From positions 35,801 to 99,800 of the forward strand of contig NZ_CP159837.1 of NCBI RefSeq assembly GCF_040564635.1: 64,000 nucleotides of DNA, in the 5' to 3' direction. Source of the DNA: Planktothricoides raciborskii GIHE-MW2. Its GTDB lineage: Bacteria; Cyanobacteriota; Cyanobacteriia; Cyanobacteriales; Laspinemataceae. Shown here one piece after another: positions 1 to 64,000 of this stretch. The notes under the pieces were generated by a model. That model was not told the origin of the DNA and made no database searches. It saw only the letters and a program-made list of their open reading frames with translations. How positions within the stretch are numbered: the stretch's first letter is position 1; each line of letters starts with the position of its first letter. Position numbers and translations under genes: made by a program.

Positions 1-1740
1 GTTAAAGATAGCATTTGTCCCATCAACAGTAATATCTCCACCATTCGTAATAATATTTCCCAGAGTGACTTGATTTCTTGAAATATTGACTGCCCCACCC
101 TGAGTCTGGATGGTATCAGAGGGATTCATGGAAAAATCACCAGTCCCGCTGTAATCAGAGTCGGAGCTAAAGGTGACTGACCCTCCTGTAGCAGTTTTTA
201 GACTAAGAAGATTATCCGATAAATCATCAATTGTGATGTTATTGGTTGCCTCTAAAGAAATATCAGTATTGGTCAGTCCTTCTAAGGCCGTTTCCGAGAT
301 AGTGAAATCTCCAGTACCATCACTACCAAAAATTGATCCATCCCCTGTTACTTCGGCGTCATCAGCGCCACCACTGCCATTAGCGATCGTAATGTTGTCC
401 GGATCTAATAATAAGCTGCCGGTGCTACCTTCTGGGGCGCTGGTGTCAACATCTCCTCGAAAGATTAAATTCTTTTTCCCGGAAACTTCGACCAAGCCAC
501 CATCGCCATTTTGATTGCCACCTTGGGCGCTAATTTCTCCATGAAACCGGGTAGTTTCATCAGCCCAAATAATCACTTGTCCGCCGTCTCCATTTTCTGT
601 GGCATTGGCAGAAATTAGGCTATTTTTATTCACGAAAGTATTTGAAGCGTTGGGTACTTCCCCTTGACCTTGATATTCGCCTCCTACGAGAACTGTCCCA
701 CCGCCATTAGTCCCATTGGCATTTATATTAGTATCCACCAGGGCGACTTTATCCCCTAATACCGCGACAGTTCCCCCAGTAGCAGGGCTATTTGTACTGG
801 TGTTCGAGACATCAATATTGCCAGAAGCTACGGCTACCCCTGGATCTGTAGGTATTCTTGACGTTGAACCCGTCAAACTAATGGTGCCGTCATTGTTAAC
901 AGTGACATGAGAAGCATGGGTAATTTGACCGCCTGTGAGTAAGCTGGGCAAGTCCAATGGTTGAAAGTTTTGGGGCGGTTGATTGCCGGAATTGTTGCAA
1001 TTAGCGGTGGCACATAAGGGTAGTTCTAAACTTAATAAATGATTTTCTTGGTTGATGCGAACGAGGTTTTCTCCGGGCACTGCGGCAATAGTAATGTTGC
1101 CACCGGGAGAAGTGAGACTGCCTAGGTTGACGACTGTACCACCTAAGAGGGTTAAATTTTGCTCTGGGTTGAGGATTAAATTCCCGCTCTGGAGGATAGA
1201 TCCTGGTTGAGAAATGGAAAAAGCAAAGGCTGAAGGTTCGCCGATTAAAGCGCTGTAGTTGTTGTTGCCAAAGGCATTAAACCAACCAGCATTAAAGCCA
1301 ATACCCGTAGCGGTGGTGGCGGTGAAATCACCGGGAATATTTAGGGTGGCATTTGGGCCAAAAATTAATCCCGCAGGGTTGATTAAAAATAAATTAGAAT
1401 TGCCGCCAGTTATTTGAATTAATCCATTAATAATCGAAGCGTTGCCCCCGGTGACTCTGCCGAGAATGTTGTTAATTTCTGGAGCGGAAATAAAATTAGC
1501 CGTTTGTCCGGCATTCAGCCCAAATTCTTGGAAGGAATGAAAGAGGTTCGCCCCATCCCCAGACCGTTGTCCCCCGGTAATGTTGTAGCTGTTGCCGGTT
1601 TGGTTGACTGCGGTGCCAGTGCCGTCAGTTGCAGGTGCGATCGCTTGTCCTAGGGTGATTGTCTGACAAAAAACCAAGGAAAAAGACCCCAATAAAATGC
1701 TTTTTATTATGTAGAGATGGTTTACTGTTGACAGCATCAT
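1..1740 (-). CDS. Large exoprotein with filamentous haemagglutinin N-terminal (TPS) domain. Only the 5' ~580 codons are in the window; the C-terminus lies beyond position 1.
   Basis: Minus-strand frame opens at ATG ~1738-1740 (MMLSTVNHLYIIKSILLGSFSLVFCQTITLGQAIAPATDGTGTAVNQTGNSYNITGGQRSGDGANLFHSFQEFGLNAG...). There is no stop down to position 1. About 80% nucleotide identity of 950-1600 to 8700-9330 shows it is a paralog of the next gene. Antisense plus-strand ORFs 173-514 and 716-910 are artefacts. Confidence 0.8.
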   Translation of the reverse strand, partial: MMLSTVNHLYIIKSILLGSFSLVFCQTITLGQAIAPATDGTGTAVNQTGNSYNITGGQRSGDGANLFHSFQEFGLNAGQTANFISAPEINNILGRVTGGNASIINGLIQITGGNSNLFLINPAGLIFGPNATLNIPGDFTATTATGIGFNAGWFNAFGNNNYSALIGEPSAFAFSISQPGSILQSGNLILNPEQNLTLLGGTVVNLGSLTSPGGNITIAAVPGENLVRINQENHLLSLELPLCATANCNNSGNQPPQNFQPLDLPSLLTGGQITHASHVTVNNDGTISLTGSTSRIPTDPGVAVASGNIDVSNTSTNSPATGGTVAVLGDKVALVDTNINANGTNGGGTVLVGGEYQGQGEVPNASNTFVNKNSLISANATENGDGGQVIIWADETTRFHGEISAQGGNQNGDGGLVEVSGKKNLIFRGDVDTSAPEGSTGSLLLDPDNITIANGSGGADDAEVTGDGSIFGSDGTGDFTISETALEGLTNTDISLEATNNITIDDLSDNLLSLKTATGGSVTFSSDSDYSGTGDFSMNPSDTIQTQGGAVNISRNQVTLGNIITNGGDITVDGTNAIFN

Positions 1741-1794
1741 CACCGATCGCTCCTCGCTAATTTTCTTAATATTATAGCTTACTTATACAAGACA

Positions 1795-2180
1795 GAGAAA
1801 CCGGATTTCTTAATTAAATTTTTGCTAAAAGAAAAAAGTTAACGCAGAAACCCGGTTTCCTCTGGGTCTTGGGGGTTCAGAAACCGGGTTTCTTAACTAA
1901 ATCTTGGCTAAAAGCAAAAAGTTGACGCCGAAACCCGGTTTCTTGTCCCTGGGGGTGAGAAACCTCTTTGCTCTGCCCAGAAACCGGGTTTCTTGAGACA
2001 ACCTTTGCCACCAACCAACAACTTTCATAGAAACCCGGTTTCTTGTCCCTGGGGTTTCTTGTCCCTGGGGGGTGAGAAACAGGGAGAGGTGAGAAACCGG
2101 GTTTCTTTAAACAACCTTTGCCACCAACCAACAACTTTCATAGAAACCCGGTTTCTTGTCCCTGGGGTTTCTTGTCCCTG
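1795..2180. repeat. Array of ~9 copies of a 15-bp palindrome AGAAACCGGGTTTCT. The copies are arranged as ~65-bp MITE-like units and include a ~110-bp tandem duplication (1999-2070 and 2109-2185).
   Basis: Direct reading. Copies lie near 1797, 1847, 1880, 1929, 1981, 2031, 2093 and 2143. The same element occurs at 13183-13245, 26044-26110 and 55266-55350. Confidence 0.85.
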
Positions 2181-2182
2181 GT

Positions 2183-5100
2183 CTACCAAGGGCTACCAAT
2201 TAGGGTAAATGCTGCCCAATAATAAGGATGAGTTAACTTTTGGTTTTCTGCACTTTGCAAGGATTCAGGTAAGGTATAAGTGCCGCGAGAACCGCGTAAT
2301 TGACCCCCTTCAATTTCCACATTACCGTTAATCATTGATAACTGTGCTTGTCGCATGGCTTCCGCTTTAATTGGGGCAATTCCTAACTGTTTATAAAATT
2401 CAGTCATTAGGCCAAATGTACCCTCATCACTGACATACCAAAGAGAGGCGATCGCAGTTTTCACTCCTGCTTGTACGGCTAACCCAGCAAAGCCTAATTC
2501 TGCTTCTTCATTGCCCACCGCAGTCTGGCAAGCGGACAACACTAACAAATCCACTGCTGGATCGTGTAAGCCTAACTGACGAATATCATTTAGACCCAAC
2601 TTTTGATCCCAAAGTTGAATATATGAATTGCTCAAATCTCCGGGGTTAAATTCTCCGTGAGTGGCCAAATGAACAATAGGATATTGTTTCTCGGCGTGTT
2701 GTTTTTGAATATTTTGCAGGGTAAAGTCCTGATTCAAGAAAGATGCTCCCTGGCGAATTTCTTGGGTAATAATTTTCATTTCGGCGGGCACCGCAGGCAA
2801 GGGATTGAGATTGGTAAATTCACTGGCTCCCATTGCTAAAACTGATGCATTTTGAATATTTTGATAGCGGGTATCCGTCAAGCTGAGAGAAGGCATCATG
2901 CCCACACTATATTTTTGCACCAAAAAACTCTCGCCATCATGGAGGGCGGCGATCGGTAAGGTTCGCAAACCCACATCCATAATAAAGGCAATATTTTGGA
3001 TTTCTTTGGCGTCTAATTCCTCGGTTAATGGGGCAATTAACCATTGATAAAGATTTTGGGCTGGTTCTAAATATTTGGTTTGGCGGCGATATCTTGGCGC
3101 GGTGATATAAGTAATCAAATTATCGGCATTGTCCATGACTTCGCGACGAGTCACCGGCAAGACTTTTCTCACCGGACGACCATCAGCCGTCACTAAGATT
3201 AATTCCAAGGGGTCATTGTCTGTATTTCCGGCCAAAGAAGTGGGGGCAAAATAAACATATAACAAAGCAGGTTTGACCCCAGTTTCTCCTTCAATATTAC
3301 GGATAATATTTTGCGCTTGTGGCAGGCTAACATTGACCTGCTTCGACTCGCCAATGTGGTCGCTAAATGCTTGAGTAAAGCTATTTTCAATTTCCGCTAC
3401 CCCTGGATCGACAATGGCGACTTCTTGAGGACTCGCCAGATTTTCCGGTGTGATTTGCCGGACGTTTTCTTCTTCCTCTTCTTCGGTTTCTGAAGGTGAG
3501 TCTAATTCAGTGGCGATCGCCCCTACTTTTTCTGGTGGCAAAATCGATCGCGGTTCTGGTTGTACTCTTTCTGAAATTGGCACAGAAATCGGCGAATTTT
3601 TTTCCGGTTCCAGTTCTACGGATATGGGTTCTAAAGTGATTGGTGCCACTTCTGGAGTAGCCGCGATCGGCTCTGGTGCCACTTCTGGAGTAGCCGCGAT
3701 CGGCTCTGGTGCCACTTCTGGAGTAGCCGCGATCGGCTCTGGTGCCACTTCTGGAGTAGCCGCGATCGCCTCTGGTGCCACTTCTGGAGTAGCCGCGATC
3801 GCCTCTGGTGCCACTTCTGGAGTAGCCGCGATCTCTTCTGCTCCCCCGCTCCCCGGCTCCTCTGCTCCCCCGTCCGGTTCTGGGTCTAACTCCAACGATA
3901 AGGGCATATCATCCCCTGACGCTGGTGCCACTGGGGTTTCATCCACGGCTGGTTCTTCCACCACAGGCGGTTCTTCCGCAGGCGGTTCTTCCACGGGCGG
4001 TTCTTCCACGGGGGTTTCTGGTTCAGCGGTAATCACCCGAATATTCCCTTGTTCCAGCGGGCCGGGGAACGAGGAACCTAGCGGGATCGTATTATTTGCC
4101 CCAGTGGTAATCACCCCAGCAGTGCCGTTGGTCGTGGGATCGCCCACCACAAAGGGAGTATTTTGACTGCCCCCGTTGTGACTGAGACTCACATTGCCAC
4201 TTCCCCCAGCCCCGGCAGTAGAAATACTGGCAACTTGGCCATTTTGGTCGGTAAAAGTATTATTAGCGCGGAAAACGCCCCCAGTGACAATTTCAACATT
4301 GCCACCGCTGCCTCGTAAACCCCCTTGAGCATTAATAAAGCCAACATCAATAAAATCCTCTGGGTCGAGTAAGACATTCCCGCCATTTCCTACCGTACCG
4401 CTGCTATCAATATCCTCAGTGGTAATACTTGTTAATGCCTGAACGGTAATATCGCCCCCGGTTATCCCCGTAGAGGTTAAATTTCCGGTGGTGACAACTC
4501 CGTTGGGACTATTTACAGCGATCGCACCGCCAGTCCCATTAGGATTAGAACTATCCAAGTTGCCCACCGTCACATCACCAACCGGGTTGGTTAAACTGAT
4601 TAAACCCCCACTGGTTGTAATGTTGACGTTATTAGTAATTAGCTGATTATTGCCGGTTAAAATTACACTAGCACCGGCAGAATTGATATCGCCATTTAAT
4701 TCAATGGTATCCGCAGTGGCTTGTAATCCACTATTAATCAAGCCGGTAACAGTTAAACGATTTAAAGGGGTGAGATTACCCAGAATTCCCCCAAAAGAAA
4801 CGCGACCAGTTCCGGCATTTAACGTCAGCGTCCGGTTGCCATTAATCGTTCCGGTAAATATGATATCCCCAGCCCCCGCGCCAGTATCCAAAGTAAGATC
4901 GTTGTTGAGAATCATATCTCCAGCGATCGCGATCGTTTGGTTGTTGGTACTAATCCCGGCATTTAAGAACAGATTACTGGTGTTAAAATTCACCGTAGCA
5001 TTATCGATCGCAGTAATCGTTCCGTTGACCGTTACTTGCCCTGTTCCTGATTGAATTGTCACCGGATCGCTAAAGCTAATCGCCCCTAAATTTACCATCC

Positions 5101-8100
5101 CAGTTCCATCACTGCGACCAATAGTAATACTGCTAAATCCATTAGATAAATTCGCGATTTCTGCCAGAGAAATGTTAAAGGTTCCGGTTTCACCTCCAAT
5201 TTCAATGGGAGTATTTTGATTAAATGGTTGTAAGATTAAATTGCCTGGACTGGTGAGAGTATTATTTAAGGCAATAGTATCGCCAGTAAAAGTGATATTA
5301 CTGGCGGCATTAATCGCCCCGGTGGTAGAAATGCCGCCATTATTTGCCGTGACATTTAAAAGACCGCCACTGGTTAGGTTATTGTTGAGAGAGATAGAAT
5401 TTCCCGTCAGGGTAATATCTGTCCCCGCTTCAACAATTTCCGTAGAAATATCGCCATTATTTGCCGTGACATTTAAAAGACCGCCACTGGTTAGGTTATT
5501 GTTGAGAGAGATAGAATTTCCCGTGAGGGTAATATCTGTCCCCGCTTCAACAATTTCCGTAGAAATATCGCCATTATTTGCCGTGACATTTAAAAGACCG
5601 CCACTGGTTAGGTTATTGTTGAGAGAGATAGAATTTCCCGTGAGGGTAATATCTGTCCCCGCTTCAACAATTTCCGTAGAAATATCGCCATTATTTGCCG
5701 TGACATTTAAAAGACCGCCACTGGTTAGGTTATTGTTGAGAGAGATAGAATTTCCCGTGAGGGTAATATCTGTCCCCGCTTCAACAATTTCCGTAGAAAT
5801 ATCGCCATTATTTGCCGTGACATTTAAACTACCGCCCACCGTAGAACTGCCTAAATTTACTGCATTAGCACTGGTAATATTAGCATCAGCCCCAGCGCCA
5901 TTAGTATTGACCGTAATTATTCCCGGTGTTGCTAGTTGACTTAAAGTAATATCTGCCCCAATTGCAGTAGTCGTAAAAGTGCTATTTCCCCCAATGGCGA
6001 TCGGGCTATTCCCAGTAATATTGCCATTTGCTGTAATTTCTAAATTACCGGAAATGTTAGCCGTTCCTAAACTAAGAGTTTGGCCGTTATTCACAAACAA
6101 ATTTCCTGTAACATTATTAATATTTATTTGGCTAACATTTGTCTCCAAAGAATTCAACGAATCGCCCACACTTCCCGATGTATTTAAGACTACAGTACCA
6201 TTAGCGGCGATCCTGATATCTGTCCCGGTAAAAGGGCTGGTAATGCTACCAGTATTTAAAGTTAAAGTCCGATTATTACCCAAGGTAATGCCGTCATTAA
6301 ACGACACCGCCCCACCCTGTAAGGTCAGGTCAAAAGTCTGGTTACTTAAATTAACGGGACTGGCAATATTAAGCGCTCCCGTGCCACCCGTGCTACCAAT
6401 TGTCACCCCATTAAATCCACTGATTGACTGAAGTTCTGCTTCGGTTAAATTCAAACCCGGTGACTGGTTAATCCCACCGATTTCAATTGGTGAGTTATCG
6501 ATTATTGGTTGCACAAGTAAGCTGCCATTACCGGATATTGTCCCATTGATATTTAATTCCCCAGCAGTGATTTGTGGGTTGGAATTAACAAAGGTGACGT
6601 TACCGTTATATTCTTGAGTGCCAAGAGTGGTGACATTGCCATTAATACTTGTGTTTTGTCCTAATATGTTAAGACTATTCAGACGGGTATTATTACCAAC
6701 GGCGCCACCAATATTAACATTGCCAGTCCCCGCATTTAGGGTTAAATTGTAACTCCCGTCTATAGTTCCCTGAAAATCAATAGTACCAGATCCACTATTC
6801 AAAGTAGCATCAGCCCCTAAAGTGGTGTTGCCGATAATGCCGATGTTTTGATTGTTAGTAGTAATATCGGCATTTAATGTTGTTGGGCCGATGAGAGTCA
6901 CAGAAGCGTTATCATTTCCCAAAATTTGAAAATTGTTTGTAATCGAACCACCGGGAGACTGAATCGTCACTGGGTCTGAAAATCCTAGACCGGAAGTTGG
7001 CCCATCGATAGTAATGGCACCCGTACCGTCAGCCCGTCCAATAGTAATAGAATTAAAACCGTTTTGAATATTAGCTAATTCTGACTCGGTTAAATATAAA
7101 ATCCCTACTCCAGTACCTCCAGACCCTCCCAGGGAAATATTTTGCCCCACGGTGGTAGGTTGCAGAGTTAGACTGCCCGTACCAGAGATACTACCTACAT
7201 TGTTAATATTAATTTCGTCTGCTGTGAGAGTGAGGGCATTATTTCCAACAATTAAAGGAGCATTTATTTCAATTGACCCCGTTCCACCCTGAATAATTGT
7301 AGTTGTGCTTAAAGTGAGAGAAGGAGCGTTGCCGCTAATTTCAATAAAGTTTGTGGCATCAGTACGACCAATAGTAATCGAGTTAAATCCCGCATTTTGC
7401 AGTAAATTGAACTCGCTATTACCGCTAGAGTTGCTGTCCAGACATAAGAAGCCTGGACTACATCCGGTAGAATTGTTAATATAAATACCCTGATTGCTGT
7501 CCCCTTGCTGAATGACTAAATCTAGTCCGGTTTGAGTGGTGGATATAGTATTGGTATCTAAGTTAATATCATTGGCCGTAAGGGTGACATAATTGCCAAA
7601 TTGAACTGTCGGCGGACTATTAGCCCTTCCTGCTCTGCGTAAGTCAATAAAACCAATTCCCGCATCAATATTTCCATTGACGGTAATGGTGCTGTTGCTG
7701 CCAGTTTCCGCGATGAAATTTCCCCCATTGGTGGTGATATTTCCCAGATTAATTTGATTTCCTGTGCGGGAAGAATTACCCGCTGAAATTGTGATATCTC
7801 CTCCCTGTGTCACGATCGCATCCGCAGGATTCATAGTAAAATCACCGACTCCATTAAAATCAGCATCGGCGATCAAACTCACTGATCCAGCAGCACCCAT
7901 TTGCAGACTCAGGGTATTGTCTGATAAGTCTTCAATAGTGATATTGTCGGCGGCTTCTAAAATAATACTACTATTAGCCCCGATCGCTTCTAATGCCGTT
8001 TCAGAAATAGTGTAATTTGCGCCTGCGGTGAGCGTATCATCGAAAATGACTCCTTCGGGATCGCCAAAAGGTTCACCCGCATTCAATTGGTTATCATTAG

Positions 8101-9520
8101 GCGCACCACTGCCATCAACAATGGTAATATTATCTGGGTCTAATAATAAAGTGCCGGTGCTACCTTGGGGGGCGCTGGTGTCTACCTGACCTCGGAAAAT
8201 TAAATCTTGTTTGCCGGAAACTTCAACAAAGCCACCATTGCCATTTTGACTGCCACCTTTGGCGCTAATTTCTCCATGAAACCGGGTAGTTTCATCAGCC
8301 CAAATAATGACTTGTCCCCCGTCGCCATTTTCTAAAGAATCCACAGAAATCAGCGTATCTTTACTGACGAAAGTTTCTGAAGCGTTGGGGACTTCTCCTT
8401 CGCCGCGATATTCTCCTCCGACTAAGACCACACCGCCATCATCAATCCCACTGGCGTTAATAAGGGCATCGACTAAGGCAACTTTGTCCCCTAATACAGC
8501 GATCGCGCCCCCAGTCCCATTGCCATTCGTGCTGGTATTTGAGACATCAATATTACCGGAAGCCACGGTGACACCGGGATCTGTGGGTATTCTTAGGGTT
8601 GAACCTGTGAGGCTGATGGTGCCGTCATTGTTAACCGTCACGTTGGAAGCATGGGTGATGTGACCCCCAGTGAGTAAGCTGGGCAAGTCTAAGGGCTGAA
8701 AGTTTTGCGGCGGTTGGTTAGGGGAATTGTTGCCCGTGGGTGAGGTGGGAATTTCTAAGCTGAGGAGATGGTTTTCCTGGTTGATGCGAACCAGGTTTTC
8801 TCCCGGTACGGCAGCAATGGTGATATTACCACCGGGAGAGGAAAGGGTGCCTAAGTTGACGACTGTTCCCCCCAAGAGGGTTAGCTTTTGTTCGGGGTTG
8901 AGGCTGAGGTTGCCTTCATTGAGAATAGCCCCCGGTTGGGAGAGGGAAAAGGCAAAGGTGGAGGGTTCGCCCACTAAGGCGCTGTAGTTGTTGCTGCCAA
9001 AGGCGTTGAAGGCTTCTGAGTTAAAGCCAATGTTGGTGGAGGTGGTGGCGGTGAAGTCCCCTAAAACGTTGAGACTGGCGTTGGGGCCAAAAATAATGCC
9101 CGCAGGGTTCATTAAGAATAGGTTGGAGTTGCCCCCGGTGACTTGAATTAAGCCGTTAATAATAGAGGCGTTGCCCCCGGTGACTCTGCCAAGGATGTTG
9201 TTGATTTCTGGAGAGGAGAGAAAGTTGGCGGTCTGTCCCGCGTTGAGGCCAAATTCTTGGAAGGAGTGGAAGAGGTTCGCCCCGTCCCCAGACCGTTGTC
9301 CCCCGGTAATGTTGTAGGTGTTGCCGGTTTGGTTGACTACGGTTCCAGTGTTGTCAGCAGCAGGAATAGGTGCGGTTTGCGCGATCGCATTTTCGCCCAT
9401 AATGCCACAAATTACATTGATTGCCCCCAGGATTCCATAAAATATGACCAAATTTTTAGTCTTCCGAGTTATTAGTTGGGCTTCAGCCTTCCCAGTTTGT
9501 CGCTGTTGATGGTAGTTCAT
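2183..9520 (-). CDS. Giant exoprotein (2445 aa). It has an N-terminal filamentous haemagglutinin/TPS secretion domain, a long beta-helical repeat region, a Pro/Glu/Thr-rich linker and a C-terminal CHAT (caspase-like peptidase) domain.
   Basis: Complete 7338-nt ORF. The N-terminus reads NITGGQRSGDGANLFHSFQEFGLNAGQTANF (TPS-domain signature). The C-terminus reads IVHLATHGEF ... DLLVLSACQTAVG (CHAT His/Cys dyad). Internal exact repeats are present. Confidence 0.9.
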   Translation of the reverse strand: MNYHQQRQTGKAEAQLITRKTKNLVIFYGILGAINVICGIMGENAIAQTAPIPAADNTGTVVNQTGNTYNITGGQRSGDGANLFHSFQEFGLNAGQTANFLSSPEINNILGRVTGGNASIINGLIQVTGGNSNLFLMNPAGIIFGPNASLNVLGDFTATTSTNIGFNSEAFNAFGSNNYSALVGEPSTFAFSLSQPGAILNEGNLSLNPEQKLTLLGGTVVNLGTLSSPGGNITIAAVPGENLVRINQENHLLSLEIPTSPTGNNSPNQPPQNFQPLDLPSLLTGGHITHASNVTVNNDGTISLTGSTLRIPTDPGVTVASGNIDVSNTSTNGNGTGGAIAVLGDKVALVDALINASGIDDGGVVLVGGEYRGEGEVPNASETFVSKDTLISVDSLENGDGGQVIIWADETTRFHGEISAKGGSQNGNGGFVEVSGKQDLIFRGQVDTSAPQGSTGTLLLDPDNITIVDGSGAPNDNQLNAGEPFGDPEGVIFDDTLTAGANYTISETALEAIGANSSIILEAADNITIEDLSDNTLSLQMGAAGSVSLIADADFNGVGDFTMNPADAIVTQGGDITISAGNSSRTGNQINLGNITTNGGNFIAETGSNSTITVNGNIDAGIGFIDLRRAGRANSPPTVQFGNYVTLTANDINLDTNTISTTQTGLDLVIQQGDSNQGIYINNSTGCSPGFLCLDSNSSGNSEFNLLQNAGFNSITIGRTDATNFIEISGNAPSLTLSTTTIIQGGTGSIEINAPLIVGNNALTLTADEININNVGSISGTGSLTLQPTTVGQNISLGGSGGTGVGILYLTESELANIQNGFNSITIGRADGTGAITIDGPTSGLGFSDPVTIQSPGGSITNNFQILGNDNASVTLIGPTTLNADITTNNQNIGIIGNTTLGADATLNSGSGTIDFQGTIDGSYNLTLNAGTGNVNIGGAVGNNTRLNSLNILGQNTSINGNVTTLGTQEYNGNVTFVNSNPQITAGELNINGTISGNGSLLVQPIIDNSPIEIGGINQSPGLNLTEAELQSISGFNGVTIGSTGGTGALNIASPVNLSNQTFDLTLQGGAVSFNDGITLGNNRTLTLNTGSITSPFTGTDIRIAANGTVVLNTSGSVGDSLNSLETNVSQININNVTGNLFVNNGQTLSLGTANISGNLEITANGNITGNSPIAIGGNSTFTTTAIGADITLSQLATPGIITVNTNGAGADANITSANAVNLGSSTVGGSLNVTANNGDISTEIVEAGTDITLTGNSISLNNNLTSGGLLNVTANNGDISTEIVEAGTDITLTGNSISLNNNLTSGGLLNVTANNGDISTEIVEAGTDITLTGNSISLNNNLTSGGLLNVTANNGDISTEIVEAGTDITLTGNSISLNNNLTSGGLLNVTANNGGISTTGAINAASNITFTGDTIALNNTLTSPGNLILQPFNQNTPIEIGGETGTFNISLAEIANLSNGFSSITIGRSDGTGMVNLGAISFSDPVTIQSGTGQVTVNGTITAIDNATVNFNTSNLFLNAGISTNNQTIAIAGDMILNNDLTLDTGAGAGDIIFTGTINGNRTLTLNAGTGRVSFGGILGNLTPLNRLTVTGLINSGLQATADTIELNGDINSAGASVILTGNNQLITNNVNITTSGGLISLTNPVGDVTVGNLDSSNPNGTGGAIAVNSPNGVVTTGNLTSTGITGGDITVQALTSITTEDIDSSGTVGNGGNVLLDPEDFIDVGFINAQGGLRGSGGNVEIVTGGVFRANNTFTDQNGQVASISTAGAGGSGNVSLSHNGGSQNTPFVVGDPTTNGTAGVITTGANNTIPLGSSFPGPLEQGNIRVITAEPETPVEEPPVEEPPAEEPPVVEEPAVDETPVAPASGDDMPLSLELDPEPDGGAEEPGSGGAEEIAATPEVAPEAIAATPEVAPEAIAATPEVAPEPIAATPEVAPEPIAATPEVAPEPIAATPEVAPITLEPISVELEPEKNSPISVPISERVQPEPRSILPPEKVGAIATELDSPSETEEEEEENVRQITPENLASPQEVAIVDPGVAEIENSFTQAFSDHIGESKQVNVSLPQAQNIIRNIEGETGVKPALLYVYFAPTSLAGNTDNDPLELILVTADGRPVRKVLPVTRREVMDNADNLITYITAPRYRRQTKYLEPAQNLYQWLIAPLTEELDAKEIQNIAFIMDVGLRTLPIAALHDGESFLVQKYSVGMMPSLSLTDTRYQNIQNASVLAMGASEFTNLNPLPAVPAEMKIITQEIRQGASFLNQDFTLQNIQKQHAEKQYPIVHLATHGEFNPGDLSNSYIQLWDQKLGLNDIRQLGLHDPAVDLLVLSACQTAVGNEEAELGFAGLAVQAGVKTAIASLWYVSDEGTFGLMTEFYKQLGIAPIKAEAMRQAQLSMINGNVEIEGGQLRGSRGTYTLPESLQSAENQKLTHPYYWAAFTLIGSPW
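3645..3838. repeat. In-frame 33-bp tandem repeat (~6 copies) inside the exoprotein gene. It encodes IAATPEVAPEP units of the linker.
   Basis: The unit ccgcgatcggctctggtgccacttctggagtag is repeated nearly perfectly. Confidence 0.85.
5335..5830. repeat. In-frame 123-bp tandem repeat, four near-perfect copies, inside the exoprotein gene. Each copy is a 41-aa unit LLNVTANNGDISTEIVEAGTDITLTGNSISLNNNLTSGG.
   Basis: Identical 123-bp blocks start near 5337, 5457, 5580 and 5703. Confidence 0.9.
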
Positions 9521-9837
9521 TGGTTACCCTCTTGTCATTATGAGTAATGCCATAAGCGATCGCCTACTTGTGTTCTGAAGAAATCATCATGGTATTGCTT
9601 TAAAACCTTTGTCCTTATGACCAATGAGTTTCATTAGCCATTTCCACAAAGATTTTATTAATTTTCCGTAAGAGATTTTACTTATGAATCTTAAAAATCC
9701 TGATTACATTCCATTATAGATCACGATTTTAAAAAATTATTAAAATAGACAAGAGTGCAAAATTATCAAAAGCCCCCGTTAAAAAGGGGGGTTGGGGGGA
9801 TCGCTTCGGTATGAAAGCCAGAATTGTCTAATATGTC

Positions 9838-10040
9838 TATTAAGTGCCGATAAGGGCGAAGCATTCAGGTAATTATCTTTCTGGTTAAAACCGATAATTA
9901 ACTGCCGATAAGGGCGAAGCATTCGGGTAATTATCTTTCTGGTTAAAACCGATAATTAACTGCCGGTAAAGGCGAAGCATTCAGGTAACAACTACTGTTA
10001 AAACAAGCAAGTTAACTGCCCGAATGCTTCGCCCCTACAG
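9838..10040. repeat. Three tandem ~63-bp units containing the motif GGGCGAAGCATTC. An inverted copy of the motif (AATGCTTCGCCCCTACAG) follows.
   Basis: Direct reading. The same motif family recurs at 21815-21885, 22100-22195, 53340-53640 and 56107-56185. Confidence 0.8.
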
Positions 10041-10172
10041 TTATACCAAGCCTGAAAAATTGTTGCTACAATTACGAAATTCATTTGGGCATTAGTAGGG
10101 GATTTTCCGTGGCGGTGGTTGCCCCGATACCCTACGGTTGCATGAATTTTTGTAAATGGTATTATACAGATT

Positions 10173-11900
10173 TTAGCTAAATTGTTGGGCATAAAATCGC
10201 GCATAACGCCGTCCTTTTTCCAGCAGTTCTTGATGGGTTCCAGATTCAATGATGCGCCCCTGTTCTATGACTAAAATGCGATCGCATCGTCGGACTGTGG
10301 CGAGACGGTGGGCAATAATAAATACGGTGCGCTCATGCATCAATCTTTCGATTGCTTCTTGTACCAAGGCTTCTGATTCTGAATCTAAGGCCGAAGTTGC
10401 TTCATCTAAAAGTAAAATTTGCGGATTTAATAAAACAGCGCGGGCGATCGCAATTCTTTGGCGCTGACCCCCGGATAAATTAACGCCTCTTTCCCCTACC
10501 TGAGTATAATATCCATCGGGTAATTGACAAATAAATTGATGAGCATTCGCTGTATGTGCCGCTGCTTCTACGGCATTTAGATCATAATTGTGTTGACCAA
10601 AAGCAATATTTTCGGCAATAGTGCCAGAAAAGAGCATAGTTTCCTGGGGAACAATGCCAATTTGACGGCGTAAACTAGGAATTTTTACATCGCGAATATC
10701 AATCCCATCAATTAAAATTTGTCCCCCTTGCACATCATAAAATCGGGGTAATAAATTCACCAAAGTAGATTTACCAGCCCCCGAAGCCCCCACCAGAGCG
10801 ATCGCCTCTCCTGGTAATACCAATAAATTCAGATTTTCCAGCACTGGGTAACCGGGATGATAGGCAAAAGTCACATTTTTATATTCCACCTGACCCTTAA
10901 CTGGAGGTAAAGCGATCGCAGTAAGGGATTTTTCCTTTACTACTGGTTGAATAGCTAACAGTTCAAACACGCGATCGACGGAAGCTTCTCCTTGTTTAAA
11001 CTCATTATAATTACTGGTAGTAATAGAAATCGGATCAATTAATAACGCCACCGCTGTGGCATAACTAACAAATTCACTCCCGGTCAAATTGCCTTGAGAA
11101 ATTTGCCAACCCCCCAACAAAAATAGCAACAAAACGCTGAGGGCTTCTAAAAAACCAATCACGGGAAATTGAATCGCTTTAAGACGTTCAGCGGCATATT
11201 TGGCTTGGCGGTTGCGAATAGCCACTTCCCGAAATTTACTTAAGCTATATTCTTCAGCGGCAAAAGCTTGGACAACCCGAATACCGCTAAAAACCTCTGT
11301 CACCAAAGCGGATAAGTCAGAAATCCGATTTTGACTGTGGTGCGAAAATACCCGCAGGCGATCGCCAAACCAACCAATCAACACCGCCATCACTGGGGCA
11401 ATAATTAATGTGGCAATCGTTAGCTGCCAATTGAGATAAATCATATATCCCAACAACACCACCAACTGCAACACACAAGGAACAAACTGATGAAAAACTT
11501 TATTTACTACTTCGCCAGTGCGATCGATGTCCTCCGTGAGGCGATAGGACAAGTCGCCAGTTTTGGCCCTAGCAAAATAACCTGGACTTAAATTCAATAA
11601 ATGAGCATAAACTCGTTGGCGCAGATCCAAGGTCAAATCGAGGGCAGCTTTGGCCATCAACGCATCTTGACCATATTGTGCAGCACCGCGCAGCAGAAAA
11701 ATCACCGCCGCCAGTCCCGCAACTTGGGCGATCGCGCTGACTTTTCCCTGACCAATCAATCCGGCAATTTGCCCTGCTAATTGGGCTAAAATCGGCCAAA
11801 AACAAGTAAATGCCAGAGTACAAATCAATGCTTGAGTAATGGTTTGCCAATGGCGGCGTAAATAGGGCAACAATTGCCAGTAGCTAGATCGCAATTTCAC
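10173..11900 (-). CDS. ABC transporter with fused permease and ATP-binding domains (MsbA/exporter type).
   Basis: 575 aa with an N-terminal six-TM permease region. Walker A is GASGAGKST, the ABC signature is LSGGQRQR, and Walker B is LLLDEATSALD. Confidence 0.9.
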   Translation of the reverse strand: MKLRSSYWQLLPYLRRHWQTITQALICTLAFTCFWPILAQLAGQIAGLIGQGKVSAIAQVAGLAAVIFLLRGAAQYGQDALMAKAALDLTLDLRQRVYAHLLNLSPGYFARAKTGDLSYRLTEDIDRTGEVVNKVFHQFVPCVLQLVVLLGYMIYLNWQLTIATLIIAPVMAVLIGWFGDRLRVFSHHSQNRISDLSALVTEVFSGIRVVQAFAAEEYSLSKFREVAIRNRQAKYAAERLKAIQFPVIGFLEALSVLLLFLLGGWQISQGNLTGSEFVSYATAVALLIDPISITTSNYNEFKQGEASVDRVFELLAIQPVVKEKSLTAIALPPVKGQVEYKNVTFAYHPGYPVLENLNLLVLPGEAIALVGASGAGKSTLVNLLPRFYDVQGGQILIDGIDIRDVKIPSLRRQIGIVPQETMLFSGTIAENIAFGQHNYDLNAVEAAAHTANAHQFICQLPDGYYTQVGERGVNLSGGQRQRIAIARAVLLNPQILLLDEATSALDSESEALVQEAIERLMHERTVFIIAHRLATVRRCDRILVIEQGRIIESGTHQELLEKGRRYARFYAQQFS

Positions 11901-11982
11901 AGGAATTATCAGTCATCATCATATCGGCATCTATGATTATCAATGATAATCGATCGATTCGATCCGGCAATTCATATTTCAC

Positions 11983-12047
11983 CGGATATTTCACCGGATA
12001 TTTCACCGGATATTTAATCGGATATTTCACCGAATATTCCACCGGAT
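11983..12047. repeat. 13-bp tandem repeat CCGGATATTTCAC, about 5 copies, intergenic.
   Basis: Direct reading. Confidence 0.8.
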
Positions 12048-12145
12048 GCTAGAAAAATGCTAGAGAATTTTGACCACTGGCAATTTGTACCCTGTTGAGT
12101 GAGTCGGATTACTGTTGAATCAACACCAAATATTAACACTCTGAC

Positions 12146-12535
12146 TTAGAGGCTCACGGGACGGTTCTCTGGAGCTTCAGGCAAAGAAATTACACAAGCA
12201 TTCTCCGGGGCAAACATATTCCAAACCGGGATTAAGGGATCCAATTGAATGGCCGCCAATCCTTGACGAACCACTTCCATAATTTTTCGTCCATATTTTT
12301 CCTGGGCTTTATGCTGTTGAAACTCCCATCCCCGTTCGCTAGTGGCATACATCGCCGGTAAGCGATTCAAGGCGTAGGCGATCGCTTGAGCTTTAATTTT
12401 TTCAATTTCCACAAATTTCAGCAGCTTGGCTGGCAACCGATCCACTTGGCGATTAACTTCCTGAATGACCAATGGCTCTAAAGCGTTCCGGTACAAAGGA
12501 ACGGGATTATAAAAAAATGACGTATTCATATTCAC
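12146..12535 (-). CDS. ComFB-family protein (late competence development protein ComFB-like).
   Basis: 129 aa. The N-x-LP-x-Y motif region (AYALNRLPAMYATSERGW) is typical of ComFB family proteins. Confidence 0.5.
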   Translation of the reverse strand: MNMNTSFFYNPVPLYRNALEPLVIQEVNRQVDRLPAKLLKFVEIEKIKAQAIAYALNRLPAMYATSERGWEFQQHKAQEKYGRKIMEVVRQGLAAIQLDPLIPVWNMFAPENACVISLPEAPENRPVSL

Positions 12536-12617
12536 AAGTTCTCCAAATACTCACTCTGTAGGCTCCTAACAGGGCATCCCGGATGTCTTTCCGGTGATTT
12601 TCCTCACCACTCGACTC

Positions 12618-12785
12618 ACTCCCACATCTGACTCCCACATCTGGCTCCCACATCTGGCTCCCACATCTGACTCCCACATCTGGCTCCCACATCTGGCTCC
12701 CACATCTGGCTCCCACATCTGGCTCCCACATCTGACTCCCACATCTGGCTCCCACATCTGGCTCCCACATCTGGCTCCCACATCT
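12618..12785. repeat. 13-bp tandem repeat CTCCCACATCTGR, about 13 copies, directly upstream of the comFB-like gene.
   Basis: Direct reading. The period is not a multiple of 3. Track ORFs 12507-12770, 12566-12781 and 12594-12788 are repeat-translation artefacts. Confidence 0.9.
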
Positions 12786-13182
12786 TAGAACTTTCCCCTA
12801 ACTTCAGCGATCGCCATCACTTTTCCTTAAATTTTTCCTGAAATAATAGCGATCGAAAACCCTGATGGGGAATGGATCTGCGCCAATCCCATCTCAGGAA
12901 TATGACTTCCTGGGACAGCAAATCATCAACGATCCCCTTGACACTTGAAAATTAATGTGGTAATCAGTTTAATTTTTCTGGCAGTAGCCAGTCAATATCG
13001 CCAGTCAATATCAAAGTCGATTAGTGGAGATCCACTGACTCAAAGCAATCAGACGATTTAATCTTAAATAATAATATTATGAACCTTTTTCTGGTAAATG
13101 CCTAGGGAAATGGTTAAATGTTAGAAATTTTAACGATTCCCTTGTAATTGGTTTGCTGATTGGTTTGCTGATTGGGCGATCG

Positions 13183-13245
13183 TCAGAAACCGGGTTGCGG
13201 TAATTTCTACCCAAGATAAGAAACCCGGTTTCTGTCACCCGCAGA
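13183..13245. repeat. Pair of inverted GAAACCGGGTT/AACCCGGTTTC palindromic elements just downstream of a gene stop.
   Basis: tcagaaaccgggttgcgg...agaaacccggtttctg. Confidence 0.7.
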
Positions 13246-13246
13246 A

Positions 13247-13729
13247 TTACTCTAAAGAGCTTAATGCCCGATCTAAGATTTTTCGAGCTTCTTCAGCTTG
13301 GCTTCTGGCCAATAAATAACGCTGATTGGCTTGAGCAAAATTTTTCAGCACCTTAAATCCGTCTTTCAACTGGTTAATTTGTTCTTCCGTCACCGGATCA
13401 TCATTAAATAAGATATCGATTTGTTGACGAATTTGCAGAGCTTCTTCCTTAGTCTGAGTCATTTTTAACTTTAAAGAAGCCAAACTATTGAGAATTTGCA
13501 CCGCTTCGGTGACTGGATCGTCAATTTCTTCACCATCTAAATTGGTATTGGTATCTTTCACTTCCACAAACTGATCAGGGCCAAACCCATCAGCTAATTT
13601 CGTTTTCAACTTGCCCTCATCCATCAATTCCATTAGTTGATCCATCGCTTTATCGCGATTTTTCGGAGAATCTTTCCCGCGAACATCAATAACGATTTCT
13701 GGAGATTGGGGAATTGTGTACTTAACCAT
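13247..13729 (-). CDS. Hypothetical protein (160 aa), acidic, predicted coiled-coil.
   Basis: Clean ORF with an upstream AGGA-like region. No recognisable family. Confidence 0.55.
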   Translation of the reverse strand: MVKYTIPQSPEIVIDVRGKDSPKNRDKAMDQLMELMDEGKLKTKLADGFGPDQFVEVKDTNTNLDGEEIDDPVTEAVQILNSLASLKLKMTQTKEEALQIRQQIDILFNDDPVTEEQINQLKDGFKVLKNFAQANQRYLLARSQAEEARKILDRALSSLE

Positions 13730-14038
13730 TGCTTTTTCCTGAACGTAAAACTATTAGTTAATTGAAATTATCGGCTGTATTACTTTGCTGGACGAGCGTG
13801 GTCAATCAAGCAATGAATGAGATAAATTAATTATAGAGGCTTTTCTGCTGGCAACCAAATACATCGGTAATTATCGGTGATTCTAGGTGATTCTCGGTAA
13901 TTCTAGGTGATTCTCGGTAAATGATTGGCAGTTGCGATCGCTGGATTTACAGAAAAAGTGGAATAATCAATGCCATAAACCAGCCTAAAAATACCAGAAT
14001 TTCAATTTTATTTAACAAAGTCTTGGTAAATTTGAACA

Positions 14039-14656
14039 TTATTTTTGAGTCAACTTTGATTTTTGCTGTTTCAACCAATTGAGGGTATTTGCTTTCCAAT
14101 CACGGGGACTGTCTTGGGGACGTACCTGCCAATTAAACATGGATAAAATCAGGGGTATTCCTCCTACTTTTGCCACCATGAGTAAATGTAATACTAAACA
14201 TAGCACCATGACCAGCCAAGCGAATAAATGCAGATAATACCAAGGATGATTTAATTCGCCATTGGGCAGCCATTCTTCTTTCATGGTTCGTCCGGAAAAA
14301 GCGGCTAAGATGGCAGCTAAAAGCATTAAAGTATTGACTAAGCGATGCCAACTATACCAGCCAATCTTCTGATTGAGGTTGGTAAGATTTTTTAAAGAAT
14401 CCGGTTGTAATAGGCGTTTTTCTCCTGGATGAAAACTATAAAGAGCAAATGCGGGGATAATCAGAAAAAAAGAGACAGCGATGGTGCCGTGAATGTCTTG
14501 AATGGATGATAGGTTAGGCAGGGGCAGTTTGCCCCAACGACCATCAAATGTATTGTAAACCCAAAATCCCGTGATGATTGACCCGATGATTAAGCATCCA
14601 TTGATCCCGTGTAAAAGCCGGAGTAACAAAGGTTGATAAGGAAGATTTCTAAACAT
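14039..14656 (-). CDS. Cytochrome b561-like / b-type cytochrome membrane protein.
   Basis: 205 aa with four predicted TM helices, each carrying a conserved His (LHGINGCLIIG, IHGTIAVSFF, WHRLVNTLML, LHLFAWLVMV). Confidence 0.5.
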   Translation of the reverse strand: MFRNLPYQPLLLRLLHGINGCLIIGSIITGFWVYNTFDGRWGKLPLPNLSSIQDIHGTIAVSFFLIIPAFALYSFHPGEKRLLQPDSLKNLTNLNQKIGWYSWHRLVNTLMLLAAILAAFSGRTMKEEWLPNGELNHPWYYLHLFAWLVMVLCLVLHLLMVAKVGGIPLILSMFNWQVRPQDSPRDWKANTLNWLKQQKSKLTQK

Positions 14657-15128
14657 TAGCGGTTGATCGGTAAGCTGAGACAGTTATATTGTTTCGCTAT
14701 TATAGCATTATCATAGCATGATCATAGCATTTTTTTACTTTTTTTACTTAAAGCTTCATGGAACAGGATTTTTTCGGCTGGTCAGCCAATAAGTATTGAT
14801 CAAGCCTTTGCCTTTGAGAACCATTTTCCCCCGACCATGCAAAAATATACTAAGTTCTCCAGGGATAATCTAAGCAGCTTCACTCCTATTCAGGGGATTT
14901 TTTATCAATAAGATAAAATTTTTTCGTTGCTGTTTTCCTTGAAGAAATATAAAACAAGTCAATATTTGTTTATTTTTGTGCTTGAATATTTGCCAAAAAT
15001 CAGCGGCTATGCTAAACTTCGCTACAGGGATAATCATTATCCCATATCGCTTTTAGATAAATCTTTTTACTAAAATAAAAATGTAAAGGTTTTTTATCTA
15101 ACAATCACGCCAAATAAATGAGAAAAAA

Positions 15129-15731
15129 ATGCATTTTAACTTAGAAGAAATTATCATCAAAATCGGATATTTAGGGATTTGGGCGGTCGTCTTTGCCGAA
15201 TCGGGATTATTCATCGGATTTTGCTTGCCTGGAGATAGTTTACTGTTTACTGCTGGACTGCTCTCTTCTCAAGGGATTTTCAATATTTTTACGTTGGGTT
15301 TTGGCTGTTTTGTCTGTGCCGTATTAGGTGATAATGTTGGTTATGCAACCGGATATCGTTTTGGACGTAAACTCTTTGATAAAGAAGATGGTTGGTTTTT
15401 CAAGAAAAAACATTTGGTGAAAACCGAAAAATTTTATGGCAAACATGGGTCTAAAGCGATTATTCTCGCCCGCTTTGTCCCCATTGTCAGAACCTTTGCG
15501 CCGATTATTGCCGGGATCGCCGCGATGCGTTATCGCACTTTTATCAAATATAATTTGGTGGGGGGTTTTATTTGGGCGATCGGGATGACGATTTCAGGTT
15601 ATTATTTAGGCACGAAAATCCCCGACCCTGATAAGTATATCCTGCCGATTGTTCTGGTAATTATTCTGGTTTCTTTTTTGCCGATTATCGTTCATTTTGT
15701 GCAAGCTAAACTAGAAGATGATTTAGAATAA
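15129..15731 (+). CDS. DedA/VTT-family membrane protein.
   Basis: 200 aa. Reads VFAESGLFIGFCLPGDSLLFTAG and KHGSKAIILARFVPIVRTFAPIIAG, as in DedA (SNARE-associated) proteins. Confidence 0.85.
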   Translation: MHFNLEEIIIKIGYLGIWAVVFAESGLFIGFCLPGDSLLFTAGLLSSQGIFNIFTLGFGCFVCAVLGDNVGYATGYRFGRKLFDKEDGWFFKKKHLVKTEKFYGKHGSKAIILARFVPIVRTFAPIIAGIAAMRYRTFIKYNLVGGFIWAIGMTISGYYLGTKIPDPDKYILPIVLVIILVSFLPIIVHFVQAKLEDDLE

Positions 15732-16044
15732 TTGCGATCGCACTGACCCCGTAGAGTCAGAGCGAATCTTGGGTATCTAATGCCCTCTCTAGCTGATGGC
15801 AATTTTTAGGCAGCAGAGGGGGCGATCGCCCCTAAAAATTTTGAGTTTAAACATTACCAAATGGTAGGGGTTGAATCGGTAATCGCTGCTGAGAAAAAAA
15901 CCGCCAATAACTTGGCTTAACTTGGCTTAAATTGGCTTAAATTGGCTTAACTTGGCCGTCACCCAAGCAGATATTTTTTATCTATGAGAGACTGATGGAA
16001 TTTTCCTCAAACAACTCACAACCAACCAGCCACTATCAATTTGA

Positions 16045-17358
16045 TTAATTGGCTTTAGGGCGAACGACCAAAACCCCATAAGCATCAGGAGAAAGATATT
16101 TTTGGGTCGCTTCTAGGATATCCACTGGTTGCACCGATTGAATGTGTTGAGGATAATTTAATGCCGGGGCTAATTCGGCAATCATTGATTGATAATAGCC
16201 ATATAAGTTGGCTCGATCGCTGGGGGTTTCATTGCCAAAAATAAACCGATTCGCCACTTGAGTCCGAATGCGAGTAATTTCCGCTTCGGTGACAAATTCC
16301 TGATGTAAGGTGCGAATATGTTGGGCGATCGCAGCTTCGACGATTGCTATATTTTCTGTGGGTAAATCCACGGAAATATAAAAAAGTCCTTGAACTCGGT
16401 GGTTGATATTGCTCACAGAAATACTAGAGATTAATCCCCGGTCTTCTCGTAAATCTTGAACCATGCGGGATGTCCGACCTGAGCCTAAAATAGAGGCTAG
16501 TATATCCAAGGGATAAGTTTGCTCCAAGTCCAGCAAACCGGGGACTCGCCACATCATTACCAGTCGCGCTTGTTGCAGGGCTTCATCGACAATTTCTTCC
16601 CGAATAATTTGCTCAAAATTTGCTTCTGGGGTGAGCATTTCCAGGTGGTGATACCTAGGGGAGCGATCGCTTTTTTCGCTCCACTGAGGCTTAATCTGTG
16701 TTAATCCTTCCGCAATAATTTCTATCATCTCCTCCACGGGCAAATTCCCCACCGCCACTGCGGTCAAGGACTCCGGTTGATACCATTGGGCGTGAAAATC
16801 CCGCATTTGCTGTGGGGTGAGGCTAGAAATCACCTCTACAGGACCGAGTACGGGACGGCGGTATGGTAAGTGGTTAAATGCCAGTTTCATTGCCCGGTAA
16901 TAGGTGCGACGACGAGGATTATCTTGCGATCGACGAATTTCTTCAAGCACCACCAAACGCTCTTTTTCAAAAGCTTCATCGGGAATAGTCGGGTTGAGTA
17001 CCACATCCATTTGTAACGGCGCGAGTTCCGCAAAATCTTTCGGCGCAGTGGTAATGTAGTAGTGAGTGTAATCTTGACTGGTGGCGGCATTGGTGACAGC
17101 ACCGCGCTCTTCGATTTTACGCTCAAACTCTCCACTAACCAGTTGTTCCGTGCCTTTAAAAATCATGTGTTCCAGAAAATGCGCCATGCCATTGATTTCA
17201 TTGGCTTCTATGGCTGAACCAATGGGGTTCCAGAGGTTAAGATTGACCGCTTCTACGGGCATTTGTTCGACCACAATTGTCAAACCATTGGGTAATCGAT
17301 GAATGGTCGGTGAGTTAAGGCGATTGACGATAGGAGATTTGAGCAGCGTTGATATCAT
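16045..17358 (-). CDS. M16-family (insulinase/pitrilysin-like) zinc peptidase.
   Basis: 437 aa. The inverted zinc motif HFLEHMIFKGT (HxxEH) is present, and the overall M16 fold is retained. Confidence 0.9.
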   Translation of the reverse strand: MISTLLKSPIVNRLNSPTIHRLPNGLTIVVEQMPVEAVNLNLWNPIGSAIEANEINGMAHFLEHMIFKGTEQLVSGEFERKIEERGAVTNAATSQDYTHYYITTAPKDFAELAPLQMDVVLNPTIPDEAFEKERLVVLEEIRRSQDNPRRRTYYRAMKLAFNHLPYRRPVLGPVEVISSLTPQQMRDFHAQWYQPESLTAVAVGNLPVEEMIEIIAEGLTQIKPQWSEKSDRSPRYHHLEMLTPEANFEQIIREEIVDEALQQARLVMMWRVPGLLDLEQTYPLDILASILGSGRTSRMVQDLREDRGLISSISVSNINHRVQGLFYISVDLPTENIAIVEAAIAQHIRTLHQEFVTEAEITRIRTQVANRFIFGNETPSDRANLYGYYQSMIAELAPALNYPQHIQSVQPVDILEATQKYLSPDAYGVLVVRPKAN

Positions 17359-17635
17359 GGATTAAATAATCGGCGGATTGTACGTTCCTGGATCTATCTT
17401 AATCATCTTGGCCAAAAAAATCTGGCAAAAATAGAGAAAAGGAGACAATAACCCAGGTTAAGACAAAATTAATCCAGGCTTGCCTCTGGTGAGAACTACT
17501 GAGAACTGTCCCCAGGGTAAACTCCGAGCAAAAAACTTACCTGGATCGAAAATAAGGCTTTTTCGCTGTTTTCATTATGATTAGATGCTCGATTAATTTT
17601 ATTTAGGTGATTTTCCAAGGATTTATTAAGTTATT

Positions 17636-18235
17636 ATGGCTGAATTTTCCCCAGTTCCCCAATATTCTGAACGGTACGATCTCGCCGTGCAATTTGCCCT
17701 AGCCGCCCATCGCTATCAACAGCGCAAATATAGCGGCAAACCCTATATTCTCCACTTACAAGCGGTGTCTAGTTATGTATGGTTGGAGGGGGGCACCGAA
17801 GCGGAGGCGATCGCGGCTTGGTTACATGATTATGTGGAAGATGCCGCCCCAAAACAGGGGCTAACCGTTGACCAAGCTTTTGCCAAAATTACCGATAACT
17901 TTGGGTCTGAAGTGGCGGCTATTGTCCGGGGTTGTACGGAATGCGATCGCAGTCTTCCTTGGCAGGAAAGAAAGCAAGAATATATTGAGCAAGTTGCCTC
18001 TGGTTCTGATAGCATTGTCTTGGTAAGTTTGGCGGATAAATACGATAACTATACCAATGGTTATTTACGGGAAGGCTTCAGTAAGACACCTATGAAACGC
18101 AAAGCAGAATTAATTTGGTTTGGCGAATCTTTGGCAGCGATATATTCTGAACGCTTCCCAGAAAGTTTCTTAGCCCGTCAATTTCTGCGAAGTTTAGAGC
18201 AGCTTAAAGGTATTTATGAATTAACCAATAGCTAA
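17636..18235 (+). CDS. HD-domain phosphohydrolase (RelA/SpoT-like HD domain only).
   Basis: 199 aa. HLQAV...LHDYVEDA is an H...HD metal-binding motif. Confidence 0.75.
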   Translation: MAEFSPVPQYSERYDLAVQFALAAHRYQQRKYSGKPYILHLQAVSSYVWLEGGTEAEAIAAWLHDYVEDAAPKQGLTVDQAFAKITDNFGSEVAAIVRGCTECDRSLPWQERKQEYIEQVASGSDSIVLVSLADKYDNYTNGYLREGFSKTPMKRKAELIWFGESLAAIYSERFPESFLARQFLRSLEQLKGIYELTNS

Positions 18236-18482
18236 ATCACCATAGTTTGTTTCTGTCATTCCCGCGTATGCAGGAATCCATAGTAATGTAGGTTGGGTTG
18301 AAGCATGAAACCCAACATGGACATAAGTTTAAAAAAAGGCGATCGCCCTTTGGGTTAGTTGCGGTTAAAAAGATGCGATCGCTTCTATTAATCTTCTATA
18401 TTGGGTCTATATTGGGTAGGGGCGAATGGCCATTCGCCCCTACATTATTATCTAATATTATCTAAATTATCTAATCTGTTTT

Positions 18483-20477
18483 TTATTTTTGCCAATCTTC
18501 TAAAGCCGCGATCGCAAAACTGGCGGCTGGATGACTTAACAATTGTTCTAATGCCGCAGTTCCCCCGGATTTTAAGGCGCTGAGAATTCGTTGCATTAAA
18601 GTGGGGTTATTTTCGATTGCTTCAATTGCCTTAGTTGCGATCGTCATTTTGCCCGTCGTGGTATCTGTTGGATAAGTTTTTTCCAACTGTTCTAGTAATT
18701 TTTGAATTTCGGGGGCGGCTGTCGCTAAATCTTGCTTTTGTTCCGGGGCGTATTGATTCACATCTCGGCCAACATTTTCAATGATAGTGCCTTGGTTGTC
18801 TGTGATATTTCGGTTATCTTCGTGATAGCTGTTAGTGGTGATATGACGATCGCCAGACATATTCTGATCTCCTTGGTTTTGATTATGAATATTGATCTCA
18901 GGAATTTGGTGCTTAGTTACTAAAATTTCCTTTAATAATTCAATTGTTGCTTTGTTTTCTTCAAGTCTAGCATCTTTATCTGCTAATAATTGTGATATTT
19001 GTTCCGGGGGTAATGACTGCACATATTCTAGGTTAGCAAAATAACCCTGATTCAAAGCAGCAACATCGCTTTGGGGTGAAGTTTCCGCTCGAATCAGCAA
19101 CTTATCCTTATTTTTACCTTTTTTCTCCATCGAGACTACTTCGATTTCAGCCTCTGGGTTGTCGTCTTTCAATTTTTGTAGCGCAATGGCCACCAGTCGC
19201 ATATCAACGGACTGGTTATGATACAAATCCAGCGTTTCCCGCATGGGGGCGATAAAGTCGATAAATTCCCCATCTTCAAAGTTTTTCTTCCTATCGTCAG
19301 GTTTGCGTCGCGAGTCGATGTCGCGGCTTTCTTCCGGTGGCAGGGCAATAAACCAGGGGCGGTCTTTGGGGGGTAAACGCATAAACACATAATCGCAGCG
19401 AATGCCCTTCAGTTTGGTGGTGGTGGTAATGTTCCACTCCTCAATATATGCACCAGTGAGAGTGGCTCCCGTGAGGTCGGCATCATCAAGCTGGGCATGA
19501 ACTAATCGAGCATCCGTAAGGTCGGCATCTTGCAAGTTGGCATCGTTAAGGTTGGCTTCAATAAAGCTGGCATTTTTTAGGTTAGCGCCTTGGAGGTTAA
19601 CACCCTGGAGGTTGAGACGATCGCATTTTTGATTTTCCCCGTTTGTTGTTCTCACCAGTTCTCTGGCTTGTGGTTGGCTGAGATAGGTTTCTCCTGGCCG
19701 AACTCGGTCTAATTTAATCGCATCTTTCCAGCGCGTCTGAGTTAAATTGGCTTTTCTCAAGTCGGTACTTTTGAGGGTGGCATTGATAAAATCGGCATCG
19801 GTCAGGTTTGCCCCTCGGAAACTGGTGCCGCCAATCGCCGCAAACGCCATCGCCGCCGAACGAATCCAAGCATCTCTGGGGTCTCCTTTCAGCGCCCGCC
19901 AACTTAGACAGATATTAAAAATAGTCAAGGCTCCGGCGAAGGCTCCGGCGACGGCGAAGGCGACGGCGACGGCGAAGGCGACGGCGAAGGCGACGGCGAA
20001 AGGTCCGGCTCCGGCGGCGGCTCCGGCGAGGGCTCCGGCGAAGGAGAAGGCGAAGGACAAGGCTCCGGCGACGGCGATAAATCCAAATCCCGCTAAAGTT
20101 CCTTTGCGAATCGTGATGAGGCAGAAAGTCACCCAGATCGCCAGTGATATCCAACCAGCCACAACGTATTCGCTTGAACTATCGAATATCAATGACACAA
20201 AATAGCCCAAGAATACTGACAAAAATCCAGAGAAAGCAGAAAGCAACCAAGATGCCAGTACCAAGTCCACTGCCCATCGTTTTTGGAGTCCTGCTTTCGC
20301 CCCGACAAACTTGGCTCCAGTTAAGGTCGCATTGGTGAAGTTAGCCCCTCGGATATCCGCCTCACTGAAATCTGCCCCAGAGAGGTCTTTGCCTTTGAAA
20401 GACTGACCTCGGAGGTTTTCCCCGCGAAAATCTCTCCGACCATCTGCATAGCGTCGTAATAGTTCCTTGGCTTTCAT
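18483..20477 (-). CDS. Pentapeptide-repeat protein with a central membrane/Ala-rich segment and a C-terminal coiled-coil domain.
   Basis: 664 aa. A(D/N)LxG-type pentapeptide repeats occur at the N-terminus and again after the TM region. The Ala/Gly tract is encoded by GGCGACGGCGAAGGC-type repeats at 19920-20060. Antisense ORFs 19747-20205 and 19915-20154 are artefacts. Confidence 0.85.
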   Translation of the reverse strand: MKAKELLRRYADGRRDFRGENLRGQSFKGKDLSGADFSEADIRGANFTNATLTGAKFVGAKAGLQKRWAVDLVLASWLLSAFSGFLSVFLGYFVSLIFDSSSEYVVAGWISLAIWVTFCLITIRKGTLAGFGFIAVAGALSFAFSFAGALAGAAAGAGPFAVAFAVAFAVAVAFAVAGAFAGALTIFNICLSWRALKGDPRDAWIRSAAMAFAAIGGTSFRGANLTDADFINATLKSTDLRKANLTQTRWKDAIKLDRVRPGETYLSQPQARELVRTTNGENQKCDRLNLQGVNLQGANLKNASFIEANLNDANLQDADLTDARLVHAQLDDADLTGATLTGAYIEEWNITTTTKLKGIRCDYVFMRLPPKDRPWFIALPPEESRDIDSRRKPDDRKKNFEDGEFIDFIAPMRETLDLYHNQSVDMRLVAIALQKLKDDNPEAEIEVVSMEKKGKNKDKLLIRAETSPQSDVAALNQGYFANLEYVQSLPPEQISQLLADKDARLEENKATIELLKEILVTKHQIPEINIHNQNQGDQNMSGDRHITTNSYHEDNRNITDNQGTIIENVGRDVNQYAPEQKQDLATAAPEIQKLLEQLEKTYPTDTTTGKMTIATKAIEAIENNPTLMQRILSALKSGGTAALEQLLSHPAASFAIAALEDWQK

Positions 20478-20832
20478 GGTGTTTTCTCAGTTTGTCGGAG
20501 GTGGAATCTCTATGGCGAATGTTGCCACTGGTATTTTAGCAACGAGAAATCAAAAATTATCCTTCGTCAGCCAAGGGATCTAAACCATTATGGTAGGGTT
20601 GACGTTTTGGTGGGGGCAGTCGTCACCTTTGACCTGTAAAAAATTTGCCATGATGGAATCTACTAATATAGTTTGGTTTCATTTATTGAGAAACTCGATT
20701 GGATGGATTACCACGCGGGAATGACGTTTTTTTACTCTGTACCTCATGGGTTTCTTGTTATAATCGCCTTCATCATATTAATCCCACCAATATCTGCCCT
20801 AGTATTCCAATCGTTAATCAGGAGAAACTCCA

Positions 20833-21060
20833 ATGGCAAGCAACATTTCTTTAGAAGAACAGATCGCCGCAGTCAAGGCAGCAATTATTGAATTTCAGAA
20901 ACAAATTGCGACCCCTGAACCAACCAATTGGCTAGAACAAATTACCGGATTTTTCAAGGATGAACCAGCCTTTGAGGAAGTCCTTGCTTATGGGCAAGCA
21001 ATTCCCCAAGGGGATGAGATTGTAATGGAATCTGAAGACGAGCGATCGCCATATTTTTAA
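20833..21060 (+). CDS. Small hypothetical protein (75 aa).
   Basis: ORF with a plausible RBS. No family assignment. Confidence 0.3.
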   Translation: MASNISLEEQIAAVKAAIIEFQKQIATPEPTNWLEQITGFFKDEPAFEEVLAYGQAIPQGDEIVMESEDERSPYF

Positions 21061-21202
21061 AGATTATTCAATGACTTGTAGCAAATCTTATGTCAAAAAA
21101 TTACAAGGATAAATTACTACCGTGACTTGGGAAATAGAATATACTGATGAATTTCAAGGGTGGTGGTAAATTCTGCAATAAACACAGCAGGATGATATTA
21201 TT

Positions 21203-21481
21203 GTGATTGTCCAATTACTAGAAGAAAAAGGGCCAAATTTACCTTTCCCGTATTCTTCTGGGGTGAATGGCTCAAAACATTCTCATTTAAGAGAATTACG
21301 CATTCAAAGTGGAGGCAAGCCTTTAAGAATTTTTTACGCTTTCGATCCGCGACGCACTGAAATCTTATTAATCGGAGGTGATAAAACTGGGGATAACCGA
21401 TTTTATGAAAAGTATGTGCTAATCGCCGATAGGCTATACGATGAATACCTTAAAGAACTACAGCAAGAGGGATTATTATGA
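21203..21481 (+). CDS. Type II toxin, RelE/HigB superfamily (Gp49-like).
   Basis: 92 aa. Reads LRELRIQSGGKPLRIFYAFDPRRTEILLIGGDKTGDNRFYEKYVLIADRLYDEY, the Gp49/HigB pattern. It lies upstream of the antitoxin with a 4-nt ATGA overlap. Confidence 0.8.
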   Translation: MIVQLLEEKGPNLPFPYSSGVNGSKHSHLRELRIQSGGKPLRIFYAFDPRRTEILLIGGDKTGDNRFYEKYVLIADRLYDEYLKELQQEGLL

Positions 21482-21759
21482 GCGGACATCATAAATTTAA
21501 TCAATTAATCGAAAACATTTCACCAGAGAGAAAAGCGAGGATTGCCCAGAAAAACGCCCGGATTCAGCAAGAGATGGCGTTAAATGAATTACAGCAAGCC
21601 TTTTTACAAAAGCAAACAGATATTTATATAAATCATTTGCGAGAAGTTATTGCACTCATGGGCGGTGAATTAATTATTAAAGCGAAGTTTCCCGATCGCG
21701 AAGTCACCATTAATAGTTTTAGTGAATTGCTGTCTGATAAAAGTTCAGATCGGACATGA
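21478..21759 (+). CDS. XRE-family HTH antitoxin partner of the Gp49-like toxin.
   Basis: 93 aa. The C-terminus reads IYINHLREVIALMGGELIIKAKFPDREVTIN, matching the conserved tail of HigA-type antitoxins paired with Gp49 toxins. Confidence 0.7.
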   Translation: MSGHHKFNQLIENISPERKARIAQKNARIQQEMALNELQQAFLQKQTDIYINHLREVIALMGGELIIKAKFPDREVTINSFSELLSDKSSDRT

Positions 21760-21814
21760 ATTTAGAACAGGTGCATTCCATGTTTTTCTGAGTTGCCTGG
21801 GTTTGTAGGGGCGA

Positions 21815-22195
21815 AGCATGACCGCCGATATTTATGATTCAAATATAGATTTAACTGCGGTCATGCTTCGCCCTTCTATGGCCAAATATTGATGCCAATC
21901 CCAAAAATTATCCGCGCAATTAATAAATTAGCTTGAAGCATTTGCGGCCAAATACAGCGGTTATTGTCCTAATTACAGAGGTTTTATGGATTCCCGCCGG
22001 AGTTTACCCCCGCGAAGGCGTGGGGCGGGAATGACAGTTGTTTTGTAATTCATAAATATGACAATTGCTATATTGATGCCAATCCCAAAAATTATCCGCG
22101 CAATTAATAAATTAGGGCGAAGCATTTGCGGCTAAATATTGATGCCAATCCCAAAAATTATCCGCGCAAATGCTTCGCCCCTACGGATAATCTCA
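21815..22195. repeat. Repeat cluster. It contains a 17-bp perfect inverted repeat (GGGCGAAGCATGACCGC...GCGGTCATGCTTCGCCC), three copies of ~45-bp TTGATGCCAATCCCAAAAATTATCCGCGCAATTAATAAATTAG, and GGGCGAAGCATT palindromes.
   Basis: Direct reading. Confidence 0.8.
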
Positions 22196-22196
22196 T

Positions 22197-24131
22197 TTAT
22201 GTTTCTGCCAAACCCACCCCCTGTTGTTGCAAATAATACGCCACTCTTTCCCGCAATTGATCCACGGTTAAATTTTTTGTCCAATATTCCACTAAACCAT
22301 GACCAAATGCCCAAGCATTCCGGTCAGGAGAGGCAGGATTTTCTAATAACAATGGCCAAATTGCCAGTAATTCAAAATTGACCTGATTATTGTCGTTACT
22401 TAATAACGTAAACAAGTCATAAGCCATTTGTAATTTACCAATTACCATCGGCAACTGTTCAATGGGAATTTTTTCTGCTAATAAATAGGCTAAGGTGGGA
22501 TTTCCGGTAGTTAATGTCGAAATAAATTGCAATACCGGACTTTTTAATAAAGCGGTTAGCCCTTGGGTGGTGGACATTTGAAATGTGTAGCGATCGATGA
22601 TTTTGGCGGCGGCAATGGTACGAGTTTCTAAGTCTCGGAAAAACCGGGCTAACCGTAATTGTTTGACCGGCGCGATCGCCTCTATCAAACTTAAAGATAG
22701 GCTGTCAATATTCCACCCTTGCCGATCGCTTTTCGGGTCAAAACTGACCACCGGCAACACCCGATCGCAGAATTCTCCTAACATTTCCGTGCGATATTCT
22801 GTGGCTTCTCGGATCGATTTTTCCTTCGGGCGATCGCCCCAAACCCAATCATAAGGGGGTTGCCATTCGCGAATTGGACGCAGGCGATCGACCTGAGTGA
22901 CAATTGCGATCGCGGGTAAATCTTGCACCTCTTTTTTAATATCCTTAAGAAAATCCACATCCATTTGCAAAGCGGGATCTAATGCCGGAGTCACCAGTAA
23001 TAATAAATCCGCATTATTAGCATATTCTAATACTTGGTCACGCAAGTCGGATTTATTCACTTGTTCATAACCGGGACTATCCCAAAGAGTCAGAGTTTCT
23101 CCGGTGTCCGTTTGCCAATGGTAACTTTGAATGCGATCGGTACTCGGCAACACATCCACTGCGGCTAATTCTGCCTGAAATATGGTATTAATTAGACTAC
23201 TTTTCCCCGCCCCAGTTCTGCCTACTAATAAAATATTCACCGGCTTTTGCTCCACTTTTTCCGGGGGATCTGCTGCCGCCAAAATTTCTTGTAAAGTCTG
23301 CGTTTTTGCTTTCGGCAAACTAGGAGTAGATACCGCCAAATTTTCCCCTGGAAGTTGGTTGCCTCCGTAGAGTGCGATCGCCTGCCGACACAGGTTTCGC
23401 AGGGCTGCTTCCCGCACCATAAAACTCAAGTTTGCCAATAATTGCTGATTAGCTTGTTCGCTATATTTCTTACTAGCTACTCGCGCTGCCGCTGCTGCTG
23501 GGTTCACCAACCATTGTACCCACCCCCACGCTTGCATTAATTTGCGTGCCGAAGGTTCTAATTTGCGATAAATTTCATAAGCTTGATAAGCTTGCCCCAC
23601 AGTGACTTGATTCAGTACCGGGGATAATTGCTGCATCCACCGATCCATATCATCCACCGTCCCCCGAATTAAACCATAAGCTTGAGGCACATAAATATTC
23701 AGCAACGGGTATTTTACTGTTGGGTGATAAATATGGGCAACTGCTATCACCATGTCTTGACATTCTTGCCAAAAATTTTGCCAATCATCCCATATCGGGC
23801 GATCGCTTTGAGACTCTTTTAATATTTTTTGTAATGCCACTTCTGCTTTTTTGGCAGCATCATCCGCCCCTAGTTTTTGTTTAGTTTCCTCATTGATTAT
23901 TTCTATTTTTTCATTCATAGAAGCGATCGCTGCTTCTACCTCGTCAATTTGCGATCGCGTCCAGCGAACTATAAGCGATCGCCACCCCACTAAAACCAGA
24001 GTGACAACCCCCCAAATCCAATTAATCCCCCATTCGCTAATTTGGGTTCCTGCTGCTACTAGGAGAAACGTAATAATGAGGGCGATCGGGAGGGCTAAAA
24101 CCACCCACTGCCAAAGTTTTAAACGTACCAT
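22197..24131 (-). CDS. Membrane-anchored GTPase (MMR_HSR1/Era-like G domain, N-terminal 2 TM plus coiled coil).
   Basis: 644 aa. G1 is LVGRTGAGKSSLIN, G3 is DSPG, G4 is TQVD. Hydrophobic helices occur at residues ~8-50. Confidence 0.8.
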   Translation of the reverse strand: MVRLKLWQWVVLALPIALIITFLLVAAGTQISEWGINWIWGVVTLVLVGWRSLIVRWTRSQIDEVEAAIASMNEKIEIINEETKQKLGADDAAKKAEVALQKILKESQSDRPIWDDWQNFWQECQDMVIAVAHIYHPTVKYPLLNIYVPQAYGLIRGTVDDMDRWMQQLSPVLNQVTVGQAYQAYEIYRKLEPSARKLMQAWGWVQWLVNPAAAAARVASKKYSEQANQQLLANLSFMVREAALRNLCRQAIALYGGNQLPGENLAVSTPSLPKAKTQTLQEILAAADPPEKVEQKPVNILLVGRTGAGKSSLINTIFQAELAAVDVLPSTDRIQSYHWQTDTGETLTLWDSPGYEQVNKSDLRDQVLEYANNADLLLLVTPALDPALQMDVDFLKDIKKEVQDLPAIAIVTQVDRLRPIREWQPPYDWVWGDRPKEKSIREATEYRTEMLGEFCDRVLPVVSFDPKSDRQGWNIDSLSLSLIEAIAPVKQLRLARFFRDLETRTIAAAKIIDRYTFQMSTTQGLTALLKSPVLQFISTLTTGNPTLAYLLAEKIPIEQLPMVIGKLQMAYDLFTLLSNDNNQVNFELLAIWPLLLENPASPDRNAWAFGHGLVEYWTKNLTVDQLRERVAYYLQQQGVGLAET

Positions 24132-24274
24132 TGTTTAATAAACCGGGTTTGTGTAATAACTTTGCCATTATAACGAATTACGGTTTTTGATTTAGGGGCA
24201 ATATTGTATGATATACTGGATACAAAAGCTACCATATCTGAAGAATACATGATCATTTCGCGTTCGGGTGGAAG

Positions 24275-25423
24275 ATGAATAAATTGGAAAATATATCAGT
24301 AAAGGGTTTTCGCCGTCTTCACAATATTGACCTTGAGATGAGAAATCTCACCGTGATGATTGGCGCGAATGGATCCGGAAAAACTTCTTTTTTAGATGTT
24401 TTTTCCATCCTAGCTGCTTCCGCCAGTGGAAATTTACATCAACAATTACAACTAAAAGGCGGATTTCATGAAATTTTGACCAGAGGGAAAGCGCGAGAAT
24501 TAGAAATTTCCCTGGCAATGAACGTACCAGACAGAGAACCTTTAAAGTATCGTTTAGCCTTATCTCCGAAAGGTTTATCCTATGAAATTAGAGAAGAAAC
24601 TCTAACCCAACAGAGCGACATCTACGCCCCTGAACCTTTTAAATATATTCAATCCGATGGTTTAGACATTAAATATTTTAGTCAGGAAGATTCCCGAATC
24701 TTAAGACCAACTTGGGAACACAATCCCCTGGAAACTTCTCTTTCTCAAGTTCCAAAAATGTATCGCGAACCGGAAAATTTGCGAAAGAGTCTTGCTTCTT
24801 GTACCTATTATGGCGCACTGGATGTTTCCGAAAAAAGTCCGATTCGTTTACCTCAAGCAATGCGCCCTGCAAAATTGCCTGGTGCCAAAGGTGAAGACTT
24901 GGTTTCCTGTCTTTATGACCTGCGAGAAAGCGATCGCGATCGCTTCGAGTTTCTGGAAAATATTCTATCTGCTGCCTTTCCCGATTTTGAGCGATTAAAC
25001 TTTCCTCCGGTTGCCGCTGGAACTATTTCTATGACTTGGACAGATAGAAATTTTTCTCAACCAATTTATCTCCATGAATTATCAGAAGGAACCTTACGTT
25101 TTTTGTGGTTGGCAACGCTTATACAAAGTCAAAATTTAACTACAATCACCTTAATCGATGAACCAGAGGTGAGTTTGCATCCCGACCTTTTAAGACATTT
25201 AGTCTATTTAATGAGAGAAGCGGCAAAACACACACAACTAATCGTAGCTACCCACTCCGATCGACTGATTGGATTTCTAGAACCCCACGAAGTTTTGATT
25301 TGCGATCTCGAAGAAGGAGAAGCAAAAATGAACTGGGCTGATACACTTAATTTAAGTAAATGGTTAGAAGATTACAGCCTTGACCAAGTTTGGGCAATGA
25401 ATATCATGGGAGGTCGTCCATGA
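24275..25423 (+). CDS. ABC-type AAA_21-like ATPase (OLD/AbiL-like ATPase component).
   Basis: 382 aa. Walker A is GANGSGKTSFLD. Walker B and D-loop read ITLIDEPEVSLHPDLLRHL, followed by H-loop ATHSD. Confidence 0.85.
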   Translation: MNKLENISVKGFRRLHNIDLEMRNLTVMIGANGSGKTSFLDVFSILAASASGNLHQQLQLKGGFHEILTRGKARELEISLAMNVPDREPLKYRLALSPKGLSYEIREETLTQQSDIYAPEPFKYIQSDGLDIKYFSQEDSRILRPTWEHNPLETSLSQVPKMYREPENLRKSLASCTYYGALDVSEKSPIRLPQAMRPAKLPGAKGEDLVSCLYDLRESDRDRFEFLENILSAAFPDFERLNFPPVAAGTISMTWTDRNFSQPIYLHELSEGTLRFLWLATLIQSQNLTTITLIDEPEVSLHPDLLRHLVYLMREAAKHTQLIVATHSDRLIGFLEPHEVLICDLEEGEAKMNWADTLNLSKWLEDYSLDQVWAMNIMGGRP

Positions 25424-26035
25424 AAATTGCTATAAAAATTGCTATTTTGGTTGAAGGAGATACTGAAGTTGCATTTCGGGAAAAATTTCGGGATTTTCTG
25501 ACAAGTCATTTAGGGCAAAATATGCCCAAGCTGAAATTTATTCCCCAGCATGGTCGTATTCCCAAGGAAGGGAAAGCGTATGGTAGAAAATCTTTTAGAC
25601 AATGATGACTATGATGCTGTCATTGCCCTGACAGATGTTTACACAGGAACAAATGATTTTCAAAATGCGGCTGATGCTAAAGCTAAAATTACTAATTGGG
25701 TGGGAAACAACCCAAGATTTTATCCCCATACAGCATTACATGATTTTGAAGCATGGCTAATTCCTTACTGGGATACGATCCAAAAATTGGCCAAACATAA
25801 TCTTTCTGCTCCCAGTGGTTCCCCTGAAAGGGTGAATCACAATAACCCTCCTGCTGAGAGAATTAAAGATATTTTTAGAAGGGGAAAATGTAGCAGACAC
25901 TATAATAAACCCATTGATGGCAAAGCGATTTTAAAGAACAACGATTTAATGGATGCGATTCAAGCTTGTCCAGAGCTAAAAGCTTTTGTGAATCGAATTA
26001 TTTTTCTGTGCGATGAAACTAAAGTAATTCCTTGA
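25420..26035 (+). pseudogene. DUF4276-family gene partnered with the ATPase, interrupted by a +1 frameshift near 25550-25600.
   Basis: The start overlaps the upstream stop (ATGA). The N-terminal part MKIAIKIAILVEGDTEVAFREKFRDFLTSHL and the C-terminal part DYDAVIALTDVYTG...ALHDFEAWLIPYW...NHNNPPAERIKDIF are in different frames (track ORFs 25390-25605 and 25550-26035). Confidence 0.65.
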
Positions 26036-26043
26036 AGAAATCA

Positions 26044-26110
26044 ATAAACCGGGTTTCTGAGATAATTGTTGGATTGTCACCAAAATCTTTCAGAACAAAC
26101 CCGGTCTCTG
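26044..26110. repeat. GAAACCGGGTTTC palindromic element pair between convergent genes.
   Basis: aaaccgggtttctgag...cagaacaaacccggtctctg. Confidence 0.7.
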
Positions 26111-26243
26111 ATTGTATGAAGTACAGTCTAATTCTCAAAACGCCCGCATCCCTCCCTTCCCTGTTCCCCGTTCCCCGTTCCCAGGACGCGAAGCGAAGCG
26201 CTGTAAATTAATCCAGAAATTAATCCAGCAATTAATCCAGGAA

Positions 26244-27761
26244 TTAATCCAAAGGCCCAAAATACTCCGAGGTAAAATTGCCGTGCAATCCGTAAGGAAT
26301 ATGATAATTCAAATGCAAGCGGGCTACAGGTTCTTTATGCAAATTCCGCGCATCCAAAATCACTAAATCGGAACGATGATGGGCGGCATCATAGACTAAT
26401 ACTAACAGCCAGCCATCATCTTCTTTACTGCTGCCAGGACGGGGGACAAATACAGGTTCACCGACAAACCCACGGGGGGCAGCACTCCAAACTTGCTGTT
26501 CTCCGGTTTTTTGGTCAAGTTTCAGAATTGCTTGAAATGGGGCATTGCCACTATGATTGTGAGTGGTGCCAATATACAGATACCGATAGGAACGTCCCAC
26601 ATTATTAGGATTAATTTGCGGAAATTCACAGGCGCGAGTGGTTAAGATTTGATGCTCTACTTGATGCTCTACTTGGCTAGTTTCTAAGTTGGCTTGGAAA
26701 CGCCATAACTGTCCTGGAGGATATTGCTCAAAATCCACTTCCCGAAAATCAATATCCGGGTCTAAGGATGGGTAAGAGTCATAACAAATCGAGTCAATAA
26801 ATAGCCGCTCGCCTTCTTCCCAAGCATTGCCATGATGGAAGACAAAACAAGGCTCGGTTTCCAGTATTTTCACTTCTCCTTGGCCATTGCGGGGAATTAA
26901 AATCACTTTGGTTTTGGCTTCCCGGTTAAATTGAATACATTCCCCTGCACTCGACCAGCCTAAGATAAATTTTAGGGGATTGAAGCTAACTGGATTTTGG
27001 AAAAAGATACAGTAATTTTCCGTAATCGCCATATCATGCAAAAAGGCAAATCCAGGCAGAGAATGAGCTTGACGGCGGAGTAATTTTCCGTTCGGATTAA
27101 ATTCATAAATGGTAATCGTGGTGGATGGCCCTGCTTTGACGGAGAAATTCACCAAACAAGGGGCGCCGCCATCCATTGCACAACTGGGGTCAAACCGAGG
27201 ATGGGCGGCAAAAGGTTCCCCTGGTTGTAAAATTCCCCCTAGGTCATCAATGCCCAAGGTTTCTAACGTATTTGGATCGAGGCGATGGGGTCCTTCTGCT
27301 TCCCATAAGGCTAACAGTTTGTTGCCCCAATAAATAATATTGGTGTTGGCAATATTTTTCAGTTTTAAGTCAAATAAATTCGCCAGCCAGCCCCCTGGTT
27401 TTTGGGTGCCAAATACGCCGCGATAGAGAATTTTTCCGGCGGCTTGTTCTTTGACAAATCCTTCAGTGCGAACAAAGCGATTGCTAAAATAGGCTCGCCC
27501 ATTTTTAAAGGCAATTTTGACAATCATGCCATCCCCATCAAAGGGGTGGGCAATAGGCTGACCGTTGACATCACTTAATCCTGGGCCATTTCTAAATAAT
27601 GTGCCGTTGAGTTCTGGGGGAATTTGTCCCTCAATATTTTCAATCCAATAGTCGGTTTCTTGGGTTTGGGATTCGTAGCCTCTTTTCCAGTCTTGGCGAT
27701 TATAGGGTTTAATTTCTGTTTTGATGTTTTGGCTGGTGGTTAAACGGTCTTGAGTTTGCAT
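26244..27761 (-). CDS. Carotenoid cleavage oxygenase (apocarotenoid oxygenase, RPE65 family).
   Basis: 505 aa with conserved His-containing beta-propeller blades (FHHGNAWEE, HPRFDP, FAHDMAI-like segments). Confidence 0.9.
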   Translation of the reverse strand: MQTQDRLTTSQNIKTEIKPYNRQDWKRGYESQTQETDYWIENIEGQIPPELNGTLFRNGPGLSDVNGQPIAHPFDGDGMIVKIAFKNGRAYFSNRFVRTEGFVKEQAAGKILYRGVFGTQKPGGWLANLFDLKLKNIANTNIIYWGNKLLALWEAEGPHRLDPNTLETLGIDDLGGILQPGEPFAAHPRFDPSCAMDGGAPCLVNFSVKAGPSTTITIYEFNPNGKLLRRQAHSLPGFAFLHDMAITENYCIFFQNPVSFNPLKFILGWSSAGECIQFNREAKTKVILIPRNGQGEVKILETEPCFVFHHGNAWEEGERLFIDSICYDSYPSLDPDIDFREVDFEQYPPGQLWRFQANLETSQVEHQVEHQILTTRACEFPQINPNNVGRSYRYLYIGTTHNHSGNAPFQAILKLDQKTGEQQVWSAAPRGFVGEPVFVPRPGSSKEDDGWLLVLVYDAAHHRSDLVILDARNLHKEPVARLHLNYHIPYGLHGNFTSEYFGPLD

Positions 27762-27848
27762 GGTTGTGAGTTATGTTGTGTAAAAATAATCAAGGTGTAA
27801 CGGTTTTTCCTCGTTCCCATAATTAAGCTAGGAACGAGGAGTTGGGGA

Positions 27849-29261
27849 TTAGGTAGAGACAGGAATTTTTGCTTCGATCGCTGATTCATCGATCGCCGAT
27901 TCAGAGGAATTTTCTCCAGGTTTACCGATTGGTAGATCGATACTTTGACTGTGAGTTTCTGGTAGCCAATTGATCAAAGGTAAGGGTAAAAGAGTGCTGA
28001 GGTTGGTGACGATGACTAATAACCAGAGGCGATCGAAGTTGCTTTCGGTGACGCCAAACCAATGGGTGAGTAAGGCGCCGAATTGATAAGACAACATTCC
28101 GGCTAAGTTGTTGACGGACATGAGTAAGGCAAATAAGGTGGCTTCGACTCCTGGGGGGCAAAGTCGGGCGGCGAGAATGAGTACGGGCATATAGGCAATT
28201 TGTCCCATGACCGTGAGGATTAAGCTGTCCCCCAGGCTGAACCACTGGTCATCAATGCCGATCGCCCGGTTGGCATGAGTCACCAGTAGCAAGGTGGTCA
28301 GACCGAGGGCGGTGGAAAGAATGGTAGACCAGATAAAAATTTTCCGAAAGGGAATGGTGCGGAAAAAGCGCTGAAATAACCAAATTCCCGCGAGAGAGGC
28401 AAGGCTGGTGACTAGGCGAACTCTACCCAAGAATTCTGGTTGAAATCCCAGTTCGTTGGTGGTGAAAAAGAAAAAGGCGGAGTCACTGGAAGGGGTGGCT
28501 TGCCATAGGAAGATGAAAGCAGTGGGCATCCAGATGGCTTTTTGCCCGATCGCACTTTTGAGTTGGCTGACTTGTTGCTGAATATTTTGCAGTCCAGAAC
28601 CGCTGGTAACTTTTTCTTCGGCAATTAACCAAGCCACCGCTGAAACCAATAAAGGAAAAGAGGCGGTGATGAAAAATACGGTTTGGACGCTGAAGTGTTC
28701 TAACAAAGACCCGCTAAAATACGCGGTGATTAAACCGCCCAGGGCAGAAATTCCCCAGGATAATGATTGCAAAGAACCGGCATTTTGTGCGGTTTCCTGG
28801 CGCGATCGCTCGACCACCAGAGAGTCCACAATCACGTCACTAACCGCCACAGACAAGGAACTGAGTAACATTACCGCCGTCGCAGCCCAAGGGGTATGTA
28901 CCACCGTAGCCAGTGTGACCCAGGCAGCGCTTCCCATCAATCCCGACAAAATGATGTAGGGTCGGCGCCGATAGCCGAATATCGGTAAGCCGTCGGACAT
29001 AAACCCAAATAAGGGCTTGATCACCCAAGGTAAGGCGGCAATGCCGGTTAAGGCCGAAACCTCCGCTGGACCCAAGCCCAGTTCATCTTTGAGGAAGAAG
29101 CTGACCGCCAAACGCGCTAGACCCAGGATGCCTTGGACGAAATACACCAACAAGATGGCGATGACTTCCGGGCTGGGTTCGTTGCCAAACAAGAGTTTTT
29201 GCTTAACTGATTGTTTTACGGATTGTTTCAACTTGTCTATATAACTCGGTGCGATGAACAT
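27849..29261 (-). CDS. Folate-biopterin transporter (FBT/BT1 family, MFS-like).
   Basis: 470 aa with 12 TM. PWVIKPLFGFMSDGLPIFGYRRRPYI is typical of BT1 transporters. Confidence 0.8.
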   Translation of the reverse strand: MFIAPSYIDKLKQSVKQSVKQKLLFGNEPSPEVIAILLVYFVQGILGLARLAVSFFLKDELGLGPAEVSALTGIAALPWVIKPLFGFMSDGLPIFGYRRRPYIILSGLMGSAAWVTLATVVHTPWAATAVMLLSSLSVAVSDVIVDSLVVERSRQETAQNAGSLQSLSWGISALGGLITAYFSGSLLEHFSVQTVFFITASFPLLVSAVAWLIAEEKVTSGSGLQNIQQQVSQLKSAIGQKAIWMPTAFIFLWQATPSSDSAFFFFTTNELGFQPEFLGRVRLVTSLASLAGIWLFQRFFRTIPFRKIFIWSTILSTALGLTTLLLVTHANRAIGIDDQWFSLGDSLILTVMGQIAYMPVLILAARLCPPGVEATLFALLMSVNNLAGMLSYQFGALLTHWFGVTESNFDRLWLLVIVTNLSTLLPLPLINWLPETHSQSIDLPIGKPGENSSESAIDESAIEAKIPVST

Positions 29262-29572
29262 CGTTAATATTTCTTAACATTTTTACATAACTTATATCAT
29301 ATCGTAACGAACTGTATTGTGATAGGATAGTAAAAACCGTGTAATTATTGCTACATAAGCGTTTTAGCCCGTAACTTATGGCAATTTTTGCCAATAAGTA
29401 CCTTCGGTGATCGCCCACTCACGAGGGGAAAAAAGCCCGTAGGCAGCGATCGCTGCCTGAATTTTTTGGGTAAATTAAAAGCTGAAATCCACTAAACGCA
29501 AGACTTTTCGCGAATTAATCCTGCCTCGGAGTTGAGCTTGCAGGGGAGGAAATGTGGCGATCGCGATAGTGC

Positions 29573-29601
29573 TTGACAGACCAAGTAGCTTTTGCTACAT
29601 T
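29573..29601 (+). promoter_or_regulatory. Sigma70-like promoter: TTGACA, 17-nt spacer, TACATT.
   Basis: Direct reading. The -35 is at 29573-29578 and the -10 at 29596-29601. Confidence 0.35.
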
Positions 29602-29607
29602 AGTGAT

Positions 29608-29768
29608 TAATAAGAATCAAATCTTTCAACTGCAACATTTTTATTAATAGACACACTGTAGCATCCGTTATTTGATTTTATCTTTTGTTAATACCAGTTT
29701 ACTGAGAGTGAATCTAGAACTTCAATGCTTCAGTGAACCGCAGATTTACTTCTGCGGTTTTTTTATTG
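29608..29768 (+). ncRNA. Candidate ~160-nt small RNA bounded by the promoter above and an intrinsic terminator.
   Basis: No ORF. The terminator hairpin AACCGCAGA-loop-TCTGCGGTT is followed by TTTTTTTATT at 29736-29768. Confidence 0.3.
29736..29768 (+). terminator. Rho-independent terminator.
   Basis: GC-rich 9-bp stem plus a T7 tract. Confidence 0.6.
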
Positions 29769-30054
29769 CTTAAACCAGAAATTAGCCCTATTTTAATATC
29801 GCCATGTCGTCCCTTCTTGTTAGGGCAAAATTTTCTCATCCGCAGGGTTCAACTAATCGAGTGGACTGTTCGGTGATGGCGAATCAAAGTCTGTAAAACT
29901 TGGCGATCGCCTGAATTAAAAAAACGCCATATTCTCTTGTGTAAAAATTGACTTTTCCATCAAATTCACCTCGATGGACATCATATAGTCGATTTTAGAA
30001 TAGTCAAAAATCGACTATTTCCCCGGATAAAATTAACTAAGAGAAAAACTTATT

Positions 30055-31170
30055 GTGACTGAGATGACCAACTGCCAATCTGTTCGCACAGTTGTTACCG
30101 ATCGGCATCAGAAGCGATCGCACAGTAGTTTCCCCTCTCCAGGGGAAGTGCCGACAATAGCGATCGGTTTAATCCAAATTGAGATGGCTGACGCGATCGC
30201 CCGCTATGCATTATGGCCTTCCCCCACAGTAATTATTTCTGATGGGGCTTATGGATTAGGTCTTTTTCCTGGAGATCCACCCACAGCCACCCATCTGGCA
30301 GACTGGTATGCCCCTCATATTGAGGCTTGGTCGCGCTATGCTTTACCAGAAACAACCTTATGGTTTTGGTGTAGCGAAATTGGCTGGGCAACAGTACATC
30401 CAATTTTGGCCAAAAACGGATGGGAATATCGTTCTGTGAATGTTTGGGATAAAGGAGTTGCCCATATTGCCGGAAATGTTAATAGTAAAACGATTCGTCG
30501 TTTTCCAATTGTCACAGAAATCTGCGTGCAATATATCCGCAATGTGACATTAGCCAATGGGGATGGTCAATGCTTACCGATGCAACAATGGCTACGTTAT
30601 GAATGGCAAAGAACTGGATTACCTTTTTCTAAAACTAATGAAGCTTGTGGGGTGAAAAACGCCGCAACTCGCAAATATTTTACCAAAGATCATCTGTGGG
30701 ATTTTCCCCCACCAGAAATGATGGAACGTATTGCAATTTATGCAAATGAACATGGTCAGCCAACAAAATGGCCGTATTTTTCTTTAGATGGTAATTCATT
30801 TGTCACCGCCCAAGAATGGTCACGAATGCGAGCAAAATGGAACCACATCCACGGGGTGACAAATGTTTGGTCAGTTCCCGCAGTTCGGGGAACAGAACGT
30901 CTTAAGAATACCCAAGCCAAGTGTGTCCATGCTAACCAGAAGCCACTGAGTTTAATTGAGCAAATTATTGTGGCTTCTAGCGATCCGATGGATGTAGTCT
31001 GGGAACCTTTTGGGGGTTTATGTTCTGCGGCGATCGCTTCTCAGAAAAAGAACCGTCGCTGCTATTGCTATAGTGCAGAAATTAACCCAGATTATTATGA
31101 ACTGGCAAAAATGCGGATTCAACAAGAGTACGATTTACGCGCATCAGCTTTATTTCCTGAGTTTTTCTAA
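30055..31170 (+). CDS. Solitary N6-adenine/N4-cytosine DNA methyltransferase (beta class, DNA methylase N-4/N-6 domain).
   Basis: 371 aa. A DPP-type motif (FPGDPPTA) precedes the C-terminal SAM motif EPFGGLCSAAIA. No restriction enzyme partner is adjacent. The exact start is uncertain (possibly M at MADAIARY). Confidence 0.8.
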   Translation: MTEMTNCQSVRTVVTDRHQKRSHSSFPSPGEVPTIAIGLIQIEMADAIARYALWPSPTVIISDGAYGLGLFPGDPPTATHLADWYAPHIEAWSRYALPETTLWFWCSEIGWATVHPILAKNGWEYRSVNVWDKGVAHIAGNVNSKTIRRFPIVTEICVQYIRNVTLANGDGQCLPMQQWLRYEWQRTGLPFSKTNEACGVKNAATRKYFTKDHLWDFPPPEMMERIAIYANEHGQPTKWPYFSLDGNSFVTAQEWSRMRAKWNHIHGVTNVWSVPAVRGTERLKNTQAKCVHANQKPLSLIEQIIVASSDPMDVVWEPFGGLCSAAIASQKKNRRCYCYSAEINPDYYELAKMRIQQEYDLRASALFPEFF

Positions 31171-31214
31171 GCACTTTTGACCGCGATCGCATCTATCTTA
31201 ATTGTGCCATCATC

Positions 31215-31590
31215 CCATCATCATCCCAGTATGCGGATAGCTTTAGCTTTTGAATTTTACCGTCCTGGTTAAATTCAAAAATACTAATGCCTTCCGCTTG
31301 GGCAGTTTTGCCATTTTTTGCTAATACCTGTCCATTTTACTGCTGCCTGATTTGCCGCGATCGCCACATAATCTTGAGTAATTGTCATCTGGGCAAAAAA
31401 GTTAGACAATAACCCGAAAAACTTCTCATAAGTTTCATGCACTGGGTTTCCAGGTTTACCCACTGGATCTTAAGTAATGGCATCTGCGGCTTTTCTAACC
31501 AAGCTGGGGGATTGGGGGATTCATGGCTGCTAAGTTGGTAAAATAAGAAGCGATCGCGGCGGCAATGGCGGTTTTAGACATTATGATTAA
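31215..31590 (-). pseudogene. Degraded NTF2-like/SnoaL-like gene remnant.
   Basis: Minus-strand fragments MSKTAIAAAIASYFTNLAAM..., MTITQDYVAIAANQAAVKWTGISKKWQ and FEFNQDGKIQKLKLSAYWDDDGMMAQL lie in different frames separated by stops. Confidence 0.35.
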
Positions 31591-31956
31591 CCTCTATTTA
31601 TCTAACTCTAGATTCTCACAAAAATAAAAAAAATTAAAAATAATTAAACTAATTAAAAGCAATATATTGTTAGATATATTTCAGATATTTTTATGAAAAA
31701 TTTTTTTTATATGCAATAATCTGTATAGTCATAGACGAAATGCGATAGATAATTTATGCTTAAATATTTTTATTTTGACCGTATTTTCTGGTCTAAGCTA
31801 GATTTTACCTAGAGGTAGACCTATCCTACTCGTCAGGCTAAAATTACCTTCTAAACTGCTTTTATGGTAAAAATTAACCACAGAGGTCAGAGAGAGAAAA
31901 ATCCTTATCATAATCACAAATACGCAATAACTAACTAAAACTAACAACCAATACCA

Positions 31957-33150
31957 ATGCTCCAACAAATTAAAGACTTAGCCAAAAAACTCGCACCAAG
32001 ATTAATCGAGATTCGCCGACATTTTCACAGTCATCCAGAGTTAAGTGGCCAAGAGTATGAAACGGCGGCCTATATTGCCGGGGTGCTGTCTTCTTGCGGG
32101 TTGTCTGTGCAGGAGGGGGTGGGGAAAACCGGAGTGGTCGGAGAACTGATCGGCACTGGTGCGGACGATCGCATCCTAGCCATCAGAACCGATATGGACG
32201 CGCTGCCCATTAACGAACGCACGGGGTTAGAATATGCTTCTGTAAAACCTGGGGTGATGCACGCTTGTGGCCATGATTTGCATTCCACTTTGGGACTGGG
32301 GACGGCGATGATTTTGTCCCAACTGGAAAAACCGTTGCCAGGAACGGTGCGGTTTTTGTTTCAACCTGCCGAAGAAATTGCTCAAGGAGCAGGATGGATG
32401 GTCAAAGATGGGGCGATCGCCAATGTGAGTGGGATTTTGGGGGTTCATGTTTTCCCCAGTATTCAGGCGGGTAAAATTGGCATTCGGCATGGGGCATTAA
32501 CCGCTGCTGCGGATGACTTGGAAATTGTGATTACCGGAGAGTCGGGACATGGCGCCCGTCCCCATGAGGCGATCGATGCGATTTGGATTGCCGCCCAGGT
32601 GATTACCACCCTACAACAAGCCATTAGCCGAACTCACAACCCCCTGCGTCCGGTAGTGCTGACCATTGGACAAATTGGCGGTGGACGGGCACCGAACGTG
32701 ATCGCCGATCGGGTGCAGTTGCTGGGAACGGTGCGATCGCTGCATCCAGAAACCCATGCGGAACTGCCTAACTGGATTGAAAATATTGTGGCCAATGTTT
32801 GCCAAACCTACGGGGCCAAATATCAAGTCAACTACAAACGGCTAGTGCCATCAGTATTTAATGACCCAAATTTGACCCAGTTAGTACAAAGTGCCACCGA
32901 AGAAGCGTGGGGCAATTCTTGCATTGAGATATTACCAGAAGCATCTTTAGGAGCAGAAGATTTTTCCGTATATCTGCAACATACACCGGGAATGATGTTC
33001 CGCTTGGGAGTAGGTCATCCAGAGCGATCCAATCATCCCCTACATCACCCCCAATTTAATCTCGATCCTATTGATGAATCCGCGATCGTCACGGGAATTG
33101 TCACCCTAGCTTATGCCGCGTATAAATATTGGCATTGGGCGCAAAAATAA
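31957..33150 (+). CDS. M20-family amidohydrolase (N-acyl-amino acid amidohydrolase/hippuricase type).
   Basis: 397 aa. Reads HACGHDLH and the GGGRAPNVIADR metal-binding region. Confidence 0.9.
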   Translation: MLQQIKDLAKKLAPRLIEIRRHFHSHPELSGQEYETAAYIAGVLSSCGLSVQEGVGKTGVVGELIGTGADDRILAIRTDMDALPINERTGLEYASVKPGVMHACGHDLHSTLGLGTAMILSQLEKPLPGTVRFLFQPAEEIAQGAGWMVKDGAIANVSGILGVHVFPSIQAGKIGIRHGALTAAADDLEIVITGESGHGARPHEAIDAIWIAAQVITTLQQAISRTHNPLRPVVLTIGQIGGGRAPNVIADRVQLLGTVRSLHPETHAELPNWIENIVANVCQTYGAKYQVNYKRLVPSVFNDPNLTQLVQSATEEAWGNSCIEILPEASLGAEDFSVYLQHTPGMMFRLGVGHPERSNHPLHHPQFNLDPIDESAIVTGIVTLAYAAYKYWHWAQK

Positions 33151-33274
33151 TCATCCTCATAAAATTATATGAAATCGTAATATGGGATAAAAAAAAGCCG
33201 ACTGCTGATAAAAAACAATCGGCTTTTTTCTTAACAATGGTGATTTTTAATTTAGACTAGAAACCGCTGAACGC

Positions 33275-33913
33275 TTAACAGATTAAGTCGCCCAAAGTTT
33301 CTCGGACAAACATTAAGCCTTTTTCGGCTCCATTCACCAAGAATGTGATATATTTAGAGGCTTGATTCAGCTTCTTGGCATCAATAAACAGTTCTTGAGC
33401 GGGATATTTTTCAATCACCTCCAACAAAGAAACTTGGCGATCGTCTAGAACCGATAAACCAATGGAAGAACGCAACGCCTCAATTACATTTTTCCGAGAA
33501 GGTGTATGAATCACCTGGCCAATTTCAAAAAGAAACAACTCTCCCACAATGAAGTCCATTGCTTGATTCAAAAACATAGGACTGGGAGCGGTCACTTTCT
33601 GAGTCAGTGCCGTTCTAAACATCTCTGTATCATCACTAACAAAGCCAGAGATAAATCGAATCACCTTCGAGGCTTCGCCAGTTTCAGCAAAAGTCTCTAA
33701 CTCAGACATGGGGATGGTCAATTTTTGTGGTCCATAAGTCAAAGTTACTTGTTGCACCACAGTTTGAGCAACAGTCTGGGGACTTTGAATAAACACCAAA
33801 GAAGTTGTAACTAAACAGACTGCCATTCCGAGAGCAACGAATTTATAGAGTCTTTGCGGTAAATTTCTCAACTTGTTCGCCACCCTTTTAAGAAAACTAA
33901 AAGGAAACTTCAT
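33275..33913 (-). CDS. Secreted or anchored hypothetical protein, a paralog of the next gene (possibly cyanobacteria-specific DUF1400-like).
   Basis: 212 aa with an N-terminal TM/signal. Shares conserved blocks with 34016-34726 (LTIPMSELETF / ITLQDLENF; LLEVIEKYPAQE / LLELFEFYPASQ). Confidence 0.6.
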   Translation of the reverse strand: MKFPFSFLKRVANKLRNLPQRLYKFVALGMAVCLVTTSLVFIQSPQTVAQTVVQQVTLTYGPQKLTIPMSELETFAETGEASKVIRFISGFVSDDTEMFRTALTQKVTAPSPMFLNQAMDFIVGELFLFEIGQVIHTPSRKNVIEALRSSIGLSVLDDRQVSLLEVIEKYPAQELFIDAKKLNQASKYITFLVNGAEKGLMFVRETLGDLIC

Positions 33914-34015
33914 GAATAGACTCCTGATACTAAATTCAGCGAAGTTTTCACTGATTTAAAAGTCGGGAGTTTGGGTTCTCCCATATCCCGACTTTTGAGA
34001 TTTCAAATGCCTGAC

Positions 34016-34726
34016 TTATTTGAGCCAACTAAACTTATCAGCACGAGAGCCAGCGAGAATATCGGGGATTTGAGTATCAGGTTGATAGCCAAACAAGTCA
34101 TCGGTACATACGATGTCGTACATATAACCTCTGACCACTTCCGCCAGGGGAATCACTGTATCGGCAATCAAACGAACTCGGTTAACCGCATCGCTCACAA
34201 GCTCTCCTTGAACGGAAATCTGGCTGGCGGGATAAAACTCAAAAAGTTCTAACAAATTGATTTGGTCATTTCCGGCAGCATTCAAGAAACCGTCGGCCAA
34301 GTTTTCTACACTGTTCATCGTGCCGTCACCAATCACGGGATCGATGCGAGAAAGGATAAATTGTCCGATAGAACTGCTGAGAAATTTTTCAACAAATTTC
34401 TTCGGCAGAGGAATTTCTTGGCCTAAAGCTTCACGGAGAATGCTAATCTCATCACCACTGAGTTTTAAGCGATTTAAGGCATCAGGAAGTGAACCTCTGC
34501 GGACGAAATTTTCGAGGTCTTGTAATGTGATAACTTCACGGACTCCTCGATAAATCAGATTGATTTCGTTAGCCGCAAGAGCGTTTTGAGTATTAAAGGA
34601 AAAAGTGGCAACGATCGCAACCACAAAAGCCAGAAACAAAGATAAACATCTTTTTCCGACTGTTTGAAAAAATTGGGTATTGGGACGAAGCTTTTGCATG
34701 AAGTCGCTCCGATATTTTATGTTCAT
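34016..34726 (-). CDS. Secreted or anchored hypothetical protein, a paralog of 33275-33913.
   Basis: 236 aa with an N-terminal hydrophobic segment. Confidence 0.6.
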   Translation of the reverse strand: MNIKYRSDFMQKLRPNTQFFQTVGKRCLSLFLAFVVAIVATFSFNTQNALAANEINLIYRGVREVITLQDLENFVRRGSLPDALNRLKLSGDEISILREALGQEIPLPKKFVEKFLSSSIGQFILSRIDPVIGDGTMNSVENLADGFLNAAGNDQINLLELFEFYPASQISVQGELVSDAVNRVRLIADTVIPLAEVVRGYMYDIVCTDDLFGYQPDTQIPDILAGSRADKFSWLK

Positions 34727-35212
34727 GGGTAGACTCCTGAGAGTTTATTGCAAATTGTTTGCCAGTTTTACTTGCCAGTTTTACCGAGAGTTTATGCAAA
34801 TTTTCCGTTGACCACAAAATTAGGTTAATATCTCGTGTGATACGGATTAAGGTCACTCATCTCAGTTCTGGCTCAGGTTGTCTGTGAATCCAAATAGTAG
34901 GACAATAAATTTCCTCTATCCCAGCTATACAGTTTATCTTGCTATTGTGCCACGAAACATTCTAGAGTCAACTTTTTTTCATAAAATTTCAAAAAATTTC
35001 AAAAAAAGTTGCTGGACACAGATAATTTTTTTGTGCGGTTCTAGAATAGCGTTCTAGAATCCCAATTTTCTGATGGGAAAACTCTTACACAAAATGCTGC
35101 AATTCGCCATAAATCTTTAGATAACGATAAATCAAGACGCCTAGGTCTATCTAGTTGTTCCCTGCATTAGTTTGACTACATCAAATTCAGGGGGTTAATT
35201 TTTAGGGAAGGG

Positions 35213-37258
35213 TTAAGGAAAGCGGCGACGCGGAGACAATACCATGAAAATATCGGATTGGGTACTGATATTTGTTGAAGAAGTGCTTAAGGTAATACTT
35301 CTAATATTTGCTAAAATGCTTGTGCCTAAATTAAGCAGCATATCGTTATTAATTTGTTGCGAATCTAAAAAATTGTTAACTAATGACAATAAAGAGCCAA
35401 TATTTAGATATAAATAACCATGATTCGGACGAGGCAGTGGGCTGGTAGCGGTGGTAAAGTTAAAGGCTCGATCCAGACTTAAATATGGTTGGGGATGTAG
35501 TTCTTTTAAAGGGGTTAATCCCGTGGCGACCAGCAATGTTTGTTGATTTAACCAAGTATAGGAGAATAAGCTCTCCATTGCTTGTCTTTGGGGGTTAAAA
35601 ACTTGCCATTCTGTAACCGTCTGACCATTGATAATTTCCTGTTTGAGGGTAATATTTTGCTCAGACGATCGCACCACCAATTGATCTAATCTTTGTAACG
35701 CTGTTTGGGCAGCGGCTGGATCTTTTGTTTCTAAAATTATCCCCAGGGCAAGCTGAAGTCGGGGATCAAAGGCGGGAAATAATCCTCCGGTTGAGGGAAA
35801 TAAAAAGATCGCATATTCCCCATCTAACCAAGGAATCATATTTCCTTCCATATTTGTGGCCATCGAGTCACTTGTATTTCTCAGGGTTGACCAAACTTCA
35901 GCGATCGCTGGTTGATTTAATAAGCCACGAAAGAACCTTAAAAAGAGTTGGTTTAAGTTATTTCCCGATAAAGAAAAATAGGTTGCTGCGGGGATTTGAC
36001 CATAAATATCATCGCCGACGGAATTCATCTCACTGGTGGCAATGGGGTTTTGATAATAAACCCGATATTGAGCCCGAAATCCTTCCGGTTGGAACCAAGC
36101 CAGAACTTCAGCACTACTATAAGTTTCTTCGAGTAATCCTAGGGTATTTTGTAAGTCTTGGATATTGGGGATTGCTACAGGAAAAGGTAAGCCGGTGGGG
36201 TCAAAGGTTTGATCCCAAAAACTTTTTGCTAATCCAGAGATTTCCCCATAACCAACAAAGAGCGATCGGTTAAAATCAGGATTTTCTAAAGTTCTTTGGA
36301 AATTGGGACTTTCCGCTAATTTCATTCCCCGATCGCGACTGTCCAACCACTGTTTAATCGCCTCTGGACTTGCCGCTGCTGCCAAATATCCAGGCACCAC
36401 GGCGATCGCCAAGCCCGGAGTCACTTGTGGTGGAATCGCTTCTGGCAGGCTATTTTCCTGATTAGCCATCCAGGGGGCGATCGGCAGACTCTTGCTCCCG
36501 GTTTGCGGGGCTAAACCCTGACCAAGAATTGACTGAGACTGAGATTTGAGCAATTTTTCCCAAGACGGCCATTGAGAGAACATGGGGTGAGACAAAATGG
36601 GGCCAACTTTATTCATCTTTGGCCCTAAACTCCGAGAAAAAATCTGACCCGCAGAGTGACCCGGAGAGTTCGATTCATTCGATTCAGAAGATGCTGAGGA
36701 TTCTGAGGGCAACGGCCACCTAGTTTGCTGGGCAGGAATCACTGTTTCTGGCCAGACCAAAATCTTCACCCCCTGGTATTCTTGCTCGATTGGGGGTGCC
36801 GATCGCTGCTGCTTGACTTGCTCGATAAATTGCGGCAAGGGGCTCGCATCAGTCACCGGCGCCAAGGTCAAAGTGCGATGACTGGCTGGACTGTCAGCCC
36901 GACTATCGGCGCCACTCTGGGAGGCGCTACTCTGGGAATTGGGCATCAAAACCTGAGCCGTCCAATCTCCTAACCAGGGCTTAATCTGTGTCGTAAAGTT
37001 AATTTCCGGCGGGAGATGCGGGACAAAGCCAGGAGGGGCAAAGTCTGCGGGGAGGGGTAAAAACCGACTCACATTTTCCCAGGCTTGGGGCTGGTTATTG
37101 AACAGCATCACCCCAGTAACGTTCGCGGGCAAAACTTGAGTCACCGACGGCGGGACTGGCACTGCCCCTGGTGCCTCAGTGGGTTGGGCTTGGGCGATCG
37201 CATATCCCGATTGTATTCCTAAAATACAAACCAATGGCATTGCTACACGATTGATCAC
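35213..37258 (-). CDS. Large secreted hypothetical protein with a Ser/Pro-rich low-complexity insert.
   Basis: 681 aa with a signal peptide (MINRVAMPLVCILGIQSGYAIAQA). No confident family. Confidence 0.65.
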   Translation of the reverse strand: MINRVAMPLVCILGIQSGYAIAQAQPTEAPGAVPVPPSVTQVLPANVTGVMLFNNQPQAWENVSRFLPLPADFAPPGFVPHLPPEINFTTQIKPWLGDWTAQVLMPNSQSSASQSGADSRADSPASHRTLTLAPVTDASPLPQFIEQVKQQRSAPPIEQEYQGVKILVWPETVIPAQQTRWPLPSESSASSESNESNSPGHSAGQIFSRSLGPKMNKVGPILSHPMFSQWPSWEKLLKSQSQSILGQGLAPQTGSKSLPIAPWMANQENSLPEAIPPQVTPGLAIAVVPGYLAAAASPEAIKQWLDSRDRGMKLAESPNFQRTLENPDFNRSLFVGYGEISGLAKSFWDQTFDPTGLPFPVAIPNIQDLQNTLGLLEETYSSAEVLAWFQPEGFRAQYRVYYQNPIATSEMNSVGDDIYGQIPAATYFSLSGNNLNQLFLRFFRGLLNQPAIAEVWSTLRNTSDSMATNMEGNMIPWLDGEYAIFLFPSTGGLFPAFDPRLQLALGIILETKDPAAAQTALQRLDQLVVRSSEQNITLKQEIINGQTVTEWQVFNPQRQAMESLFSYTWLNQQTLLVATGLTPLKELHPQPYLSLDRAFNFTTATSPLPRPNHGYLYLNIGSLLSLVNNFLDSQQINNDMLLNLGTSILANIRSITLSTSSTNISTQSDIFMVLSPRRRFP

Positions 37259-37423
37259 CCGATGACTCTCCCTTGTAATTCAAATTGTCAGACTAGCATA
37301 TTTGTCAGACTAGCATCCGTTTTCCGGTTTCGCAATCAATTCCTGAAAACCCAGGCTCTTATGTAATCATTTCTTAATATAAACGGTGATTTTCTGCGAG
37401 AATCGTCCCCTGGAAGCCATATG

Positions 37424-38698
37424 TTAATTTAAAGGATTCATTAACCGACCGATAAATAAAATACTGTCCGATTCATTATCTTGAATTAAAAAAATAAATG
37501 GATGGTCAGCACGAAAAGTGGTTGTCGGAGCCGTGCTCCGACTAGCGGCAATCACCCCTGATGCACCTCCTGCTTCTGTCCCCACTTCATTAACATTTAG
37601 GAAAGCTTTGTGAACAACTGTAGACAAATAAAGGTCGCCAGGGTTGCCATTCATCCCAGCAAAATTCGCTGCTTCTGGGTTAAAAGCAGTTGCCATTCCC
37701 ATTTGGAAAAGAGTTTGTTTCAGATCAAATTCAGCAGTCATTTTGAACTTGGGTAGCCATAACTCTACCATGTACTCTTGATCCGCACAGTTAATAAACG
37801 GCTGTAACGTTTCTACACTGAGATTTTGTTCTAATTGCCCCAATCTTTCTAGGCTATTTGGTAACAAAATCAACATTGATAATCCATAGTCTACATAAAA
37901 CAATCGTAAAACTTCTACTCCATCATAACTCCCATACCAAAAGCGATTTTTTTGATACATCATCGGCACAATAACCTGTTGACCAGATTCGGTTGTAAAT
38001 AAATTTTCTTCAGTGTATTGGCTCTGAAAAGGTGACAGCCAATTGCCCTCAAAATAGATAGCATTGGTTAACACTAAGCGAGTAGAATTATTCAAGACCC
38101 CTTCCGGGATTAAATCTTTAATATTTTCTTCAGTTTTTTGAGCAATCCACTCATTAATCGTATCGCGAGCCAGGTCTGGCTGATGTTGAAAATCTACTTC
38201 AGCAAAAGGTGATCCATAATATTCTTGGGTCAAGTTCATAAAACTTGCTAAAAAACCATAATTTTGTTGCCCCCAAAGTCGATTAGCAATTTGCAGTTTA
38301 TATCCGGCTGATTTGTCCAAAGCAATCAGGTTTGCCAATTGACTGAAAGCAGAATGAATCGCCGGTGATGGCAAACGAAAATGTAGCAAATCTGCCATTT
38401 CTTCGGCGGTTTGTCCGGCAGCGCCTGCGTAAGTCATGGCCAAAGCTGTAGACAAACTATAAGGGGAAAAAAATAAGTTTCCTTGGGTTTGAGATAAGTG
38501 CTGATAGAGGTCAAGAGCAAAGCGATTATTGCCATCAGCAATTGTAGTCACATCAGGATCGATCATTTTGATTTCTGAAGCAATTTCTTCACTACTGGTT
38601 ACAGAAAAACTCAGAAAACTATCCCTTGAACCGGGTTGATAAGTCAAGGTGAGTAAACCAGCGACAATTGTCGCTAACCTAGTGATTAAATATTTCAT
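37424..38698 (-). CDS. Serpin (serine protease inhibitor), secreted.
   Basis: C-terminal serpin signature FRADHPFIFLIQDNESDSILFIGRLMNP. The likely start is MKYLITRLATIV (signal peptide). The track ORF extends upstream to 38920 through an 11-bp tandem repeat. Confidence 0.85.
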   Translation of the reverse strand: MKYLITRLATIVAGLLTLTYQPGSRDSFLSFSVTSSEEIASEIKMIDPDVTTIADGNNRFALDLYQHLSQTQGNLFFSPYSLSTALAMTYAGAAGQTAEEMADLLHFRLPSPAIHSAFSQLANLIALDKSAGYKLQIANRLWGQQNYGFLASFMNLTQEYYGSPFAEVDFQHQPDLARDTINEWIAQKTEENIKDLIPEGVLNNSTRLVLTNAIYFEGNWLSPFQSQYTEENLFTTESGQQVIVPMMYQKNRFWYGSYDGVEVLRLFYVDYGLSMLILLPNSLERLGQLEQNLSVETLQPFINCADQEYMVELWLPKFKMTAEFDLKQTLFQMGMATAFNPEAANFAGMNGNPGDLYLSTVVHKAFLNVNEVGTEAGGASGVIAASRSTAPTTTFRADHPFIFLIQDNESDSILFIGRLMNPLN

Positions 38699-38699
38699 A

Positions 38700-38768
38700 G
38701 TGCTGAATATTTGCTGAATATTTGCTGAATATTTGCTGAATATTTGCTGAATATTTGCTGAATATTTT
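38700..38768. repeat. 11-bp tandem repeat TGCTGAATATT, 6 copies, at the serpin 5' end.
   Basis: Direct reading. Confidence 0.85.
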
Positions 38769-39225
38769 GTTTGGGATTTGTTAAAGGAAAGTGTCCGGGC
38801 AATCTCCGCTTGTCCTTGATTCAATTTACACCCTGTTTTTGAGGCAAATGTCAGCGGTCTTTCCCGGCTGAAAAGTCTGAGCTTAAAACCGGGGGCGATG
38901 ACGATGAAAAGTTTGAGCATCAGCGAGAGTGCCGAAAGGCTAATCTGCCGATCGCAACGGAGCGATCGCCGTCAAAATCAGCCACTTCATCTATATTGTC
39001 CATTGATCAGAAGCGACTTTCCCCCAACTAAACACCCTATCCGATTCTAACCAACTGGCTGCTTGCAACGGCTCAACAGAATCAACTGTAGCATTTTCCA
39101 ACTGATAACGCTAAAGGAAAAGGAATTGTTTCCAAGTCTATGGGACTCCTCAACTCTCTATCAGTCATGGGGCAGACTTCTTGCCCTCAATCCAGCAAAC
39201 CGGATCAACGATCGATTCTCAAACC

Positions 39226-39305
39226 AATCTCAGACTAATCTCAGACCAATCTCAGACCAATCTCAGACCAATCTCAGACCAATCTCAGACTAATCTCAGA
39301 CTGAA
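39226..39305. repeat. 11-bp tandem repeat AATCTCAGACC, about 7 copies.
   Basis: Direct reading. Track ORF 39063-39293 is an artefact. Confidence 0.85.
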
Positions 39306-39524
39306 TATTGCCAAACATTGCCAAACAATCTAACGGAGAGTTTTTCACAATATATATCAAATATAAAAAGCAGCTTTTTTGTGATAATTTACCATTAATT
39401 AAATGTATAGTTAAACTCCAAATATATTTTTTTATATCTAAAAAATCAATAGCCATAATAGCCATATTTTTAAATCTAGTTATTTTTTATATAATTATTT
39501 TTATCCTGTTATATGGGTAAATAA

Positions 39525-40139
39525 TTACCTCAAAAAAACTTGCTTCATATTTAAAACAAAGCCAGATAAAATATTATCGCCAGATAAAAAATCCGGCATT
39601 TGCTTTCTTTGAATTGAGTTACCCTGGGCATAAATTTCAATATTTTTCAGCATTGGATCGATTAACCAGCCTAACTTAACCCCCTGATTTTGGTACTCCT
39701 GCATTTTTAGCTGAAGTCTAGCCCAATTAGCATCAGAGTCCAGTAACTCTAAGACAAAATCAGGACATAATTGAATCAGCTTTTCCCGGTTTGTTCTAGG
39801 GAACTGAGAAAATCTTTCGGCGCTGATCCACGCTAAATTAGGACTACGAATCGAGCCATTTGGCAATTTAAAAGCCGTCACTTCGTCGAAAATGACGCCG
39901 TACTGAGTTTGTTGATTCCAAGTCCAAATTTGACTGGCGATCGCCCAACTCCACTGTTGAGTTTGATGGTCTGGTTGATTAAAAATCAATAAGCTTCCTT
40001 CAACGGTGCGCTCAAATTTATAATTTGGGTTCGTTCGGCAAATCTCCAGAAATTCCCTATCGTTTAAATCAATCAGATTTGTTAAGTTTAATTGCATGAA
40101 TCTCATATCATGGATGAAAATTTGAGGACTGTTAGGCAA
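39525..40139 (-). CDS. Uma2-family (DUF820) putative endonuclease.
   Basis: 204 aa. PDFVLELLDSDANWARLQLKMQEYQNQGVKLGWLIDP matches the PD-(D/E)xK core of Uma2 proteins. Confidence 0.8.
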   Translation of the reverse strand: MPNSPQIFIHDMRFMQLNLTNLIDLNDREFLEICRTNPNYKFERTVEGSLLIFNQPDHQTQQWSWAIASQIWTWNQQTQYGVIFDEVTAFKLPNGSIRSPNLAWISAERFSQFPRTNREKLIQLCPDFVLELLDSDANWARLQLKMQEYQNQGVKLGWLIDPMLKNIEIYAQGNSIQRKQMPDFLSGDNILSGFVLNMKQVFLR

Positions 40140-40442
40140 TCTATTTAGATTAATTTAGTTTATCTAAAAATTTACGGTTTTGCATCTACCAGTCCCCAAA
40201 GATACCAGATTCTGGTGCAAAACCGAAGAATGTCATGTTGCGGGGTCAGACCCACAATCAAGGCGAATACATCTGATCTGGTTTCGGATCCCAGGTTTTC
40301 CGGGGGGCGATCGCGGTTGGTAAAGGCTGAAACTATTAACCGGATAGGATTTTAGGCGATTGAAAAAAAATTAAAAAATTTTTGGCAAAACTCTAGACAT
40401 TTAGAAAAAATGTGCTAGTATAGTTAAGGTTCTAAAAAACAA

Positions 40443-40514
40443 GGCTCAGTAGCTCAGTGGTAGAGCAGGGGACTCATAAGCCCTTGGTCGCGTGTTCAAA
40501 TCACGCCTGAGCCA
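40443..40514 (+). tRNA. tRNA-Met (anticodon CAU; could alternatively be lysidine-modified tRNA-Ile2).
   Basis: Cloverleaf read by hand. The acceptor GGCTCAG/CTGAGCC pairs with a G1-C72 pair, so it is not an initiator. D-arm is GCTC/GAGC. Anticodon loop CTCATAA has CAT at 40475-40477. T-arm is GCGTG/CACGC with TTCAAAT. The discriminator is A and CCA is not encoded. Confidence 0.85.
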
Positions 40515-40627
40515 TTATGAAACCAGGGGATTTGGGCGATTCCCTGGTTTATTATTTGAATCGCAAATGAGTACAAACAGATACAAATAAGTACAAATTT
40601 AGGCAATCATTTAGGTAACGTAAATTT

Positions 40628-41731
40628 TTGCGGCCAATGGCTAAATTAACCATCGAATCAATCAACGCCCAGCTTAAGGCAGCCAACATTAGAGTCAAGA
40701 TTAATACGCTGCCCGGTAAAAATACTTTGTTCCTTCGCGCTACTCTACCGCCCAAGCCTGGGTGTAATCGAGATAGTCCCTATCAGCAGCGCATAGCTCT
40801 AGGGGTGTACAACAATGACGTGGGACTGCGCTATGCCAAAGGAGAAGCAATCAAATTGGCAGGGCTTCTGGATACTTATCAATTTAGTTGGGAAACCTAT
40901 AAGCCGGAACTGTCTAAGCAGCCAAGTCAAAAGACTTGCAAAGACTGGATTCAAGAATTTGAGGACGATTTCTGGGCAAGAGGCGATCGCACTGCTACAA
41001 CCTGGAAAGATTACCGTAAAGTTTTCAAAAAACTTCCTGGCGATAAACCTCTAACTTTTGAATTGGGGAAAGAAATTATTTTGGCTACCGAGGCCAACAC
41101 TAAAAACAGAGAACGAACGACTGACAAGATTGCCAGCTTGTGTGAATTTGCCAAAATTGAGAATGCTAAGGATTTGAGGAAATATCGAGGCATCTATTCT
41201 CAGAAGGGGAAAGACACACCGTTGATTATTCCTTCTGATGAAGAAATTTTTAATTGTTTGTCTGGTTTCCATACCGAACAGTGGCGAAATGCTTTTTGTT
41301 TACAGGCCGCGTTTGGATTACGAAACCATGAAATCTATCATGTCAGGCTCGAAAAGATTGATAAGGGACTGTTAGAGGTGGGCGATCGCACTAAAACCGG
41401 CTACCGCGTTGTGCCCACCTGTCATCCAGACTGGATAGATATGTGGAATATTAAAGAAATTCTGCCGCAAGACCTACCCCAAAGCACTGCCACTGAAAAT
41501 GAGGAGTTAGGGCGATTAGTCTGGAAAGCCTATGACCGAGCCGGTGTTCCATTTCCCCCATATTCGTTAAGACATCGTTTTGCTTGCGATTGCGCTTGCC
41601 AAGGTAAACCACTTGCTCTTGCTGCTAAGGTCATGGGTCATAGTGTAGACGTTCATACAAAAATTTATCACGCATTTTTAGGGGAGAAAGACCTCTTAAA
41701 TGCGTGGTATAGGAAAGATGTTAATTTTTAG
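40628..41731 (+). CDS. int: Tyrosine-type site-specific integrase.
   Basis: 367 aa. The C-terminal catalytic region reads YSLRHRFACDCACQG...MGHSVDVHTKIYH (R...HxxR...Y). Confidence 0.85.
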   Translation: MRPMAKLTIESINAQLKAANIRVKINTLPGKNTLFLRATLPPKPGCNRDSPYQQRIALGVYNNDVGLRYAKGEAIKLAGLLDTYQFSWETYKPELSKQPSQKTCKDWIQEFEDDFWARGDRTATTWKDYRKVFKKLPGDKPLTFELGKEIILATEANTKNRERTTDKIASLCEFAKIENAKDLRKYRGIYSQKGKDTPLIIPSDEEIFNCLSGFHTEQWRNAFCLQAAFGLRNHEIYHVRLEKIDKGLLEVGDRTKTGYRVVPTCHPDWIDMWNIKEILPQDLPQSTATENEELGRLVWKAYDRAGVPFPPYSLRHRFACDCACQGKPLALAAKVMGHSVDVHTKIYHAFLGEKDLLNAWYRKDVNF

Positions 41732-41912
41732 GTTTTCGTTTAGCTATTGGGGTATTTAAATATGCCTCAATAGCTTCCAGCTTGAATTCTAACCAGCCTC
41801 CAGGAGTAACGCGATAGTGGATTCCCTCAATCCATTTTTTGCACCGCCATCTGTGGATTGTTCGAGGATGTTTCTTCAAATGATTGGCTAGTTCTTTTGT
41901 GGTCAAATACAT
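41721..41912 (-). CDS. AlpA/excisionase-like HTH DNA-binding protein.
   Basis: 63 aa. LTTKELANHLKKHPRTIHRWRCKKWIEGIHYRV is a MerR-like excisionase HTH. Confidence 0.6.
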   Translation of the reverse strand: MYLTTKELANHLKKHPRTIHRWRCKKWIEGIHYRVTPGGWLEFKLEAIEAYLNTPIAKRKPKN

Positions 41913-42051
41913 AATTCACCTTTTTATTTATTGGAAGGGTTTGGGAAACTATTTGCTCTTGTTTTAGTTGAAATCCACGAAGTCTTATCTGGAGACACTT
42001 TCAAGCATTATCGGGATTCCGATAACGGGATTAGTTTCCCGAAAAAACAAT

Positions 42052-42435
42052 CTATTCCAGAGCCCACTCCTGTGGTTGAAATTTGGCACCCGTGCGAAGC
42101 CAATACGTTAAGAAGTCGATGAAATCCTGAAGTTGGCCGATATTCATCTGACTCCGAACTTTTACCCCATAGCGAGCCTGAAACAGATTTCGGAAGCGAT
42201 CGCGATACTCATCTTTGGTCATAAATGGATAGCAAAGTCGCTGCAATTCTTTAACCAAGTCACTGCTTTTTTGTACAAGGGTTTTTTTGGCTTCTTTTTC
42301 GGAATCGTCAGCAATGTCAGCAGTTGGCTGAATCTCTTGTGTAGTAAAGCTTCTAGCTGCTGATAATTTGTCAGCATTTTCGTCAGCGCTGACGAAAATG
42401 CTGACAGAAGCAGAACTGAAGGTTGCGCCCCTCAC
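42052..42435 (-). CDS. Hypothetical small protein. The true start is probably internal (~42222), and the 5' end overlaps the DUF3987 gene tail.
   Basis: ORF only. Confidence 0.25.
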   Translation of the reverse strand: MRGATFSSASVSIFVSADENADKLSAARSFTTQEIQPTADIADDSEKEAKKTLVQKSSDLVKELQRLCYPFMTKDEYRDRFRNLFQARYGVKVRSQMNIGQLQDFIDFLTYWLRTGAKFQPQEWALE

Positions 42436-44446
42436 CCTGTATTTCCCCCAACCCCATATCAGCCAGCGTCACGAAATGCTGGCGAACTTGGTCTGCACTC
42501 GGTCGTTGTTTTTTGGTAAAAGTTGGCTGGACATCCCGTGCTTTAATCCACTCTCCTTTTGACTCTGCTAAGTTCAGAATTTTCATCAAGTGCGGTGCCA
42601 ATGAATCGTCATCGAACTGGCCATAGAGGGATTTAATCTGCTGAATCGCAAAGTTGGCCAATTTGATAGCAGGCAACAACGAATCCATCCCAATTTCATG
42701 GCTGATGGGTTGAGTGCGATCGCCCATTGCCCACCGGATGACGTGCAGATTCAGCGCTATTTTTCCAATCCGACCAGCGGTTTTGCCATAGACAGCCCGC
42801 AAACTCTGGTTGGGTTCTTTAACTCGAAGTTGTTCCACCCGGTCATAAGCTTGCTTGAACCGAAGCTGGGCTGCGGAGTCAAACTGATATTCTATTGCTG
42901 GCAACGCACTGATAGAGCGATAAAGTCCTGCCAACATTTCAGTCAGGTTCAATCCGCCGCTGATAGGCAAAGTAGATGCCGTATTTGGTTGATGGACAAA
43001 AAAGAAGCGTGCCCATTTCCCGTTTCCGTCATCTTTACCACCTATCAATTTTTCCAAAATTTCTGGTTGAATCGCGCCTAAAATTCCCAGGCAAGTTTTG
43101 TCCGTATCGTCGCGCAGACCTTCCGCTCGAAGAGTTTTAGCTCCCGACCCGTCATAAAGTTCTAATAAGTCTTCTTCATCAGAGCCGCGTCCGCCACGGT
43201 AGGAATTGAGACTGCCAAATAACGCTTTCAATTCATCAGACAAATAGAGCATCCCATGCTGTTGGCGACCGGCTTGCCGTAAGAGCGCTTCACCAGTAGT
43301 TCGTTGCAACCAATGAACTCGTTTCTGTGGTTCTGGGGGCATTTCGGCGTATTTATCTTCTGACTGGATTCGCTTGCAAGCTTCTTTCCATGTCGCCATT
43401 TCTTGTTCGTAGCGATCGCATTCATCGCGATGTAATAGACCGAGTGGCTTGGTAGCGATCGCTTTAAGAATCGGAGATTTCTTCTGGGAGCTTTCAGCCA
43501 CCAAACCAATGAACAGATTAGGAGAAAGCCGATAGTCAGTGGCCGTAGCAGCCAACAATTCAGTATCAGTCCGATGCAGGCTTGACACCGTTCCCAACAA
43601 AGACACTAAGCAGACTTCAGGTTGCAAATTCATCCATTTGGCTAACTGAGTTAAAGGCCGCGCAAGATTTTCGGGCAAAACTTCACTCAAGTTAATTGAC
43701 GACTGATTAGCTTGGAGAATCTGTTCAATTTTCGCTTTTGTAGTCTGTTGACTATCGCGTTCGTCTAACTCAGCAACGATGTCTGCATAAATACTGTTGA
43801 GTTGACTGACAGGCCATCGCGATTCTTGTGCTAATTGAGAAATGGTCAGCTTGCGATCACTCTCTGAAAAATTCTGGTGAGCAATTTTTTCTAACTCTTC
43901 GCGGATTACCGATGCAGTCCATTTCTGACTTTCTGAGTTGGTTTTCCCTTCTGAACACAAGAATGCATCATAAGCCCGGTCAAATCCCTTGCCAAATATC
44001 TGATATGCTTTTTCGATTTCCGCTCGGAGTTGGGTTTTCTCAAGTAAATCTGCTTCATGGTGATAGAGCAGTAACTCCAGTCGGAGCTTGTGAGTTTCGG
44101 TCATGCCGGGAACATTCAGAGCGCTTAGTCGGCCTTTCCAGCGGAGTTCACGAATAGCCATTACCAAAATTTCAGTAGCGAGCGGAAATTCTCGGTTAAG
44201 TTCTATAGAGCCTAAGTATTGCCCAACCACCTGAACATACATCTGGATTTCGGCTTCAAACTGCTCCTTAGACCGTTGGGCTTCGCAAGCTTCAGATATT
44301 TGACGGGCTAGTAAATTACTTTCAATATTTTTTTGAGCCGTTGCACTATTTTGCTGAGTTTGTGCTATATTATTAGTAGTCATGTGTTCACTCCTGTAAG
44401 TGGATACTCCCCCTGGGTGCTCTAACACCGCGAGGGGGTTTTTCAT
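42383..44446 (-). CDS. DUF3987-domain protein (P4/CP4-57-type, primase/helicase-associated protein of integrative elements).
   Basis: 687 aa. LYLSDELKALFGSLNSYRGGRGSDEEDLLELYDGSGAKTLRAEG resembles the conserved DUF3987 core. Its position next to int and the alpA-like gene fits P4-like islands. Confidence 0.65.
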   Translation of the reverse strand: MKNPLAVLEHPGGVSTYRSEHMTTNNIAQTQQNSATAQKNIESNLLARQISEACEAQRSKEQFEAEIQMYVQVVGQYLGSIELNREFPLATEILVMAIRELRWKGRLSALNVPGMTETHKLRLELLLYHHEADLLEKTQLRAEIEKAYQIFGKGFDRAYDAFLCSEGKTNSESQKWTASVIREELEKIAHQNFSESDRKLTISQLAQESRWPVSQLNSIYADIVAELDERDSQQTTKAKIEQILQANQSSINLSEVLPENLARPLTQLAKWMNLQPEVCLVSLLGTVSSLHRTDTELLAATATDYRLSPNLFIGLVAESSQKKSPILKAIATKPLGLLHRDECDRYEQEMATWKEACKRIQSEDKYAEMPPEPQKRVHWLQRTTGEALLRQAGRQQHGMLYLSDELKALFGSLNSYRGGRGSDEEDLLELYDGSGAKTLRAEGLRDDTDKTCLGILGAIQPEILEKLIGGKDDGNGKWARFFFVHQPNTASTLPISGGLNLTEMLAGLYRSISALPAIEYQFDSAAQLRFKQAYDRVEQLRVKEPNQSLRAVYGKTAGRIGKIALNLHVIRWAMGDRTQPISHEIGMDSLLPAIKLANFAIQQIKSLYGQFDDDSLAPHLMKILNLAESKGEWIKARDVQPTFTKKQRPSADQVRQHFVTLADMGLGEIQGEGRNLQFCFCQHFRQR

Positions 44447-44959
44447 TTATCCCAAATGCTGATGTAATTGAAATTTGGGTCAGCTTGCCTAATATTATCA
44501 CTAAAAATTAGCCAATAATCAACATTTTTTGTCCCAAATACTGAAACTATTGCTGTATTAGGGTTTCCAGGGTTTCCGTCATTTAAACATACGGTATTTT
44601 TCATCATTTTTTTAAGTTTCATTAAAACACGAATATCCAGTAATGAGTAATGAGTAAAACTGAAATTACTACTACAATAATAATTTTCTAAATTTTACTA
44701 CAGTAATAATTTTCTGAATTTAACTTCTGATTCCAGTAACCGTGATTCCGGGTAGTGACACAGTTTAATTTGTATAGGTAAAGTGACATAAGAATGACAT
44801 AAGAATGACATAACTAAGATTTCAGCGTTCGTACAATGATGGCTGGGTACAAGCAATAAGCAATGATTGTCTCGACTAGACGACGATGAAAAGGATATCA
44901 TTTTAAATGATACCCCTGGCGGAAAACAAGACTTTGTACCCATCAATCCCTAGCAATAA

Positions 44960-46333
44960 CTAACTCTCCTGAATTGACTTAAATTCTTCTACAGCTTTGT
45001 AATATTTTGGATTGCCGCCTTTACTGATGCCCCAAAGTAAGGCAATAATTTGAGCCTGATTTTGCCTCTCATTTTTGAGATTCTGAATCATCGGTGCAAG
45101 TTGGTGCAGAGGTAGCAATGCTGCCGGAAAACCTTCTTTTGCGACTTCTGAGATGCCGGTGCGCCCCTTGGATTCAGATGGCTGTGATTCAGACACATCA
45201 ATGGGTGCGTCGTTTGCACCGGGCGGTGCATCGGGTGATGAATCTTGCACTGGGTCAGATGTGCGGTCGTTCGGCTCATATCCCGGCAACTGATAGATAT
45301 CTTCTAAGTATTTGGCAATGGCAGAATGATTATCTTTGGTGGAGTTACTAACAGCTTCTAAACTTTTCATTGGGGACAAAGGTACTGGGAGAAATGCTGG
45401 CATCTTGTCCACCAGAATAGGATAGTCTTGAGATGTTACCCAAATCTTTAAATTTTCATCTTTGAGGCCACTGGCATAAGATGCAGCAAATTCACCAAGA
45501 CGAGCCCATCTAAGCGATTTTCTCGCGGCACCTTGACCCTCCCATTTAAAATCTTTTAATAGGTCAGACTGAACAATTAAGATTAGCCTCAAGCCAACTT
45601 TTCTGGCTTCACGAATTAGACTCAAGACCTCACTACCAGAACATTTTGGATGCACACCAGCAAACGTGGTGTACTCGTCCAAAATAAATGTGTAGCGATC
45701 GCCCACCGGCGCACCCTTTTTTAATAGCTTGTAACGTCTGTCCATCTCTTGATGAATAGTTGCGATCGCCTCGGTATAACTGCAATCTTCTTTGCCACTT
45801 ACCAAATTATCAAAAGGAATTGGTGCCGCTGGATATTCTCCATAATTTCTGCCTTTAGCCACAGTGGGCAGACCTGGATAATTCCCAGGCTTCCAGTGCG
45901 GGTCAATTGCTATTGACTTCTCATCCAGGAATTGCAGCAATGATTCAGTAAGAGTTGTCTTTCCATCGCCAGTGCCACCAACAATAGCGAGGTGAGCGTA
46001 TTTGTCTGGGTTGGTTTGAATCAAGTCCCAATTAAACACAATAGGCTCTTGTGCCGGTGGCAATGCCTGAACTTCCACAGCCGCTTCATAAGCTTGGTGG
46101 CACCGACGGTCTAACAGTTGCTCAAACAAGTCTAGCCGCGCCGCCTGAATCATTCGCAGCATCTGGTCGGGTTCTTCTGATTTTTTCTCAGCCCACGCCG
46201 ATATCAGTGCCAGTGCCGTGCCCCCAAATAGGGATGCAAATTGAGCATCGTCTTTCCCCTGGAAGTTGAAGCCGATGGCGGCGGCTCCGAGAATGGTGGC
46301 GATCGCAAAAGTAGACCATTGCAGAACCTTCAT
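44960..46333 (-). CDS. Membrane-anchored P-loop ATPase, FtsK/TraD/TcpA-like putative DNA-transfer or coupling ATPase.
   Basis: 457 aa. N-terminal TM, Walker A IVGGTGDGKTT, Walker B TFILDEY. Confidence 0.6.
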   Translation of the reverse strand: MKVLQWSTFAIATILGAAAIGFNFQGKDDAQFASLFGGTALALISAWAEKKSEEPDQMLRMIQAARLDLFEQLLDRRCHQAYEAAVEVQALPPAQEPIVFNWDLIQTNPDKYAHLAIVGGTGDGKTTLTESLLQFLDEKSIAIDPHWKPGNYPGLPTVAKGRNYGEYPAAPIPFDNLVSGKEDCSYTEAIATIHQEMDRRYKLLKKGAPVGDRYTFILDEYTTFAGVHPKCSGSEVLSLIREARKVGLRLILIVQSDLLKDFKWEGQGAARKSLRWARLGEFAASYASGLKDENLKIWVTSQDYPILVDKMPAFLPVPLSPMKSLEAVSNSTKDNHSAIAKYLEDIYQLPGYEPNDRTSDPVQDSSPDAPPGANDAPIDVSESQPSESKGRTGISEVAKEGFPAALLPLHQLAPMIQNLKNERQNQAQIIALLWGISKGGNPKYYKAVEEFKSIQES

Positions 46334-46334
46334 C

Positions 46335-46544
46335 TCACACCCCCATCGCGATTGCGATCGCTAATCCAACAATGGCACCCAAACTTAAAGGATGCTGGTT
46401 AGAACGATGGCACCAAACAATAATCGCCACCGCCTCTATCACCAAAGCAGCCAGAACAGCAGGCTGAAACAATGGCAAAAGTTTGGCGATCGCAACCACC
46501 AAACTGTGAACAAAAATTACTGCTAAAATTAAGCTGAATTTCAT
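46335..46544 (-). CDS. Small membrane protein (69 aa), apparently in an operon with the ATPase.
   Basis: ORF abutting the ATPase start. Two predicted TM helices. Confidence 0.4.
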   Translation of the reverse strand: MKFSLILAVIFVHSLVVAIAKLLPLFQPAVLAALVIEAVAIIVWCHRSNQHPLSLGAIVGLAIAIAMGV

Positions 46545-46597
46545 ACTATCCTTCCTAAGCTAAAAACCCCTAAGATGCAATCCTAGGGGCTTCGTTT

Positions 46598-46993
46598 TTA
46601 ACTACCTTTAATCAATCGGCCCCGCATTGAGCGATATCCCTGTCGTCGTTGTTGTACCTGTTCTAGGACTTTGATACCCTCAGTGTTCGCCGCAAGCTTG
46701 GCGGATTCAATGTCACCTAAGCCTTGGTAAATCTCACCAGCTAACTTACCTCGGACTTGGGCTTCTTTGGCCATAGTTACCACCTCCTTATGTTCGGCCT
46801 GTACTTGTTCCAGTGGCGCTGAAAAGTAGCGCTCTGTTTGCGATTCAATCCAGTCGATGTTTCGCAATATTTTGTGTTGTCGGTAGGGTTTGAAAAGCCA
46901 GTCAAACATCGTTTTAATTCCCCAAATCAGGTTGCTTGTATCCGCATTCCTGGTTCTGCAAACTTGTAATCTACAGAATCTAAAAACTCGCAA
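46598..46993 (-). CDS. Hypothetical protein (start possibly at the internal Met near 46912).
   Basis: ORF only. Confidence 0.4.
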   Translation of the reverse strand: MRVFRFCRLQVCRTRNADTSNLIWGIKTMFDWLFKPYRQHKILRNIDWIESQTERYFSAPLEQVQAEHKEVVTMAKEAQVRGKLAGEIYQGLGDIESAKLAANTEGIKVLEQVQQRRQGYRSMRGRLIKGS

Positions 46994-47215
46994 ATATCAC
47001 GCCACGAACGCATTTGAGAGTAGGTGGGAAAAATCATTAGAAAATATCCTCAACTGTCAAGAGGGAGTCTCGAAGCCATAAGCGATGGTCTTGATATTCA
47101 ATCCAGTTAGGGTTATTTAACCGAAATTTAATCTCTAGGATTGGGGTACTGCACCAAAATTCAAAAACAATCCAAGGACAGTAGGGTTGCCAACTAAAGC
47201 CAATATTGCTGTTTT

Positions 47216-47476
47216 TCATAGTTCTAAGGGTGGTAAATCTGTGTCAATTAATAATGGTTTTGCCGGTTCTAGCGTAGGTGATAATGTTGGCTGTGTTGCT
47301 TGCTGCATAAGCAATCCGTGCTCTGCAATAGTTCCCACAGGGGTAGCCATAAAGGTTTCAAAAGCAGATAAGTAACGAGACAAAATCAAGTTCACCACTT
47401 CTGCTTTCGGTATGCCTAGCTTCTCAGCCAAAGCTTCTATTCTCTGGTCAAATTTAGCATTGGTACTTAACCGCAT
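47216..47476 (-). CDS. ParR-like ribbon-helix-helix partition adaptor.
   Basis: 86 aa. The N-terminal strand-helix reads MRLSTNAKFDQRIEALAEKLGIPKAEVVNLIL. It lies immediately downstream of the ParM-like gene and overlaps it by 10 nt. Confidence 0.5.
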   Translation of the reverse strand: MRLSTNAKFDQRIEALAEKLGIPKAEVVNLILSRYLSAFETFMATPVGTIAEHGLLMQQATQPTLSPTLEPAKPLLIDTDLPPLEL

Positions 47477-48417
47477 AGCAAGCCTTCGCAGTTAGCCATT
47501 TGGCCTGACTCAACCACTTTAATTCGGTCGGATTTCCAACTGTTTAGAAGGCAGGCAGAACCACCGATAATGGCGATTTCGCCAATAGTCGGCAAATAAT
47601 TTGTCCAGGCGGTTGAAAGTTGCTTTTTCAGTTGGGTAGAAAAATCGGGCAGACAATCATCAATTGCCCTGGAAATATTGCGAACAACTCCGTAACTTCC
47701 ATCCCCTGCGATCGCATCCAAAATTAGGTCTAACCGGGGGGACAATCCCTTAGCTTCTATTCCGATTAAGTCGCGGTGTTGGGCAACCATCTTGGCTAAT
47801 TCAATCGTGCCTAGCCCAGTAAACTGACTCTCCCAGATTGGTTGCCCGTTAGGAGTCAGAATGATGCCCGTGGCATTGCCACCGCCAATGTCCAAAACAC
47901 CATTATTACGAGCGTATTTGAAGACTCCAGAACTGAGTAAGTAAGGGAACGCTGCTGCCCCTTCGGACAGAACTTCCACAGAACCAATTCGATAGGTATT
48001 GTCATTGATAGTATGAACGCCTTTTAGGGCGGTGATTAACTGCTTTTTAGCCTCGCCAAAGACATCGGGCAAACATAGCCGTAAATTGGCAATATTGACG
48101 GTTCCTGTGAGGTTGAGTTGTGGCAAAACTCCCAGCACCATCAACGGCATAATTTCAGCTTTCTCGGAGTAAAAAGTCGCGGCACCCTCCCGATACTTGG
48201 CATCGTCTCCGATTAGCCAGCGTTCCCCAGTCAAATCTTTGCGATCGCCCGCTTGATATTCCACAGCTTCGGAATCTCGAAAGTTGGCTTTAGAGTAGTA
48301 AGCTGGTAACACTTTGCGGAAACCCGGTGCTGCAATTTTGATAAAACGGTTCCCGGCATCGATTGCCAGACGTGGCATTTGATGGCAGGAAATGGCAGAT
48401 ATTTTTGTTTGGTACAT
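47467..48417 (-). CDS. ParM/StbA-family actin-like plasmid segregation ATPase.
   Basis: 316 aa. Reads LAIDAGNRFIKIA, GVLDIGGGNATGI and IAIIGGSA, the actin-fold phosphate and adenosine motifs. Confidence 0.8.
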   Translation of the reverse strand: MYQTKISAISCHQMPRLAIDAGNRFIKIAAPGFRKVLPAYYSKANFRDSEAVEYQAGDRKDLTGERWLIGDDAKYREGAATFYSEKAEIMPLMVLGVLPQLNLTGTVNIANLRLCLPDVFGEAKKQLITALKGVHTINDNTYRIGSVEVLSEGAAAFPYLLSSGVFKYARNNGVLDIGGGNATGIILTPNGQPIWESQFTGLGTIELAKMVAQHRDLIGIEAKGLSPRLDLILDAIAGDGSYGVVRNISRAIDDCLPDFSTQLKKQLSTAWTNYLPTIGEIAIIGGSACLLNSWKSDRIKVVESGQMANCEGLLCG

Positions 48418-48492
48418 GGTAAAAATCTCAAAAAGTATGGTTACAACTGGTAATAAATGGCACTAAATGTCAGACGTGGCATTTATTGGCAT

Positions 48493-48756
48493 CTAACGGG
48501 AATCTTTGACACCTTCTTGGTAGCCCCGATATTCGAGTTGGGTTTGTTCCAGTTCGCGGCTGATTTGCAAGTATTGAGTCAAGCTAAAGGTGGCGATACA
48601 GGCAAGGGCGATCGCACACAAAACACCGATGATTCCTTCTGTATTTCCGCTCATGTTTTGGCTTCCTAAATTCACAAATGAAAATGTCCCCCATAACCCG
48701 AAAGCTATGGGGAATATGAGGTTTAGTCGTTGTTGTTGGTAATCAACGCCTGCCAA
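48493..48756 (-). CDS. Small membrane protein (87 aa), third gene of a three-gene operon.
   Basis: ORF with two hydrophobic helices. Overlaps the upstream ORF. Confidence 0.4.
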   Translation of the reverse strand: MAGVDYQQQRLNLIFPIAFGLWGTFSFVNLGSQNMSGNTEGIIGVLCAIALACIATFSLTQYLQISRELEQTQLEYRGYQEGVKDSR

Positions 48757-48935
48757 ACTTCATGGATATCCGCTTTGTCGTAAGGCGTCCGCTGATACTC
48801 TGGGAAAAATTCCTCAATGGTGATTGCCTCAGCCGCGTTGCGGGCGGCGCTTGGATTTGCCCCCGCTTTTATGAATTCTTGGTAGCGGGCTTGGGCAATC
48901 AAGCGTTGTTCCTGGGTGAGCTTGTAACCAAACAT
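48723..48935 (-). CDS. Hypothetical protein (70 aa).
   Basis: ORF. A 1-nt stop/start overlap with the upstream gene suggests coupling. Confidence 0.4.
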   Translation of the reverse strand: MFGYKLTQEQRLIAQARYQEFIKAGANPSAARNAAEAITIEEFFPEYQRTPYDKADIHEVWQALITNNND

Positions 48936-49207
48936 TACGCCACCTCCATTTCTGCAAAGGTGGACGCCATAGCTTCAACTAAATCTGAGTCAGCATCTGG
49001 GTTGTTCTTCTCCCAGTTCTGTACTCGGATGTTTGCGTTGTGCAGGATTTGGGCAGCTTGAAATAGACGATCGCAACAAGAGTGCAATTCTTCTGGAAGT
49101 GCTTCGAGCGCTTGTTGAATGGCAGATTCAGCATCCGCCAGTCCGCAGATAAACTCACGGCGGTCAGCCGAGTCGTCAAACCCGGACAAAATTTCTGATA
49201 TATTCAT
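48935..49207 (-). CDS. Hypothetical acidic protein (90 aa).
   Basis: ORF. First gene of the three-gene operon. Confidence 0.45.
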   Translation of the reverse strand: MNISEILSGFDDSADRREFICGLADAESAIQQALEALPEELHSCCDRLFQAAQILHNANIRVQNWEKNNPDADSDLVEAMASTFAEMEVA

Positions 49208-49476
49208 GGAGAATCTCCAATTTGGAAGGTTCAGAGATGCCCGTGTCAGTGTGTGTCGCCAAACTCAGCACTGATGCGGGTCTTAAAGTTTTTATGGCTT
49301 ACATCAACGCGACCATCAGGGTCAGCCTCTACCCATTCGCGGGTGGGCTTGTTTTTGCTTGCCTGGGTTTATTATAACATCAATAGTTGTATTAGTCAAT
49401 TTTTAGTTTGTATTTATCCATACATTGTGTTATCTAATTAGGCTATTATATATGTGACGTTTTAAGAGTTACACTG

Positions 49477-49752
49477 ATGATGTACATTAATAAACTGCCA
49501 AGTGTGATTGACTGGAGACTAAATGAACTGATGGCAAAATATGACATCAAAGGGGTCGATTTAGCCGCCAAGCTTCAAATTTCTACTAATGCTGTATCTA
49601 GAATGCGGAGAGCAAAAGATATGCCTGGGTTCTCAGGGAAAAGACTAGGGCAACTCTGTGATGCTCTAAATGATTTGATAAAAGAGTCTGGTCAAAATGC
49701 CATCATTACCCCGGCTGAACTGCTTAATTACACTTACAGCGATGCGGCGTAA
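49477..49752 (+). CDS. HTH (XRE/Cro-like) regulator of the element.
   Basis: 91 aa. DLAAKLQISTNAVSRMRR is a helix-turn-helix. Confidence 0.5.
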   Translation: MMYINKLPSVIDWRLNELMAKYDIKGVDLAAKLQISTNAVSRMRRAKDMPGFSGKRLGQLCDALNDLIKESGQNAIITPAELLNYTYSDAA

Positions 49753-49839
49753 CCCCCCCAAATTCAAGAGATGCGATCGCTTTCGCGGCGCGGATGCGCT
49801 ATCCCCCCTAAGTCAGGGGGTTTTTTGTTGAGGTATGTT

Positions 49840-50105
49840 AACAGTGATAACAGCGTTATGTTAACAGTGATAACAGCGTTATGTTAACAGTGATAACAGT
49901 CAGTAGCTACCGGGATTCCGGTACTAGATTTGGTTCAGGCAAAAATGGGAAATACAACAACAGATATACCAACACAACAATGTTAACAGCGTTACCAGGT
50001 ATGTTAACAGCGTTACCAGTTATGTCAACAGTGATAACAGCGTTATGTCAACAGTGATAACAGTGAAAACAGGTATGTTAGGATAACACTGTCAACACTG
50101 TCAAC
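49840..50105. repeat. Iteron array: about 8 direct copies of the ~22-bp unit ATGTTAACAGTGATAACAGCGTT and variants (ATGTCAACAGTGATAACAG, ACACTGTCAAC).
   Basis: Direct reading. Sits immediately upstream of the RHH-like gene. Confidence 0.85.
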
Positions 50106-50106
50106 A

Positions 50107-50373
50107 TTGTTAATGGCTAATCCTATTTTTGCTTGCCGGATTCCTGACGATGACTTGCAAGCTTTCCGCGAGATATGCAAACGGTACAACTTAGACCCGG
50201 GTGAAGTGGTCAAGCGGTTTATATCGGATTCTGTCCGTGAGGGGGTTTTACCAGACAGAATCCTAGATACATCAAGTGAATCTCTGACACTGCATGAGCG
50301 AGTAGCACGGCTTGAGGCGCGGATTGACGCCCTAGAAACTGAAAAAAAGCAATTCCCCCCGCTTGCGGCATAA
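50107..50373 (+). CDS. Ribbon-helix-helix-like small regulator (possible iteron-binding or copy-control protein).
   Basis: 88 aa. The N-terminus reads ACRIPDDDLQAFREICKRYNLDPGEVVKRFI, a beta-strand plus two helices. The C-terminus is coiled-coil. The opposite-strand ORF 50043-50525 is judged an artefact. Confidence 0.45.
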   Translation: MLMANPIFACRIPDDDLQAFREICKRYNLDPGEVVKRFISDSVREGVLPDRILDTSSESLTLHERVARLEARIDALETEKKQFPPLAA

Positions 50374-51089
50374 GCCCCCCGGCTTGTCTCTCTGACCAAG
50401 ATTTTCGCATCCGTTACCCCGGCTATCCGCCAAAAGGGTGGGGCGATCGCATGAATCCCTTGACCACCCCCGACGGTTGCCAGTGGGAATCTCGTACCCA
50501 AGGCCGGATAAGAGAGTGGCATCAACTATAAAATCTTTGCCCCCTACTTTGGGGGTTTTTTGTTGGGAGCCGAGGCCGGTGGCTTGATATAGCTGTGTTA
50601 CGGTAACTTCCACCAAACGGTGGTAGTGAGGTAGTTCCATTATTGGAATTCCAATAATGCCTGAAAGTGGACAACTTCAAATTCCCTGAGACGGCGGCGT
50701 TTCGGGTGCGAAATACGTTTCAGGATTATCTGAAATAAAGTTCACACTGGATTAATACGGGGATTCCCGTATTGAGGGTGTGCTTAGTCAGCACACCCCT
50801 GGTGGAACTCCGAAGTGAGAATCTACATTAAATCCATTGCCGGGATTTGTAAACGATTTGCTGACGATTTGCTGACGATTTGCTGACGATTATTGTCAGC
50901 AGCTAAAAAGCTTACTACGCAAGGAATCTAGAGAATTACTAGGGTGTTGCTGACATTGCTGACGATTTTCACTGTTTTGTCCGCCGAAAGCACGGTTGGA
51001 TAAATCAGATAGGCAACATTTAGGCTCCGCTTAACTTTAAGCTTTAAAACCCTTATATATCAAGAGTTTAGCAACGTCCCAAGCTTCTT

Positions 51090-51128
51090 ATAAGCCCTTG
51101 GTCGCGTGTTCAAATCACGCCTGAGCCA
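51090..51128 (+). other. attR: 39-bp exact duplicate of the 3' half of tRNA-Met (positions 40476-40514).
   Basis: ATAAGCCCTTGGTCGCGTGTTCAAATCACGCCTGAGCCA is identical at both sites. Confidence 0.9.
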
Positions 51129-51134
51129 TATACA

Positions 51135-51168
51135 CCGCAAGGGTTTCAGCCCTTGCGGTATTTTTTTG
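51135..51168 (+). terminator. Rho-independent terminator (probably the original tRNA terminator).
   Basis: ACCGCAAGGG-loop-CCCTTGCGGT followed by ATTTTTTTG. Confidence 0.65.
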
Positions 51169-51331
51169 TCCCGCACCATGCTACGATTTTGTTACGGTTT
51201 TTATACTTTTAAAAAGTGAAACTCCCTATCTGCAAGGCTTAGGGAGATTTTGTTACGATTTTGCTACAATTTTGCTATATTTTGGCTCTAAACGCAGCAA
51301 GCACATCGTCGAATGGCAATAGACTGGCGGC

Positions 51332-53176
51332 TTATTTTCTTTGATTGGTCATCAGTTTATGGGCAAGGTGCTGAGAGAAAAGTGGATGAATGAAGCGATA
51401 AGCAAAATGGTTATAACTCCGCTGACGACCGCTGGGGATTCCTTTAATTTGTTGGAGAAATAAACAGGTTTTGCCATCGTTGAGCAATTGCCGATATTGC
51501 CAAGGAATGCGCCGGTTAAACCAAAGAATTAGATGTAGGGAAAATTGGTGAATTTCTGCGATTCCCCCAAAGGCGATCGCTAATAAAATACCGATGACCA
51601 TACCACCAATGCACAGTTGCCACCCTTGAAAGTTTTTCCCTTGTAATATCCATAGAATCCATAACCAAAATATGCCCATTGGCAGAGTAATTGTGCCGTA
51701 TGGCAGTAAATTTTTTAGCCATTGTTTTGCGGGGCGATCGCCGCCTCTAATTTGGTAAAGTAGCTGTGATTCGGTTGATGAAAATCCTCCGGTAAACAAG
51801 CTTACAAGGGCAAAAATTAACCCACCATTGACGGCAAATAGCAATCCATAAATTAGTCCCGAATCTTTGCCTAAAATTTGCCCAAATATATTCCCGGAAA
51901 TTACGCCACAAATTACCGCAGATACCAGGGTTCCTACTGCGGCTATGATGCAGTTTTGTTGAGTAAAAGAAAAAGCCGGTTTTGGGGGAATTAAATATTG
52001 CCTAAAAATCCCGGCAATGACTCCCATGATGCCTCCCAGACTTGCCCCAAAGACAAATCCAAAGGTGCGATCGAAGATTACCCAAAAAATTACCCCGGCA
52101 ATTCCCCCAGCAATTAACGCCATAATTAAGATACTGAGAATTTTTTCTAACGGGTTTTCTAGCCAGCTATCTTCTAAATGATAAAATTCCGGTTGCTTTT
52201 GGTTAAGAGATTTTTGCGCTAACCAAGAAAGCGATCGAAATATATCTTTTTTTGATAACTTTTCCTCGGTGTGATTATCACTTTTATGCATAATTTTTAG
52301 ACCTGTTCTTACATAAGCATCCCAAAGATAGCTAAGTCTTTCTGACTGATTTTTACCCGCTTGCCATTCTGGGAGATTAATTTCTCTAGCGGCGATAATG
52401 ATTAAATTTAAAAATAGTGGTATTTCGGCAATTTGAGTTAAATTAGGATTTGGGTGAATGCCATTCCATAAATATTCACAGTCACTTTGGACTAAATAAT
52501 GATAAACCGAGTTTAGGGTGAGGGGCTGTAAGTCGATGCAACGATCAATATTAACAATAGATAGCTGAGTTTGCTGCGGGTTTAGTCCCGCACAAATCAC
52601 TAAGCTTCCTGACCAATGATGGCATAAAAAGTGATTTATTTGTTGGATAAATTTATCCGCTGCATGGTCGTCTAGTTCATCTAATCCATCAAATAAAATA
52701 ATCACTTGATCCGGTTTAAGTAAATTTTTGGCCGTTTGCCGATTTAGGTGATATTTTAGTTTGAGCATAGACAGAATCCAAGAGGCGATCGCCGGTTGGT
52801 TATTTTGCCAAGAGGAAATATCCAGTAAAATTGGCAATGGTACACCTGAATTGTTCATTGCCCGGTTGAGCAATTCCTTGGCTAACTGTAAAAGTAACGT
52901 AGTTTTACCCGAACCCTGCACCCCCCGAATCAAAATTTTTTCGGGAATTGACGAATCAACCAAAATTTCGGCAATATTGGCTGATTTTAACAGCGGTGCT
53001 TCTGATTTATTTCCCCGATATCGGTAAATTTTTCCAGGAATATCTAGAGGACAAGGTTTGGTTTTTGGGTCGATATTTCTTTGATAAATTCGCTGATGTA
53101 AAGCTTGGTGAAGTCGCGATTCAACTTCTAGATGAATGGCTTTTAGCAGAATTTCTAGCAGGCGATCGCTGCTCAT
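51332..53176 (-). CDS. NACHT-domain STAND NTPase fused to a C-terminal six-helix transmembrane domain.
   Basis: 614 aa. Walker A is GVQGSGKTTLL. Walker B is VIILFDGLDELDD (the NACHT DGxDE). The C-terminal ~270 aa has six Gly-rich hydrophobic helices. Antisense ORFs 52761-53027 and 52948-53178 are artefacts. Confidence 0.85.
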   Translation of the reverse strand: MSSDRLLEILLKAIHLEVESRLHQALHQRIYQRNIDPKTKPCPLDIPGKIYRYRGNKSEAPLLKSANIAEILVDSSIPEKILIRGVQGSGKTTLLLQLAKELLNRAMNNSGVPLPILLDISSWQNNQPAIASWILSMLKLKYHLNRQTAKNLLKPDQVIILFDGLDELDDHAADKFIQQINHFLCHHWSGSLVICAGLNPQQTQLSIVNIDRCIDLQPLTLNSVYHYLVQSDCEYLWNGIHPNPNLTQIAEIPLFLNLIIIAAREINLPEWQAGKNQSERLSYLWDAYVRTGLKIMHKSDNHTEEKLSKKDIFRSLSWLAQKSLNQKQPEFYHLEDSWLENPLEKILSILIMALIAGGIAGVIFWVIFDRTFGFVFGASLGGIMGVIAGIFRQYLIPPKPAFSFTQQNCIIAAVGTLVSAVICGVISGNIFGQILGKDSGLIYGLLFAVNGGLIFALVSLFTGGFSSTESQLLYQIRGGDRPAKQWLKNLLPYGTITLPMGIFWLWILWILQGKNFQGWQLCIGGMVIGILLAIAFGGIAEIHQFSLHLILWFNRRIPWQYRQLLNDGKTCLFLQQIKGIPSGRQRSYNHFAYRFIHPLFSQHLAHKLMTNQRK

Positions 53177-53299
53177 AATTATTTCTCCAATATAATTTGA
53201 TTAATTTACCTTCATTTTAAAATAACTTGAGCGATCAGGGCAACCTCAAGGGTCAGAAATTGCCCGATTTTTCCAGGGAATAGCAAATTGGGATATCTA

Positions 53300-53640
53300 A
53301 TGGATATAAATAATATAAATAATATAAATATACATATAAATATACCCGTCCTGGCGAAGCATTCGCGGATATACCTCTACGACAAATACAACGGTTTTAT
53401 GCTGTATATAAATATACCCGTCCTGGCGAAGCATTCGCGGATATACCTCTACGACAAATACAATCGTTTTCGTTCCGGTAAGCTTTCGCCATGCCAAAGG
53501 CTATATGCTTTGCCTCTACATATACGCAAATACAACGGTTTTATGCTGTATATAAATATAGTCCGAAGGGCGAAGCATTCGCGGATATATTTCTACGAAA
53601 AATACAATGGTTTTCGGCGCGAATGCTTTGCCCCTACTAC
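53300..53640. repeat. Tandem ~70-bp repeats (3-4 copies), each containing the palindrome GGCGAAGCATTCGCGG and ACAAATACAACGGTTTTATGCTGTATATAAATAT.
   Basis: Direct reading. Track ORFs 53288-53665 and 53297-53497 are artefacts. Confidence 0.85.
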
Positions 53641-53790
53641 ATCTAGGCAAATACAACGATTTTAACGGCAATTGGTTAAATTGCTCGATCAAACGCTATA
53701 ATAAATTATACCAATTTCCTGTAATCCAGAAACAAATCTCTAAGCTTATCAAGCGATCGGGAGGTTTGGGGAGATATAAAAACGAATCCT

Positions 53791-55263
53791 ATGTCTAATT
53801 CTGAACCACTTTCTGATAGTGCAATTAATGGCCAAACAAATCCAGAAGACCGGGAACTGGAAGAAGCCATTTTAACTTTTGCGGATATTCAAGCCGACCT
53901 GAACTATAAACAAGCGAAAGACTCCCTAAGAGAATTAGTCATTCATCTTGATTTAACCCCCAAAGAACGGGAGGGGTTAGAGTCAGAAATTAGCGGCTTA
54001 GAAACCATGCTGGATAAATTAGAACGCACCGTAGTTCAGATTGCAGTATTTGGCATGGTGGGACGGGGAAAATCTTCTTTACTGAATGCTTTAGTCGGGG
54101 AAAATATCTTTGAAACAGGGCCAATTCATGGGGTGACACGCACTATTCAAGGAGTGAATTGGCGACTAGATCGATTTTCTGGCGATCGCGGCAATATTAC
54201 TCAATTAACCCTTTCTGGCGTGGGGAATTCTCAAATAGAATTGATTGATACTCCGGGAATTGATGAAGTAGACGGAGAAACTCGCGAAACTTTAGCACGG
54301 AACTTAGCCGCGAAAGCAGATTTAATTTTATTTGCTTGTGCGGGGGATATTACCAAAGTCGAATATCGCGCCCTTTCCCAACTCAGAGATGCGGGAAAAC
54401 CGATGTTATTAGTCTTTAATAAAATCGACCAATACCCGGAAGCTGACCGATTAGCGATTTATGAAACTATTCGCGATCGCCGAGTCCGCGAAATCTTATC
54501 TCCCGATGAAATTGTCATGGCTGCCGCCGCACCTTTAGTCGCCACGGCGGTTAAAAGACCCGATGGCACTTTTGGGGTAAAAATGGAACGGGGACAGCCA
54601 CAAATTGAGGAATTAAAGTTAAAAATATTAGAAATATTAGACCGAGAAGGTAAATCTTTGGTCGCCTTAAATACCATGCTGTATGCGGGAGAAGTGAATG
54701 AGCAATTAGTCGAAAGAAAAATGAAAATTCGGGAAACCGCCGCCAACCGAGTTATCTGGAATGCCGCGATCGCCAAAGCCCTAGCCGTAGCCCTCAACCC
54801 CGTCACCATCATCGATCTTCTCAGTGGGGCGGCGATCGATGTCACCACCATCCTCACCTTATCCCGACTTTACGGCATTCCCATGACCCAACAGGGCGCC
54901 ATCAACCTGCTGCAAAAAATCGCCCTCAGCATGGGTGGCATCACCGCCAGCGAACTCCTAGCCAACCTGGGACTATCCTCCCTCAAAGGCTTATTGGGCA
55001 TTGCTGCCCCCGCCACAGGTGGCGCCTCCTTAGCCCCCTATCTTTCCGTGGCCATCACCCAAGCCGGAGTAGCTGGGGTGTCCTCCTACGGTATCGGTCA
55101 AGTCACAAAAGCCTATCTCGCGAATGGGGCATCCTGGGGGCCTGATGGACCAAAAGCGGTGGTGAGTCGGATTATTGAATCCCTCGATGAAACCTCAATT
55201 ATGGGTCGAATCAAAGCCGAATTACAAGATAAATTATTTGGGCAGAAATTAGAGCTAGATTAA
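53791..55263 (+). CDS. GTPase with a C-terminal hydrophobic DUF697-like domain.
   Basis: 490 aa. G1 is GMVGRGKSSLLNAL, G3 is DTPG, G4 is NKID. The C-terminal half is Ala/Gly-rich and hydrophobic. Confidence 0.85.
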   Translation: MSNSEPLSDSAINGQTNPEDRELEEAILTFADIQADLNYKQAKDSLRELVIHLDLTPKEREGLESEISGLETMLDKLERTVVQIAVFGMVGRGKSSLLNALVGENIFETGPIHGVTRTIQGVNWRLDRFSGDRGNITQLTLSGVGNSQIELIDTPGIDEVDGETRETLARNLAAKADLILFACAGDITKVEYRALSQLRDAGKPMLLVFNKIDQYPEADRLAIYETIRDRRVREILSPDEIVMAAAAPLVATAVKRPDGTFGVKMERGQPQIEELKLKILEILDREGKSLVALNTMLYAGEVNEQLVERKMKIRETAANRVIWNAAIAKALAVALNPVTIIDLLSGAAIDVTTILTLSRLYGIPMTQQGAINLLQKIALSMGGITASELLANLGLSSLKGLLGIAAPATGGASLAPYLSVAITQAGVAGVSSYGIGQVTKAYLANGASWGPDGPKAVVSRIIESLDETSIMGRIKAELQDKLFGQKLELD

Positions 55264-55265
55264 AG

Positions 55266-55350
55266 TAAATCAGAAACCAGAAATTCAGAAACCGGGTTTC
55301 TTTAATAAACCTTGGCTAACCAGCAAAAATTATCGCAAAAACCCGGTTTA
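55266..55350. repeat. MITE-like unit: GAAACCGGGTTTC ... AAAACCCGGTTT flanking ~40 bp, homologous to the units at 1800-1945.
   Basis: cagaaaccgggtttctttaataaaccttggctaaccagcaaaaattatcgcaaaaacccggttt. Confidence 0.8.
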
Positions 55351-55472
55351 TTCCTAAACTCCTTTGTGTCCTCTGTGTCTTTGTGGTGAATTATTCATTA
55401 ATGCCAATGGGCAAATTTATCCAGATGATGTAAGAATCTTTATATTTTAGTCGCAGGGAATCTGCCTTAATT

Positions 55473-56039
55473 ATGTCTCTCAAACCCGATCGCATCCTAG
55501 TCATTGACATTGAAGCAACTTGTTGGTCAGGAAAAATTCCCCCAGGACAAGAAAGTGAAATCATAGAAATTGGCATTGCCACCCTAGAAATTACTTCCGG
55601 TCAACCTTTAGAAAAAGATAGCATCTTAGTCCAACCCACTCGCTCAACGGTCAGTGAATTTTGCACCCAATTAACCACCATAACTCCAGCCCAAGTCAAC
55701 CAAGGAATCCCCTTTGCGGAAGCTTGCCAAATTCTCCAGAAAAAATATCATGCCCCTGACCGGATTTGGGCTAGTTACGGCGAATACGATCGCACCCAAT
55801 TCACCAAACAATGTCAAGCCTTTGGGGTTAAATATCCCTTTAACCCGCGACATATCAATGTCAAAAACTTATTCGCCATTATTTATGATTTGCCCAAAGA
55901 GGTAGGCATGAGTCAAGCCCTAGAAATGCTCAATATCCCCTTAGAAGGAACCCACCACCGAGGCATTGATGATGCTTGGAATATTGCCAAAATCTTATCT
56001 CATTTAATTCTCAAAGCCAGAAATCAAAACTTTCATTAA
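55473..56039 (+). CDS. DEDDh 3'-5' exonuclease (DnaQ/ERI-1-like).
   Basis: 188 aa. Exo I is ILVIDIEATCW. Exo III reads HHRGIDDAWNIAKI. Confidence 0.8.
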   Translation: MSLKPDRILVIDIEATCWSGKIPPGQESEIIEIGIATLEITSGQPLEKDSILVQPTRSTVSEFCTQLTTITPAQVNQGIPFAEACQILQKKYHAPDRIWASYGEYDRTQFTKQCQAFGVKYPFNPRHINVKNLFAIIYDLPKEVGMSQALEMLNIPLEGTHHRGIDDAWNIAKILSHLILKARNQNFH

Positions 56040-56094
56040 ATGTAGGTGTAATTGTACAGCGGTTTTCAGATTACTAAACCACGATCAGGCCTGC

Positions 56095-56290
56095 GCCCAA
56101 GCGTAGGGGCGAATGGCCATTCGCCCCTACAGTTAATATTCTAAGTCATAATTTGTCTGCCGGAATGCTTCGCCCCTACAGGTGTTTGTGGTTTATTCAA
56201 TAGAAAAGCGCTGTAAACCCGACACCTCTTACCCTGAGCCTGCCGAAGGGCGACACCTCTTACCCTGAGCCTGCCGAAGGGCGACACCCT
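56095..56290. repeat. Repeat cluster: the 28-bp perfect palindrome GTAGGGGCGAATGGCCATTCGCCCCTAC, AATGCTTCGCCCCTACAG, and a 2x ~37-bp tandem (CGACACCTCTTACCCTGAGCCTGCCGAAGGG).
   Basis: Direct reading. The same 28-bp palindrome occurs at 18417-18444. Confidence 0.85.
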
Positions 56291-56348
56291 ACACAAATAC
56301 CTCAAAATAAATATCTAAAAAAAATCTCGCAGAGGCGATCGCTGATGA

Positions 56349-57416
56349 ATGTACCATAAACTCATAAATCAGCCAGCCCCAGAAACAACTATGGCAAAAA
56401 AGAAACAACCAACCATGAAAGCTGTGGTAATGACCGAAGCGGGGGGGCCAGAAGTGCTGCAACTGCAAGAAGTGCCCCGCCCCACAATAGAAAAAGACAC
56501 CGACCTATTAGTGCGCCTCTATGCCGCCGGAATCAACCCCATTGACACCAAACTCCGCAAACGCGGCACCTTTTACCCCGACCAAACCCCAACTATTCTA
56601 GGCTGTGACGGGGCCGGAGTCGTCGAAGCCGTTGGGGAAGCGGTGGAACGGTTCCAAGTCGGGGACGAAATCTACTTCTGCCAAGGTGGACTCGGTGGGT
56701 CAAAAGGTAACTATGCCGAATATGCCGTAGTCGATGAACGGTTTGTCGCCAAAAAACCGACCACCGTCAGCTTTGCCCAAGCTGCCGCTGCGCCCTTAGT
56801 CCTAATCACCGCCTGGGAATCCCTCTACGATCGCGCCCGAATCGATGCCGGTCAAAAAGTCTTAATTCATGCCGGGGCAGGGGGCGTCGGTCACGTTGCC
56901 ATCCAACTCGCCAAACTCAAAGGGGCTGAAGTCTGCACCACCGTTTCCTCCGAGGAAAAAGCCGCCTTTGTCCGCAACATGGGGGCAGACCTAGCCATCA
57001 ACTACAAACAGAAAGATTTTGTCGAAGCGGTCTTAGAATGGACCCACGGCGAAGGAGTAGATATCGCCTTTGACACCGTAGGTGGTGAACTATTTGAAAA
57101 AACCTTTCCCGCTGTCAAAATTTATGGCGATATCGTAACAATTTTGTCCCCGGATCCGAGCACCAACTGGACTGTTGCCAGAAATCGCAATCTGCGGATG
57201 AGCATAGAACTGATGCTGACCCCCATGTTGGAAAATAATGTTCACTACCAGCAAGATCAGGCGACCATGTTACGAGATTGTGCCCGCATGATCGACAAAG
57301 GATCGTTAAAAATTCAGTTAACCAAGACTTTCCCCTTAGCAGAAGCAGCACAGGCACATACTTTGTTAGAGCAAGGTTCCATAACGGGTAAATTGGTTTT
57401 GGTTATGGACAGTTAA
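56349..57416 (+). CDS. Zinc-type alcohol dehydrogenase / NADPH:quinone oxidoreductase (MDR superfamily).
   Basis: Reads MKAVVMTEAGGPEVLQL, GCDGAGVVEAVG and the Rossmann motif HAGAGGVGHVAIQLAK. The true start is probably 56391 or 56415. Confidence 0.85.
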   Translation: MYHKLINQPAPETTMAKKKQPTMKAVVMTEAGGPEVLQLQEVPRPTIEKDTDLLVRLYAAGINPIDTKLRKRGTFYPDQTPTILGCDGAGVVEAVGEAVERFQVGDEIYFCQGGLGGSKGNYAEYAVVDERFVAKKPTTVSFAQAAAAPLVLITAWESLYDRARIDAGQKVLIHAGAGGVGHVAIQLAKLKGAEVCTTVSSEEKAAFVRNMGADLAINYKQKDFVEAVLEWTHGEGVDIAFDTVGGELFEKTFPAVKIYGDIVTILSPDPSTNWTVARNRNLRMSIELMLTPMLENNVHYQQDQATMLRDCARMIDKGSLKIQLTKTFPLAEAAQAHTLLEQGSITGKLVLVMDS

Positions 57417-58351
57417 ACCTTTTTCGTAATTGATTATTAGTTATTGGTTATTGGTGATGCTTGATTAAATAAAAAGTAACCAATAACTAATAATCAACAA
57501 CCAATCAGATAGCCACAAATATAAAGATTTTCTGAGATAACTTGCCTAAATTCTCCGTAGGATATATATCTATAGCTATAGAGTGATAAAAATTTCATTG
57601 AAAAAATCAGATTTCCGCATCCACAGAGCCTGTCAAGAGTAATTTGTGCCAAGTTGCCTCAAGATGGCAGAGCCGTTGAGCAATTCATAACTGCAAGTTA
57701 TCCTGATTTTTGGGAAAATAATTGAAAATCCTAGAAATCTCAAAGAAATGCTTTTGCTGTACTTTATTTAAACTGAAAAATTAATTTGGATCTAAAAAAT
57801 ACACCTTGGAGTATAGATAATATGAAAAAAAATTTAGATGATTACCAGGGTTCAATTTCTCAAAGGACAAAAAAGCATCGGCGATCGCTCAACCAATAGC
57901 ATCGGTTTCTCTCTCTGAAAGAAGCTTATTTATCAAATTGCGGCGTTATCATCATAATTTATTTGACAAAATAGTTGATCTTGATAAATTTGATGAATCT
58001 GCTCCAACCAAAGAATTAAAAAATGATTATAATTTACCCGAAAAAAGCATCAATTTGACATCAATTTGCTTTTTTATCAGAGGAGTATAAACAACAAATA
58101 GAGATCCAGGAAGCTTTACTAGCCAATCAGAAATAGTTAGCCGAAAGATATGAAAATTTATTTAATAAATATAACCAAAAACTGAGGGAGCCAAATCTGA
58201 CCGATCGCCAGCGCAACCGATATCAGAAATTATGGACTCACCTCCCAACCCCCCCTTCAAAGGGGGGGCAATAACTAACAACCCGATGGCGGTCAAAGGG
58301 GGGCAACAACCAAAGAATCCCTGCCCAATAACTAACAACAAATAACCAAAT

Positions 58352-58846
58352 TTACCAACCCATTGTGCCTTTGCTGCCTTTAAATGGGCCAACAATATTG
58401 CTGGTAATCCAGCCACCATAGAAATCACCGGGTTGGGGCTGAACTCGCTCACCATCCACATAACAAGCATCCATTAAACTGGCATAAAAGGCATAGCATT
58501 CTTGAATGGGTAAAAAATTAGCCGTGGGTTTAACATAGCGCCATGCGGCAGAGGGCGATCGCCGATCGCCCACCTGCACATCGCAATACACACACAAGCC
58601 TTTCCACTCACACCAACTTTGGCGATCGGTTTCCGCTAAATGCTCGATTTTAATATCTTCACGGGGGATATAATAGACCGGCGGATGACTGGTTTCCAAG
58701 ACTCTTTTGGCGCGGTGGCTGTCCGCAATAACCACATCATTAAAAATCACTTGAATATGCTTATCAAAGTCTTCCCAACGAGCGGGACGCGGGTAATCCC
58801 AAACTGATTCTTGTCCGGGTCCTGGGGGAATGGGTACTGGTCGCAT
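58352..58846 (-). CDS. DUF427-domain protein.
   Basis: 164 aa. ESVWDYPRPARWE is characteristic of DUF427. The overlapping ORF 58162-58470 is judged spurious. Confidence 0.6.
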   Translation of the reverse strand: MRPVPIPPGPGQESVWDYPRPARWEDFDKHIQVIFNDVVIADSHRAKRVLETSHPPVYYIPREDIKIEHLAETDRQSWCEWKGLCVYCDVQVGDRRSPSAAWRYVKPTANFLPIQECYAFYASLMDACYVDGERVQPQPGDFYGGWITSNIVGPFKGSKGTMGW

Positions 58847-58985
58847 AAATATTAACCTCCTGATTGATTTATATTAGTTATTAGCTAATAACTAATAGCT
58901 ATTAATTATTAATTAATAGCTATTAGTTATTTGGCGGTTCGCCCACCGAGCATCAATAACCAATAACTAATAGCCAATTCTTATT

Positions 58986-60197
58986 TTAACTGCTTTGAGT
59001 GAACATTTCGTGATCGAGAATGATTTCAAAGTCAGGGTCTTGCTGGACGATTTTGCGAATTTTGGGGTTAATATTAATGGCTCGTTGTAAGTTATCAATG
59101 ACTAAATCAATGTCTTTTTTGATGGCATAACAACGAGCTTTTTCATACCAGGGTTCGGGATGCTCCGAATTGAGTTGGAGGGCTTTATTATAACAACCGA
59201 TCGCGGTTTCATATTGTTTTAGTCTAGTGAAAGCAATGCCTCTTCCTAACCAAGCTTCATAGAAATCGGGATTGGTTTGCAAGGTCTTGTCATACATCTC
59301 AATTGCTTCTTCATATTCACCTTGCTGCAATAGTTCAGTAGCTTGCTTGAAATAAATGCCAAAAATTTCTTGAATTGGCTGATTAATCCGATCGTGTAAT
59401 TTCCGGGATTCTTCTAAAGCGCTGCGAGTTTCTTGCAAAAGATTGTTGGTAGCAACGGCCATGGAAATGAGTTCATTAATTTGCGTGCTATTATCTATAG
59501 CTTTGGCGGGCGGTTGGGCGATCGCCAAGGCAGAACTATTCCTTTGTTGTGCCAAGTTTTCCACAAATTCTGCGGAAATTTCCGCTTTAATTTGCTCGCC
59601 AATTTCGGCCTTCAACTGGCCACTAATTTTTTGCTGGAGTTCACCAATCACAATTTTGGTTAAATTCTGACGTAATAGCCACAGAAAAAGCCAAGTGCCG
59701 CCAATCATAATCAGGATCGCCCCAAACAAAGCATAAAAAAAGCTGTTACGGCGGTCTAATGCCTGATTCACTTCCGTTCTAATTAAACTTTCTAGTTGCT
59801 GTTGTTCTGTGGTTGGGGTTGGTGCTGTTTCTGCCGCAGCCGTTTCTGGAGAAAGGGTTTGAGTGGGAACGGCTTCTGGTCCTGGTTGCGGTGAAGCCTC
59901 AGCCGCAGCAGTAGCCGAGGCAGGGTTTGCCTGGGTTGAGTGCGCCGCATTGGGAGTGACGGGGGAGGTAGAATTAGAGTTAATGAAGGGTTCAGTCATT
60001 GAACCCTTCGGGGTAGCCGGCGGCGAAGTGCTTGTACTGTTGCTGTTAAGCGGTTTTGGTGGGGGGGGTGGGGTGACCGACTCTGGGTTGGCATTGACAC
60101 TGACGGTGGCAATCGAAAGGATCCCAGTGACCAACCCAAGGCTGGCGGGATACAAGAGCATTTTCACCAGATAATTTTTATGAGTCTTATGGGTCAT
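58986..60197 (-). CDS. TPR-repeat protein with N-terminal TM and a Pro/Thr/Ala-rich linker.
   Basis: 403 aa. The C-terminal TPR units read AWLGRGIAFTRLKQYETAIGCYNKALQLN. Confidence 0.8.
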   Translation of the reverse strand: MTHKTHKNYLVKMLLYPASLGLVTGILSIATVSVNANPESVTPPPPPKPLNSNSTSTSPPATPKGSMTEPFINSNSTSPVTPNAAHSTQANPASATAAAEASPQPGPEAVPTQTLSPETAAAETAPTPTTEQQQLESLIRTEVNQALDRRNSFFYALFGAILIMIGGTWLFLWLLRQNLTKIVIGELQQKISGQLKAEIGEQIKAEISAEFVENLAQQRNSSALAIAQPPAKAIDNSTQINELISMAVATNNLLQETRSALEESRKLHDRINQPIQEIFGIYFKQATELLQQGEYEEAIEMYDKTLQTNPDFYEAWLGRGIAFTRLKQYETAIGCYNKALQLNSEHPEPWYEKARCYAIKKDIDLVIDNLQRAININPKIRKIVQQDPDFEIILDHEMFTQSS

Positions 60198-60332
60198 GTT
60201 GATTTTACCTATTGAGAAATCACAGGACTTATATGGTTGTTTGTTATTGGTTGTTGGTTATTTGCTAGTTGCCTAACACGAATAACGAATAACGAATAAC
60301 GAATAACGAATAACGAATAACGAACAACCAAT

Positions 60333-62228
60333 CTATTGCAGGAAAGATGATTGCTCATTGTGTTGTATTATCCGCTGAAAACGCGGGTCTTGGCGAATGG
60401 GGTCAAAATCTGCGTCAGCTTTGGCGAGGTCTAAGTAGGTTGCTTGATGGCGGCAAATGGCCTGTTGCAGGTTTTCGATCGCCCGATCCACATCTCCTTG
60501 AATACCATAACAACAGGCTTTGTTATACCAAATAGCCGGTTGATCCGGTTCCAGGGCGATCGCCCGATCGCAAGCGGCGATCGCCTCGGAATAACGCTGT
60601 AGTTTCATCAACATAGCCGCCCGATTATTTTGTACTATTGACTGCACCATTGGCCAATTGGGTTTTAATGTCAAAGCTTGATTATATGCGGCTAAGGCTT
60701 CGGGGTAGTTTCCCAGGTTGCCCAGGGCAATGCCGAGATAATTCCAAACCATCGCATCATCGGGACTTAGTTTGAGGGCGCGATCGTAGGCGGCGACGGC
60801 CTCGGAGTGCCGTTGCATCGCCGCGAGGACACAGCCAAATTGCACCCAAGCCGGGGTATAGTCGGGCTGGAGGTGAATCGCTTGTTCATAAGCGGCGATC
60901 GCCTCTGGATATTCACCGAGTTTGCTAAACGCCTGACCTAGGTGAACCCGAAATTCTGGGGAATTGGGTTTTAACTGAATCCCCAGCTTAAAACAAGTTA
61001 ACGCCTCGGAGTAGCGTTGCAAACTCATTAATATCAAACCTCGGTCATGCCACGCGGCTAAATAGTTGGGATTTATTTGAGTAGCCCGTTCATAGCTGGC
61101 GATCGCCTCAGTGTATTGCTGTAATTGCACCAACGCCCCAGCCCGGTTATACCAAGCATCGGGGCAGTCTCCCCCTTGATGCAAAGCTTGGTCATAAGAA
61201 GCGATCGCCATCTCATATTCTTTCAGATAAAATAGCGCACAGCCTCGGTTCAACCACGCTTGACCCGACCCAGGATTCAGGGTAATACTTTGTTCAATTT
61301 TGGCGATCGCCTGGGCATAAAGACCTTTTACCAGCAGCGCATTGGCTTGTTCCAACAACTCCCCAGCCCGCATAGAATTAGAAATCGACTGACTTTCGGA
61401 GTTGATCAGCGAGTCTTCTGTTTGATTTTGAGTCAATAAACTGGGGCTTGTATCCGGTTCAAAAACCTGTGAATCTCGGATACTGCGGGAAAAACTACTC
61501 CAACCTGTTTCCGTGAGCCTGCCGGAGGCATAAGACTCACGACTTTGACTGGCTTTGTTCGTCTCATTTTCCAAATAGTCTTGTAGCCAGAATAAGCTAT
61601 TTTGAGTTTCCACCAACAAATTTTTTAATTCGGTTAACGTTTCCAAAGTCAGTGGATCGATCGCTATTCTTTGATGGTTTTTCAGTCGGCTTAATCTAGC
61701 TAATATTAACAATATTCCCAGATTCACACAAGTAAATAATATAATCATATAAACTATAAACAAATATAAATTATTCTGATTATTACTTAACCATCTAATA
61801 ATTCTATCCCCTGGACTTGCATCAATTGAATCCTCGATATCCGCTGAAGCCTCGCTGAAATCAGATTCTGATTCTGATTCGGATATTGATTCTGATATTG
61901 ATAACGATGGTTCCAGGGATTCCGGTGCGGACGCCAATGCTGCTTGGGAAAAATTGACAGAATTACTTTGTAACCATAATATAACGTTTCCCTGGTTGGC
62001 ATACACTGAATTAATCTGGGGATGTTTTTTCATAATTAAGCCCCCAAAATAAATTAACCCTATCACTATGCCTGAACCAGTGGTACTCTGGATTTTTTGA
62101 AGATTTATCCGATGCCGATTCCAATGTTTATTTTTCATAAATAACCTCCTTAAACAGCTAATTTTTTTTCTTTCATATTGAGCAATTGAGCAATTGTGAG
62201 CAATTAAATAGCAACGGGCTGGTGGCAT
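60333..62228 (-). CDS. TPR-repeat protein with a membrane anchor (about 10 TPR units).
   Basis: 631 aa with repeated AWxNRGxAL..Y.EAIA.Y..A units. The start may be the internal Met (MKNKHW or MKKHPQ). Confidence 0.8.
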   Translation of the reverse strand: MPPARCYLIAHNCSIAQYERKKISCLRRLFMKNKHWNRHRINLQKIQSTTGSGIVIGLIYFGGLIMKKHPQINSVYANQGNVILWLQSNSVNFSQAALASAPESLEPSLSISESISESESESDFSEASADIEDSIDASPGDRIIRWLSNNQNNLYLFIVYMIILFTCVNLGILLILARLSRLKNHQRIAIDPLTLETLTELKNLLVETQNSLFWLQDYLENETNKASQSRESYASGRLTETGWSSFSRSIRDSQVFEPDTSPSLLTQNQTEDSLINSESQSISNSMRAGELLEQANALLVKGLYAQAIAKIEQSITLNPGSGQAWLNRGCALFYLKEYEMAIASYDQALHQGGDCPDAWYNRAGALVQLQQYTEAIASYERATQINPNYLAAWHDRGLILMSLQRYSEALTCFKLGIQLKPNSPEFRVHLGQAFSKLGEYPEAIAAYEQAIHLQPDYTPAWVQFGCVLAAMQRHSEAVAAYDRALKLSPDDAMVWNYLGIALGNLGNYPEALAAYNQALTLKPNWPMVQSIVQNNRAAMLMKLQRYSEAIAACDRAIALEPDQPAIWYNKACCYGIQGDVDRAIENLQQAICRHQATYLDLAKADADFDPIRQDPRFQRIIQHNEQSSFLQ

Positions 62229-62598
62229 CGGTTAGCACCGATGGAAGCAGAAATAGAGCCTGGAGAATATCGGATTTAAGCAACCATCCTCCCGAAATGG
62301 TGTATGCCCTAGTCTCCAGGGATAATACTGGAACCCCCCTATGGGAATCAGAGGAAACAATTATGGTTTTACTAGAGTTTTATTTAAGTTTGACTAGAGT
62401 TTGACTAGACTTTTACTAGAGTTTTATAAGGATCTTACGAGGGTTTTACGAGGGTTGTCCTAGGCTTGTCCTAGGTTTTGACCCAGAGGAGACGCTGGCG
62501 ATGCTTCTCCTGATTAGGGTTCAGTAGCTTGGTACTGTAAGTTTTAGAGAGCGGTCGTGTACCTCAAAAGAAAATCTAGACTCTAAAATATTATTAAT

Positions 62599-64000
62599 AT
62601 GGCAACAGAAAAGAACAATCACCCAATTGTGAATAACAAGAAAAATAAGATATCTGTATTAATTGGACTAGGAGTTGGCGCTCTATTACTGGGCGCAGCG
62701 ATGCCTACGGTTAAATGGACAGGATTTGGGCAGCATAAAGTTGAGAGTTTGAAAATCCATGATGCAGACTCGGCGGTGCTGAAACTAGCCCTGTGGTCGC
62801 CCCAAGACAGATCGCCAGAACTCGCCAGCATCGCGGCTAATGGCCACTCACTCGATCGCAGTCGGGCTAGGTATTTACTTGCCGTTGACCAGATCCAACT
62901 GGGTCAAGGAGAAGCGGCACTCAAATATCTGGATGAACTAGAAAAAAGTTACCAAATTTTAGCCCCCTATATTTTGAAGCAACGAGCCATTGCTTATGAA
63001 ATGATCGGCAACAGTCAGTCAGCCCAGAAAACTTGGCAAACCCTAGTCAAAGATTATCCTAATTCGCCGGTTGTGGCCGAAGCCTTGTATAAACTAGGTC
63101 AGACTAATCCCGAATATTGGCAACAAGCGATCGCCGAGTTTCCCAGTCACCCGCGCACCGTAGAAATGGCGGTTCAGTTATTAAAACAGCCATCCTTATC
63201 CCCGGAACTGGATAAAAGCTTACGACTTTTGATTGCTCAATATGGTCTGCACTTGCCGGATATTGTCAATTATCTGGATCAATTAACCAGCAAATATGCC
63301 TCCAGGCTCACCCCCGAAGAGTGGGAAGTGATTGGATTTGCCTATTGGGAAAAACAAGAATATGGCAAAGGTGGCGCCGCCTATCGCCAAGCCACGCGCA
63401 CCCCGCAAAATGCTTACCGGGCAGCGCGGGGACTGTGGCTGGGAAATAAAGAAAAAGAGGCGATCGCCGAATATAAAAAATTAAACGCCGAATTCCCCGA
63501 CAGTGAAGACAACGCCCTAGGGCTATTGCGACTGGCTAGACTCCTGGAGCCCAAAGAAGCCATTCCTTATTTAGATCAAGTCATTGCTAAATTTCCCCAA
63601 CGGGCAGCGGAAGCCTTGTTAGACCGAGCCAACCGACTAGAGCAACTGGGCAGCAGTCAATCGGCGGAACAAGCGCGAGAATCGGTGTTAACCCAATATA
63701 GCAACTCCAACCAAGCGGCAGAATTGCGTTGGCAAAAAGCCCAAAACCTGGCCAAAGCCGGTGACTATGCCGGTGCTTGGAAATGGGGTGTGGCTTTGGG
63801 CAAAGAAAACCCAAACAGCGAACTCGCGCCCAAAGCGAGCTTCTGGGTGGGAAAATGGGCGCAGCGCCTGGGCAAAGCCCAAGAAGCGAAAACCGCTTTT
63901 GAATATGTCTTAGCCAAATATCCAGATTCTTACTATGCCTGGAGATCGGCGGTGAATTTGGGTTGGGATGTGGGAGATTTTACCAATGTGCGATCGCACA
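62599..64000 (+). CDS. Lytic transglycosylase-like protein. Only the N-terminal Slt70-type superhelical domain is in the window; the 3' end runs beyond it.
   Basis: MATEKNNHPIVNNKKNKISVLIGLG...(TM). Alpha-helical repeats are rich in W/Y/A (WQTLVKDYPNSPVVAEALYKLG). No stop up to 64000. Confidence 0.6.
   Translation, partial: MATEKNNHPIVNNKKNKISVLIGLGVGALLLGAAMPTVKWTGFGQHKVESLKIHDADSAVLKLALWSPQDRSPELASIAANGHSLDRSRARYLLAVDQIQLGQGEAALKYLDELEKSYQILAPYILKQRAIAYEMIGNSQSAQKTWQTLVKDYPNSPVVAEALYKLGQTNPEYWQQAIAEFPSHPRTVEMAVQLLKQPSLSPELDKSLRLLIAQYGLHLPDIVNYLDQLTSKYASRLTPEEWEVIGFAYWEKQEYGKGGAAYRQATRTPQNAYRAARGLWLGNKEKEAIAEYKKLNAEFPDSEDNALGLLRLARLLEPKEAIPYLDQVIAKFPQRAAEALLDRANRLEQLGSSQSAEQARESVLTQYSNSNQAAELRWQKAQNLAKAGDYAGAWKWGVALGKENPNSELAPKASFWVGKWAQRLGKAQEAKTAFEYVLAKYPDSYYAWRSAVNLGWDVGDFTNVRSH

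Follow-up and report, generated by a model that had tools for sequence, protein, structure and literature searches.

The two tandem genes at the start of the stretch of DNA analysed here (64 kb, the window) are ordinary members of a large, annotated and experimentally unstudied protein family of filamentous cyanobacteria, and do not represent a new kind of system. Proteins of this family combine an N-terminal TPS domain with a C-terminal CHAT domain (TPS-CHAT). The preliminary description had treated this architecture as unusual, but it is very common in cyanobacteria: there are 3644 homologues at E<=1e-10, annotated as 'CHAT domain-containing protein'. Protein length in the family extends from 1141 to 3661 amino acids with both ends constant; TPS-CHAT proteins have conserved termini and an unconserved middle. 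We came across no experimental work on a TPS-CHAT protein, and literature searches on TPS-CHAT, on DUF928/CHASE2 and on exoproteomes turned up passing remarks only. The open reading frame of gene A is complete, running on the minus strand from 9520 to 2183 and encoding 2445 amino acids (ORF list and translation), while gene B is cut by the start of the window. The features of the locus are:

2183-9520, minus strand: gene A, exoprotein with TPS domain, stalk, linker and CHAT module (stop codon at 2183-2185; ORF, translation, Pfam)
9380-9520, minus strand: putative Sec signal peptide, amino acids 1-47 (by eye from the translation)
8102-9379, minus strand: TPS domain and initial beta-helix coils (Pfam PF05860, TIGR01901, PDB sequence matches)
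4034-8101, minus strand: central repeat region, presumed beta-helical stalk, amino acids ~474-1829 (~1350 amino acids; composition, DUF5649)
5325-5836, minus strand: 117-nt (39 amino acids) tandem repeat within the stalk, 4.4 copies, amino acids 1229-1399 (Tandem Repeats Finder, 98% matches)
3416-4033, minus strand: Pro/Glu-rich low-complexity linker, amino acids ~1830-2035 (~200 amino acids; composition)
3641-3833, minus strand: 33-nt (11 amino acids, IAATPEVAPEx) tandem repeat within the linker, 5.8 copies (Tandem Repeats Finder, 99% matches)
2186-3394, minus strand: C-terminal CHAT module, amino acids 2043-2445 (~400 amino acids; Pfam PF12770, family HMM, AF2, Foldseek)
2657-2659, minus strand: codon of His2288 (HLATHG), presumed catalytic His (alignments; codon checked)
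2528-2530, minus strand: codon of Cys2331 (LSACQT), presumed catalytic Cys (alignments; codon checked)
1796-2181, no strand: spacer separating genes A and B, composed of four ~64-nt hairpin units with the palindrome AGAAACCSGGTTTCT at their borders (repeat families D1/D2, inverted repeats)
1-1740, minus strand: gene B, 5' part (580 codons), cut by the window start (Pfam TPS)

Both genes encode a TPS domain: PF05860 matches amino acids 48-257 of gene A (E 3.6e-42) and amino acids 38-246 of gene B (E 8.7e-43), in agreement with the preliminary description of two tandem TPS genes, and the motifs quoted there (NITGGQRSGDGANLFHSFQEFGLNAG, HLATHGEF and LSACQT) are present in the translation. Gene A is also recognised by the NCBIfam model TIGR01901 adhes_NPXG (E 5.3e-22), its NPxG motif being LMNPAGIIFG, and a PDB sequence search with its N-terminus returns EtpA (8vba, E 2.4e-29) and the HMW1 adhesin (2odl, E 1.3e-16); the EtpA-like region reaches to about amino acid 473. 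Upstream of the TPS domains, the translations of both genes show, by eye, a basic n-region, a hydrophobic core (LVIFYGILGAINVICGIMG in gene A) and an AxA-like site, with the likely cut of the putative signal peptide of gene A between AIA and Q. The TPS domain with its NPxG-type motif supports, on sequence grounds, an assignment of the products of both genes to the TpsA-type exoproteins. To call them FhaB-like, as had been done, is loose: Pfam detects TPS, DUF5649 (amino acids 1138-1195) and CHAT (2152-2443) in gene A but no FHA-type repeats (Fil_haemagg / Fil_haemagg_2), and the closest solved relatives of the TPS domain and first coils are HMW1 of Haemophilus influenzae and EtpA of enterotoxigenic E. 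coli. These two have a long repeat-rich passenger, like gene A, but no C-terminal protease, and their operons carry a TpsB (Hmw1B/EtpB) and a glycosyltransferase (HMW1C/EtpC), neither of which is found in the window.

The central region of gene A consists of 45-69% Gly, Asn, Thr, Ser and Ile in each block of 100 amino acids, with Cys, Lys and Arg nearly absent, and the HMM of the TPS region matches again on the repeats within it; from the repeat composition and the EtpA-like start of the helix, this stalk is presumed to be a beta-helical passenger. The linker has a Pro plus Glu content of 36-41% per 100-amino acid block and of 50% in the richest window of 60 amino acids. A search for a conserved cleavage motif in the linker found none, and linker composition varies across the family: a comparable Pro-rich linker (a window with at least 40% Pro plus Glu) is present in only 19 of 120 homologues.

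That gene A ends in a CHAT domain, as the preliminary description stated, is well borne out, and the His/Cys dyad of the domain is intact. PF12770 matches with E 7.2e-71 (239.4 bits at a cut-off of 24, profile positions 2-289 of 289) and the family HMM covers amino acids 2043-2446. An AF2 model of the module, made with an alignment built from database proteins, has a pLDDT of 92 and a pTM of 0.92. Searches of the PDB by sequence (phmmer and hmmsearch, with the single sequence and with a 65-sequence profile) returned nothing meaningful for the module. Foldseek with the C-terminal 415 amino acids, in contrast, finds Csx29 as top match in the PDB (8eey_B, E 4.6e-15, TM 0.6), its CHAT region aligning over the entire ~400-amino acid module, and further separase, DdvA (8rot_A, E 6.8e-8), SAVED-CHAT and gingipain R. 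By this model, the module is predicted to fold like a caspase, in the manner of CHAT and separase. Gingipains and other clan CD proteases work outside cells, an observation that speaks against a CHAT domain residing in the periplasm. His2288 and Cys2331 are invariant in both alignments (65 and 26 sequences), as are several surrounding residues in the larger one, and since these 65 relatives span many cyanobacterial orders, catalysis is likely to be under selection. The two residues are 43 positions apart, compared with 45 for the dyad H862/C907 of DdvA (PMC11506125); Cys2331 is the only cysteine of the module.

The best structural matches, Csx29 (the TPR-CHAT protein of the type III-E Craspase), separase, HetF and SAVED-CHAT, share the His/Cys dyad with gene A. 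In contrast to gene A, they are cytoplasmic, with TPR, Cas7-11, securin or cyclic nucleotides as regulators, and none of them carries a secretion domain. Gene A lacks the features of a Craspase component: Pfam detects no TPR region and there is no cas-like ORF among the scanned window ORFs; Rfam finds one tRNA only in the window. A role in a defence system was also considered and rejected, as the sole PADLOC match is a weak and generic CHAT match to BovA (E 1e-6). DdvA resembles gene A in its CHAT fold and in the long flexible linker to CHAT, and its CHAT is extracytoplasmic; it differs in that it sits in the inner membrane, has TPR repeats and an anti-sigma domain on the cytoplasmic side, lacks both TPS domain and beta-helix, and regulates a CBASS/CRISPR island (PMC11506125).

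The sister strain Planktothricoides sp. FACHB-1370 has a near-identical locus with three tandem TPS-CHAT genes. Gene B is 96.7% identical in nucleotides to the second gene of this array, which encodes a protein of 2310 amino acids with TPS, DUF5649 and CHAT (12 residues differ between it and the homologue P0003); thus, gene B almost certainly ends in CHAT too, and the locus is probably part of a tandem array of three TPS-CHAT genes. Both genes of the window are on the minus strand, and gene B, described before as a truncated paralog upstream, therefore lies downstream of gene A. The palindrome AGAAACCSGGTTTCT of the spacer between them has 11 matches in the window with 0 expected, the RNA fold of the spacer has -165.9 kcal/mol (z = -7.0), and the same hairpin elements fill both spacers of the FACHB-1370 array. 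No immunity-like ORF is found downstream of gene A, the 440-bp spacer consisting of hairpin repeats without a conserved ORF; an 85-amino acid ORF (1877-2134) was rejected as an immunity gene because it lies entirely within these repeats.

Genes A and B are less similar than initially described: the nucleotide identity of 80-95% given for their first ~1.5 kb fits the TPS core only. For the aligned coding part it amounts to 74.7%, and the best stretch of 1.24 kb reaches 79.7% (57% to 92% in 100-nt windows; longest identical run 48 nt). The suggestion that this similarity sets the genes up for recombination or cassette switching finds no support in the strain comparison: identity to the sister-strain orthologues is 97-100%, compared with ~73% for paralogs, and orthologues are far closer in every window of 50 codons. 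There is thus no sign of gene conversion, and recent conversion between the paralogs is rejected. What varies between the strains is repeat copy number: the gene A protein is 88% identical to a 'CHAT domain-containing protein' of FACHB-1370, and the DNA is ~99% identical apart from the copy number of internal repeats, with two more copies of the 117-nt repeat and one more of the 33-nt repeat in the window than in the sister strain. Changes of this kind at strain level identify the stalk as a surface structure that evolves fast. Gene A can be aligned to the third paralog (2509 amino acids) only at the N-terminus (55%) and in the CHAT module, which is the best-conserved part of the paralogs (69% amino acid identity) and still 35-57% identical across orders.

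The earlier statement that the window has no TpsB also stands. Pfam scans of all ORFs of at least 300 amino acids in the 64 kb found no ShlB, POTRA or Omp85 domain, and an HMM made from 22 TpsB genes located next to relatives found nothing in the six-frame translation of the window, even at E<=10; the partner would therefore have to be encoded elsewhere. There is also no TpsB within 10 kb upstream of the array in FACHB-1370 and none within 10 kb of the TPS-CHAT gene of O. acuminata PCC 6304. A TpsB profile search returned 3674 matches, the best 120 of which belong to other genera and do not include Planktothricoides, and a scan of genome contigs returned no Planktothricoides locus (best identity 60%). 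Cyanobacteria are rich in such transporters: the profile search finds >3600 cyanobacterial TpsB proteins with ShlB and POTRA_2, and cyanobacteria are described to hold many TpsBs of the Hmw1B type, the cyanobacterial proteins belonging to the Hmw1B subgroup (PMC4104836). Among 57 related loci, each of at least 15 kb, a TpsB with ShlB and POTRA_2 adjoins the TPS-CHAT gene in 20: judged by this adjacency, the TPS-CHAT family is a genuine TPS system, and an unlinked TpsB is common in it.

Two further neighbours are recurrent in these 57 loci: a CHASE2 Ser/Thr kinase (23 loci) and the signal-peptide protein DUF928 (14 loci). The order DUF1822 - CHASE2 kinase - DUF928 - TPS-CHAT on one strand is repeated among relatives (loci L015, L066, L072, L078, L079 and L082), and Nostocales repeatedly have the order TpsB / TPS-CHAT - CHASE2 kinase - DUF928. 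Both partners have extracytoplasmic parts, which is consistent with a CHAT acting in the periplasm. These partners, which hint at the periplasm, are themselves missing from the locus of genes A and B: neither is found in the 64-kb window or within 10 kb in FACHB-1370. What the window does have is an ORF of 575 amino acids (10173-11900), 650 bp upstream of gene A on the same strand, an arrangement that is kept in FACHB-1370. The ORF was considered as the missing TpsB and rejected, as it is an ABC exporter that scores best as MsbA/HepA-like, although below all curated cut-offs, type I secretion included; ABC exporters of ~575-596 amino acids are also found within 10 kb in four related loci.

FhaB of Bordetella is a giant TpsA whose prodomain, which contains a proline-rich region, stays periplasmic, governs export and is cleaved off by proteases. 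In both FhaB and CdiA, C-terminal parts remain periplasmic during TpsB-dependent export. With its Pro/Glu-rich linker and globular C-terminal module, gene A has the layout of FhaB, but the prodomain of FhaB is non-enzymatic and cut by separate proteases, while the C-terminus of gene A is itself a caspase-like CHAT; also, fhaC is linked to fhaB, whereas gene A has no TpsB in the 64-kb window. The reading that we tentatively prefer, and that we regard as possible though somewhat short of probable, is that a variable surface stalk leaves the cell by way of Sec and an unlinked TpsB, and that the conserved CHAT at its periplasmic end serves in processing or signalling and is no polymorphic toxin. 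Sec would carry each TPS-CHAT protein over the inner membrane and a TpsB of the ShlB/FhaC type, encoded elsewhere in the genome, would recognise the HMW1/EtpA-type TPS domain. The Gly/Asn/Thr-rich repeats would be threaded out N-terminus first and form a beta-helical fibre at the surface: this would be the variable, strain-polymorphic part, with a possible role in adhesion, at the filament surface or in gliding, and phages could target it. Linker and globular CHAT would reach the channel last, with folding most likely in the periplasm, as for the FhaB prodomain and the C-terminal half of CdiA. There, CHAT would be both a stopper and a built-in protease that cuts the flexible linker, its own or that of a neighbour, to mature or release the fibre. 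This last step is modelled on DdvA, whose periplasmic TPR-CHAT has been proposed to cleave the protein's own flexible linker in trans (PMC11506125).

Whether CHAT would remain in the periplasm, and whether it would cleave, is where other explanations differ. The whole protein including CHAT could leave the cell and act at the fibre tip or in the medium on other cells, grazers, phage or matrix proteins. There are precedents for this, as TpsA proteins are known that deliver C-terminal toxins (the CdiA tip in CDI systems) or act as proteases (LepA); clan CD proteases can be extracellular, with gingipain R among the fold matches, and the single cysteine of the CHAT module means that no disulfide is needed or disturbed outside the cell. 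Exported in the TpsA manner, CdiA has a long beta-helical stalk, and its functional domain at the far C-terminus stays in the periplasm until a trigger arrives. In CdiA, however, the tip is highly variable, stands behind a VENN-type pretoxin motif and has an immunity gene as its partner, while gene A has its best-conserved part at the C-terminus, among paralogs as well as across orders, no VENN or pretoxin motif detectable by Pfam and only hairpin repeats where an immunity gene could be expected; gene A thus lacks the hallmarks of a CdiA/CdiB/CdiI system. A domain of ~400 amino acids would, in addition, need to remain unfolded in the periplasm for passage through TpsB. We consider an exported effector unlikely, and of the two functions proposed in the preliminary description, the self-processing module is more plausible than the contact-dependent effector. 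Another explanation, a CHAT module that is a structural plug or anchor without any proteolytic role, would have its counterpart in the non-enzymatic prodomain of FhaB. The CHAT of DdvA was also captured in a resting, non-aligned state (PMC11506125). For a pure plug, the invariance of His2288, Cys2331 and their surroundings in 65 sequences from distant cyanobacteria is unexpected, and we consider this explanation very improbable. Least credible, and close to being dismissed, is export by the MsbA-like ABC exporter in a type I-like route that makes TpsB unnecessary: its gene has a conserved position upstream of gene A and counterparts in the four related loci, but there is no HlyD-type or TolC-type partner nearby, the protein stays below the type I cut-off, genes A and B have putative N-terminal signal peptides and high-scoring TPS domains, and 20 of the 57 related loci have a true TpsB.

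Alternatively, the fibre could sense contact, a ligand or phage, upon which the periplasmic CHAT would cleave, for example, DUF928, or alter the CHASE2 sensor, and so signal to the cell. The repeated gene orders with CHASE2 kinase and DUF928, the presence of this kinase in 23 of the 57 loci and the invariant catalytic dyad are all in favour, and DdvA provides an example of a periplasmic CHAT in transmembrane signalling (PMC11506125). However, the kinase is missing from ~60% of the related loci, the association is one of gene neighbourhood only, and the absence of both partners from the window and from the 10 kb examined in FACHB-1370 would require the Planktothricoides array to use partners encoded elsewhere; signalling of this kind is therefore a doubtful explanation. 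A combination is also conceivable, although we would give it still less credence: an undescribed trans-envelope proteolytic device, in which the variable surface fibre is tethered via the TpsB pore and the Pro-rich linker to a periplasmic caspase-like protease, and activation of this protease by contact, phage or a mechanical pull causes both fibre release and signalling via CHASE2/DUF928. If true, such a device of multicellular cyanobacteria would be a caspase-type surface-sensing pathway.

The family matters because there are thousands of giant TpsA proteins with an invariant caspase-like domain, often encoded beside a TpsB, a CHASE2 sensor kinase and DUF928. Locating the CHAT module and its substrate would bring a new functional class into two-partner secretion and would extend extracytoplasmic caspase-like proteolysis, so far represented by DdvA, to cyanobacterial surfaces. 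It would also bear on filament surface biology, gliding, adhesion and phage adsorption.

The gene that is complete in the window (gene A) encodes an N-terminus of the TpsA type, as in the exoproteins of two-partner secretion (TPS), followed by a variable repeat stalk, a flexible linker and a conserved C-terminal CHAT module; a paralogue (gene B) is cut by the window start. Both genes are on the minus strand and start at 9520 and 1740, respectively, thus gene B is located downstream of gene A and not upstream, as the preliminary description had it. The array and the gene next to it have the following features:

10173-11900, minus strand: MsbA/HepA-like ABC exporter, 575 aa, directly upstream of the array
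9520 to 2183, minus strand: gene A, ORF of 2445 aa
gene A, aa 48-257: TPS domain (Pfam E 3.6e-42)
gene A, aa ~474-1829: stalk, defined by composition (45-69% Gly/Asn/Thr/Ser/Ile)
5325-5836: 39-aa stalk unit (117-nt repeat), 4.4 near-perfect copies
gene A, aa ~1830-2035: Pro/Glu-rich linker
3641-3833: 11-aa linker unit (33-nt repeat), 5.8 copies
gene A, aa 2043-2445: CHAT module, C-terminal end of the product
gene A, aa 2152-2443: CHAT domain (Pfam E 7.2e-71)
ATG at 1740, off the window start, minus strand: gene B, 580 codons visible
gene B, aa 38-246: TPS domain (Pfam E 8.7e-43)

The TPS profile matches both genes, as had been proposed, and the peptides cited earlier were found in the sequence, which also has HIP1 sites (GCGATCGC). 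Further matches are a DUF5649 repeat in the gene A product (Pfam) and an adhes_NPXG domain (NCBIfam, E 5.3e-22). Residues 1-47 of gene A are a predicted Sec signal peptide and the initial ~470 aa match solved TpsA adhesins (EtpA, E 2.4e-29; HMW1, E 1.3e-16). Charged residues and cysteine are nearly absent from the stalk. HMW1 and EtpA are N-glycosylated adhesins; the region encoding the gene A stalk (4034-9379) has 72 N-x-S/T sequons versus 48.5 +/- 5.8 in shuffled sequence, and the window has no apparent HMW1C-like glycosyltransferase.

The CHAT module was modelled with AlphaFold2 using 25 homologues (mean pLDDT 92, pTM 0.92) and has the caspase-like fold expected from the preliminary description: the best PDB match by Foldseek is Csx29/TPR-CHAT (E 4.6e-15), and separase, the anti-sigma factor DdvA, SAVED-CHAT and gingipain R come next, while PDB searches with the module by sequence alone gave no match. 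His2284, His2288 and Cys2331 are invariant in an alignment of 65 relatives from many genera and likewise in a second alignment of 26 sequences, and the conserved dyad indicates that the module is catalytically intact. The spacing between His2288 (ATHG) and Cys2331 (SAC) is 43 residues, compared to 45 in the DdvA dyad H862/C907 (PMC11506125). The two objections foreseen in the preliminary description, a missing TPS profile match and an unconserved CHAT dyad, thus do not apply.

In a codon-based alignment, genes A and B are 73.5% identical in nucleotide sequence (55% at third positions); when the DNA is aligned directly, identity is 74.7% in the coding part and rises to 79.7% in the best 1.24-kb stretch, with a range of 57% to 92% in 100-nt windows and a longest identical run of 48 nt. 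The 80-95% identity reported before holds for the TPS core, but not for the rest. The top database match of the gene A product (88% identity) is from the sister strain Planktothricoides sp. FACHB-1370, whose syntenic locus (L001) is ~99% identical to the window; there, an MsbA-like ABC gene precedes a tandem array of three TPS-CHAT genes, with products of 2356, 2310 and 2509 aa. The first of the three shares 100% identity with the initial 1950 nt of gene A, and the second shares 96.7% with gene B: a C-terminal CHAT domain is thus almost certain for gene B as well, and a third copy is expected beyond the window start. Recombination or cassette switching between the paralogues had been suggested; orthologues are much closer than paralogues in every 50-codon window, so recent gene conversion is not indicated. 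Conservation between paralogues is limited to the ends; the alignment of gene A with the third paralogue covers only ~500 aa at the N-terminus (55%) and ~450 aa at the C-terminus (69%). The sole structural difference in gene A between the two strains are two additional copies of the 117-nt repeat and one of the 33-nt repeat in the window (89 aa), and repeat copy number causes strain-level length variation of stalk and linker.

The 440 bp between the gene A stop and the gene B start hold four ~64-nt units (1796-2181), each flanked by the palindrome AGAAACCSGGTTTCT, and a strong secondary structure is predicted for the spacer RNA (z = -7.0). In the sister-strain array, the same elements occupy both spacers (L001 17098-17375 and 24516-24730). 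In total the window has 11 copies of the palindrome (0 expected), and those outside the spacer lie just 3' of ORFs:

13219-13233
26044-26058
55287-55301

The AGAAACCSGGTTTCT-bounded units resemble dispersed hairpin repeats located at gene ends; in a terminator scan, the minus strand had no canonical match. Gene B may be transcribed from its own promoter, as a TATAAT box ~40 nt upstream suggests, and GAGGAG precedes its ATG. The 650-bp region upstream of gene A has 2.6 copies of a 58-nt unit (9839-9988, 94% matches) with GAATGCTTCGCC/GGCGAAGCATTC inverted motifs.

The absence of the transporter TpsB from the window was corroborated in two ways: no ORF of at least 300 aa has a ShlB, POTRA or Omp85 domain (Pfam), and an HMM built from 22 TpsB sequences neighbouring related loci had no match in the six-frame-translated window, even at E<=10. 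We fetched 80 related loci via the TPS region and clustered the flanking ORFs. The second-largest neighbour cluster, behind CHASE2 kinases, consists of a 586-aa protein that combines POTRA_2, ShlB and Omp85 domains; TpsB is adjacent in 20 of 57 related loci of at least 15 kb, mostly divergent and just upstream, and the complete genome of O. acuminata PCC 6304 has no TpsB within 10 kb of its TPS-CHAT gene. These data indicate that TPS-CHAT proteins form a genuine TPS family and that their transporter is commonly unlinked. Cyanobacteria have more than 3600 TpsB proteins of the POTRA_2/ShlB type (profile search), with no Planktothricoides protein among the best 120 matches, and cyanobacterial sequences are abundant in the Hmw1B-type TpsB subgroup (Heinz and Lithgow, PMC4104836).

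Of 8000 proteins scored in a full-length search with the gene A product, 3644 had E<=1e-10. The best 120 are almost entirely from filamentous cyanobacteria, nearly all have both PF05860 and PF12770, and their annotation reads 'CHAT domain-containing protein' or 'filamentous hemagglutinin family protein'. About 20 of these 120 have precomputed glycosyltransferase family 2 domains (PF00535, PF13641, PF10111; for example P0025-P0028, P0034 and P0093) beside TPS and CHAT, which is odd for secreted proteins. In the fetched loci, complete genes found via the TPS domain end in CHAT almost without exception, with products of 1141 to 3661 aa and tandem copies in 9/57 loci. A CHASE2 sensor Ser/Thr kinase adjoins the TPS-CHAT gene in 23/57 loci, and a response-regulator/histidine kinase (15/57), DUF928 (14/57) or DUF1822 (8/57) is nearby, often in fixed order on one strand. 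CHASE2 kinase/DUF928/DUF1822 neighbourhoods, with or without TpsB, are found at the TPS-CHAT flanks of L007, L008, L012, L015, L018, L024, L066, L072, L078, L079 and L082; none of these four neighbour genes is present in the window.

TpsA proteins are threaded N-terminus first, and both the FhaB prodomain and the C-terminal half of CdiA fold in the periplasm, offering a model for the gene A product. Export would occur via Sec and a TpsB encoded elsewhere, and the stalk would be displayed on the filament surface; the globular CHAT module would reach the channel last and most likely fold in the periplasm, where it may serve both as stopper and as built-in protease that cuts a flexible linker, its own or that of a neighbour. 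A direct precedent is DdvA, whose periplasmic TPR-CHAT part is proposed to cut its own linker in trans (PMC11506125). We propose this reading tentatively, as a serious possibility that falls somewhat short of probable. A plug without catalysis is disfavoured by the invariant dyad.

It is less likely that the CHAT module acts in signalling, on or with the CHASE2 kinase and DUF928, a version that has its sole support in the gene neighbourhood of relatives. Export of the protease as an effector is improbable to a similar degree, as the C-terminus is strongly conserved and there is neither an immunity gene nor a pretoxin motif. The ABC exporter has a conserved position upstream of the array in the sister strain, and exporters of similar size are found within 10 kb in four related loci, but type I-like export via this protein is disfavoured: the gene A product has a predicted signal peptide and a TPS domain, HlyD/TolC partners are absent, and the exporter stays under every curated NCBIfam cut-off.

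Other genes in the window include:

22197-24131, minus strand: dynamin/LeoA-like GTPase, adjoining the AAA_21 ATPase
24275-25423, plus strand: AAA_21 ATPase, match to the PADLOC candidate defence protein HEC-01A (E 1.4e-71)
37424-38920, minus strand: serpin, 498 aa (Pfam E 2e-117)
40443-40514: tRNA-Met gene, followed by the integrase-like ORF
40628-41731: weak phage-integrase-like ORF
42383-44446: DUF3987 protein, after the integrase-like ORF
51332-53176, minus strand: NACHT-domain NTPase, 614 aa, weak PADLOC PDC-S60 match

The region from tRNA-Met to DUF3987 may be an integrated mobile element. The serpin has an N-terminal extension of ~130 aa and is ~28 kb away from the protease-bearing genes.

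With these corrections the observations of the preliminary description are confirmed, and its interpretation is partly right. Multiple haemagglutination-domain exoproteins are common to filamentous cyanobacteria and Beggiatoa, with proposed roles in gliding, sheath or filament formation (Mussmann et al. 2007, PMC1951784), and a Trichodesmium preprint has such exoproteins among large repeat-rich conserved hypotheticals. A phage-resistant mutant of Nostoc 7120 has a change in the TPS-domain protein alr1906, classed as a cell-surface gene and listed with PF05860 as sole domain (PMC10811720). We found no paper studying a TPS-CHAT protein: genes A and B belong to a widespread family that is annotated in databases and experimentally unstudied, and the role of a caspase-like protease at the C-terminus of a TpsA protein is a question for this whole family rather than for the window alone.

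Follow-up and report, generated by a model that had tools for sequence, protein, structure and literature searches.

Classical REPs, which belong to RAYT groups 2 and 3 and are cut by RAYTs of the E. coli type, are defined by a conserved 5′ GT[AG]G beside the palindrome. In the REPIN-RAYT systems of Pseudomonas fluorescens SBW25 and of E. coli (TnpA-REP, 4ER8), a short, high-copy, extragenic imperfect palindrome is arranged in inverted doublets of fixed spacing that fold as one long hairpin, a Y1/HUH RAYT gene lies between the same repeats, and no target duplication is made (PMC3116915, PMC3337134). TIRtrons, the elements of the TIRYT enzymes (Di Nocera et al. 2013, PMC3733652), which correspond to RAYT subclass 2.1 (PMC6006769), have inverted repeats that flank a RAYT-like gene without GTAG REPs; self-complementary members of this set make up families of dimers or clusters. 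No REPs were found adjoining subclass 2.1 genes (Quentin et al. 2018, PMC6006769). The BIMEs of E. coli are clusters of alternately oriented REPs with two linker classes that lie downstream of genes, with copy numbers that differ among relatives. Bacterial MITEs, among them the cyanobacterial Nezha as well as Correia/NEMIS, ERIC, and RUP, are small, non-coding elements with inverted ends that occur near gene ends and form hairpins when transcribed; in MITEs, such hairpins can affect mRNA. Filamentous cyanobacteria also have very small repeats with hairpin potential and nested or tandem contexts, the small dispersed repeats (SDRs) of Nostoc, attributed to Elhai et al. 2008.

Here, we analyzed a 64-kb stretch of DNA from Planktothricoides raciborskii GIHE-MW2 (referred to as the window), in which an earlier note, made from the sequence alone, had described palindromic mini-elements. 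They are real and are copies of a dispersed family that is non-coding, forms hairpins, and has sharp boundaries: the 13-mer GAAACCGGGTTTC, allowing one mismatch or fewer, has 21 strand matches in the window versus 0.12 expected. The elements very probably represent REPs, arranged as REPINs and BIME-like clusters, of a conserved RAYT-type (Y1/HUH) system of filamentous cyanobacteria. The system is of a known kind, and the family itself is previously undescribed; a full-text literature search for the arm sequence returned unrelated papers only, and keyword searches gave no description of the family. Apart from the GT[AG]G of classical REPs and the absence of REPs beside subclass 2.1 genes, the features given above for REPIN-RAYT systems, BIMEs, TIRtrons, MITEs, and SDRs are those in which the present elements resemble them, with linkers of ~35 nt within units and 17 to 35 nt between units in place of the two BIME linker classes, with enzyme motifs that fit subclass 2.1, and with the SDRs compared by description.

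An array and single units in the window

The window contains seven units. Fifteen distinct sites in the 64 kb match the 15-mer arm with three or fewer mismatches, versus ~1 expected (30 strand matches versus 2.3 expected). Each unit has the layout AGAAACCGGGTTTCT, an interior of ~35 nt, and AGAAACCCGGTTTCT. The REP arm is a 15-nt near-palindrome, AGAAACC(G/C)GGTTTCT, whose center base, G on the 5′ side of a unit and C on the 3′ side, breaks the symmetry. The two arms of a unit are mutual reverse complements, each self-palindromic save for the center base, and the G in one and the C in the other mean that each unit is an inverted doublet. The window units are predicted to fold on both strands as a long hairpin with a minimum free energy of -17 to -30 kcal/mol (z -2.7 to -6.6), in which arms ~50 bp apart form a 15-bp stem and a hairpin of ~65 nt on either strand.

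Between the stop codon (2183) of a TPS/CHAT gene on the minus strand and the start (~1743) of a second TPS gene, positions 1796-2156 consist of four tandem, head-to-tail units of ~65 bp, all assigned to the minus strand. The earlier note had called the flanking genes exoproteins, and both encode a TPS (two-partner-secretion) domain. It had also counted about nine palindromes here; the array stands, but the count resolves into eight full arms, which make up the four units, together with partial arms and two 16-bp duplications. Unit A (1796-1860) has arms at 1796-1810 and 1846-1860 and a 35-nt interior in consensus orientation on the minus strand, and folds with -23.5 kcal/mol on the plus strand and -29.4 kcal/mol on the minus strand (z -4.5 and -6.6, respectively). 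Unit B (1879-1943) is 89% identical to A and folds with -30.5 kcal/mol. The linker that follows (1944-1978) contains a partial arm, GAGAAACC, at 1957-1964 and forms a small hairpin of its own with the end of unit B (stem 1937-1964).

Units C (1979-2043) and D (2092-2156) represent a second interior subfamily. The interior of C, which differs from that of A (69% identity to A), is close to those of units at locus L217 and beside the RAYT gene of Planktothricoides sp. SR001. Unit D is 98% identical to C, and D plus its linker form a 113-bp tandem duplication; the 110-bp duplication proposed earlier is therefore real as the C/D pair, with a period of 113 bp. The units of ~65 bp proposed earlier hold as well, whereas the conserved core assigned to them, TAAnTAAATcTTGGCTAA, is common only to A, B, and the unit at 55287. 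A second partial arm occurs at 2074-2080. Two tandem 16-bp duplications, each GGTTTCTTGTCCCTGG ×2, lie at 2037-2070, where the terminal part of the unit C 3′ arm is copied again, and at 2150-2181, which stops 2 bp short of the stop codon of the TPS/CHAT gene (2183). This 16-mer, duplicated exactly, comprises the last 7 nt of the 3′ arm and 9 nt of flank, and the flank “ttgtccctgg” also follows units in L053, L223, and L228; the duplications could have come about by slippage or could be a trace left by processing at the end of the arm.

Single units occur where the earlier note had placed them. The short unit at 13185-13233 has a 21-nt interior and a 5′ arm with two mismatches, and follows the stop of gene 13247-13729 (minus strand) at a distance of 14 bp. 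A degenerate unit at 26044-26109 (plus strand; -24.4 and -27.3 kcal/mol) is located between the convergent genes 25550-26035 (plus) and 26244-27761 (minus); look-up of the protein of gene 25550-26035 returned no record. The unit at 55287-55351 (minus strand), whose 3′ arm has three mismatches, follows the stop of the GTPase gene 53791-55263 (plus) by 24 bp. All four unit loci in the window lie 9 to 27 bp past a stop codon, and the single units 9 to 24 bp past one. The claim that the elements are always at 3′ ends was nevertheless too strong, given a lone arm, ATAAACCGGGTTTGT, at 24138-24152, between the 5′ ends of divergent genes, one of which encodes a dynamin-like GTPase (22197-24131, minus) and starts 7 bp downstream of the arm. 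This arm is the sole copy in the window at a 5′ end.

The repeat family across genomes

We scanned one genome per species for both arms, exact and 15 to 45 nt apart, and found the unit at at least 120 loci in other genomes. Nearly all of the loci listed are in filamentous cyanobacteria, including Oscillatoria, Microcoleus, Lyngbya, Kamptonema, Tychonema, Arthrospira/Limnospira, Spirulina, Calothrix, Brasilonema, and Leptolyngbya-like genera, and some are in Chloroflexota. Twelve of those listed are in MAGs labeled Chloroflexota (taxon labels as given in the records) with a G+C content of 55 to 69%, versus a cyanobacterial mean of 46.5%, and these copies have interiors of their own, 31 to 34 nt long. 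Because the cross-genome sample was ascertained with exact arms, the conservation of the arms within it is overstated. The unit was absent from the viral contigs searched. The DNA of the window itself has a G+C content of 43 to 46% and contains HIP1 octamers.

The distance from G-form to C-form arm has a sharp peak at 50 bp (49 to 51 bp in 132 of ~200 pairs), and interior length, which ranges from 3 to 41 nt, peaks at 37 nt (36 to 38 nt in 101 of 154 units among the loci listed). An A precedes and a T follows the 13-mer in 98% of cases, and conservation is gone beyond these bases, so that the element ends are sharp. Interiors are varied, and approximately 60% of them follow, in one orientation or the other, the loose consensus TGCGATAAtTTTGG-N8-CaAAGATTTgGTTAA. 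The 8-bp inner stem that this consensus suggests is paired in 64.8%, with covariation not above controls (36 of 500 shuffles reach its score); the similarity of interiors is therefore best read as the result of probable common descent rather than of selected structure.

To place units relative to genes, we used greedy heuristic ORF calls on the loci listed (at least 120 being known) and on the window. The 101 classifiable sites comprised 34 convergent, 60 tandem, and 7 divergent contexts, versus shares of background intergenic bases of 19%, 55%, and 26%, respectively. Units lie mostly 10 to 130 bp downstream of stop codons, with a median distance of 42 bp to the nearest stop versus 154 bp to the nearest start, and are essentially extragenic (7 of ~108 sites fall inside a heuristic ORF call). 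The bias to gene 3′ ends that the earlier note had reported is thus real when checked relative to stops, but it is not absolute. A gene for a Uma2-family (DUF820) endonuclease adjoins a unit or RAYT gene at L002, L040, L044, L106, L109, L114, and L220, and is a neighbor at ~6 of 108 unit sites, which may simply reflect the size of that family in cyanobacteria.

Clusters recur in other genomes, with at least 10 units in L053 and periods of 81 to 87 bp in L061 and L218. The linker is repeated along with the unit in L053, L040, L218, and the C/D pair of the window, which argues that arrays come from tandem duplication of a unit together with its linker and not from self-targeted insertion. Judged from such repeat patterns, the arrays grow by tandem duplication as the BIMEs of E. 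coli do; REPs classically cluster in this manner, and the arraying that the earlier note considered unusual is not so. At orthologous Microcoleus loci, the unit is kept in place and the copies number 3 versus 1 and 2 versus 1. In an empty-site comparison at 13185, the unit was identical in six sister-strain contigs, with no empty site among them. Across these six strains and the Microcoleus loci we saw no change in unit position; only tandem copy number varies.

A RAYT gene between the same repeats

A contig of Oscillatoria sp. HE19RPO (L053) carries more than 10 units that resemble the window units in interior and linker, and a 186-aa ORF lies between two of its unit arrays. This ORF matches Pfam Y1_Tnp (PF01797, E 9e-12) and the NCBIfam model NF047646, REP_Tyr_transpos, “REP-associated tyrosine transposase” (81.6 bits, with a cut-off of 80), and a profile of its relatives matches the E. 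coli TnpA-REP (PDB 4ER8) at E 8e-8. Its HUH motif is NHYH and its Y motif is RYIHLNP; the RAYT relatives compared have an invariant NHYH and, in common, a Y motif of the form RYIH-NP. The search for a cognate transposase or DNA-binding protein, which the earlier note had suggested, thus led to a Y1 transposase of the RAYT type with the same repeats on both sides. At E≤1e-10, it has 7936 relatives, of which the best 120 are 60 to 94% identical to it across orders, are mostly 186 to 190 aa long, and bear the names Microcoleus, Kamptonema, Planktothrix, Desertifilum, Nostoc, Calothrix, Spirulina, Crocosphaera, and others.

We compared L053 with eight further loci of close relatives, seven obtained by exact look-up and one from metagenomes. 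In 9 of 9 cases (L053 included; at least 61% identity), arms of the form GAAACC(G/C)GGTTTC are present on both sides of the RAYT gene, 8 to 65 bp from its coding sequence at both ends, with one to five units per side. These loci are L053, L137, L217, L222, L223, L228, L218 (Kamptonema), L220 (Nostoc PCC 7524), and L221 (Calothrix parasitica). Tight doublets with a loop of 3 to 5 nt occur beside the RAYT genes of L137, L142, L221, and L226, and so the 35-nt interior is dispensable.

The repeat changes with the enzyme. RAYTs at least 61% identical to that of L053, fetched as close relatives, carry GAAACCSGGTTTC, and the RAYT of L138 (62% identical) has related but diverged arms. Beside the more distant RAYTs of L139 (55%) and L142 (49%), on contigs with a G+C content of 57 to 64%, are doublets of GAAACC(A/T)GGTTTC (GAAACCWGGTTTC), which also accompany a RAYT of Chloroflexi/Anaerolineaceae name (L226) that is 57% identical to that of L142. 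Unrelated palindromes or REPIN-like hairpins in the same layout are found at four metagenome loci (L141, L143, L144, and L145; identity of 62% or less) and at L224, labeled Anaerolineae. Since distant RAYTs carry GAAACCWGGTTTC or unrelated palindromes, the repeat tracks the lineage of the enzyme, a pattern that, on sequence comparison, would be expected if the enzyme recognizes the repeat. At L224 (940-2100; Anaerolineae MAG, GCA_037045275.1), the RAYT relative lies between long arrays of GTTCAACTTCTCCGAAGAAGTTGAAC with a period of ~50 to 70 bp, and these arrays are a separate REPIN family in Chloroflexota.

There is no RAYT gene in the 64-kb window. In the assembly of Planktothricoides sp. 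SR001 (GCA_001276715.1), contig LIUQ01000087.1 (L228) encodes a RAYT, KOR33875.1, with 10 arms upstream and 5 downstream of its gene, the nearest at 42 and 24 bp, respectively, and the units near it include the interior subfamily of window units C and D. Two proteins of the window are identical in this assembly and in many metagenomes (one of them in L122). The presence of a repeat-flanked RAYT and of exact window proteins in the same assembly places the cognate RAYT of the window elements in the window's own organism, its gene lying outside the window in the same genome. One 90% RAYT cluster, that of one of the close relatives, contains two proteins from Planktothricoides sp. SR001 and two from P. 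raciborskii GIHE-MW2, and most RAYT clusters were seen on one to four contigs; at least two Planktothricoides paralogues fit the picture of a single-copy, “domesticated” enzyme less well. Some of the Planktothricoides RAYT proteins in this group (P0245-P0251, 90% cluster 4) are annotated as 263 aa instead of 186 aa, possibly from start-codon calls that run into the upstream repeat array. Many RAYT genes are on contigs of <1 kb, consistent with the breaking of assemblies by flanking arrays.

Comparison with described systems

In several respects the family departs from the systems to which it is closest. Unlike the REPs of the described REPIN-RAYT systems, the cyanobacterial REP lacks a 5′ GT[AG]G tag (of 284 arms, 8 have the tetranucleotide within 6 nt outside the arm and 5 on the inner side), has a length of just 15 nt, and is almost perfectly palindromic; its doublets enclose interiors from 3 to 5 nt (L137, L142, L221, L226) up to ~37 nt, and one REP is common to many genera and orders and to some Chloroflexota instead of being species-specific. 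The motifs of the cyanobacterial RAYT, NHYH, FQ, and YIHLNP, are not those of Bertels groups 2 and 3. Lack of the GT[AG]G tag, the location of the RAYT outside the window, and the fact that no movement was seen count against the REPIN-RAYT reading. The conservation of one REP across orders and in another phylum, unlike that of species-specific REPs, could instead reflect a function at the level of the host.

By a motif-only assignment (NH[YF]H, FQ, Y[IV]HLNP), the RAYT resembles the TIRYT-like enzymes of subclass 2.1/group 1, which also counts against the REPIN-RAYT reading because no REPs were reported beside genes of subclass 2.1. It differs from them in its length of ~188 aa without the C-terminal HTH extension, and its repeat family is large and widespread, whereas TIR families are reported to be moderate and rare (PMC3733652). 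Many TIRtrons carry the motif GGGGWSAS, which here abuts only 9 of 379 arms. The linkers of the present clusters are unrelated in sequence to those of BIMEs, whose classes are defined by binding of IHF, gyrase, or Pol I. As for the SDRs, they are reported to be 21 to 27 nt long, with other sequences, and are not known to have an associated enzyme.

Alternative explanations

The earlier note had called the elements MITE-like, and their 15-bp inverted ends, small size, variable interior, and dispersed intergenic copies would suit a classical MITE, that is, a deletion derivative of a DDE-type insertion sequence that moves by cut and paste via 15-bp TIRs with target-site duplication. However, direct duplications of ≥4 bp are absent from the ends of all 98 isolated units (2-bp duplications number 10 versus 6.0 in permutations), an outcome expected for HUH Y1 enzymes, and within ~1 Mb of flanking DNA we found neither a complete element bounded by these ends nor a DDE transposase that recurs. 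In that DNA, no long-range arm pairs bound an autonomous element (pairs enclose a Uma2 gene or nothing), and clustering of ORFs around the loci listed (at least 120 being known) gave only large paralogous families (kinases, NACHT/TPR, Uma2, TnpB) with no consistent neighbor. Both hallmarks of MITEs, target-site duplications and a DDE-transposase parent, were thus looked for and not found, and for this reason we do not regard the units as classical MITEs. The ends are, in addition, palindromes themselves, and the gene they flank encodes a Y1 HUH enzyme; that the elements are MITEs is very improbable. Even less credible is that the arrays encode small structured RNAs or are processed into RNA repeats. 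Tandem 65-nt hairpins do resemble arrays such as NsiR1 and have folding z scores of -2.7 to -6.6, but no Rfam family matches at gathering score (relaxed E-values return generic miRNA-precursor-like hairpins only), the inner stem is without significant covariation across interiors of 3 to 41 nt, and the orientation of the interior relative to neighboring genes is variable. Two other ideas were discarded. The ends do not fit the RYYYAAC/GTTRRRY of an integron attC site, and no cassettes lie between array units; parS, a transcription-factor site, and a DNA-uptake sequence were dropped once the link to RAYT appeared.

An intrinsic terminator consists of a G+C-rich stem, a loop of 3 to 8 nt, and a U-tract directly after it. 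Hairpins selected by the host with no transposase involved, acting as bidirectional terminators, stabilizers of mRNA 3′ ends, or binding sites of a conserved host protein, and retained at gene ends by selection, would account for the strong bias to 3′ ends and convergent genes, for the same hairpin on both strands, and for arms that are far better conserved than interiors or intergenic DNA at orthologous Microcoleus loci and in two phyla. Such hairpins would also suit cyanobacteria, which lack Rho and in which the majority of 3′ ends are unexplained (PMC12642595). Against this, the units have a loop of ~35 nt and no U-tract after the stem (positions +1 to +8 after units are rich in G, A, and C, not in T), and none was called by an intrinsic-terminator scan that itself showed no excess over shuffles (28 versus 22.7); the terminator role suggested in the earlier note is thus speculative. 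A terminator needs no fixed 15-nt sequence, and a like 3′-end bias is known in REPs and MITEs as survival bias. Moreover, the repeat co-varies with the lineage of the neighboring RAYT, which selection for termination does not predict. We consider an origin from host selection alone improbable.

Proposed mechanism and implications

The mechanism we propose for a REPIN-RAYT system of this kind is modeled on the biochemistry of TnpA-REP and of IS200/IS605 TnpA (PMC6006769, PMC3337134). A RAYT encoded elsewhere in the genome would recognize the arms where they fold in single-stranded DNA, such as that at replication forks, and would cut and rejoin at the arms, copying or moving doublets in trans without target duplication. 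Copies would survive mainly just downstream of genes, where harm is least, and clusters would then expand or shrink through tandem duplication of unit plus linker. Hairpins at RNA 3′ ends and substrates for recombination are putative side effects.

Such a system would account for a prominent repeat that is scattered over the gene ends of bloom- and mat-forming cyanobacteria and that interrupts assemblies, with several RAYT contigs being <1 kb. It would also supply, from sequence comparison, a probable exact DNA partner for the widely annotated, uncharacterized cyanobacterial “REP-associated tyrosine transposase.” A REP that lacks GTAG and spans orders is a useful contrast to the proteobacterial systems that underlie the REPIN/RAYT model, and its hairpins are candidates to consider when unexplained cyanobacterial RNA 3′ ends are mapped.

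A stronger version of this reading, which we think unlikely and put forward tentatively, is that of a REPIN-RAYT partnership of unusual age and slow evolution, in which one 15-nt REP and one RAYT of ~188 aa were kept across filamentous cyanobacteria and shared with Chloroflexota. If so, the hairpins might have been co-opted by the host for the formation or protection of 3′ ends in Rho-less cyanobacteria, and might also be places where accessory cassettes land or recombine, the Eco29kI-like restriction-modification pair at 55287 being an example. It would also follow that a RAYT of the supposedly “REP-less” subclass 2.1/group 1 type drives a large REP family.

Strain variation and other repeats near the units

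In sister strains (L121-L128), a cassette of ~1.9 to 2.2 kb that encodes an Eco29kI-like restriction endonuclease and a C5 DNA methylase lies between the GTPase and RNase_T genes (window positions 55264-55472; for example, L128 1757-3950). The window, L129, and L130 have the hairpin unit only at this site, which makes it a strain polymorphism. In L128, the cassette is bracketed by units; its left breakpoint falls inside a unit interior, after ttaataaaccttggctaa, and, on the right, the methylase ORF contains the arm of the unit within its 3′ end. Accessory cassettes may use units as sites at which to recombine or land.

A second dispersed family in the window is based on GGCGAAGCATTC, with 11 matches at one mismatch or fewer versus 0.34 expected, at 9839-10033, 22116-22179, 53334-53632, and 56163-56174; the motif also occurs in L040. 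Its copies form inverted pairs ~52 bp apart and tandem arrays with periods of 58 bp and 72 bp, and it looks like another REPIN- or MITE-like family. Short tandem repeats are abundant in the window as well, including a 13-mer ×12.8, 11-mers ×6 to 8, and a heptamer ×8 (12619-12785, 38701-38767, 39217-39301, and 60278-60332). Intergenic length downstream of gene 13247-13729 is variable among strains (L131-L136), with the start of ComFB at locus position 2571 to 2795. The two TPS-domain exoprotein genes that border the array are themselves in tandem (2183-9520 and 1-1743, both on the minus strand); the complete one, 2183-9520, encodes 2445 aa with a terminal CHAT protease-like domain and contains in-frame repeats of 117 bp ×4.4 and 33 bp ×5.8.

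Follow-up and report, generated by a model that had tools for sequence, protein, structure and literature searches.

A 64,000-nt stretch of the Planktothricoides raciborskii GIHE-MW2 chromosome (NZ_CP159837.1:35801–99800; hereafter the window) contains, at positions 24275–26035, a HEC-01-type cassette composed of an ABC ATPase gene (gene A) and a Toprim nuclease gene (gene B), the latter broken by an inherited 5-nt deletion. Judged from its sequence, the cassette is a degenerate member of a known candidate defence family, HEC-01 of PADLOC. It is most likely a non-functional, decaying remnant, a reading to which we assign a probability of about 0.8.

Gene A is an intact ORF. The sequence-only reading had described a 382-aa ABC ATPase with Walker A, D-loop and H-loop motifs, and all three are found in place:

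24275–25423, + strand: gene A, intact ORF of a 382-aa ABC-type (AAA_21) ATPase that matches the PF13304 and HEC-01A profiles (NCBI WP_354635446.1)
24362–24388, + strand: Walker A of gene A, GANGSGKTS
25079–25093, + strand: ABC signature of gene A, LSEGT
25151–25186, + strand: Walker B/D-loop of gene A, LIDEPEVSLHPD
25247–25261, + strand: H-loop of gene A, ATHSD

In Pfam, AAA_21 (PF13304) covers gene A with an E-value of 2.8e-45 (profile positions 1–303 of 304), and AAA_15 also matches (E 2.3e-25). Among the PADLOC models, HEC-01A (PDLC04175) aligns with residues 2–382 over profile positions 4–362 of 363 (E 1.4e-71), while AriA (E 6.6e-36), AbiLi (E 5.6e-26, a partial match), mad3 (E 1.2e-23), GajA and PtuA all score far under HEC-01A. 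In the NCBIfam search, MAD3 and PtuA are far under their cut-offs (for MAD3, 84.6 bits versus 420). Many transporter ATPase models match the N-terminal P-loop of gene A weakly, as they would if gene A were a housekeeping ABC-transporter ATPase followed by an unrelated ORF, a possibility that the sequence-only reading had itself set against a defence role. However, these matches span about 40 residues around Walker A and lie far under the cut-offs, whereas the best full-length matches are HEC-01A, AAA_21 and AAA_15. Furthermore, the neighbourhood of gene A holds neither a permease nor a substrate-binding gene, and the gene conserved beside it encodes a Toprim protein. Domains and neighbourhood together effectively refute the transporter explanation, to which we give next to no weight.

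The stop codon of gene A overlaps the start codon of gene B in the ATGA that the sequence-only reading had pointed out, and the coding sequence of gene B is distributed over two frames:

25408–25413, + strand: SD-like GGGAGG before the ATG of gene B
25420–25423, + strand: ATGA in which the stop of gene A overlaps the start of gene B (translational coupling), with ATG at 25420–25422 and TGA at 25421–25423
25420–25605, + strand: N-terminal remnant of gene B in frame A, MKIAIKIAILVEGDTEVAF..., 61 aa, annotated as hypothetical protein WP_354635447.1
25450–25467, + strand: invariant Toprim motif VEGDTE in the N-terminal remnant
25573–25576, + strand: deletion junction in gene B, 5 nt missing relative to intact orthologues, GGGAAA[CTCAA]GCGT
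25577–26035, + strand: C-terminal remnant of gene B in the +1 frame, RMVENLL...KVIP and stop, PF14103, annotated as the 151-aa DUF4276 protein WP_354635448.1
25628–25642, + strand: motif LTDVY in the C-terminal remnant
25739–25759, + strand: motif HDFEAWL in the C-terminal remnant
25823–25840, + strand: motif PERVNH in the C-terminal remnant

The same −3 overlap of the two genes is present in all intact orthologues examined. The first 52 codons of the N-terminal remnant are genuine DUF4276 sequence (β1-α1-β2) and are followed by nine out-of-frame codons and a stop. The +1 frame (frame B) is open from 25550 to 26035, and the C-terminal remnant that it encodes spans α2 to the C-terminus. An ATG of its own, at 25580, follows an SD-like AAGGAAGGG whose end lies 8 nt upstream, and a protein fragment may still be made from this start.

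Both frames of gene B fit DUF4276, as had been proposed. Specifically, frame B alone matches PF14103 (DUF4276) with an E-value of 3e-29 at profile positions 44–191 only, while the joined frames make a 204-aa protein that matches PF14103 end to end (positions 1–191 of 192, E 7.6e-31). The N-terminal piece alone yields no significant Pfam match, and its assignment comes from its alignment with the N-termini of intact homologues at 65–80% identity. The HEC-01B model of PADLOC matches the C-fragment with an E-value of 2.4e-14, the frame-restored gene B with 2.4e-17 (positions 13–224 of 230), and the closest intact homologue, P0001, with 2.3e-19. NCBIfam returns no model for the nuclease.

The +1 frameshift that had been placed near 25550–25600 is real, and comparison with intact orthologues narrows it to an exact 5-nt deletion at 25573–25576. 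The missing bases are CTCAA, or an equivalent register, with AA microhomology on both flanks; thus GGGAAACTCAAGCGT of most relatives, or GGGAAACTCAAACGT of locus L065, corresponds to GGGAAAGCGT in the window. The intact gene B of L065 measures 621 nt versus 616 nt in the window, with the 5-nt gap as the sole gap, and the exact 5-nt gap is also seen against L074, L075 and more distant orthologues. The deletion takes out Leu-Lys at the start of helix α2 and shifts the frame by +1. P0001, a protein of 206 aa and 91% identity, reads ...GRIPKEGKLKRMVENLL... at this position, where the window has ...GRIPKEGK (frame A) and KRMVENLL... (frame B).

The identical junction recurs in other samples. A 24-mer spanning it is present in all 16 other Planktothricoides-type loci, which come from 16 further assemblies of different samples (Logan SRA/DRA runs, JGI and ENA metagenomes), and is absent from the other 59 loci that were retrieved. 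The sequence-only reading had allowed for a sequencing error. Gene B would then be intact, with an error of sequencing or of assembly behind the apparent break, and single-base indel errors are indeed common in some assemblies; moreover, PGAP set no pseudogene flag here and annotated gene B as two separate proteins. However, the difference is 5 nt and lies outside any long homopolymer, and the same junction stands in a complete genome and in 16 independent assemblies with distinguishing SNPs, by which such an error is excluded for all practical purposes. The window and the 16 assemblies resolve into 9 distinct alleles, 97.3–100% identical over the cassette, every one of which carries the deletion. 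The deletion-bearing alleles occupy one genomic position, in the order GTPase, A, B, RPE65-type carotenoid oxygenase and BT1 transporter, and intact versions occur in a sister context (L065, L074, L075) with an FRP gene downstream. Because the junction is identical in all 9 alleles at the same genomic position, the sampled Planktothricoides population diversified after the deletion had arisen.

The position of the deletion within the fold was examined with an alignment of 42 diverse homologues and with an AlphaFold2 model of P0001 (pLDDT 93.6, pTM 0.90). In the alignment, E12, G13, E16, D74 and C185 are invariant, and E112, A113, W114, P137, E138 and N141 are nearly so. D74 lies within L-x-D-x-Y and is the one invariant Asp, the first Asp of the DxD motif not being conserved in this subfamily. 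The model comprises β1 (residues 6–11), α1, β2 (37–42), α2 (50–63), β3 (68–75), α3 and β4 (102–108), followed by a helical C-terminal part, and the best fold match of the intact homologue is the Toprim region of a class 2 OLD protein; a search by sequence found no solved DUF4276 structure. The deletion falls at the end of the β2-α2 loop, in the first turn of α2, and parts the Toprim glutamates (E12 and E16, within VEGDTE) from the remainder of the fold, D74 and E112 included. Under standard translation, the active site cannot be completed within one polypeptide. The earlier proposal of an OLD-like, defence-type module of ATPase and DUF4276 genes is borne out by the full-length HEC-01A match, the restored HEC-01B match and the fold match.

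Substitution patterns show how the two genes have fared since. The counts that follow are small, and dN/dS is inflated at very low divergence: the variable sites among the deletion-bearing alleles are 24N:12S in A, 8N:1S in the N-part of B and 12N:6S in the C-part of B. None of the three partitions differs from the neutral expectation (p 0.11–0.70), and all three differ from intact orthologue pairs (p ≤ 0.008), which are under purifying selection with ω of 0.07–0.24 for A and 0.08–0.27 for most B pairs. In a six-allele control drawn from the same sample, the adjacent GTPase shows 36N:72S, versus 21N:15S for A (p 0.010) and 19N:8S for B (p 0.0008). The changes clustered at 24281–24292, 24466–24469 and 24692–24711 suggest recombination patches rather than independent mutations. 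In the L066/L067 lineage, an extra 4-nt deletion in the ATPase gene (24422–24425) leaves ORFs of 58 and 315 aa. Eight of the 9 alleles keep a complete ATPase ORF, and none interrupts the 151-aa C-terminal ORF with a further stop; this openness is uninformative, because only about 0.8 stops are expected at about 18 variable sites. After the deletion, both genes drifted nearly neutrally and constraint was relaxed. From this drift of both genes, together with the loss of the ATPase frame in one lineage, we therefore conclude that the cassette is most likely a non-functional remnant; inactivation, one of the options in the sequence-only reading, is favoured by the lineage-specific deletion and the near-neutral substitution.

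The two open frames could also be read as a functional split gene, in which the N-fragment (52 genuine residues and a short tail) and the 151-aa C-fragment reassemble into an active Toprim nuclease that works with the ATPase. The C-fragment would in that case be made from the ATG at 25580, possibly via coupling or re-initiation. The SD-like sequence before this ATG speaks for such an arrangement, as do the position of the break between secondary-structure elements, the persistence of the split state with both ORFs open across alleles up to 2.7% divergent, and a pairwise ω of the C-fragment (0.17–0.44) that is under that of the N-fragment. Against these stand the 8 nonsynonymous changes versus 1 synonymous change of the N-fragment, the ratio of B overall (19N:8S), which is indistinguishable from neutral, unlike that of the GTPase control, and the relaxation of the ATPase partner, which is frameshifted in L066. 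Furthermore, other lineages have no conserved split at the junction site, intact relatives being single proteins of 200–206 aa, and the length of the out-of-frame tail is not fixed, since a change synonymous in frame B sets its end at 55 or 61 aa. On balance, we regard a functional split gene as quite unlikely.

Programmed +1 ribosomal frameshifting, another option that the sequence-only reading had named, would require tRNA-Lys to slip from AAA (25573–25575) to AAG, giving a full-length DUF4276 protein of 204 aa that lacks two residues. The sequence AAA-G could allow such a slip, and the slip would occur exactly at the junction and restore the conserved ...EGK-RMVENLL; the product aligns end to end with DUF4276 and HEC-01B, and the frameshifted allele is fixed in the clade. 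The junction peptide of a recoded product would be IPKEGK/RMVENLLDNDDYDAVIALTDVYTGTNDFQNAADAK. However, the slippery site is not conserved: it was created by the lineage-specific 5-nt deletion, and the orthologous pairs in related genomes have gene B in frame, as a single protein of 200–206 aa. In addition, the A-site codon of the putative slip is an ordinary GCG, neither slow nor a stop, no internal SD at prfB-like spacing was identified near the shift site, and the RNA downstream of the junction folds no better than shuffled sequence (z −0.76), giving no sign of a stimulatory structure. Substitution is near-neutral in both frames of gene B, and alleles differ in where frame A ends (after 55 or 61 aa) with no effect on frame B. 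Programmed frameshifting is thus not supported and appears very unlikely, and we retain the reading of gene B as a broken gene.

A comparative scan, with one genome per species, places this broken gene among 56 related loci in many cyanobacterial genera, including Microcoleus, Nostoc, Phormidium, Symploca, Prochloron, Snowella, Leptolyngbya and Pseudanabaena. The ATPases of the related loci are 65–87% identical across several orders and form a cyanobacteria-specific subclade. In about 43 of the loci both genes are intact, adjacent and co-oriented, and B (200–206 aa) starts 4 nt before A ends. Because ORF clustering found no conserved third gene in 57 loci and no locus outside the Planktothricoides group has the GTPase next to the pair, we consider the cassette to be a self-contained unit of two genes. 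About 12 of the 54 evaluable related loci are broken, and B is affected in 11 of these:

L009, L010, L050: B truncated or replaced
L013: B absent
L021, L037: B with a nonsense codon (in L021, at the catalytic Glu codon)
L029, L041, L060: B frameshifted
L059, L063: deletions fusing A to B
L056: A frameshifted alone

When the window lineage is included, single-gene lesions number 9 in B versus 1 in A, though A is 1.9 times longer; the binomial probability of this bias is about 5e-4 by our own arithmetic, in which some of the frameshifts in MAGs may be assembly errors. A nuclease-biased loss would fit a costly or toxic effector restrained by the ATPase. The frameshift in L060, from a low-coverage Richelia MAG in which the ATPase is broken too, lies near the junction of the window and was considered as a sign of a mutational hotspot; it was rejected as a different 1-nt lesion, with a chance co-location of about 0.07.

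The genes on the GTPase side of the cassette are the following:

21203–21481: Gp49/HigB-like toxin gene
21478–21759: putative antitoxin partner with no family match
22197–24131, − strand: membrane GTPase

A toxin-antitoxin pair and a membrane GTPase had been described next to the cassette; the GTPase and the Gp49/HigB-like toxin gene are present, and the antitoxin is a putative one. Neither the GTPase nor the pair is part of the system, since tblastn finds the GTPase beside the two genes in 0 of 56 related loci and ORF clustering finds no conserved neighbour. A 14-nt direct repeat, AATAAACCGGGTTT, flanks the cassette (24137 and 26043) and was considered as a pair of insertion scars, but its motif belongs to a genome-wide intergenic repeat, with 19 occurrences in the window and 31 in L065. 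Carriage by mobile elements was also looked for: relatives of the ATPase on plasmids are less than 31% identical, and the nuclease has no phage match. Rfam finds nothing in the cassette region, its sole match in the window being a tRNA at 40443–40514.

By analogy with OLD, Gabija and PARIS, and with the structural matches, the ATPase of the intact system would form an oligomer that serves as sensor and scaffold and that binds and restrains the nuclease. A phage cue would then license the Toprim nuclease, so that nucleic acid is cut and infection is aborted. In an ancestor of the sampled Planktothricoides strains, a 5-nt microhomology deletion broke gene B. That the nuclease was lost before the ATPase, whose ORF persists, fits a toxic effector restrained by its ATPase partner. 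We consider it unlikely, though worth stating, that a two-piece Toprim protein or a low-level +1 product at AAA-G still works with the ATPase, the deletion acting as an attenuator of the dose of a toxic effector, and, separately, that the B-biased loss in related loci reflects a toxin-antitoxin-like HEC-01 dependency with the ATPase as the restraint, as AriA is in PARIS.

The conservation of the subclade (ω about 0.1, intact copies) and its spread across orders argue for a role in nature, and the fact that about one-fifth of the copies carry a break, which nearly always lies in the nuclease, is indirect evidence of a costly or toxic Toprim partner held by the ATPase. A disrupted HEC-01-type cassette is the annotation that this locus should carry. 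In GenBank it now appears as three proteins, namely an AAA ATPase, a hypothetical protein of 61 aa and a DUF4276 protein of 151 aa, and without a corrected annotation, censuses of defence systems would either count the cassette as present or miss it. The corrected annotation and the nuclease-biased decay across cyanobacterial HEC-01 loci are the most useful outcomes of this analysis.

The cassette resembles several known systems that pair an ATPase with a Toprim protein. The Toprim fold of gene B is similar to that of the OLD family, which includes the class 2 OLD protein of Burkholderia pseudomallei (PDB 6NK8), P2 Old and GajA of Gabija. However, sequence identity with OLD-family nucleases is only 12–16%, and the match of gene B to PF20469 (OLD-like_TOPRIM) is sub-threshold (E 0.072). 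Furthermore, OLD and GajA carry ATPase and Toprim in one polypeptide, whereas the window cassette and all its relatives carry them in two genes; because of this separation, we do not assign the cassette to the OLD family despite the OLD-like fold. Gabija also has a partner helicase of the UvrD or GajB type, which is lacking here. The AbiL part of the OLD/AbiL label given by the sequence-only reading is only loosely apt, although the OLD-like fold stands: the AbiLi match of gene A is much weaker and partial, and the cassette is not AbiL because no AbiLii model matches gene B. HEC-01 of PADLOC is the more exact label.

DUF4276 has been listed among the AAA15/21-associated effectors in a phylogeny of PARIS (PMC11464382). 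The PARIS effector AriB is a DUF4435 Toprim protein, whereas the effector in the window is DUF4276, and for this reason the cassette is not PARIS; in addition, AriA is about 464 aa long, compared with 382 aa for gene A, and HEC-01A models score far better than AriA. DUF4276 has also been placed in the Toprim superfamily as the domain family of Mad4 and of the C-terminal domain of Menshen NsnC, NsnC-C (PMC12065111). As in the window, mad3/mad4 of MADS and NsnC of Menshen pair DUF4276 Toprim modules with AAA_21-type ATPases. However, the mad4 match of gene B is marginal (E 0.003–0.04, N-terminal 70 residues only), no methylase or other mad or nsn genes adjoin the cassette, and with a MAD3 score far under the cut-off, the cassette does not count as MADS.

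The closest likeness is to HEC-01 (Hma-embedded candidate 01), which consists of an ABC ATPase, HEC-01A, and a TOPRIM protein, HEC-01B. In E. coli, the first homologue to be assayed conferred no defence (bioRxiv 10.1101/2024.01.29.577857), and a later study reports protection of E. coli B from at least one phage by one HEC-01 representative (PMC12881386). Unlike a complete HEC-01 system, in which both ORFs are whole, the cassette has its gene B split by the 5-nt deletion; and rather than being embedded in Hma, it lies among housekeeping genes, beside a variable spot that holds the toxin-antitoxin pair and the GTPase. The layout is nevertheless the same as that of HEC-01, namely two co-oriented genes with the ATPase first.

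Our comparison of the Planktothricoides strains (L066, L068, L070 and L073, related loci that carry the deletion in the DUF4276 gene) reveals that divergence is distributed very unevenly around the cassette. The flanking genes for the RPE65-type carotenoid oxygenase and the BT1 transporter (window 26244–29261) are 99.7–100% identical, with dS values of 0–0.009, while the block formed by the GTPase, the ABC ATPase and the DUF4276 nuclease (22197–26035) is far more divergent in the same strains. Specifically, GTPase dS reaches up to 0.148 among these strains, in-frame indels are present, and the size of the protein ranges from 642 to 651 aa. The edge of the hypervariable block lies at approximately 26035–26244. 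This local hypervariability suggests recombination imports or old alleles at this spot.

The intergenic DNA contains a dispersed, near-palindromic, REP/MITE-like repeat, (A/G)AAACCGGGTTT, with 19 matches in the 64-kb window versus 0.9 expected, among which inverted pairs approximately 50 nt apart are frequent. The cassette is bracketed by exact 14-mers of this repeat (24137–24150 and 26043–26056), which are in direct orientation at a spacing of 1906 nt. A second repeat family is based on GGGCGAAGCAT hairpins; in the interval that separates the GTPase gene, at its 3′ end, from the toxin–antitoxin (TA) pair, it comprises a 69-nt unit present three times and several inverted arms, and its core is also common to tandem arrays elsewhere.

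Sites of the two repeat families and the methyltransferase gene (window coordinates)
1848–2157, 13218–13234, 24137–24150, 26043–26056, 55286–55352, and L065 intergenic regions: (A/G)AAACCGGGTTT repeat
9839–9988, 21805–22204, 53334–53614: GGGCGAAGCAT hairpin family
30055–31170: N6_N4 DNA methyltransferase gene (PF01555, E 4.6e-14)

Short tandem repeats are located within and downstream of the DUF4276 gene. At the 5′ end, a 12-nt tandem duplication, ATGAAAATTGCT ATAAAAATTGCT, encodes MKIA-IKIA (window 25420–25443; L065:8001–8024); it is limited to the Planktothricoides alleles and L065, a relative with an intact DUF4276 gene, and the N-terminus in other relatives is MKIAILVEG. Beyond the 3′ end, 3.9 copies of the 12-nt unit AAATTAATCCAG (26205–26251) mark the meeting point of the convergent DUF4276 and RPE65 genes and overlap the final bases of the RPE65 ORF (3′ end 26244).

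Changes in the nuclease gene are also found in other cyanobacteria. In Microcoleus loci (L019/L033 and L024/L030), omega is approximately 1 for the Toprim gene versus 0.16–0.24 for the ATPase, and nonsense codons interrupt the Toprim gene in two Microcoleus strains, at the catalytic Glu codon in L021 and at codon 33 in L037. The nuclease seems to be relaxed or decaying across Microcoleus too. In Nostoc sp. P12569 (L059:6001–7137), a deletion joins ATPase residues 1–228 in frame with DUF4276 residues 49–206, and the fused single ORF lacks Walker B, the signature motif and the Toprim Glu.

The content of the region upstream of the GTPase (window 20833–22200; L066:1–1500; L065:2400–6650) is swapped between loci: a toxin of the Gp49/HigB-like type, paired with a 93-aa protein, in the window and L068; an HTH gene, an N6_N4 methylase and a BstXI-like restriction enzyme in L066; and BrnT/BrnA, VapB and a methyltransferase fragment in L065. 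The region looks like a small TA/restriction-modification integration hotspot. The methyltransferase gene at 30055–31170, which has no adjoining restriction enzyme, is kept at the same position in all Planktothricoides loci. The GTPase itself (644 aa, 22197–24131, minus strand) carries an MMR_HSR1/dynamin-like G domain in its centre and matches the PADLOC LeoA and LeoBC models weakly (E 1e-12 to 1e-14).

Follow-up and report, generated by a model that had tools for sequence, protein, structure and literature searches.

The tRNA-Met(CAU) gene of Planktothricoides raciborskii GIHE-MW2 is followed by a 10.6-kb segment that raises the question of whether it is a mobile element and, if so, of what kind. 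The tRNA gene (40443-40514, forward strand; Rfam tRNA 68.9 bits) is the sole tRNA found by ARAGORN in the window, i.e., the whole 64-kb stretch of chromosome that was analysed. It is intact with anticodon CAT and, because its bases 1 and 72 form a G-C pair as read from the sequence, is not an initiator tRNA. A 40-bp block (attL, 40476-40515, forward) that begins within the anticodon loop and ends one base beyond the tRNA 3' end recurs exactly at 51090-51129 (attR, forward), where it is the tRNA's original 3' part, now displaced; the 3' half of the intact gene is now element-derived. The exact att repeats of the original prediction are thereby borne out, with one base more than the 39 bp claimed. 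When the repeat is extended to 40473-40515 and 51087-51129, 42 of 43 bases are identical, and we estimate the chance expectation for a 40-bp exact repeat in 64 kb at ~1e-15.

Planktothricoides sp. SR001 (L017) has the empty site, as do three metagenome contigs (L016, L018 and L019), and the flanks of these are 99.6–99.9% identical to the window. All four carry a single repeat copy and join base 40515 straight to base 51130, exactly at the repeat; the intervening 10,614 bp is therefore a precise, recent site-specific insertion in the GIHE-MW2 chromosome. The attB of a more distant relative (~85% identity) is likewise empty, and the empty site in the sister strain argues against an ancient fixed region, which had originally been named as the alternative. 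Both junctions are occupied in another metagenome (attL on L003, attR on L106), and since independent assemblies carry both of them, loss of the right-hand repeat on resequencing is already unlikely. In the empty sites the native terminator lies directly 3' of the tRNA; here it is split from the tRNA by the element (51134-51159, forward; terminator scan, a T run after an 11-pair stem). It is replaced by an element-borne hairpin with a T-rich tract (40520-40550, forward; terminator scan, 13-pair stem) that is missing from the empty sites.

No attP junction or circular contig was present in any assembly examined; Logan unitigs break within the 40-bp repeat and are thus undecisive. Lack of a circular form in these assemblies would suit a once-mobile plasmid that is now fixed and inert, with an ATPase serving maintenance or exclusion (septum-linked segregation, defence) rather than transfer. 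We consider such decay improbable, as presence and absence are exact between genomes with flanks >99.6% identical, the 40-bp repeats have not diverged, every ORF is intact, and variants at 97–100% identity occur in many samples as mosaics, which implies that variants met and recombined. Moreover, the corresponding site of FACHB-1370 probably holds a variant with a different set of genes, as judged from accession order only. The element is probably a 10,614-bp integrative plasmid. This agrees with the original description of a plasmid that can integrate and is supported by homologues on free plasmids, i.e., of Rep on 40 cyanobacterial plasmids (7-kb ones included), of ParM on 20 cyanobacterial plasmids and of the ATPase on nine plasmids, all from filamentous cyanobacteria (tblastn). 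All of the genes originally listed exist and most annotations hold (HTH_17, DUF3987, XRE and ParM matches).

The 364-aa tyrosine integrase (40637-41731, forward) matches Pfam Phage_integrase (E 1.8e-5), PHROG integrase (E 3e-16) and a XerC-like structure in the PDB (E 3e-4), and precomputed Pfam matches for exactly this protein and its whole family identify the XisA/XisC-type N-terminal domains XisAC_N and XisAC_2nd. The NCBI product begins at ATG 40637; a start at TTG 40628 is possible, and with it the predicted spacing of 114 bp past the tRNA is correct. Convergent with int and overlapping its end is the gene for a 63-aa HTH_17 protein (41721-41912, reverse strand; Pfam HTH_17 28.7 bits, above cut-off; PHROG excisionase/regulator E 3.6e-5), a candidate excisionase or directionality factor. 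Integration would occur by integrase-mediated recombination between attP, carrying a copy of the tRNA-Met 3' part, and the chromosomal tRNA gene, with the crossover inside the identity block that begins in the anticodon loop. Such a reaction would leave an intact tRNA that ends in element DNA with the element-borne terminator hairpin, and the original 3' part and native terminator would stay behind at the far end. Excision may represent the reverse reaction, in which Int and the HTH_17 protein would release a circle.

The nearest integrase relatives outside Planktothricoides (63–69% identity) are located in phage-like contigs near genes for tail sheath, tail tube and Mu Gp36; XisAC-type integrases are also present on 13–17-kb plasmids. 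Given these relatives, the small size and a satellite-like set of integrase, small HTH protein and replicative helicase, the element might be a phage satellite of the P4, PICI or PICMI kind that resides in a tRNA gene, is induced by a helper cyanophage, has its own helicase and is packaged in helper capsids. DUF3987 proteins are mentioned in the accessible portions of papers on PICMI satellites, and distant homologues of the ATPase (26–36% identity) occur in tailed-phage contigs. We nevertheless see only a slim chance of a satellite origin. PHROGs and Pfam recognised no capsid, terminase-small, head-size-redirecting or helper-interference gene, every unknown ORF is ≤131 aa, the ATPase has no match in the phage record collection, and ParM/ParR, Rep and ATPase have homologues on free plasmids. 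P4 itself integrates at a tRNA with its integrase gene beside it, is able to persist as a plasmid, and encodes both a replicative helicase of its own and a small HTH regulator; the element has the tRNA insertion, the adjacent int, the small HTH protein and the helicase in common with it. However, the designation "P4-like" fails, as the P4 integrase belongs to a different subfamily, searches for an alpha-type primase-helicase gave no Toprim, D5_N or TIGR01613 match, and no analogues of psu, sid, delta or cnr were found in the element.

After excision, replication of the circle would proceed via the DUF3987 helicase protein Rep (42383-44446, reverse; DUF3987 E 5e-40, PHROG DNA helicase E 2e-19). 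The helicase is preceded by a rare helical domain (~aa 40-165) that matches no known fold, and neither a primase nor an origin-binding domain was recognised in Rep. Because no primase was recognised in the element, we assume that priming would be performed by the host. Rep homologues with Prim-Pol/PriCT_2 N-termini are located on cyanobacterial plasmids, and domain shuffling is seen among the relatives. A PriCT-DUF3987 protein of a tRNA-integrated element is a 5'-3' helicase biochemically (PMC11724360). Downstream, orf127 (42052-42435, reverse), a called gene in metagenome contigs, is homologous to the C-terminal domain of the relatives' full-length Rep in the last block of the alignment. Rep appears to be split from this usual C-terminal domain, as might be expected if the element were decaying. 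A perfect 38-bp palindrome (42369-42406) marks the Rep/orf127 junction within a cluster of TTGCTGAC-type words (42303-42406; repeat pairs and word search), at which many assemblies break. The first gene of the rep operon is orf59 (44443-44622, reverse), an ORF called in all related contigs, and it adjoins an AT-rich non-coding region (44623-44959) with three small tandem repeat arrays (TRF, at 44639, 44670 and 44784), a candidate promoter, origin or transfer locus.

Segregation would rely on filaments of a ParM/StbA actin-like partition ATPase (47467-48417, reverse; PHROG partition protein E 2e-16 and NCBI name) together with a ParR-like adaptor. ParM scores just under the cut-off of Pfam ALP_N (E 5.7e-5), and its variants show synonymous changes in excess. 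The 86-aa ParR-like protein (47216-47476, reverse) overlaps the parM stop codon, has an RHH-like N-terminus and an acidic tail, and is syntenic with pMIC7113.06; it is named a CopG RHH protein in UniRef and has no HMM match in Pfam/PHROG-type profile searches. Next in the leftward direction are orf60 (47037-47219, reverse; conserved in the related locus L026, E 9e-31) and orf131 (46598-46993, reverse; 103 aa as called in relatives; conserved in L026, E 1e-63), the latter with no family match in profile searches. Three small ORFs (87/53, 70 and 90 aa; 48493-49207, reverse) likewise have no family matches and keep their order in L026, L104 and L111. They had been predicted to form a three-gene operon but are the first genes of the leftward operon that continues via parMR to the ATPase. 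The best promoter-like site (49371-49399, reverse; TTGACT-17-TATAAT, 11/12 matches with a TG extension), a consensus match only, faces this operon. The whole ParM-ParR-small ORFs-ATPase operon is also found on the free plasmid pMIC7113.06 (28.8 kb), together with integrases and a DUF3854 Rep, and argues for a plasmid rather than a satellite.

Two further products of the leftward operon would be an ATPase resembling FtsK, TcpA and HerA and a small membrane protein. The former, a P-loop protein of the FtsK/HerA superfamily (457 aa; 44960-46333, reverse), consists of two N-terminal hydrophobic helices, a RecA-like core of ~220 aa, a disordered linker and a C-terminal three-helix domain. In structure comparison it matches the conjugation coupling protein TcpA best; it passes no curated family cut-off, Pfam FtsK_SpoIIIE included, and T4CP models match only at the P-loop level. 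The membrane anchor of the original prediction is probable but borderline (Kyte-Doolittle 1.4–1.56 vs. the usual threshold of 1.6). Directly upstream is the gene for a 69-aa integral membrane protein (46335-46544, reverse; maximum hydropathy 2.61), and a comparable small hydrophobic ORF holds this position in 63 of 80 loci. The two proteins may constitute a membrane translocase that carries the element's DNA from cell to cell, the least certain step of the proposed life cycle. The distant homologues in tailed-phage contigs are compatible with an inert island and mean that the function of the ATPase may not be transfer; PADLOC finds no match to a defence system beyond the P-loop level, and no other cargo was recognised in the element.

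Alternatively, the element could be an IME that depends on a type IV secretion system encoded by other host loci or by a co-resident plasmid, with the ATPase acting as a TcpA-like coupling protein. An arrangement of two hydrophobic helices at the N-terminus and then an NTPase domain fits this reading, and NCBI names the homologue on a Pseudanabaena plasmid [quoted passage not shown]. This is improbable, as searches of the element and of the 5.6–6.4-kb plasmids with the ATPase revealed no relaxase, no oriT and nothing else of a type IV secretion system, MOB-suite types all nine ATPase-bearing plasmids as non-mobilisable, and the similarity to T4CP models does not extend past the P-loop. TcpA itself, which serves plasmid pCW3 of Clostridium perfringens as an FtsK-like coupling protein, is 14% identical to the ATPase, and the element has neither the other tcp genes (VirB4-like TcpF, VirB6-like TcpH) nor a relaxase.

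Control of the integrative plasmid would be exerted by an XRE repressor and an RHH protein, the latter with a promoter region covered by 15 iteron cores. The XRE/Cro-type HTH gene (49477-49752, forward; HTH_26 E 1.5e-7) is divergent from the leftward operon, and a terminator scan places a terminator-like hairpin near it (49804-49820). In the iteron region (49834-50111, forward; repeat and word searches), the 15 direct 8-bp cores, G[TA][TCA]A[AC]CAG, make seven 21–23-bp units in two clusters (six cores at 49837-49899 and nine at 49982-50072, separated by a 90-bp spacer), so that the earlier count of ~8 iterons was about right. The 23-mer originally reported has two exact copies and one with one mismatch, and none of 100 shuffles reached three matches. 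Two inverted GTTGACAG copies (50085-50110) abut the start codon of the 86-aa RHH protein (50113-50373, forward; RelB/DinJ RHH E 1.5e-5, below cut-off), which has a C-terminal coiled coil and is a candidate iteron-binding autoregulator. The distance of the iterons from rep is 5.4 kb and that from parM 1.4 kb, and they may function as an origin, a centromere or an operator. Past the RHH gene, a further terminator-like hairpin (50539-50556, terminator scan) is followed by a non-coding right arm with palindromes and repeats (50557-51089), a candidate attP arm or origin. Five exact TTGCTGAC words fall within it (50858-50963), among them an 11-bp unit in 3.5 copies, and the six exact TTGCTGAC copies in the window are all inside the element. 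Tandem repeats of 10–13 bp are common across the genome, so that the 11-bp arrays of the element may be without significance.

The element is a member of a widespread and undescribed family, which has the ATPase in common with small plasmids of filamentous cyanobacteria. Of 78 ATPase loci, 63 have an XisAC-type integrase nearby (median distance 897 bp), and tRNA-derived direct repeats border relatives at tRNA-His, tRNA-Thr and tRNA-Cys. Rep genes differ between the ATPase loci (DUF3854-VapE or PrimPol-D5 in 33, AAA_25 in 12, DUF3987 in three, RepSA-like in L039) and are interchangeable. Among the free circles, pCC7120zeta (5.6 kb) encodes a homologous ATPase, a VapE-type Rep and an RHH protein. 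Plasmid pNOS7524.02 of Nostoc PCC 7524 (6.4 kb), which we take to be pDU1, the replicon of Anabaena shuttle vectors, encodes RepA, a short integrase and a homologous ATPase that is preceded by three tiny ORFs. The ATPases of these two and of pMIC7113.06 are 28–30% identical to that of the window, and their Rep types differ.

Compared with known systems, the integrase has its XisAC_N and XisAC_2nd domains in common with XisA and XisC of the nifD and hupL heterocyst elements. Those enzymes excise elements within protein-coding genes during heterocyst differentiation and XisA is longer (472 vs. 364 aa), whereas the present integrase targets a tRNA gene in a species not known to form heterocysts. 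The original prediction held that neither integrating plasmids nor ICE/IME-like elements are well characterised in filamentous cyanobacteria. However, a tRNA-integrated, excising element has a recent precedent in Anabaena variabilis ATCC 29413, where a 37-kb excision element at tRNA-Cys, missing in near-identical strains, includes a copy of part of the tRNA, encodes a 368-aa tyrosine integrase and has a circular form of ~6%; the authors suggest that the integrated form may be needed for replication (bioRxiv 10.64898/2025.12.09.693284). That element is larger and uses a different tRNA; the comparison covers host type and mode of integration. A broader resemblance is to the AICEs (9–24 kb; PMC2440964). 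In contrast to AICEs, the ATPase fails Pfam FtsK_SpoIIIE and has only the RecA-like core, and reports of TraB homologues have until now been confined to Actinobacteria (PMC3548315); no actinobacterial plasmid was among the tblastn matches of the ATPase. The replication protein is a DUF3987 helicase in place of RepSA or RepAM, the element has ParMR, which is not an AICE feature, and no clt locus was identified in the element, for which transfer is only what we infer. AICEs and the element agree in size range, in a tyrosine integrase with a small Xis-type protein, in insertion in the 3' part of a tRNA gene, and in regulator genes. Both have their own replication module varying among relatives, with a RepSA/pSAM2-like protein in L039 and a Prim-Pol protein in L026, and both have one membrane-linked FtsK-type ATPase adjoining small membrane-protein genes without type IV secretion genes. 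The host phylum differs; AICE hosts are multicellular filaments, like the host of the element.

The sole tRNA gene of the window, a tRNA-Met with anticodon CAT on the forward strand at 40443-40514 (Rfam, 68.9 bits), supplies the borders of the element. A block starting within its anticodon loop and ending 1 base beyond the tRNA (40476-40515) recurs exactly at 51090-51129. The exact repeat of the original prediction was thus recovered but measures 40 bp, one base more than the 39 bp proposed, and when it is extended 3 bases leftward 42 of 43 bases are identical. End repeats derived from the target tRNA, the mark of tRNA-targeting islands, are therefore present. Immediately 3' of the left copy lies a 13-pair hairpin with a T-rich tract (40520-40550), and immediately 3' of the right copy an 11-pair hairpin with a T run (51134-51159); Rfam gave no match inside the element apart from the tRNA. 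The tRNA has paired G1-C72 and so is not an initiator, and its CAU anticodon would suit either an elongator tRNA-Met or a lysidine-modified tRNA-Ile2. The pair adjoining the anticodon loop is an A/G mismatch in occupied and empty sites alike.

Accession order in the sister strain Planktothricoides sp. SR001 suggested that the flanking genes, Uma2 and NACHT, are adjacent to each other. We collected contigs via the downstream GTPase gene, aligned them to the window, and found an empty site on four of them, the SR001 contig LIUQ01000026.1 (L017) and the metagenome contigs L016, L018, and L019. All four match the window at 99.6–99.9% identity up to 40515 and resume at 51130, and the element therefore comprises 10,614 bp. 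Each has one copy of the 40-bp block, with the native terminator immediately 3' of the tRNA. The insertion is precise and recent, and both a copy of the tRNA 3' part and a terminator came with it: recombination between the tRNA gene and an attP that contained this tRNA part left an intact tRNA, which ends in element DNA and uses the element terminator, and a remnant of the tRNA displaced to the other end. The competing view of an ancient fixed region, named with the original prediction as the outcome that would speak against it, is decided in favor of insertion by empty sites with their junction at the repeat. An empty attB also occurs in a more distant relative (L103, ~85% identity), and both junctions are occupied in ENA sample ERZ28593885 (attL on contig L003, attR on L106).

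A degenerate pattern spanning attL, attR, attB, and attP detected no attP junction in the metagenome contigs, its only match being the empty attB of a distant relative. Contigs with the exact RHH protein or integrase (Int) likewise carried no attP; they show attR or attL or end within the repeat, and the search is limited by short-k-mer unitigs, which break within the 40-bp repeat. In P. raciborskii FACHB-1370, the accession order (Uma2 MBD2544274, Int 275, HTH 276, ParR 281, ParM 282, NACHT 287) suggests a related element at the same site; no FACHB-1370 ATPase was found in the 90% cluster.

The surroundings of the element hold further differences and repeats. At a second site, the window has 119 bp (55320-55438) where SR001 has a 2.1-kb gene pair (L017, 11530-13636) encoding an Eco29kI-like restriction enzyme and a C5 DNA methylase. 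The pair, flanked by the DUF697 GTPase gene and the RNase T gene, is also present on several metagenome contigs, on some of which the restriction gene is in two pieces. Between the NACHT and GTPase genes, a 72-bp repeat (53304-53614; 3.9 copies, 68% matches) is found in the window and in the empty-site strains. The chromosomal flank right of attR (51179-51285) contains 2.9 copies of an 11-bp repeat with the unit GATTTTGCTAC, which also occur in the empty sites and resemble the ACGATTTGCTG repeats of the element left of attR; they may derive from an earlier occupant or simply be the usual repeats of this genome.

All open reading frames (ORFs) named in the original prediction were found. The integrase gene (40637-41731) lies just inside one end, 122 nt from the tRNA end, and encodes a tyrosine recombinase (Pfam E 1.8e-5; PHROG integrase E 3e-16) that also matches archaeal XerA (E 8e-6) and an XerC-like protein in PDB (E 3e-4). 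The heterocyst recombinases XisA and XisC have XisAC_N and XisAC_2nd as their N-terminal domains. Precomputed, unmarked Pfam matches (E at most 1e-5) to both domains exist for the exact Int protein and for all 39 homologues found, so that Int has the domain order of the XisA/XisC family, with the tyrosine recombinase catalytic domain last. XisA and XisC, however, excise DNA from protein-coding genes in heterocyst development, whereas the target here is a tRNA gene that stays uninterrupted. Outside Planktothricoides, the closest integrases (63–69% identical) are encoded on phage-like contigs (L115-L118), whose genes include tail sheath, tail tube, Mu Gp36, DpdA, Dam, and an intein-containing Thy1; XisAC-type integrases are also carried by 13-17-kb plasmids of Microcystis and Picosynechococcus. 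XisA and XisC are known mainly from heterocyst gene rearrangements, and it is an old idea that heterocyst elements descend from mobile DNA of such a kind. The tie of these recombinases to ordinary tRNA-targeting plasmids and phages fits that idea. Convergent with int and overlapping its end, a gene at 41721-41912 encodes a 63-aa HTH_17 protein (28.7 bits; PHROG excisionase/regulator), which is a candidate directionality factor.

The replication protein (Rep, 687 aa, 42383-44446) contains a DUF3987 domain (E 5e-40) and, in PHROG, hits a family of DNA helicases (E 2e-19). A PriCT-DUF3987 protein of another tRNA-integrated element is a 5'-3' helicase whose partner is a PrimPol (PMC11724360). The 88 Rep homologues are cyanobacterial, several of them on plasmids, and tblastn placed Rep on 40 cyanobacterial plasmids, including ones of 7.0 kb and 7.6 kb. 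Many of the 88 have Prim-Pol and PriCT_2, DnaB_N, or zf-CHC2 at their N-termini, N-terminal domains not found in the window Rep. Residues of about 40-165 (43950-44330) instead form a rare all-helical domain, for which an exhaustive HMMER search of 1.8 billion representative proteins returned only about 6 clear relatives, and which in other proteins is joined to D5_N/DUF5906 or AAA_25 helicases instead of DUF3987. One such protein, the 745-aa AAA_25 protein P0075 of P. raciborskii, is 61% identical to the window Rep in its N-terminal domain. A primase function of this domain is unlikely because it is all-helical and about 110 aa long; it may recruit the host primase or recognize the origin. Its AF2 model (pLDDT 78.8) matched no solved fold in PDB, and sequence searches of PDB with Rep and ParM as queries gave no match. 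Beside rep, the C-terminal ~60 residues of orf127 (42052-42435) align to the C-terminal domain of the full-length Reps P0280, P0075, P0283, and P0003, and Rep therefore appears to be split into two overlapping ORFs. Exactly at the Rep/orf127 junction lies a perfect 38-bp palindrome (42369-42406), where many assemblies break.

The partition genes are of the actin-like type. ParM (47467-48417) matches a PHROG partition protein over its full length (E 2e-16), with ALP_N slightly below the cut-off (E 5.7e-5) and the NCBI name ParM/StbA, and thus supplies the actin-like ATPase of a ParMRC system; homologues occur on 20 cyanobacterial plasmids. Overlapping the parM stop, a ParR-like ORF of 86 aa combines an RHH-like N-terminus with an acidic tail; it carries the UniRef label CopG and the same synteny on pMIC7113.06, and gave no HMM match. 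The parC repeats of ParMRC systems were not seen as an array directly 5' of parM or at the operon promoter, and a two-cluster iteron array lies 1.4 kb from parM, past the XRE gene. This gene, divergent from the long leftward operon, encodes an HTH_26 protein (E 1.5e-7), and the best promoter-like site of the region (11/12 matches plus a TG extension) faces the operon. In the interval from the XRE gene to the RHH gene (50113-50373), 15 direct iteron cores, G[TA][TCA]A[AC]CAG, pair with a spacing of 9 bp to give units of 21-23 bp in two clusters 90 bp apart, and inverted copies abut the RHH start codon. In iteron-controlled theta replicons, the iterons lie beside rep and are bound by Rep; here they directly adjoin the RHH gene, at a distance of 5.4 kb from rep.

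Shorter repeats are also frequent. All six exact copies of the word TTGCTGAC in the window are inside the element, where they cluster at 42303-42406 and 50858-50963. Palindromes of 16-19 bp around CGGGATTCCG in non-coding element DNA (42008-42023, 49909-49924, 50755-50773) could be operator sites, and their count is not above chance, being reached by 18 of 100 shuffles. Tandem arrays with units of 10-13 bp are common in non-coding DNA across the window, for example at 11974, 12619, 13864, 15908, 26205, 38701, 39217, and 62366. The 11-bp arrays at 38701-38767 and 50853-50891 share the word TTGCTGA; because arrays of this kind are common genome-wide, we do not claim them as integrase arm sites.

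The 457-aa ATPase (44960-46333) passed no curated family threshold. Pfam FtsK_SpoIIIE scored below the cut-off (E 0.005), and a few family members have precomputed PF01580 matches. A profile built from 43 homologues matches a HerA-type helicase and FtsK in PDB, and the AlphaFold model (pLDDT 82.8) has a fold that matches TcpA, FtsK, and HerA, with the FtsK motor on DNA as best Foldseek match (E 1e-5). From its N- to its C-terminus, the model shows a pair of hydrophobic helices, one long helix, the RecA-like core, a linker that is disordered, and a domain of three helices. The gene directly 5' encodes a very hydrophobic 69-aa protein, and a comparable small hydrophobic ORF is directly upstream of the ATPase in 63 of 80 family loci.

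A pattern scan with one genome per species yielded 76 ATPase loci, almost all from filamentous cyanobacteria. By neighborhood clustering, 63 of 78 loci have an XisAC-type integrase near the ATPase (median distance, 897 bp), and the associated Rep types are DUF3854-VapE or PrimPol-D5 (33 loci), AAA_25 helicase (12), and DUF3987 (3). A sister element (L026) with an 88% identical ATPase keeps the order XRE, three small ORFs-ParM-ParR-small ORFs-membrane protein-ATPase, and its Rep is Prim-Pol/D5_N/DUF5906, not DUF3987. Several relatives are bordered by tRNA-derived repeats: 29 bp of tRNA-His in L039, the closest genomic ATPase relative (47% identity), which encodes a REP_ORF2-G2P/RepSA-like protein; 43 bp of tRNA-Thr in L083; and 59 bp of tRNA-Cys in L087. 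In Microcoleus vaginatus WJT46-NPBG5, the ATPase locus occurs twice on one scaffold (L031 and L032), with identical scores and ~21 kb apart, and may represent a tandem or duplicated element. Compared with window 41315-48117, contig L002 is 100% identical from int to orf59 and differs by 1–3.5% from the ATPase to ParM, with indels in the ATPase linker and mainly synonymous changes in ParM; such mosaic variants point to recombination between co-circulating variants.

The ATPase is also encoded on nine free plasmids, all of filamentous cyanobacteria and all typed as non-mobilisable. Besides the ATPase, pCC7120zeta (5.6 kb) carries a VapE-type Rep and an RHH gene, and pNOS7524.02 (6.4 kb) a RepA and an integrase; this 6.4-kb plasmid of Nostoc PCC 7524 is the replicon used in Anabaena shuttle vectors. 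The ParM-ParR-small ORFs-ATPase operon of the element recurs on pMIC7113.06. More distant ATPase homologues (26–36% identity) are present in five IMG/VR contigs; a large terminase of the gpA type is encoded on one of these, a tail baseplate hub/M23 peptidase protein on another. Our literature searches found no description of the ATPase-integrase family.

From these modules a life cycle can be proposed. By homology, Int would catalyze integration and the HTH_17 protein would help to reverse it, the circle would replicate via the DUF3987 helicase with host priming and be segregated by ParM and the ParR-like protein, XRE would control the long operon, and the RHH protein would bind the iterons over its own promoter. 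The small membrane protein and the ATPase could act as a DNA translocase that moves the element between cells, a proposal based on fold, gene pairing, and distribution to which, counting all variants of transfer together, we give slightly less than an even chance. The conserved backbone pair of a small membrane protein and a TcpA/FtsK/HerA-like ATPase was not described in the literature searched, and the function of this ATPase could explain the spread of small 'non-mobilisable' cyanobacterial plasmids. Integrative plasmids at tRNA genes are already known and the element as such is no surprise; the interest lies in the family-level pattern and in the possible transfer motor. GIHE-MW2 with its occupied site and SR001 with its empty one are a very clean natural pair of a bloom-forming filamentous cyanobacterium, in which integration, excision, and transfer can be tested directly. 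Furthermore, the integrase, att site, Rep, and ParMR are a compact set that could serve in integrating or stably segregating vectors for Oscillatoriales.

Several known classes of mobile DNA were compared with the element. A virus was rejected since all ORFs are too short for a capsid or spike protein and neither structural PHROGs nor phage records were matched; a defense island was likewise rejected, with PADLOC matches at P-loop level only, and no cargo was recognized in the element. The 'P4-like' label of the original prediction did not survive: Rep has no Toprim, D5_N, or P4-primase match and no psu/sid/delta-type PHROG was matched, so that neither the P4 alpha-type primase-helicase nor such helper-manipulating genes were found. 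A type IV secretion ICE would encode a relaxase, VirB4, and a coupling protein, and an IME a relaxase with oriT. No element protein matched a relaxase or VirB4 family, the one resemblance being the TcpA-like fold of the ATPase, and the element is therefore not a type IV secretion ICE.

In organization, the closest analogues are AICEs such as pSAM2, which are 9-24 kb long, reside at tRNA genes, and are built of modules for int/xis, rep, regulators, and an FtsK-like tra (PMC2440964). However, AICEs are defined by an actinobacterial host with demonstrated conjugative transfer and by a RepSA, RepAM, or Prim-Pol replication protein, whereas the host here is a cyanobacterium and Rep combines a helical domain with DUF3987. 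Relatives do have AICE-type Reps, namely RepSA/REP_ORF2-G2P in L039 and Prim-Pol in L026. Because the host is the wrong one, the Rep type differs, and the ATPase is below the FtsK_SpoIIIE threshold, the element is not a member of the AICEs. In the ATPase tree, TraB, TcpA, and FtsK together make up one branch, and TraB homologues have been reported only from Actinobacteria (PMC3548315). The ATPase together with its small membrane partner might transfer DNA as a single-motor system, by analogy with the TraB/Spd proteins of AICEs and Streptomyces plasmids, a specific version that we consider unlikely. To our knowledge, single-motor conjugation of double-stranded DNA has been reported only from mycelial Actinobacteria. 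If the analogy were true, a cyanobacterial counterpart of the AICEs would comprise the present element, pCC7120zeta, the 6.4-kb plasmid of Nostoc PCC 7524, and dozens of relatives integrated at tRNA genes of Nostoc, Calothrix, Fischerella, and Microcoleus, all spreading as double-stranded DNA between filament cells without a type IV secretion system. The nifD elements, with an 'ATPase found exclusively in elements' (PMC4874684), may offer a lead for comparison. With its 37-kb element, Anabaena variabilis provides a precedent for tRNA-integrated, excising DNA in a filamentous cyanobacterium (bioRxiv 10.64898/2025.12.09.693284). Overall, the precise insertion and the homologous modules on free plasmids support the initial reading of a plasmid able to integrate.
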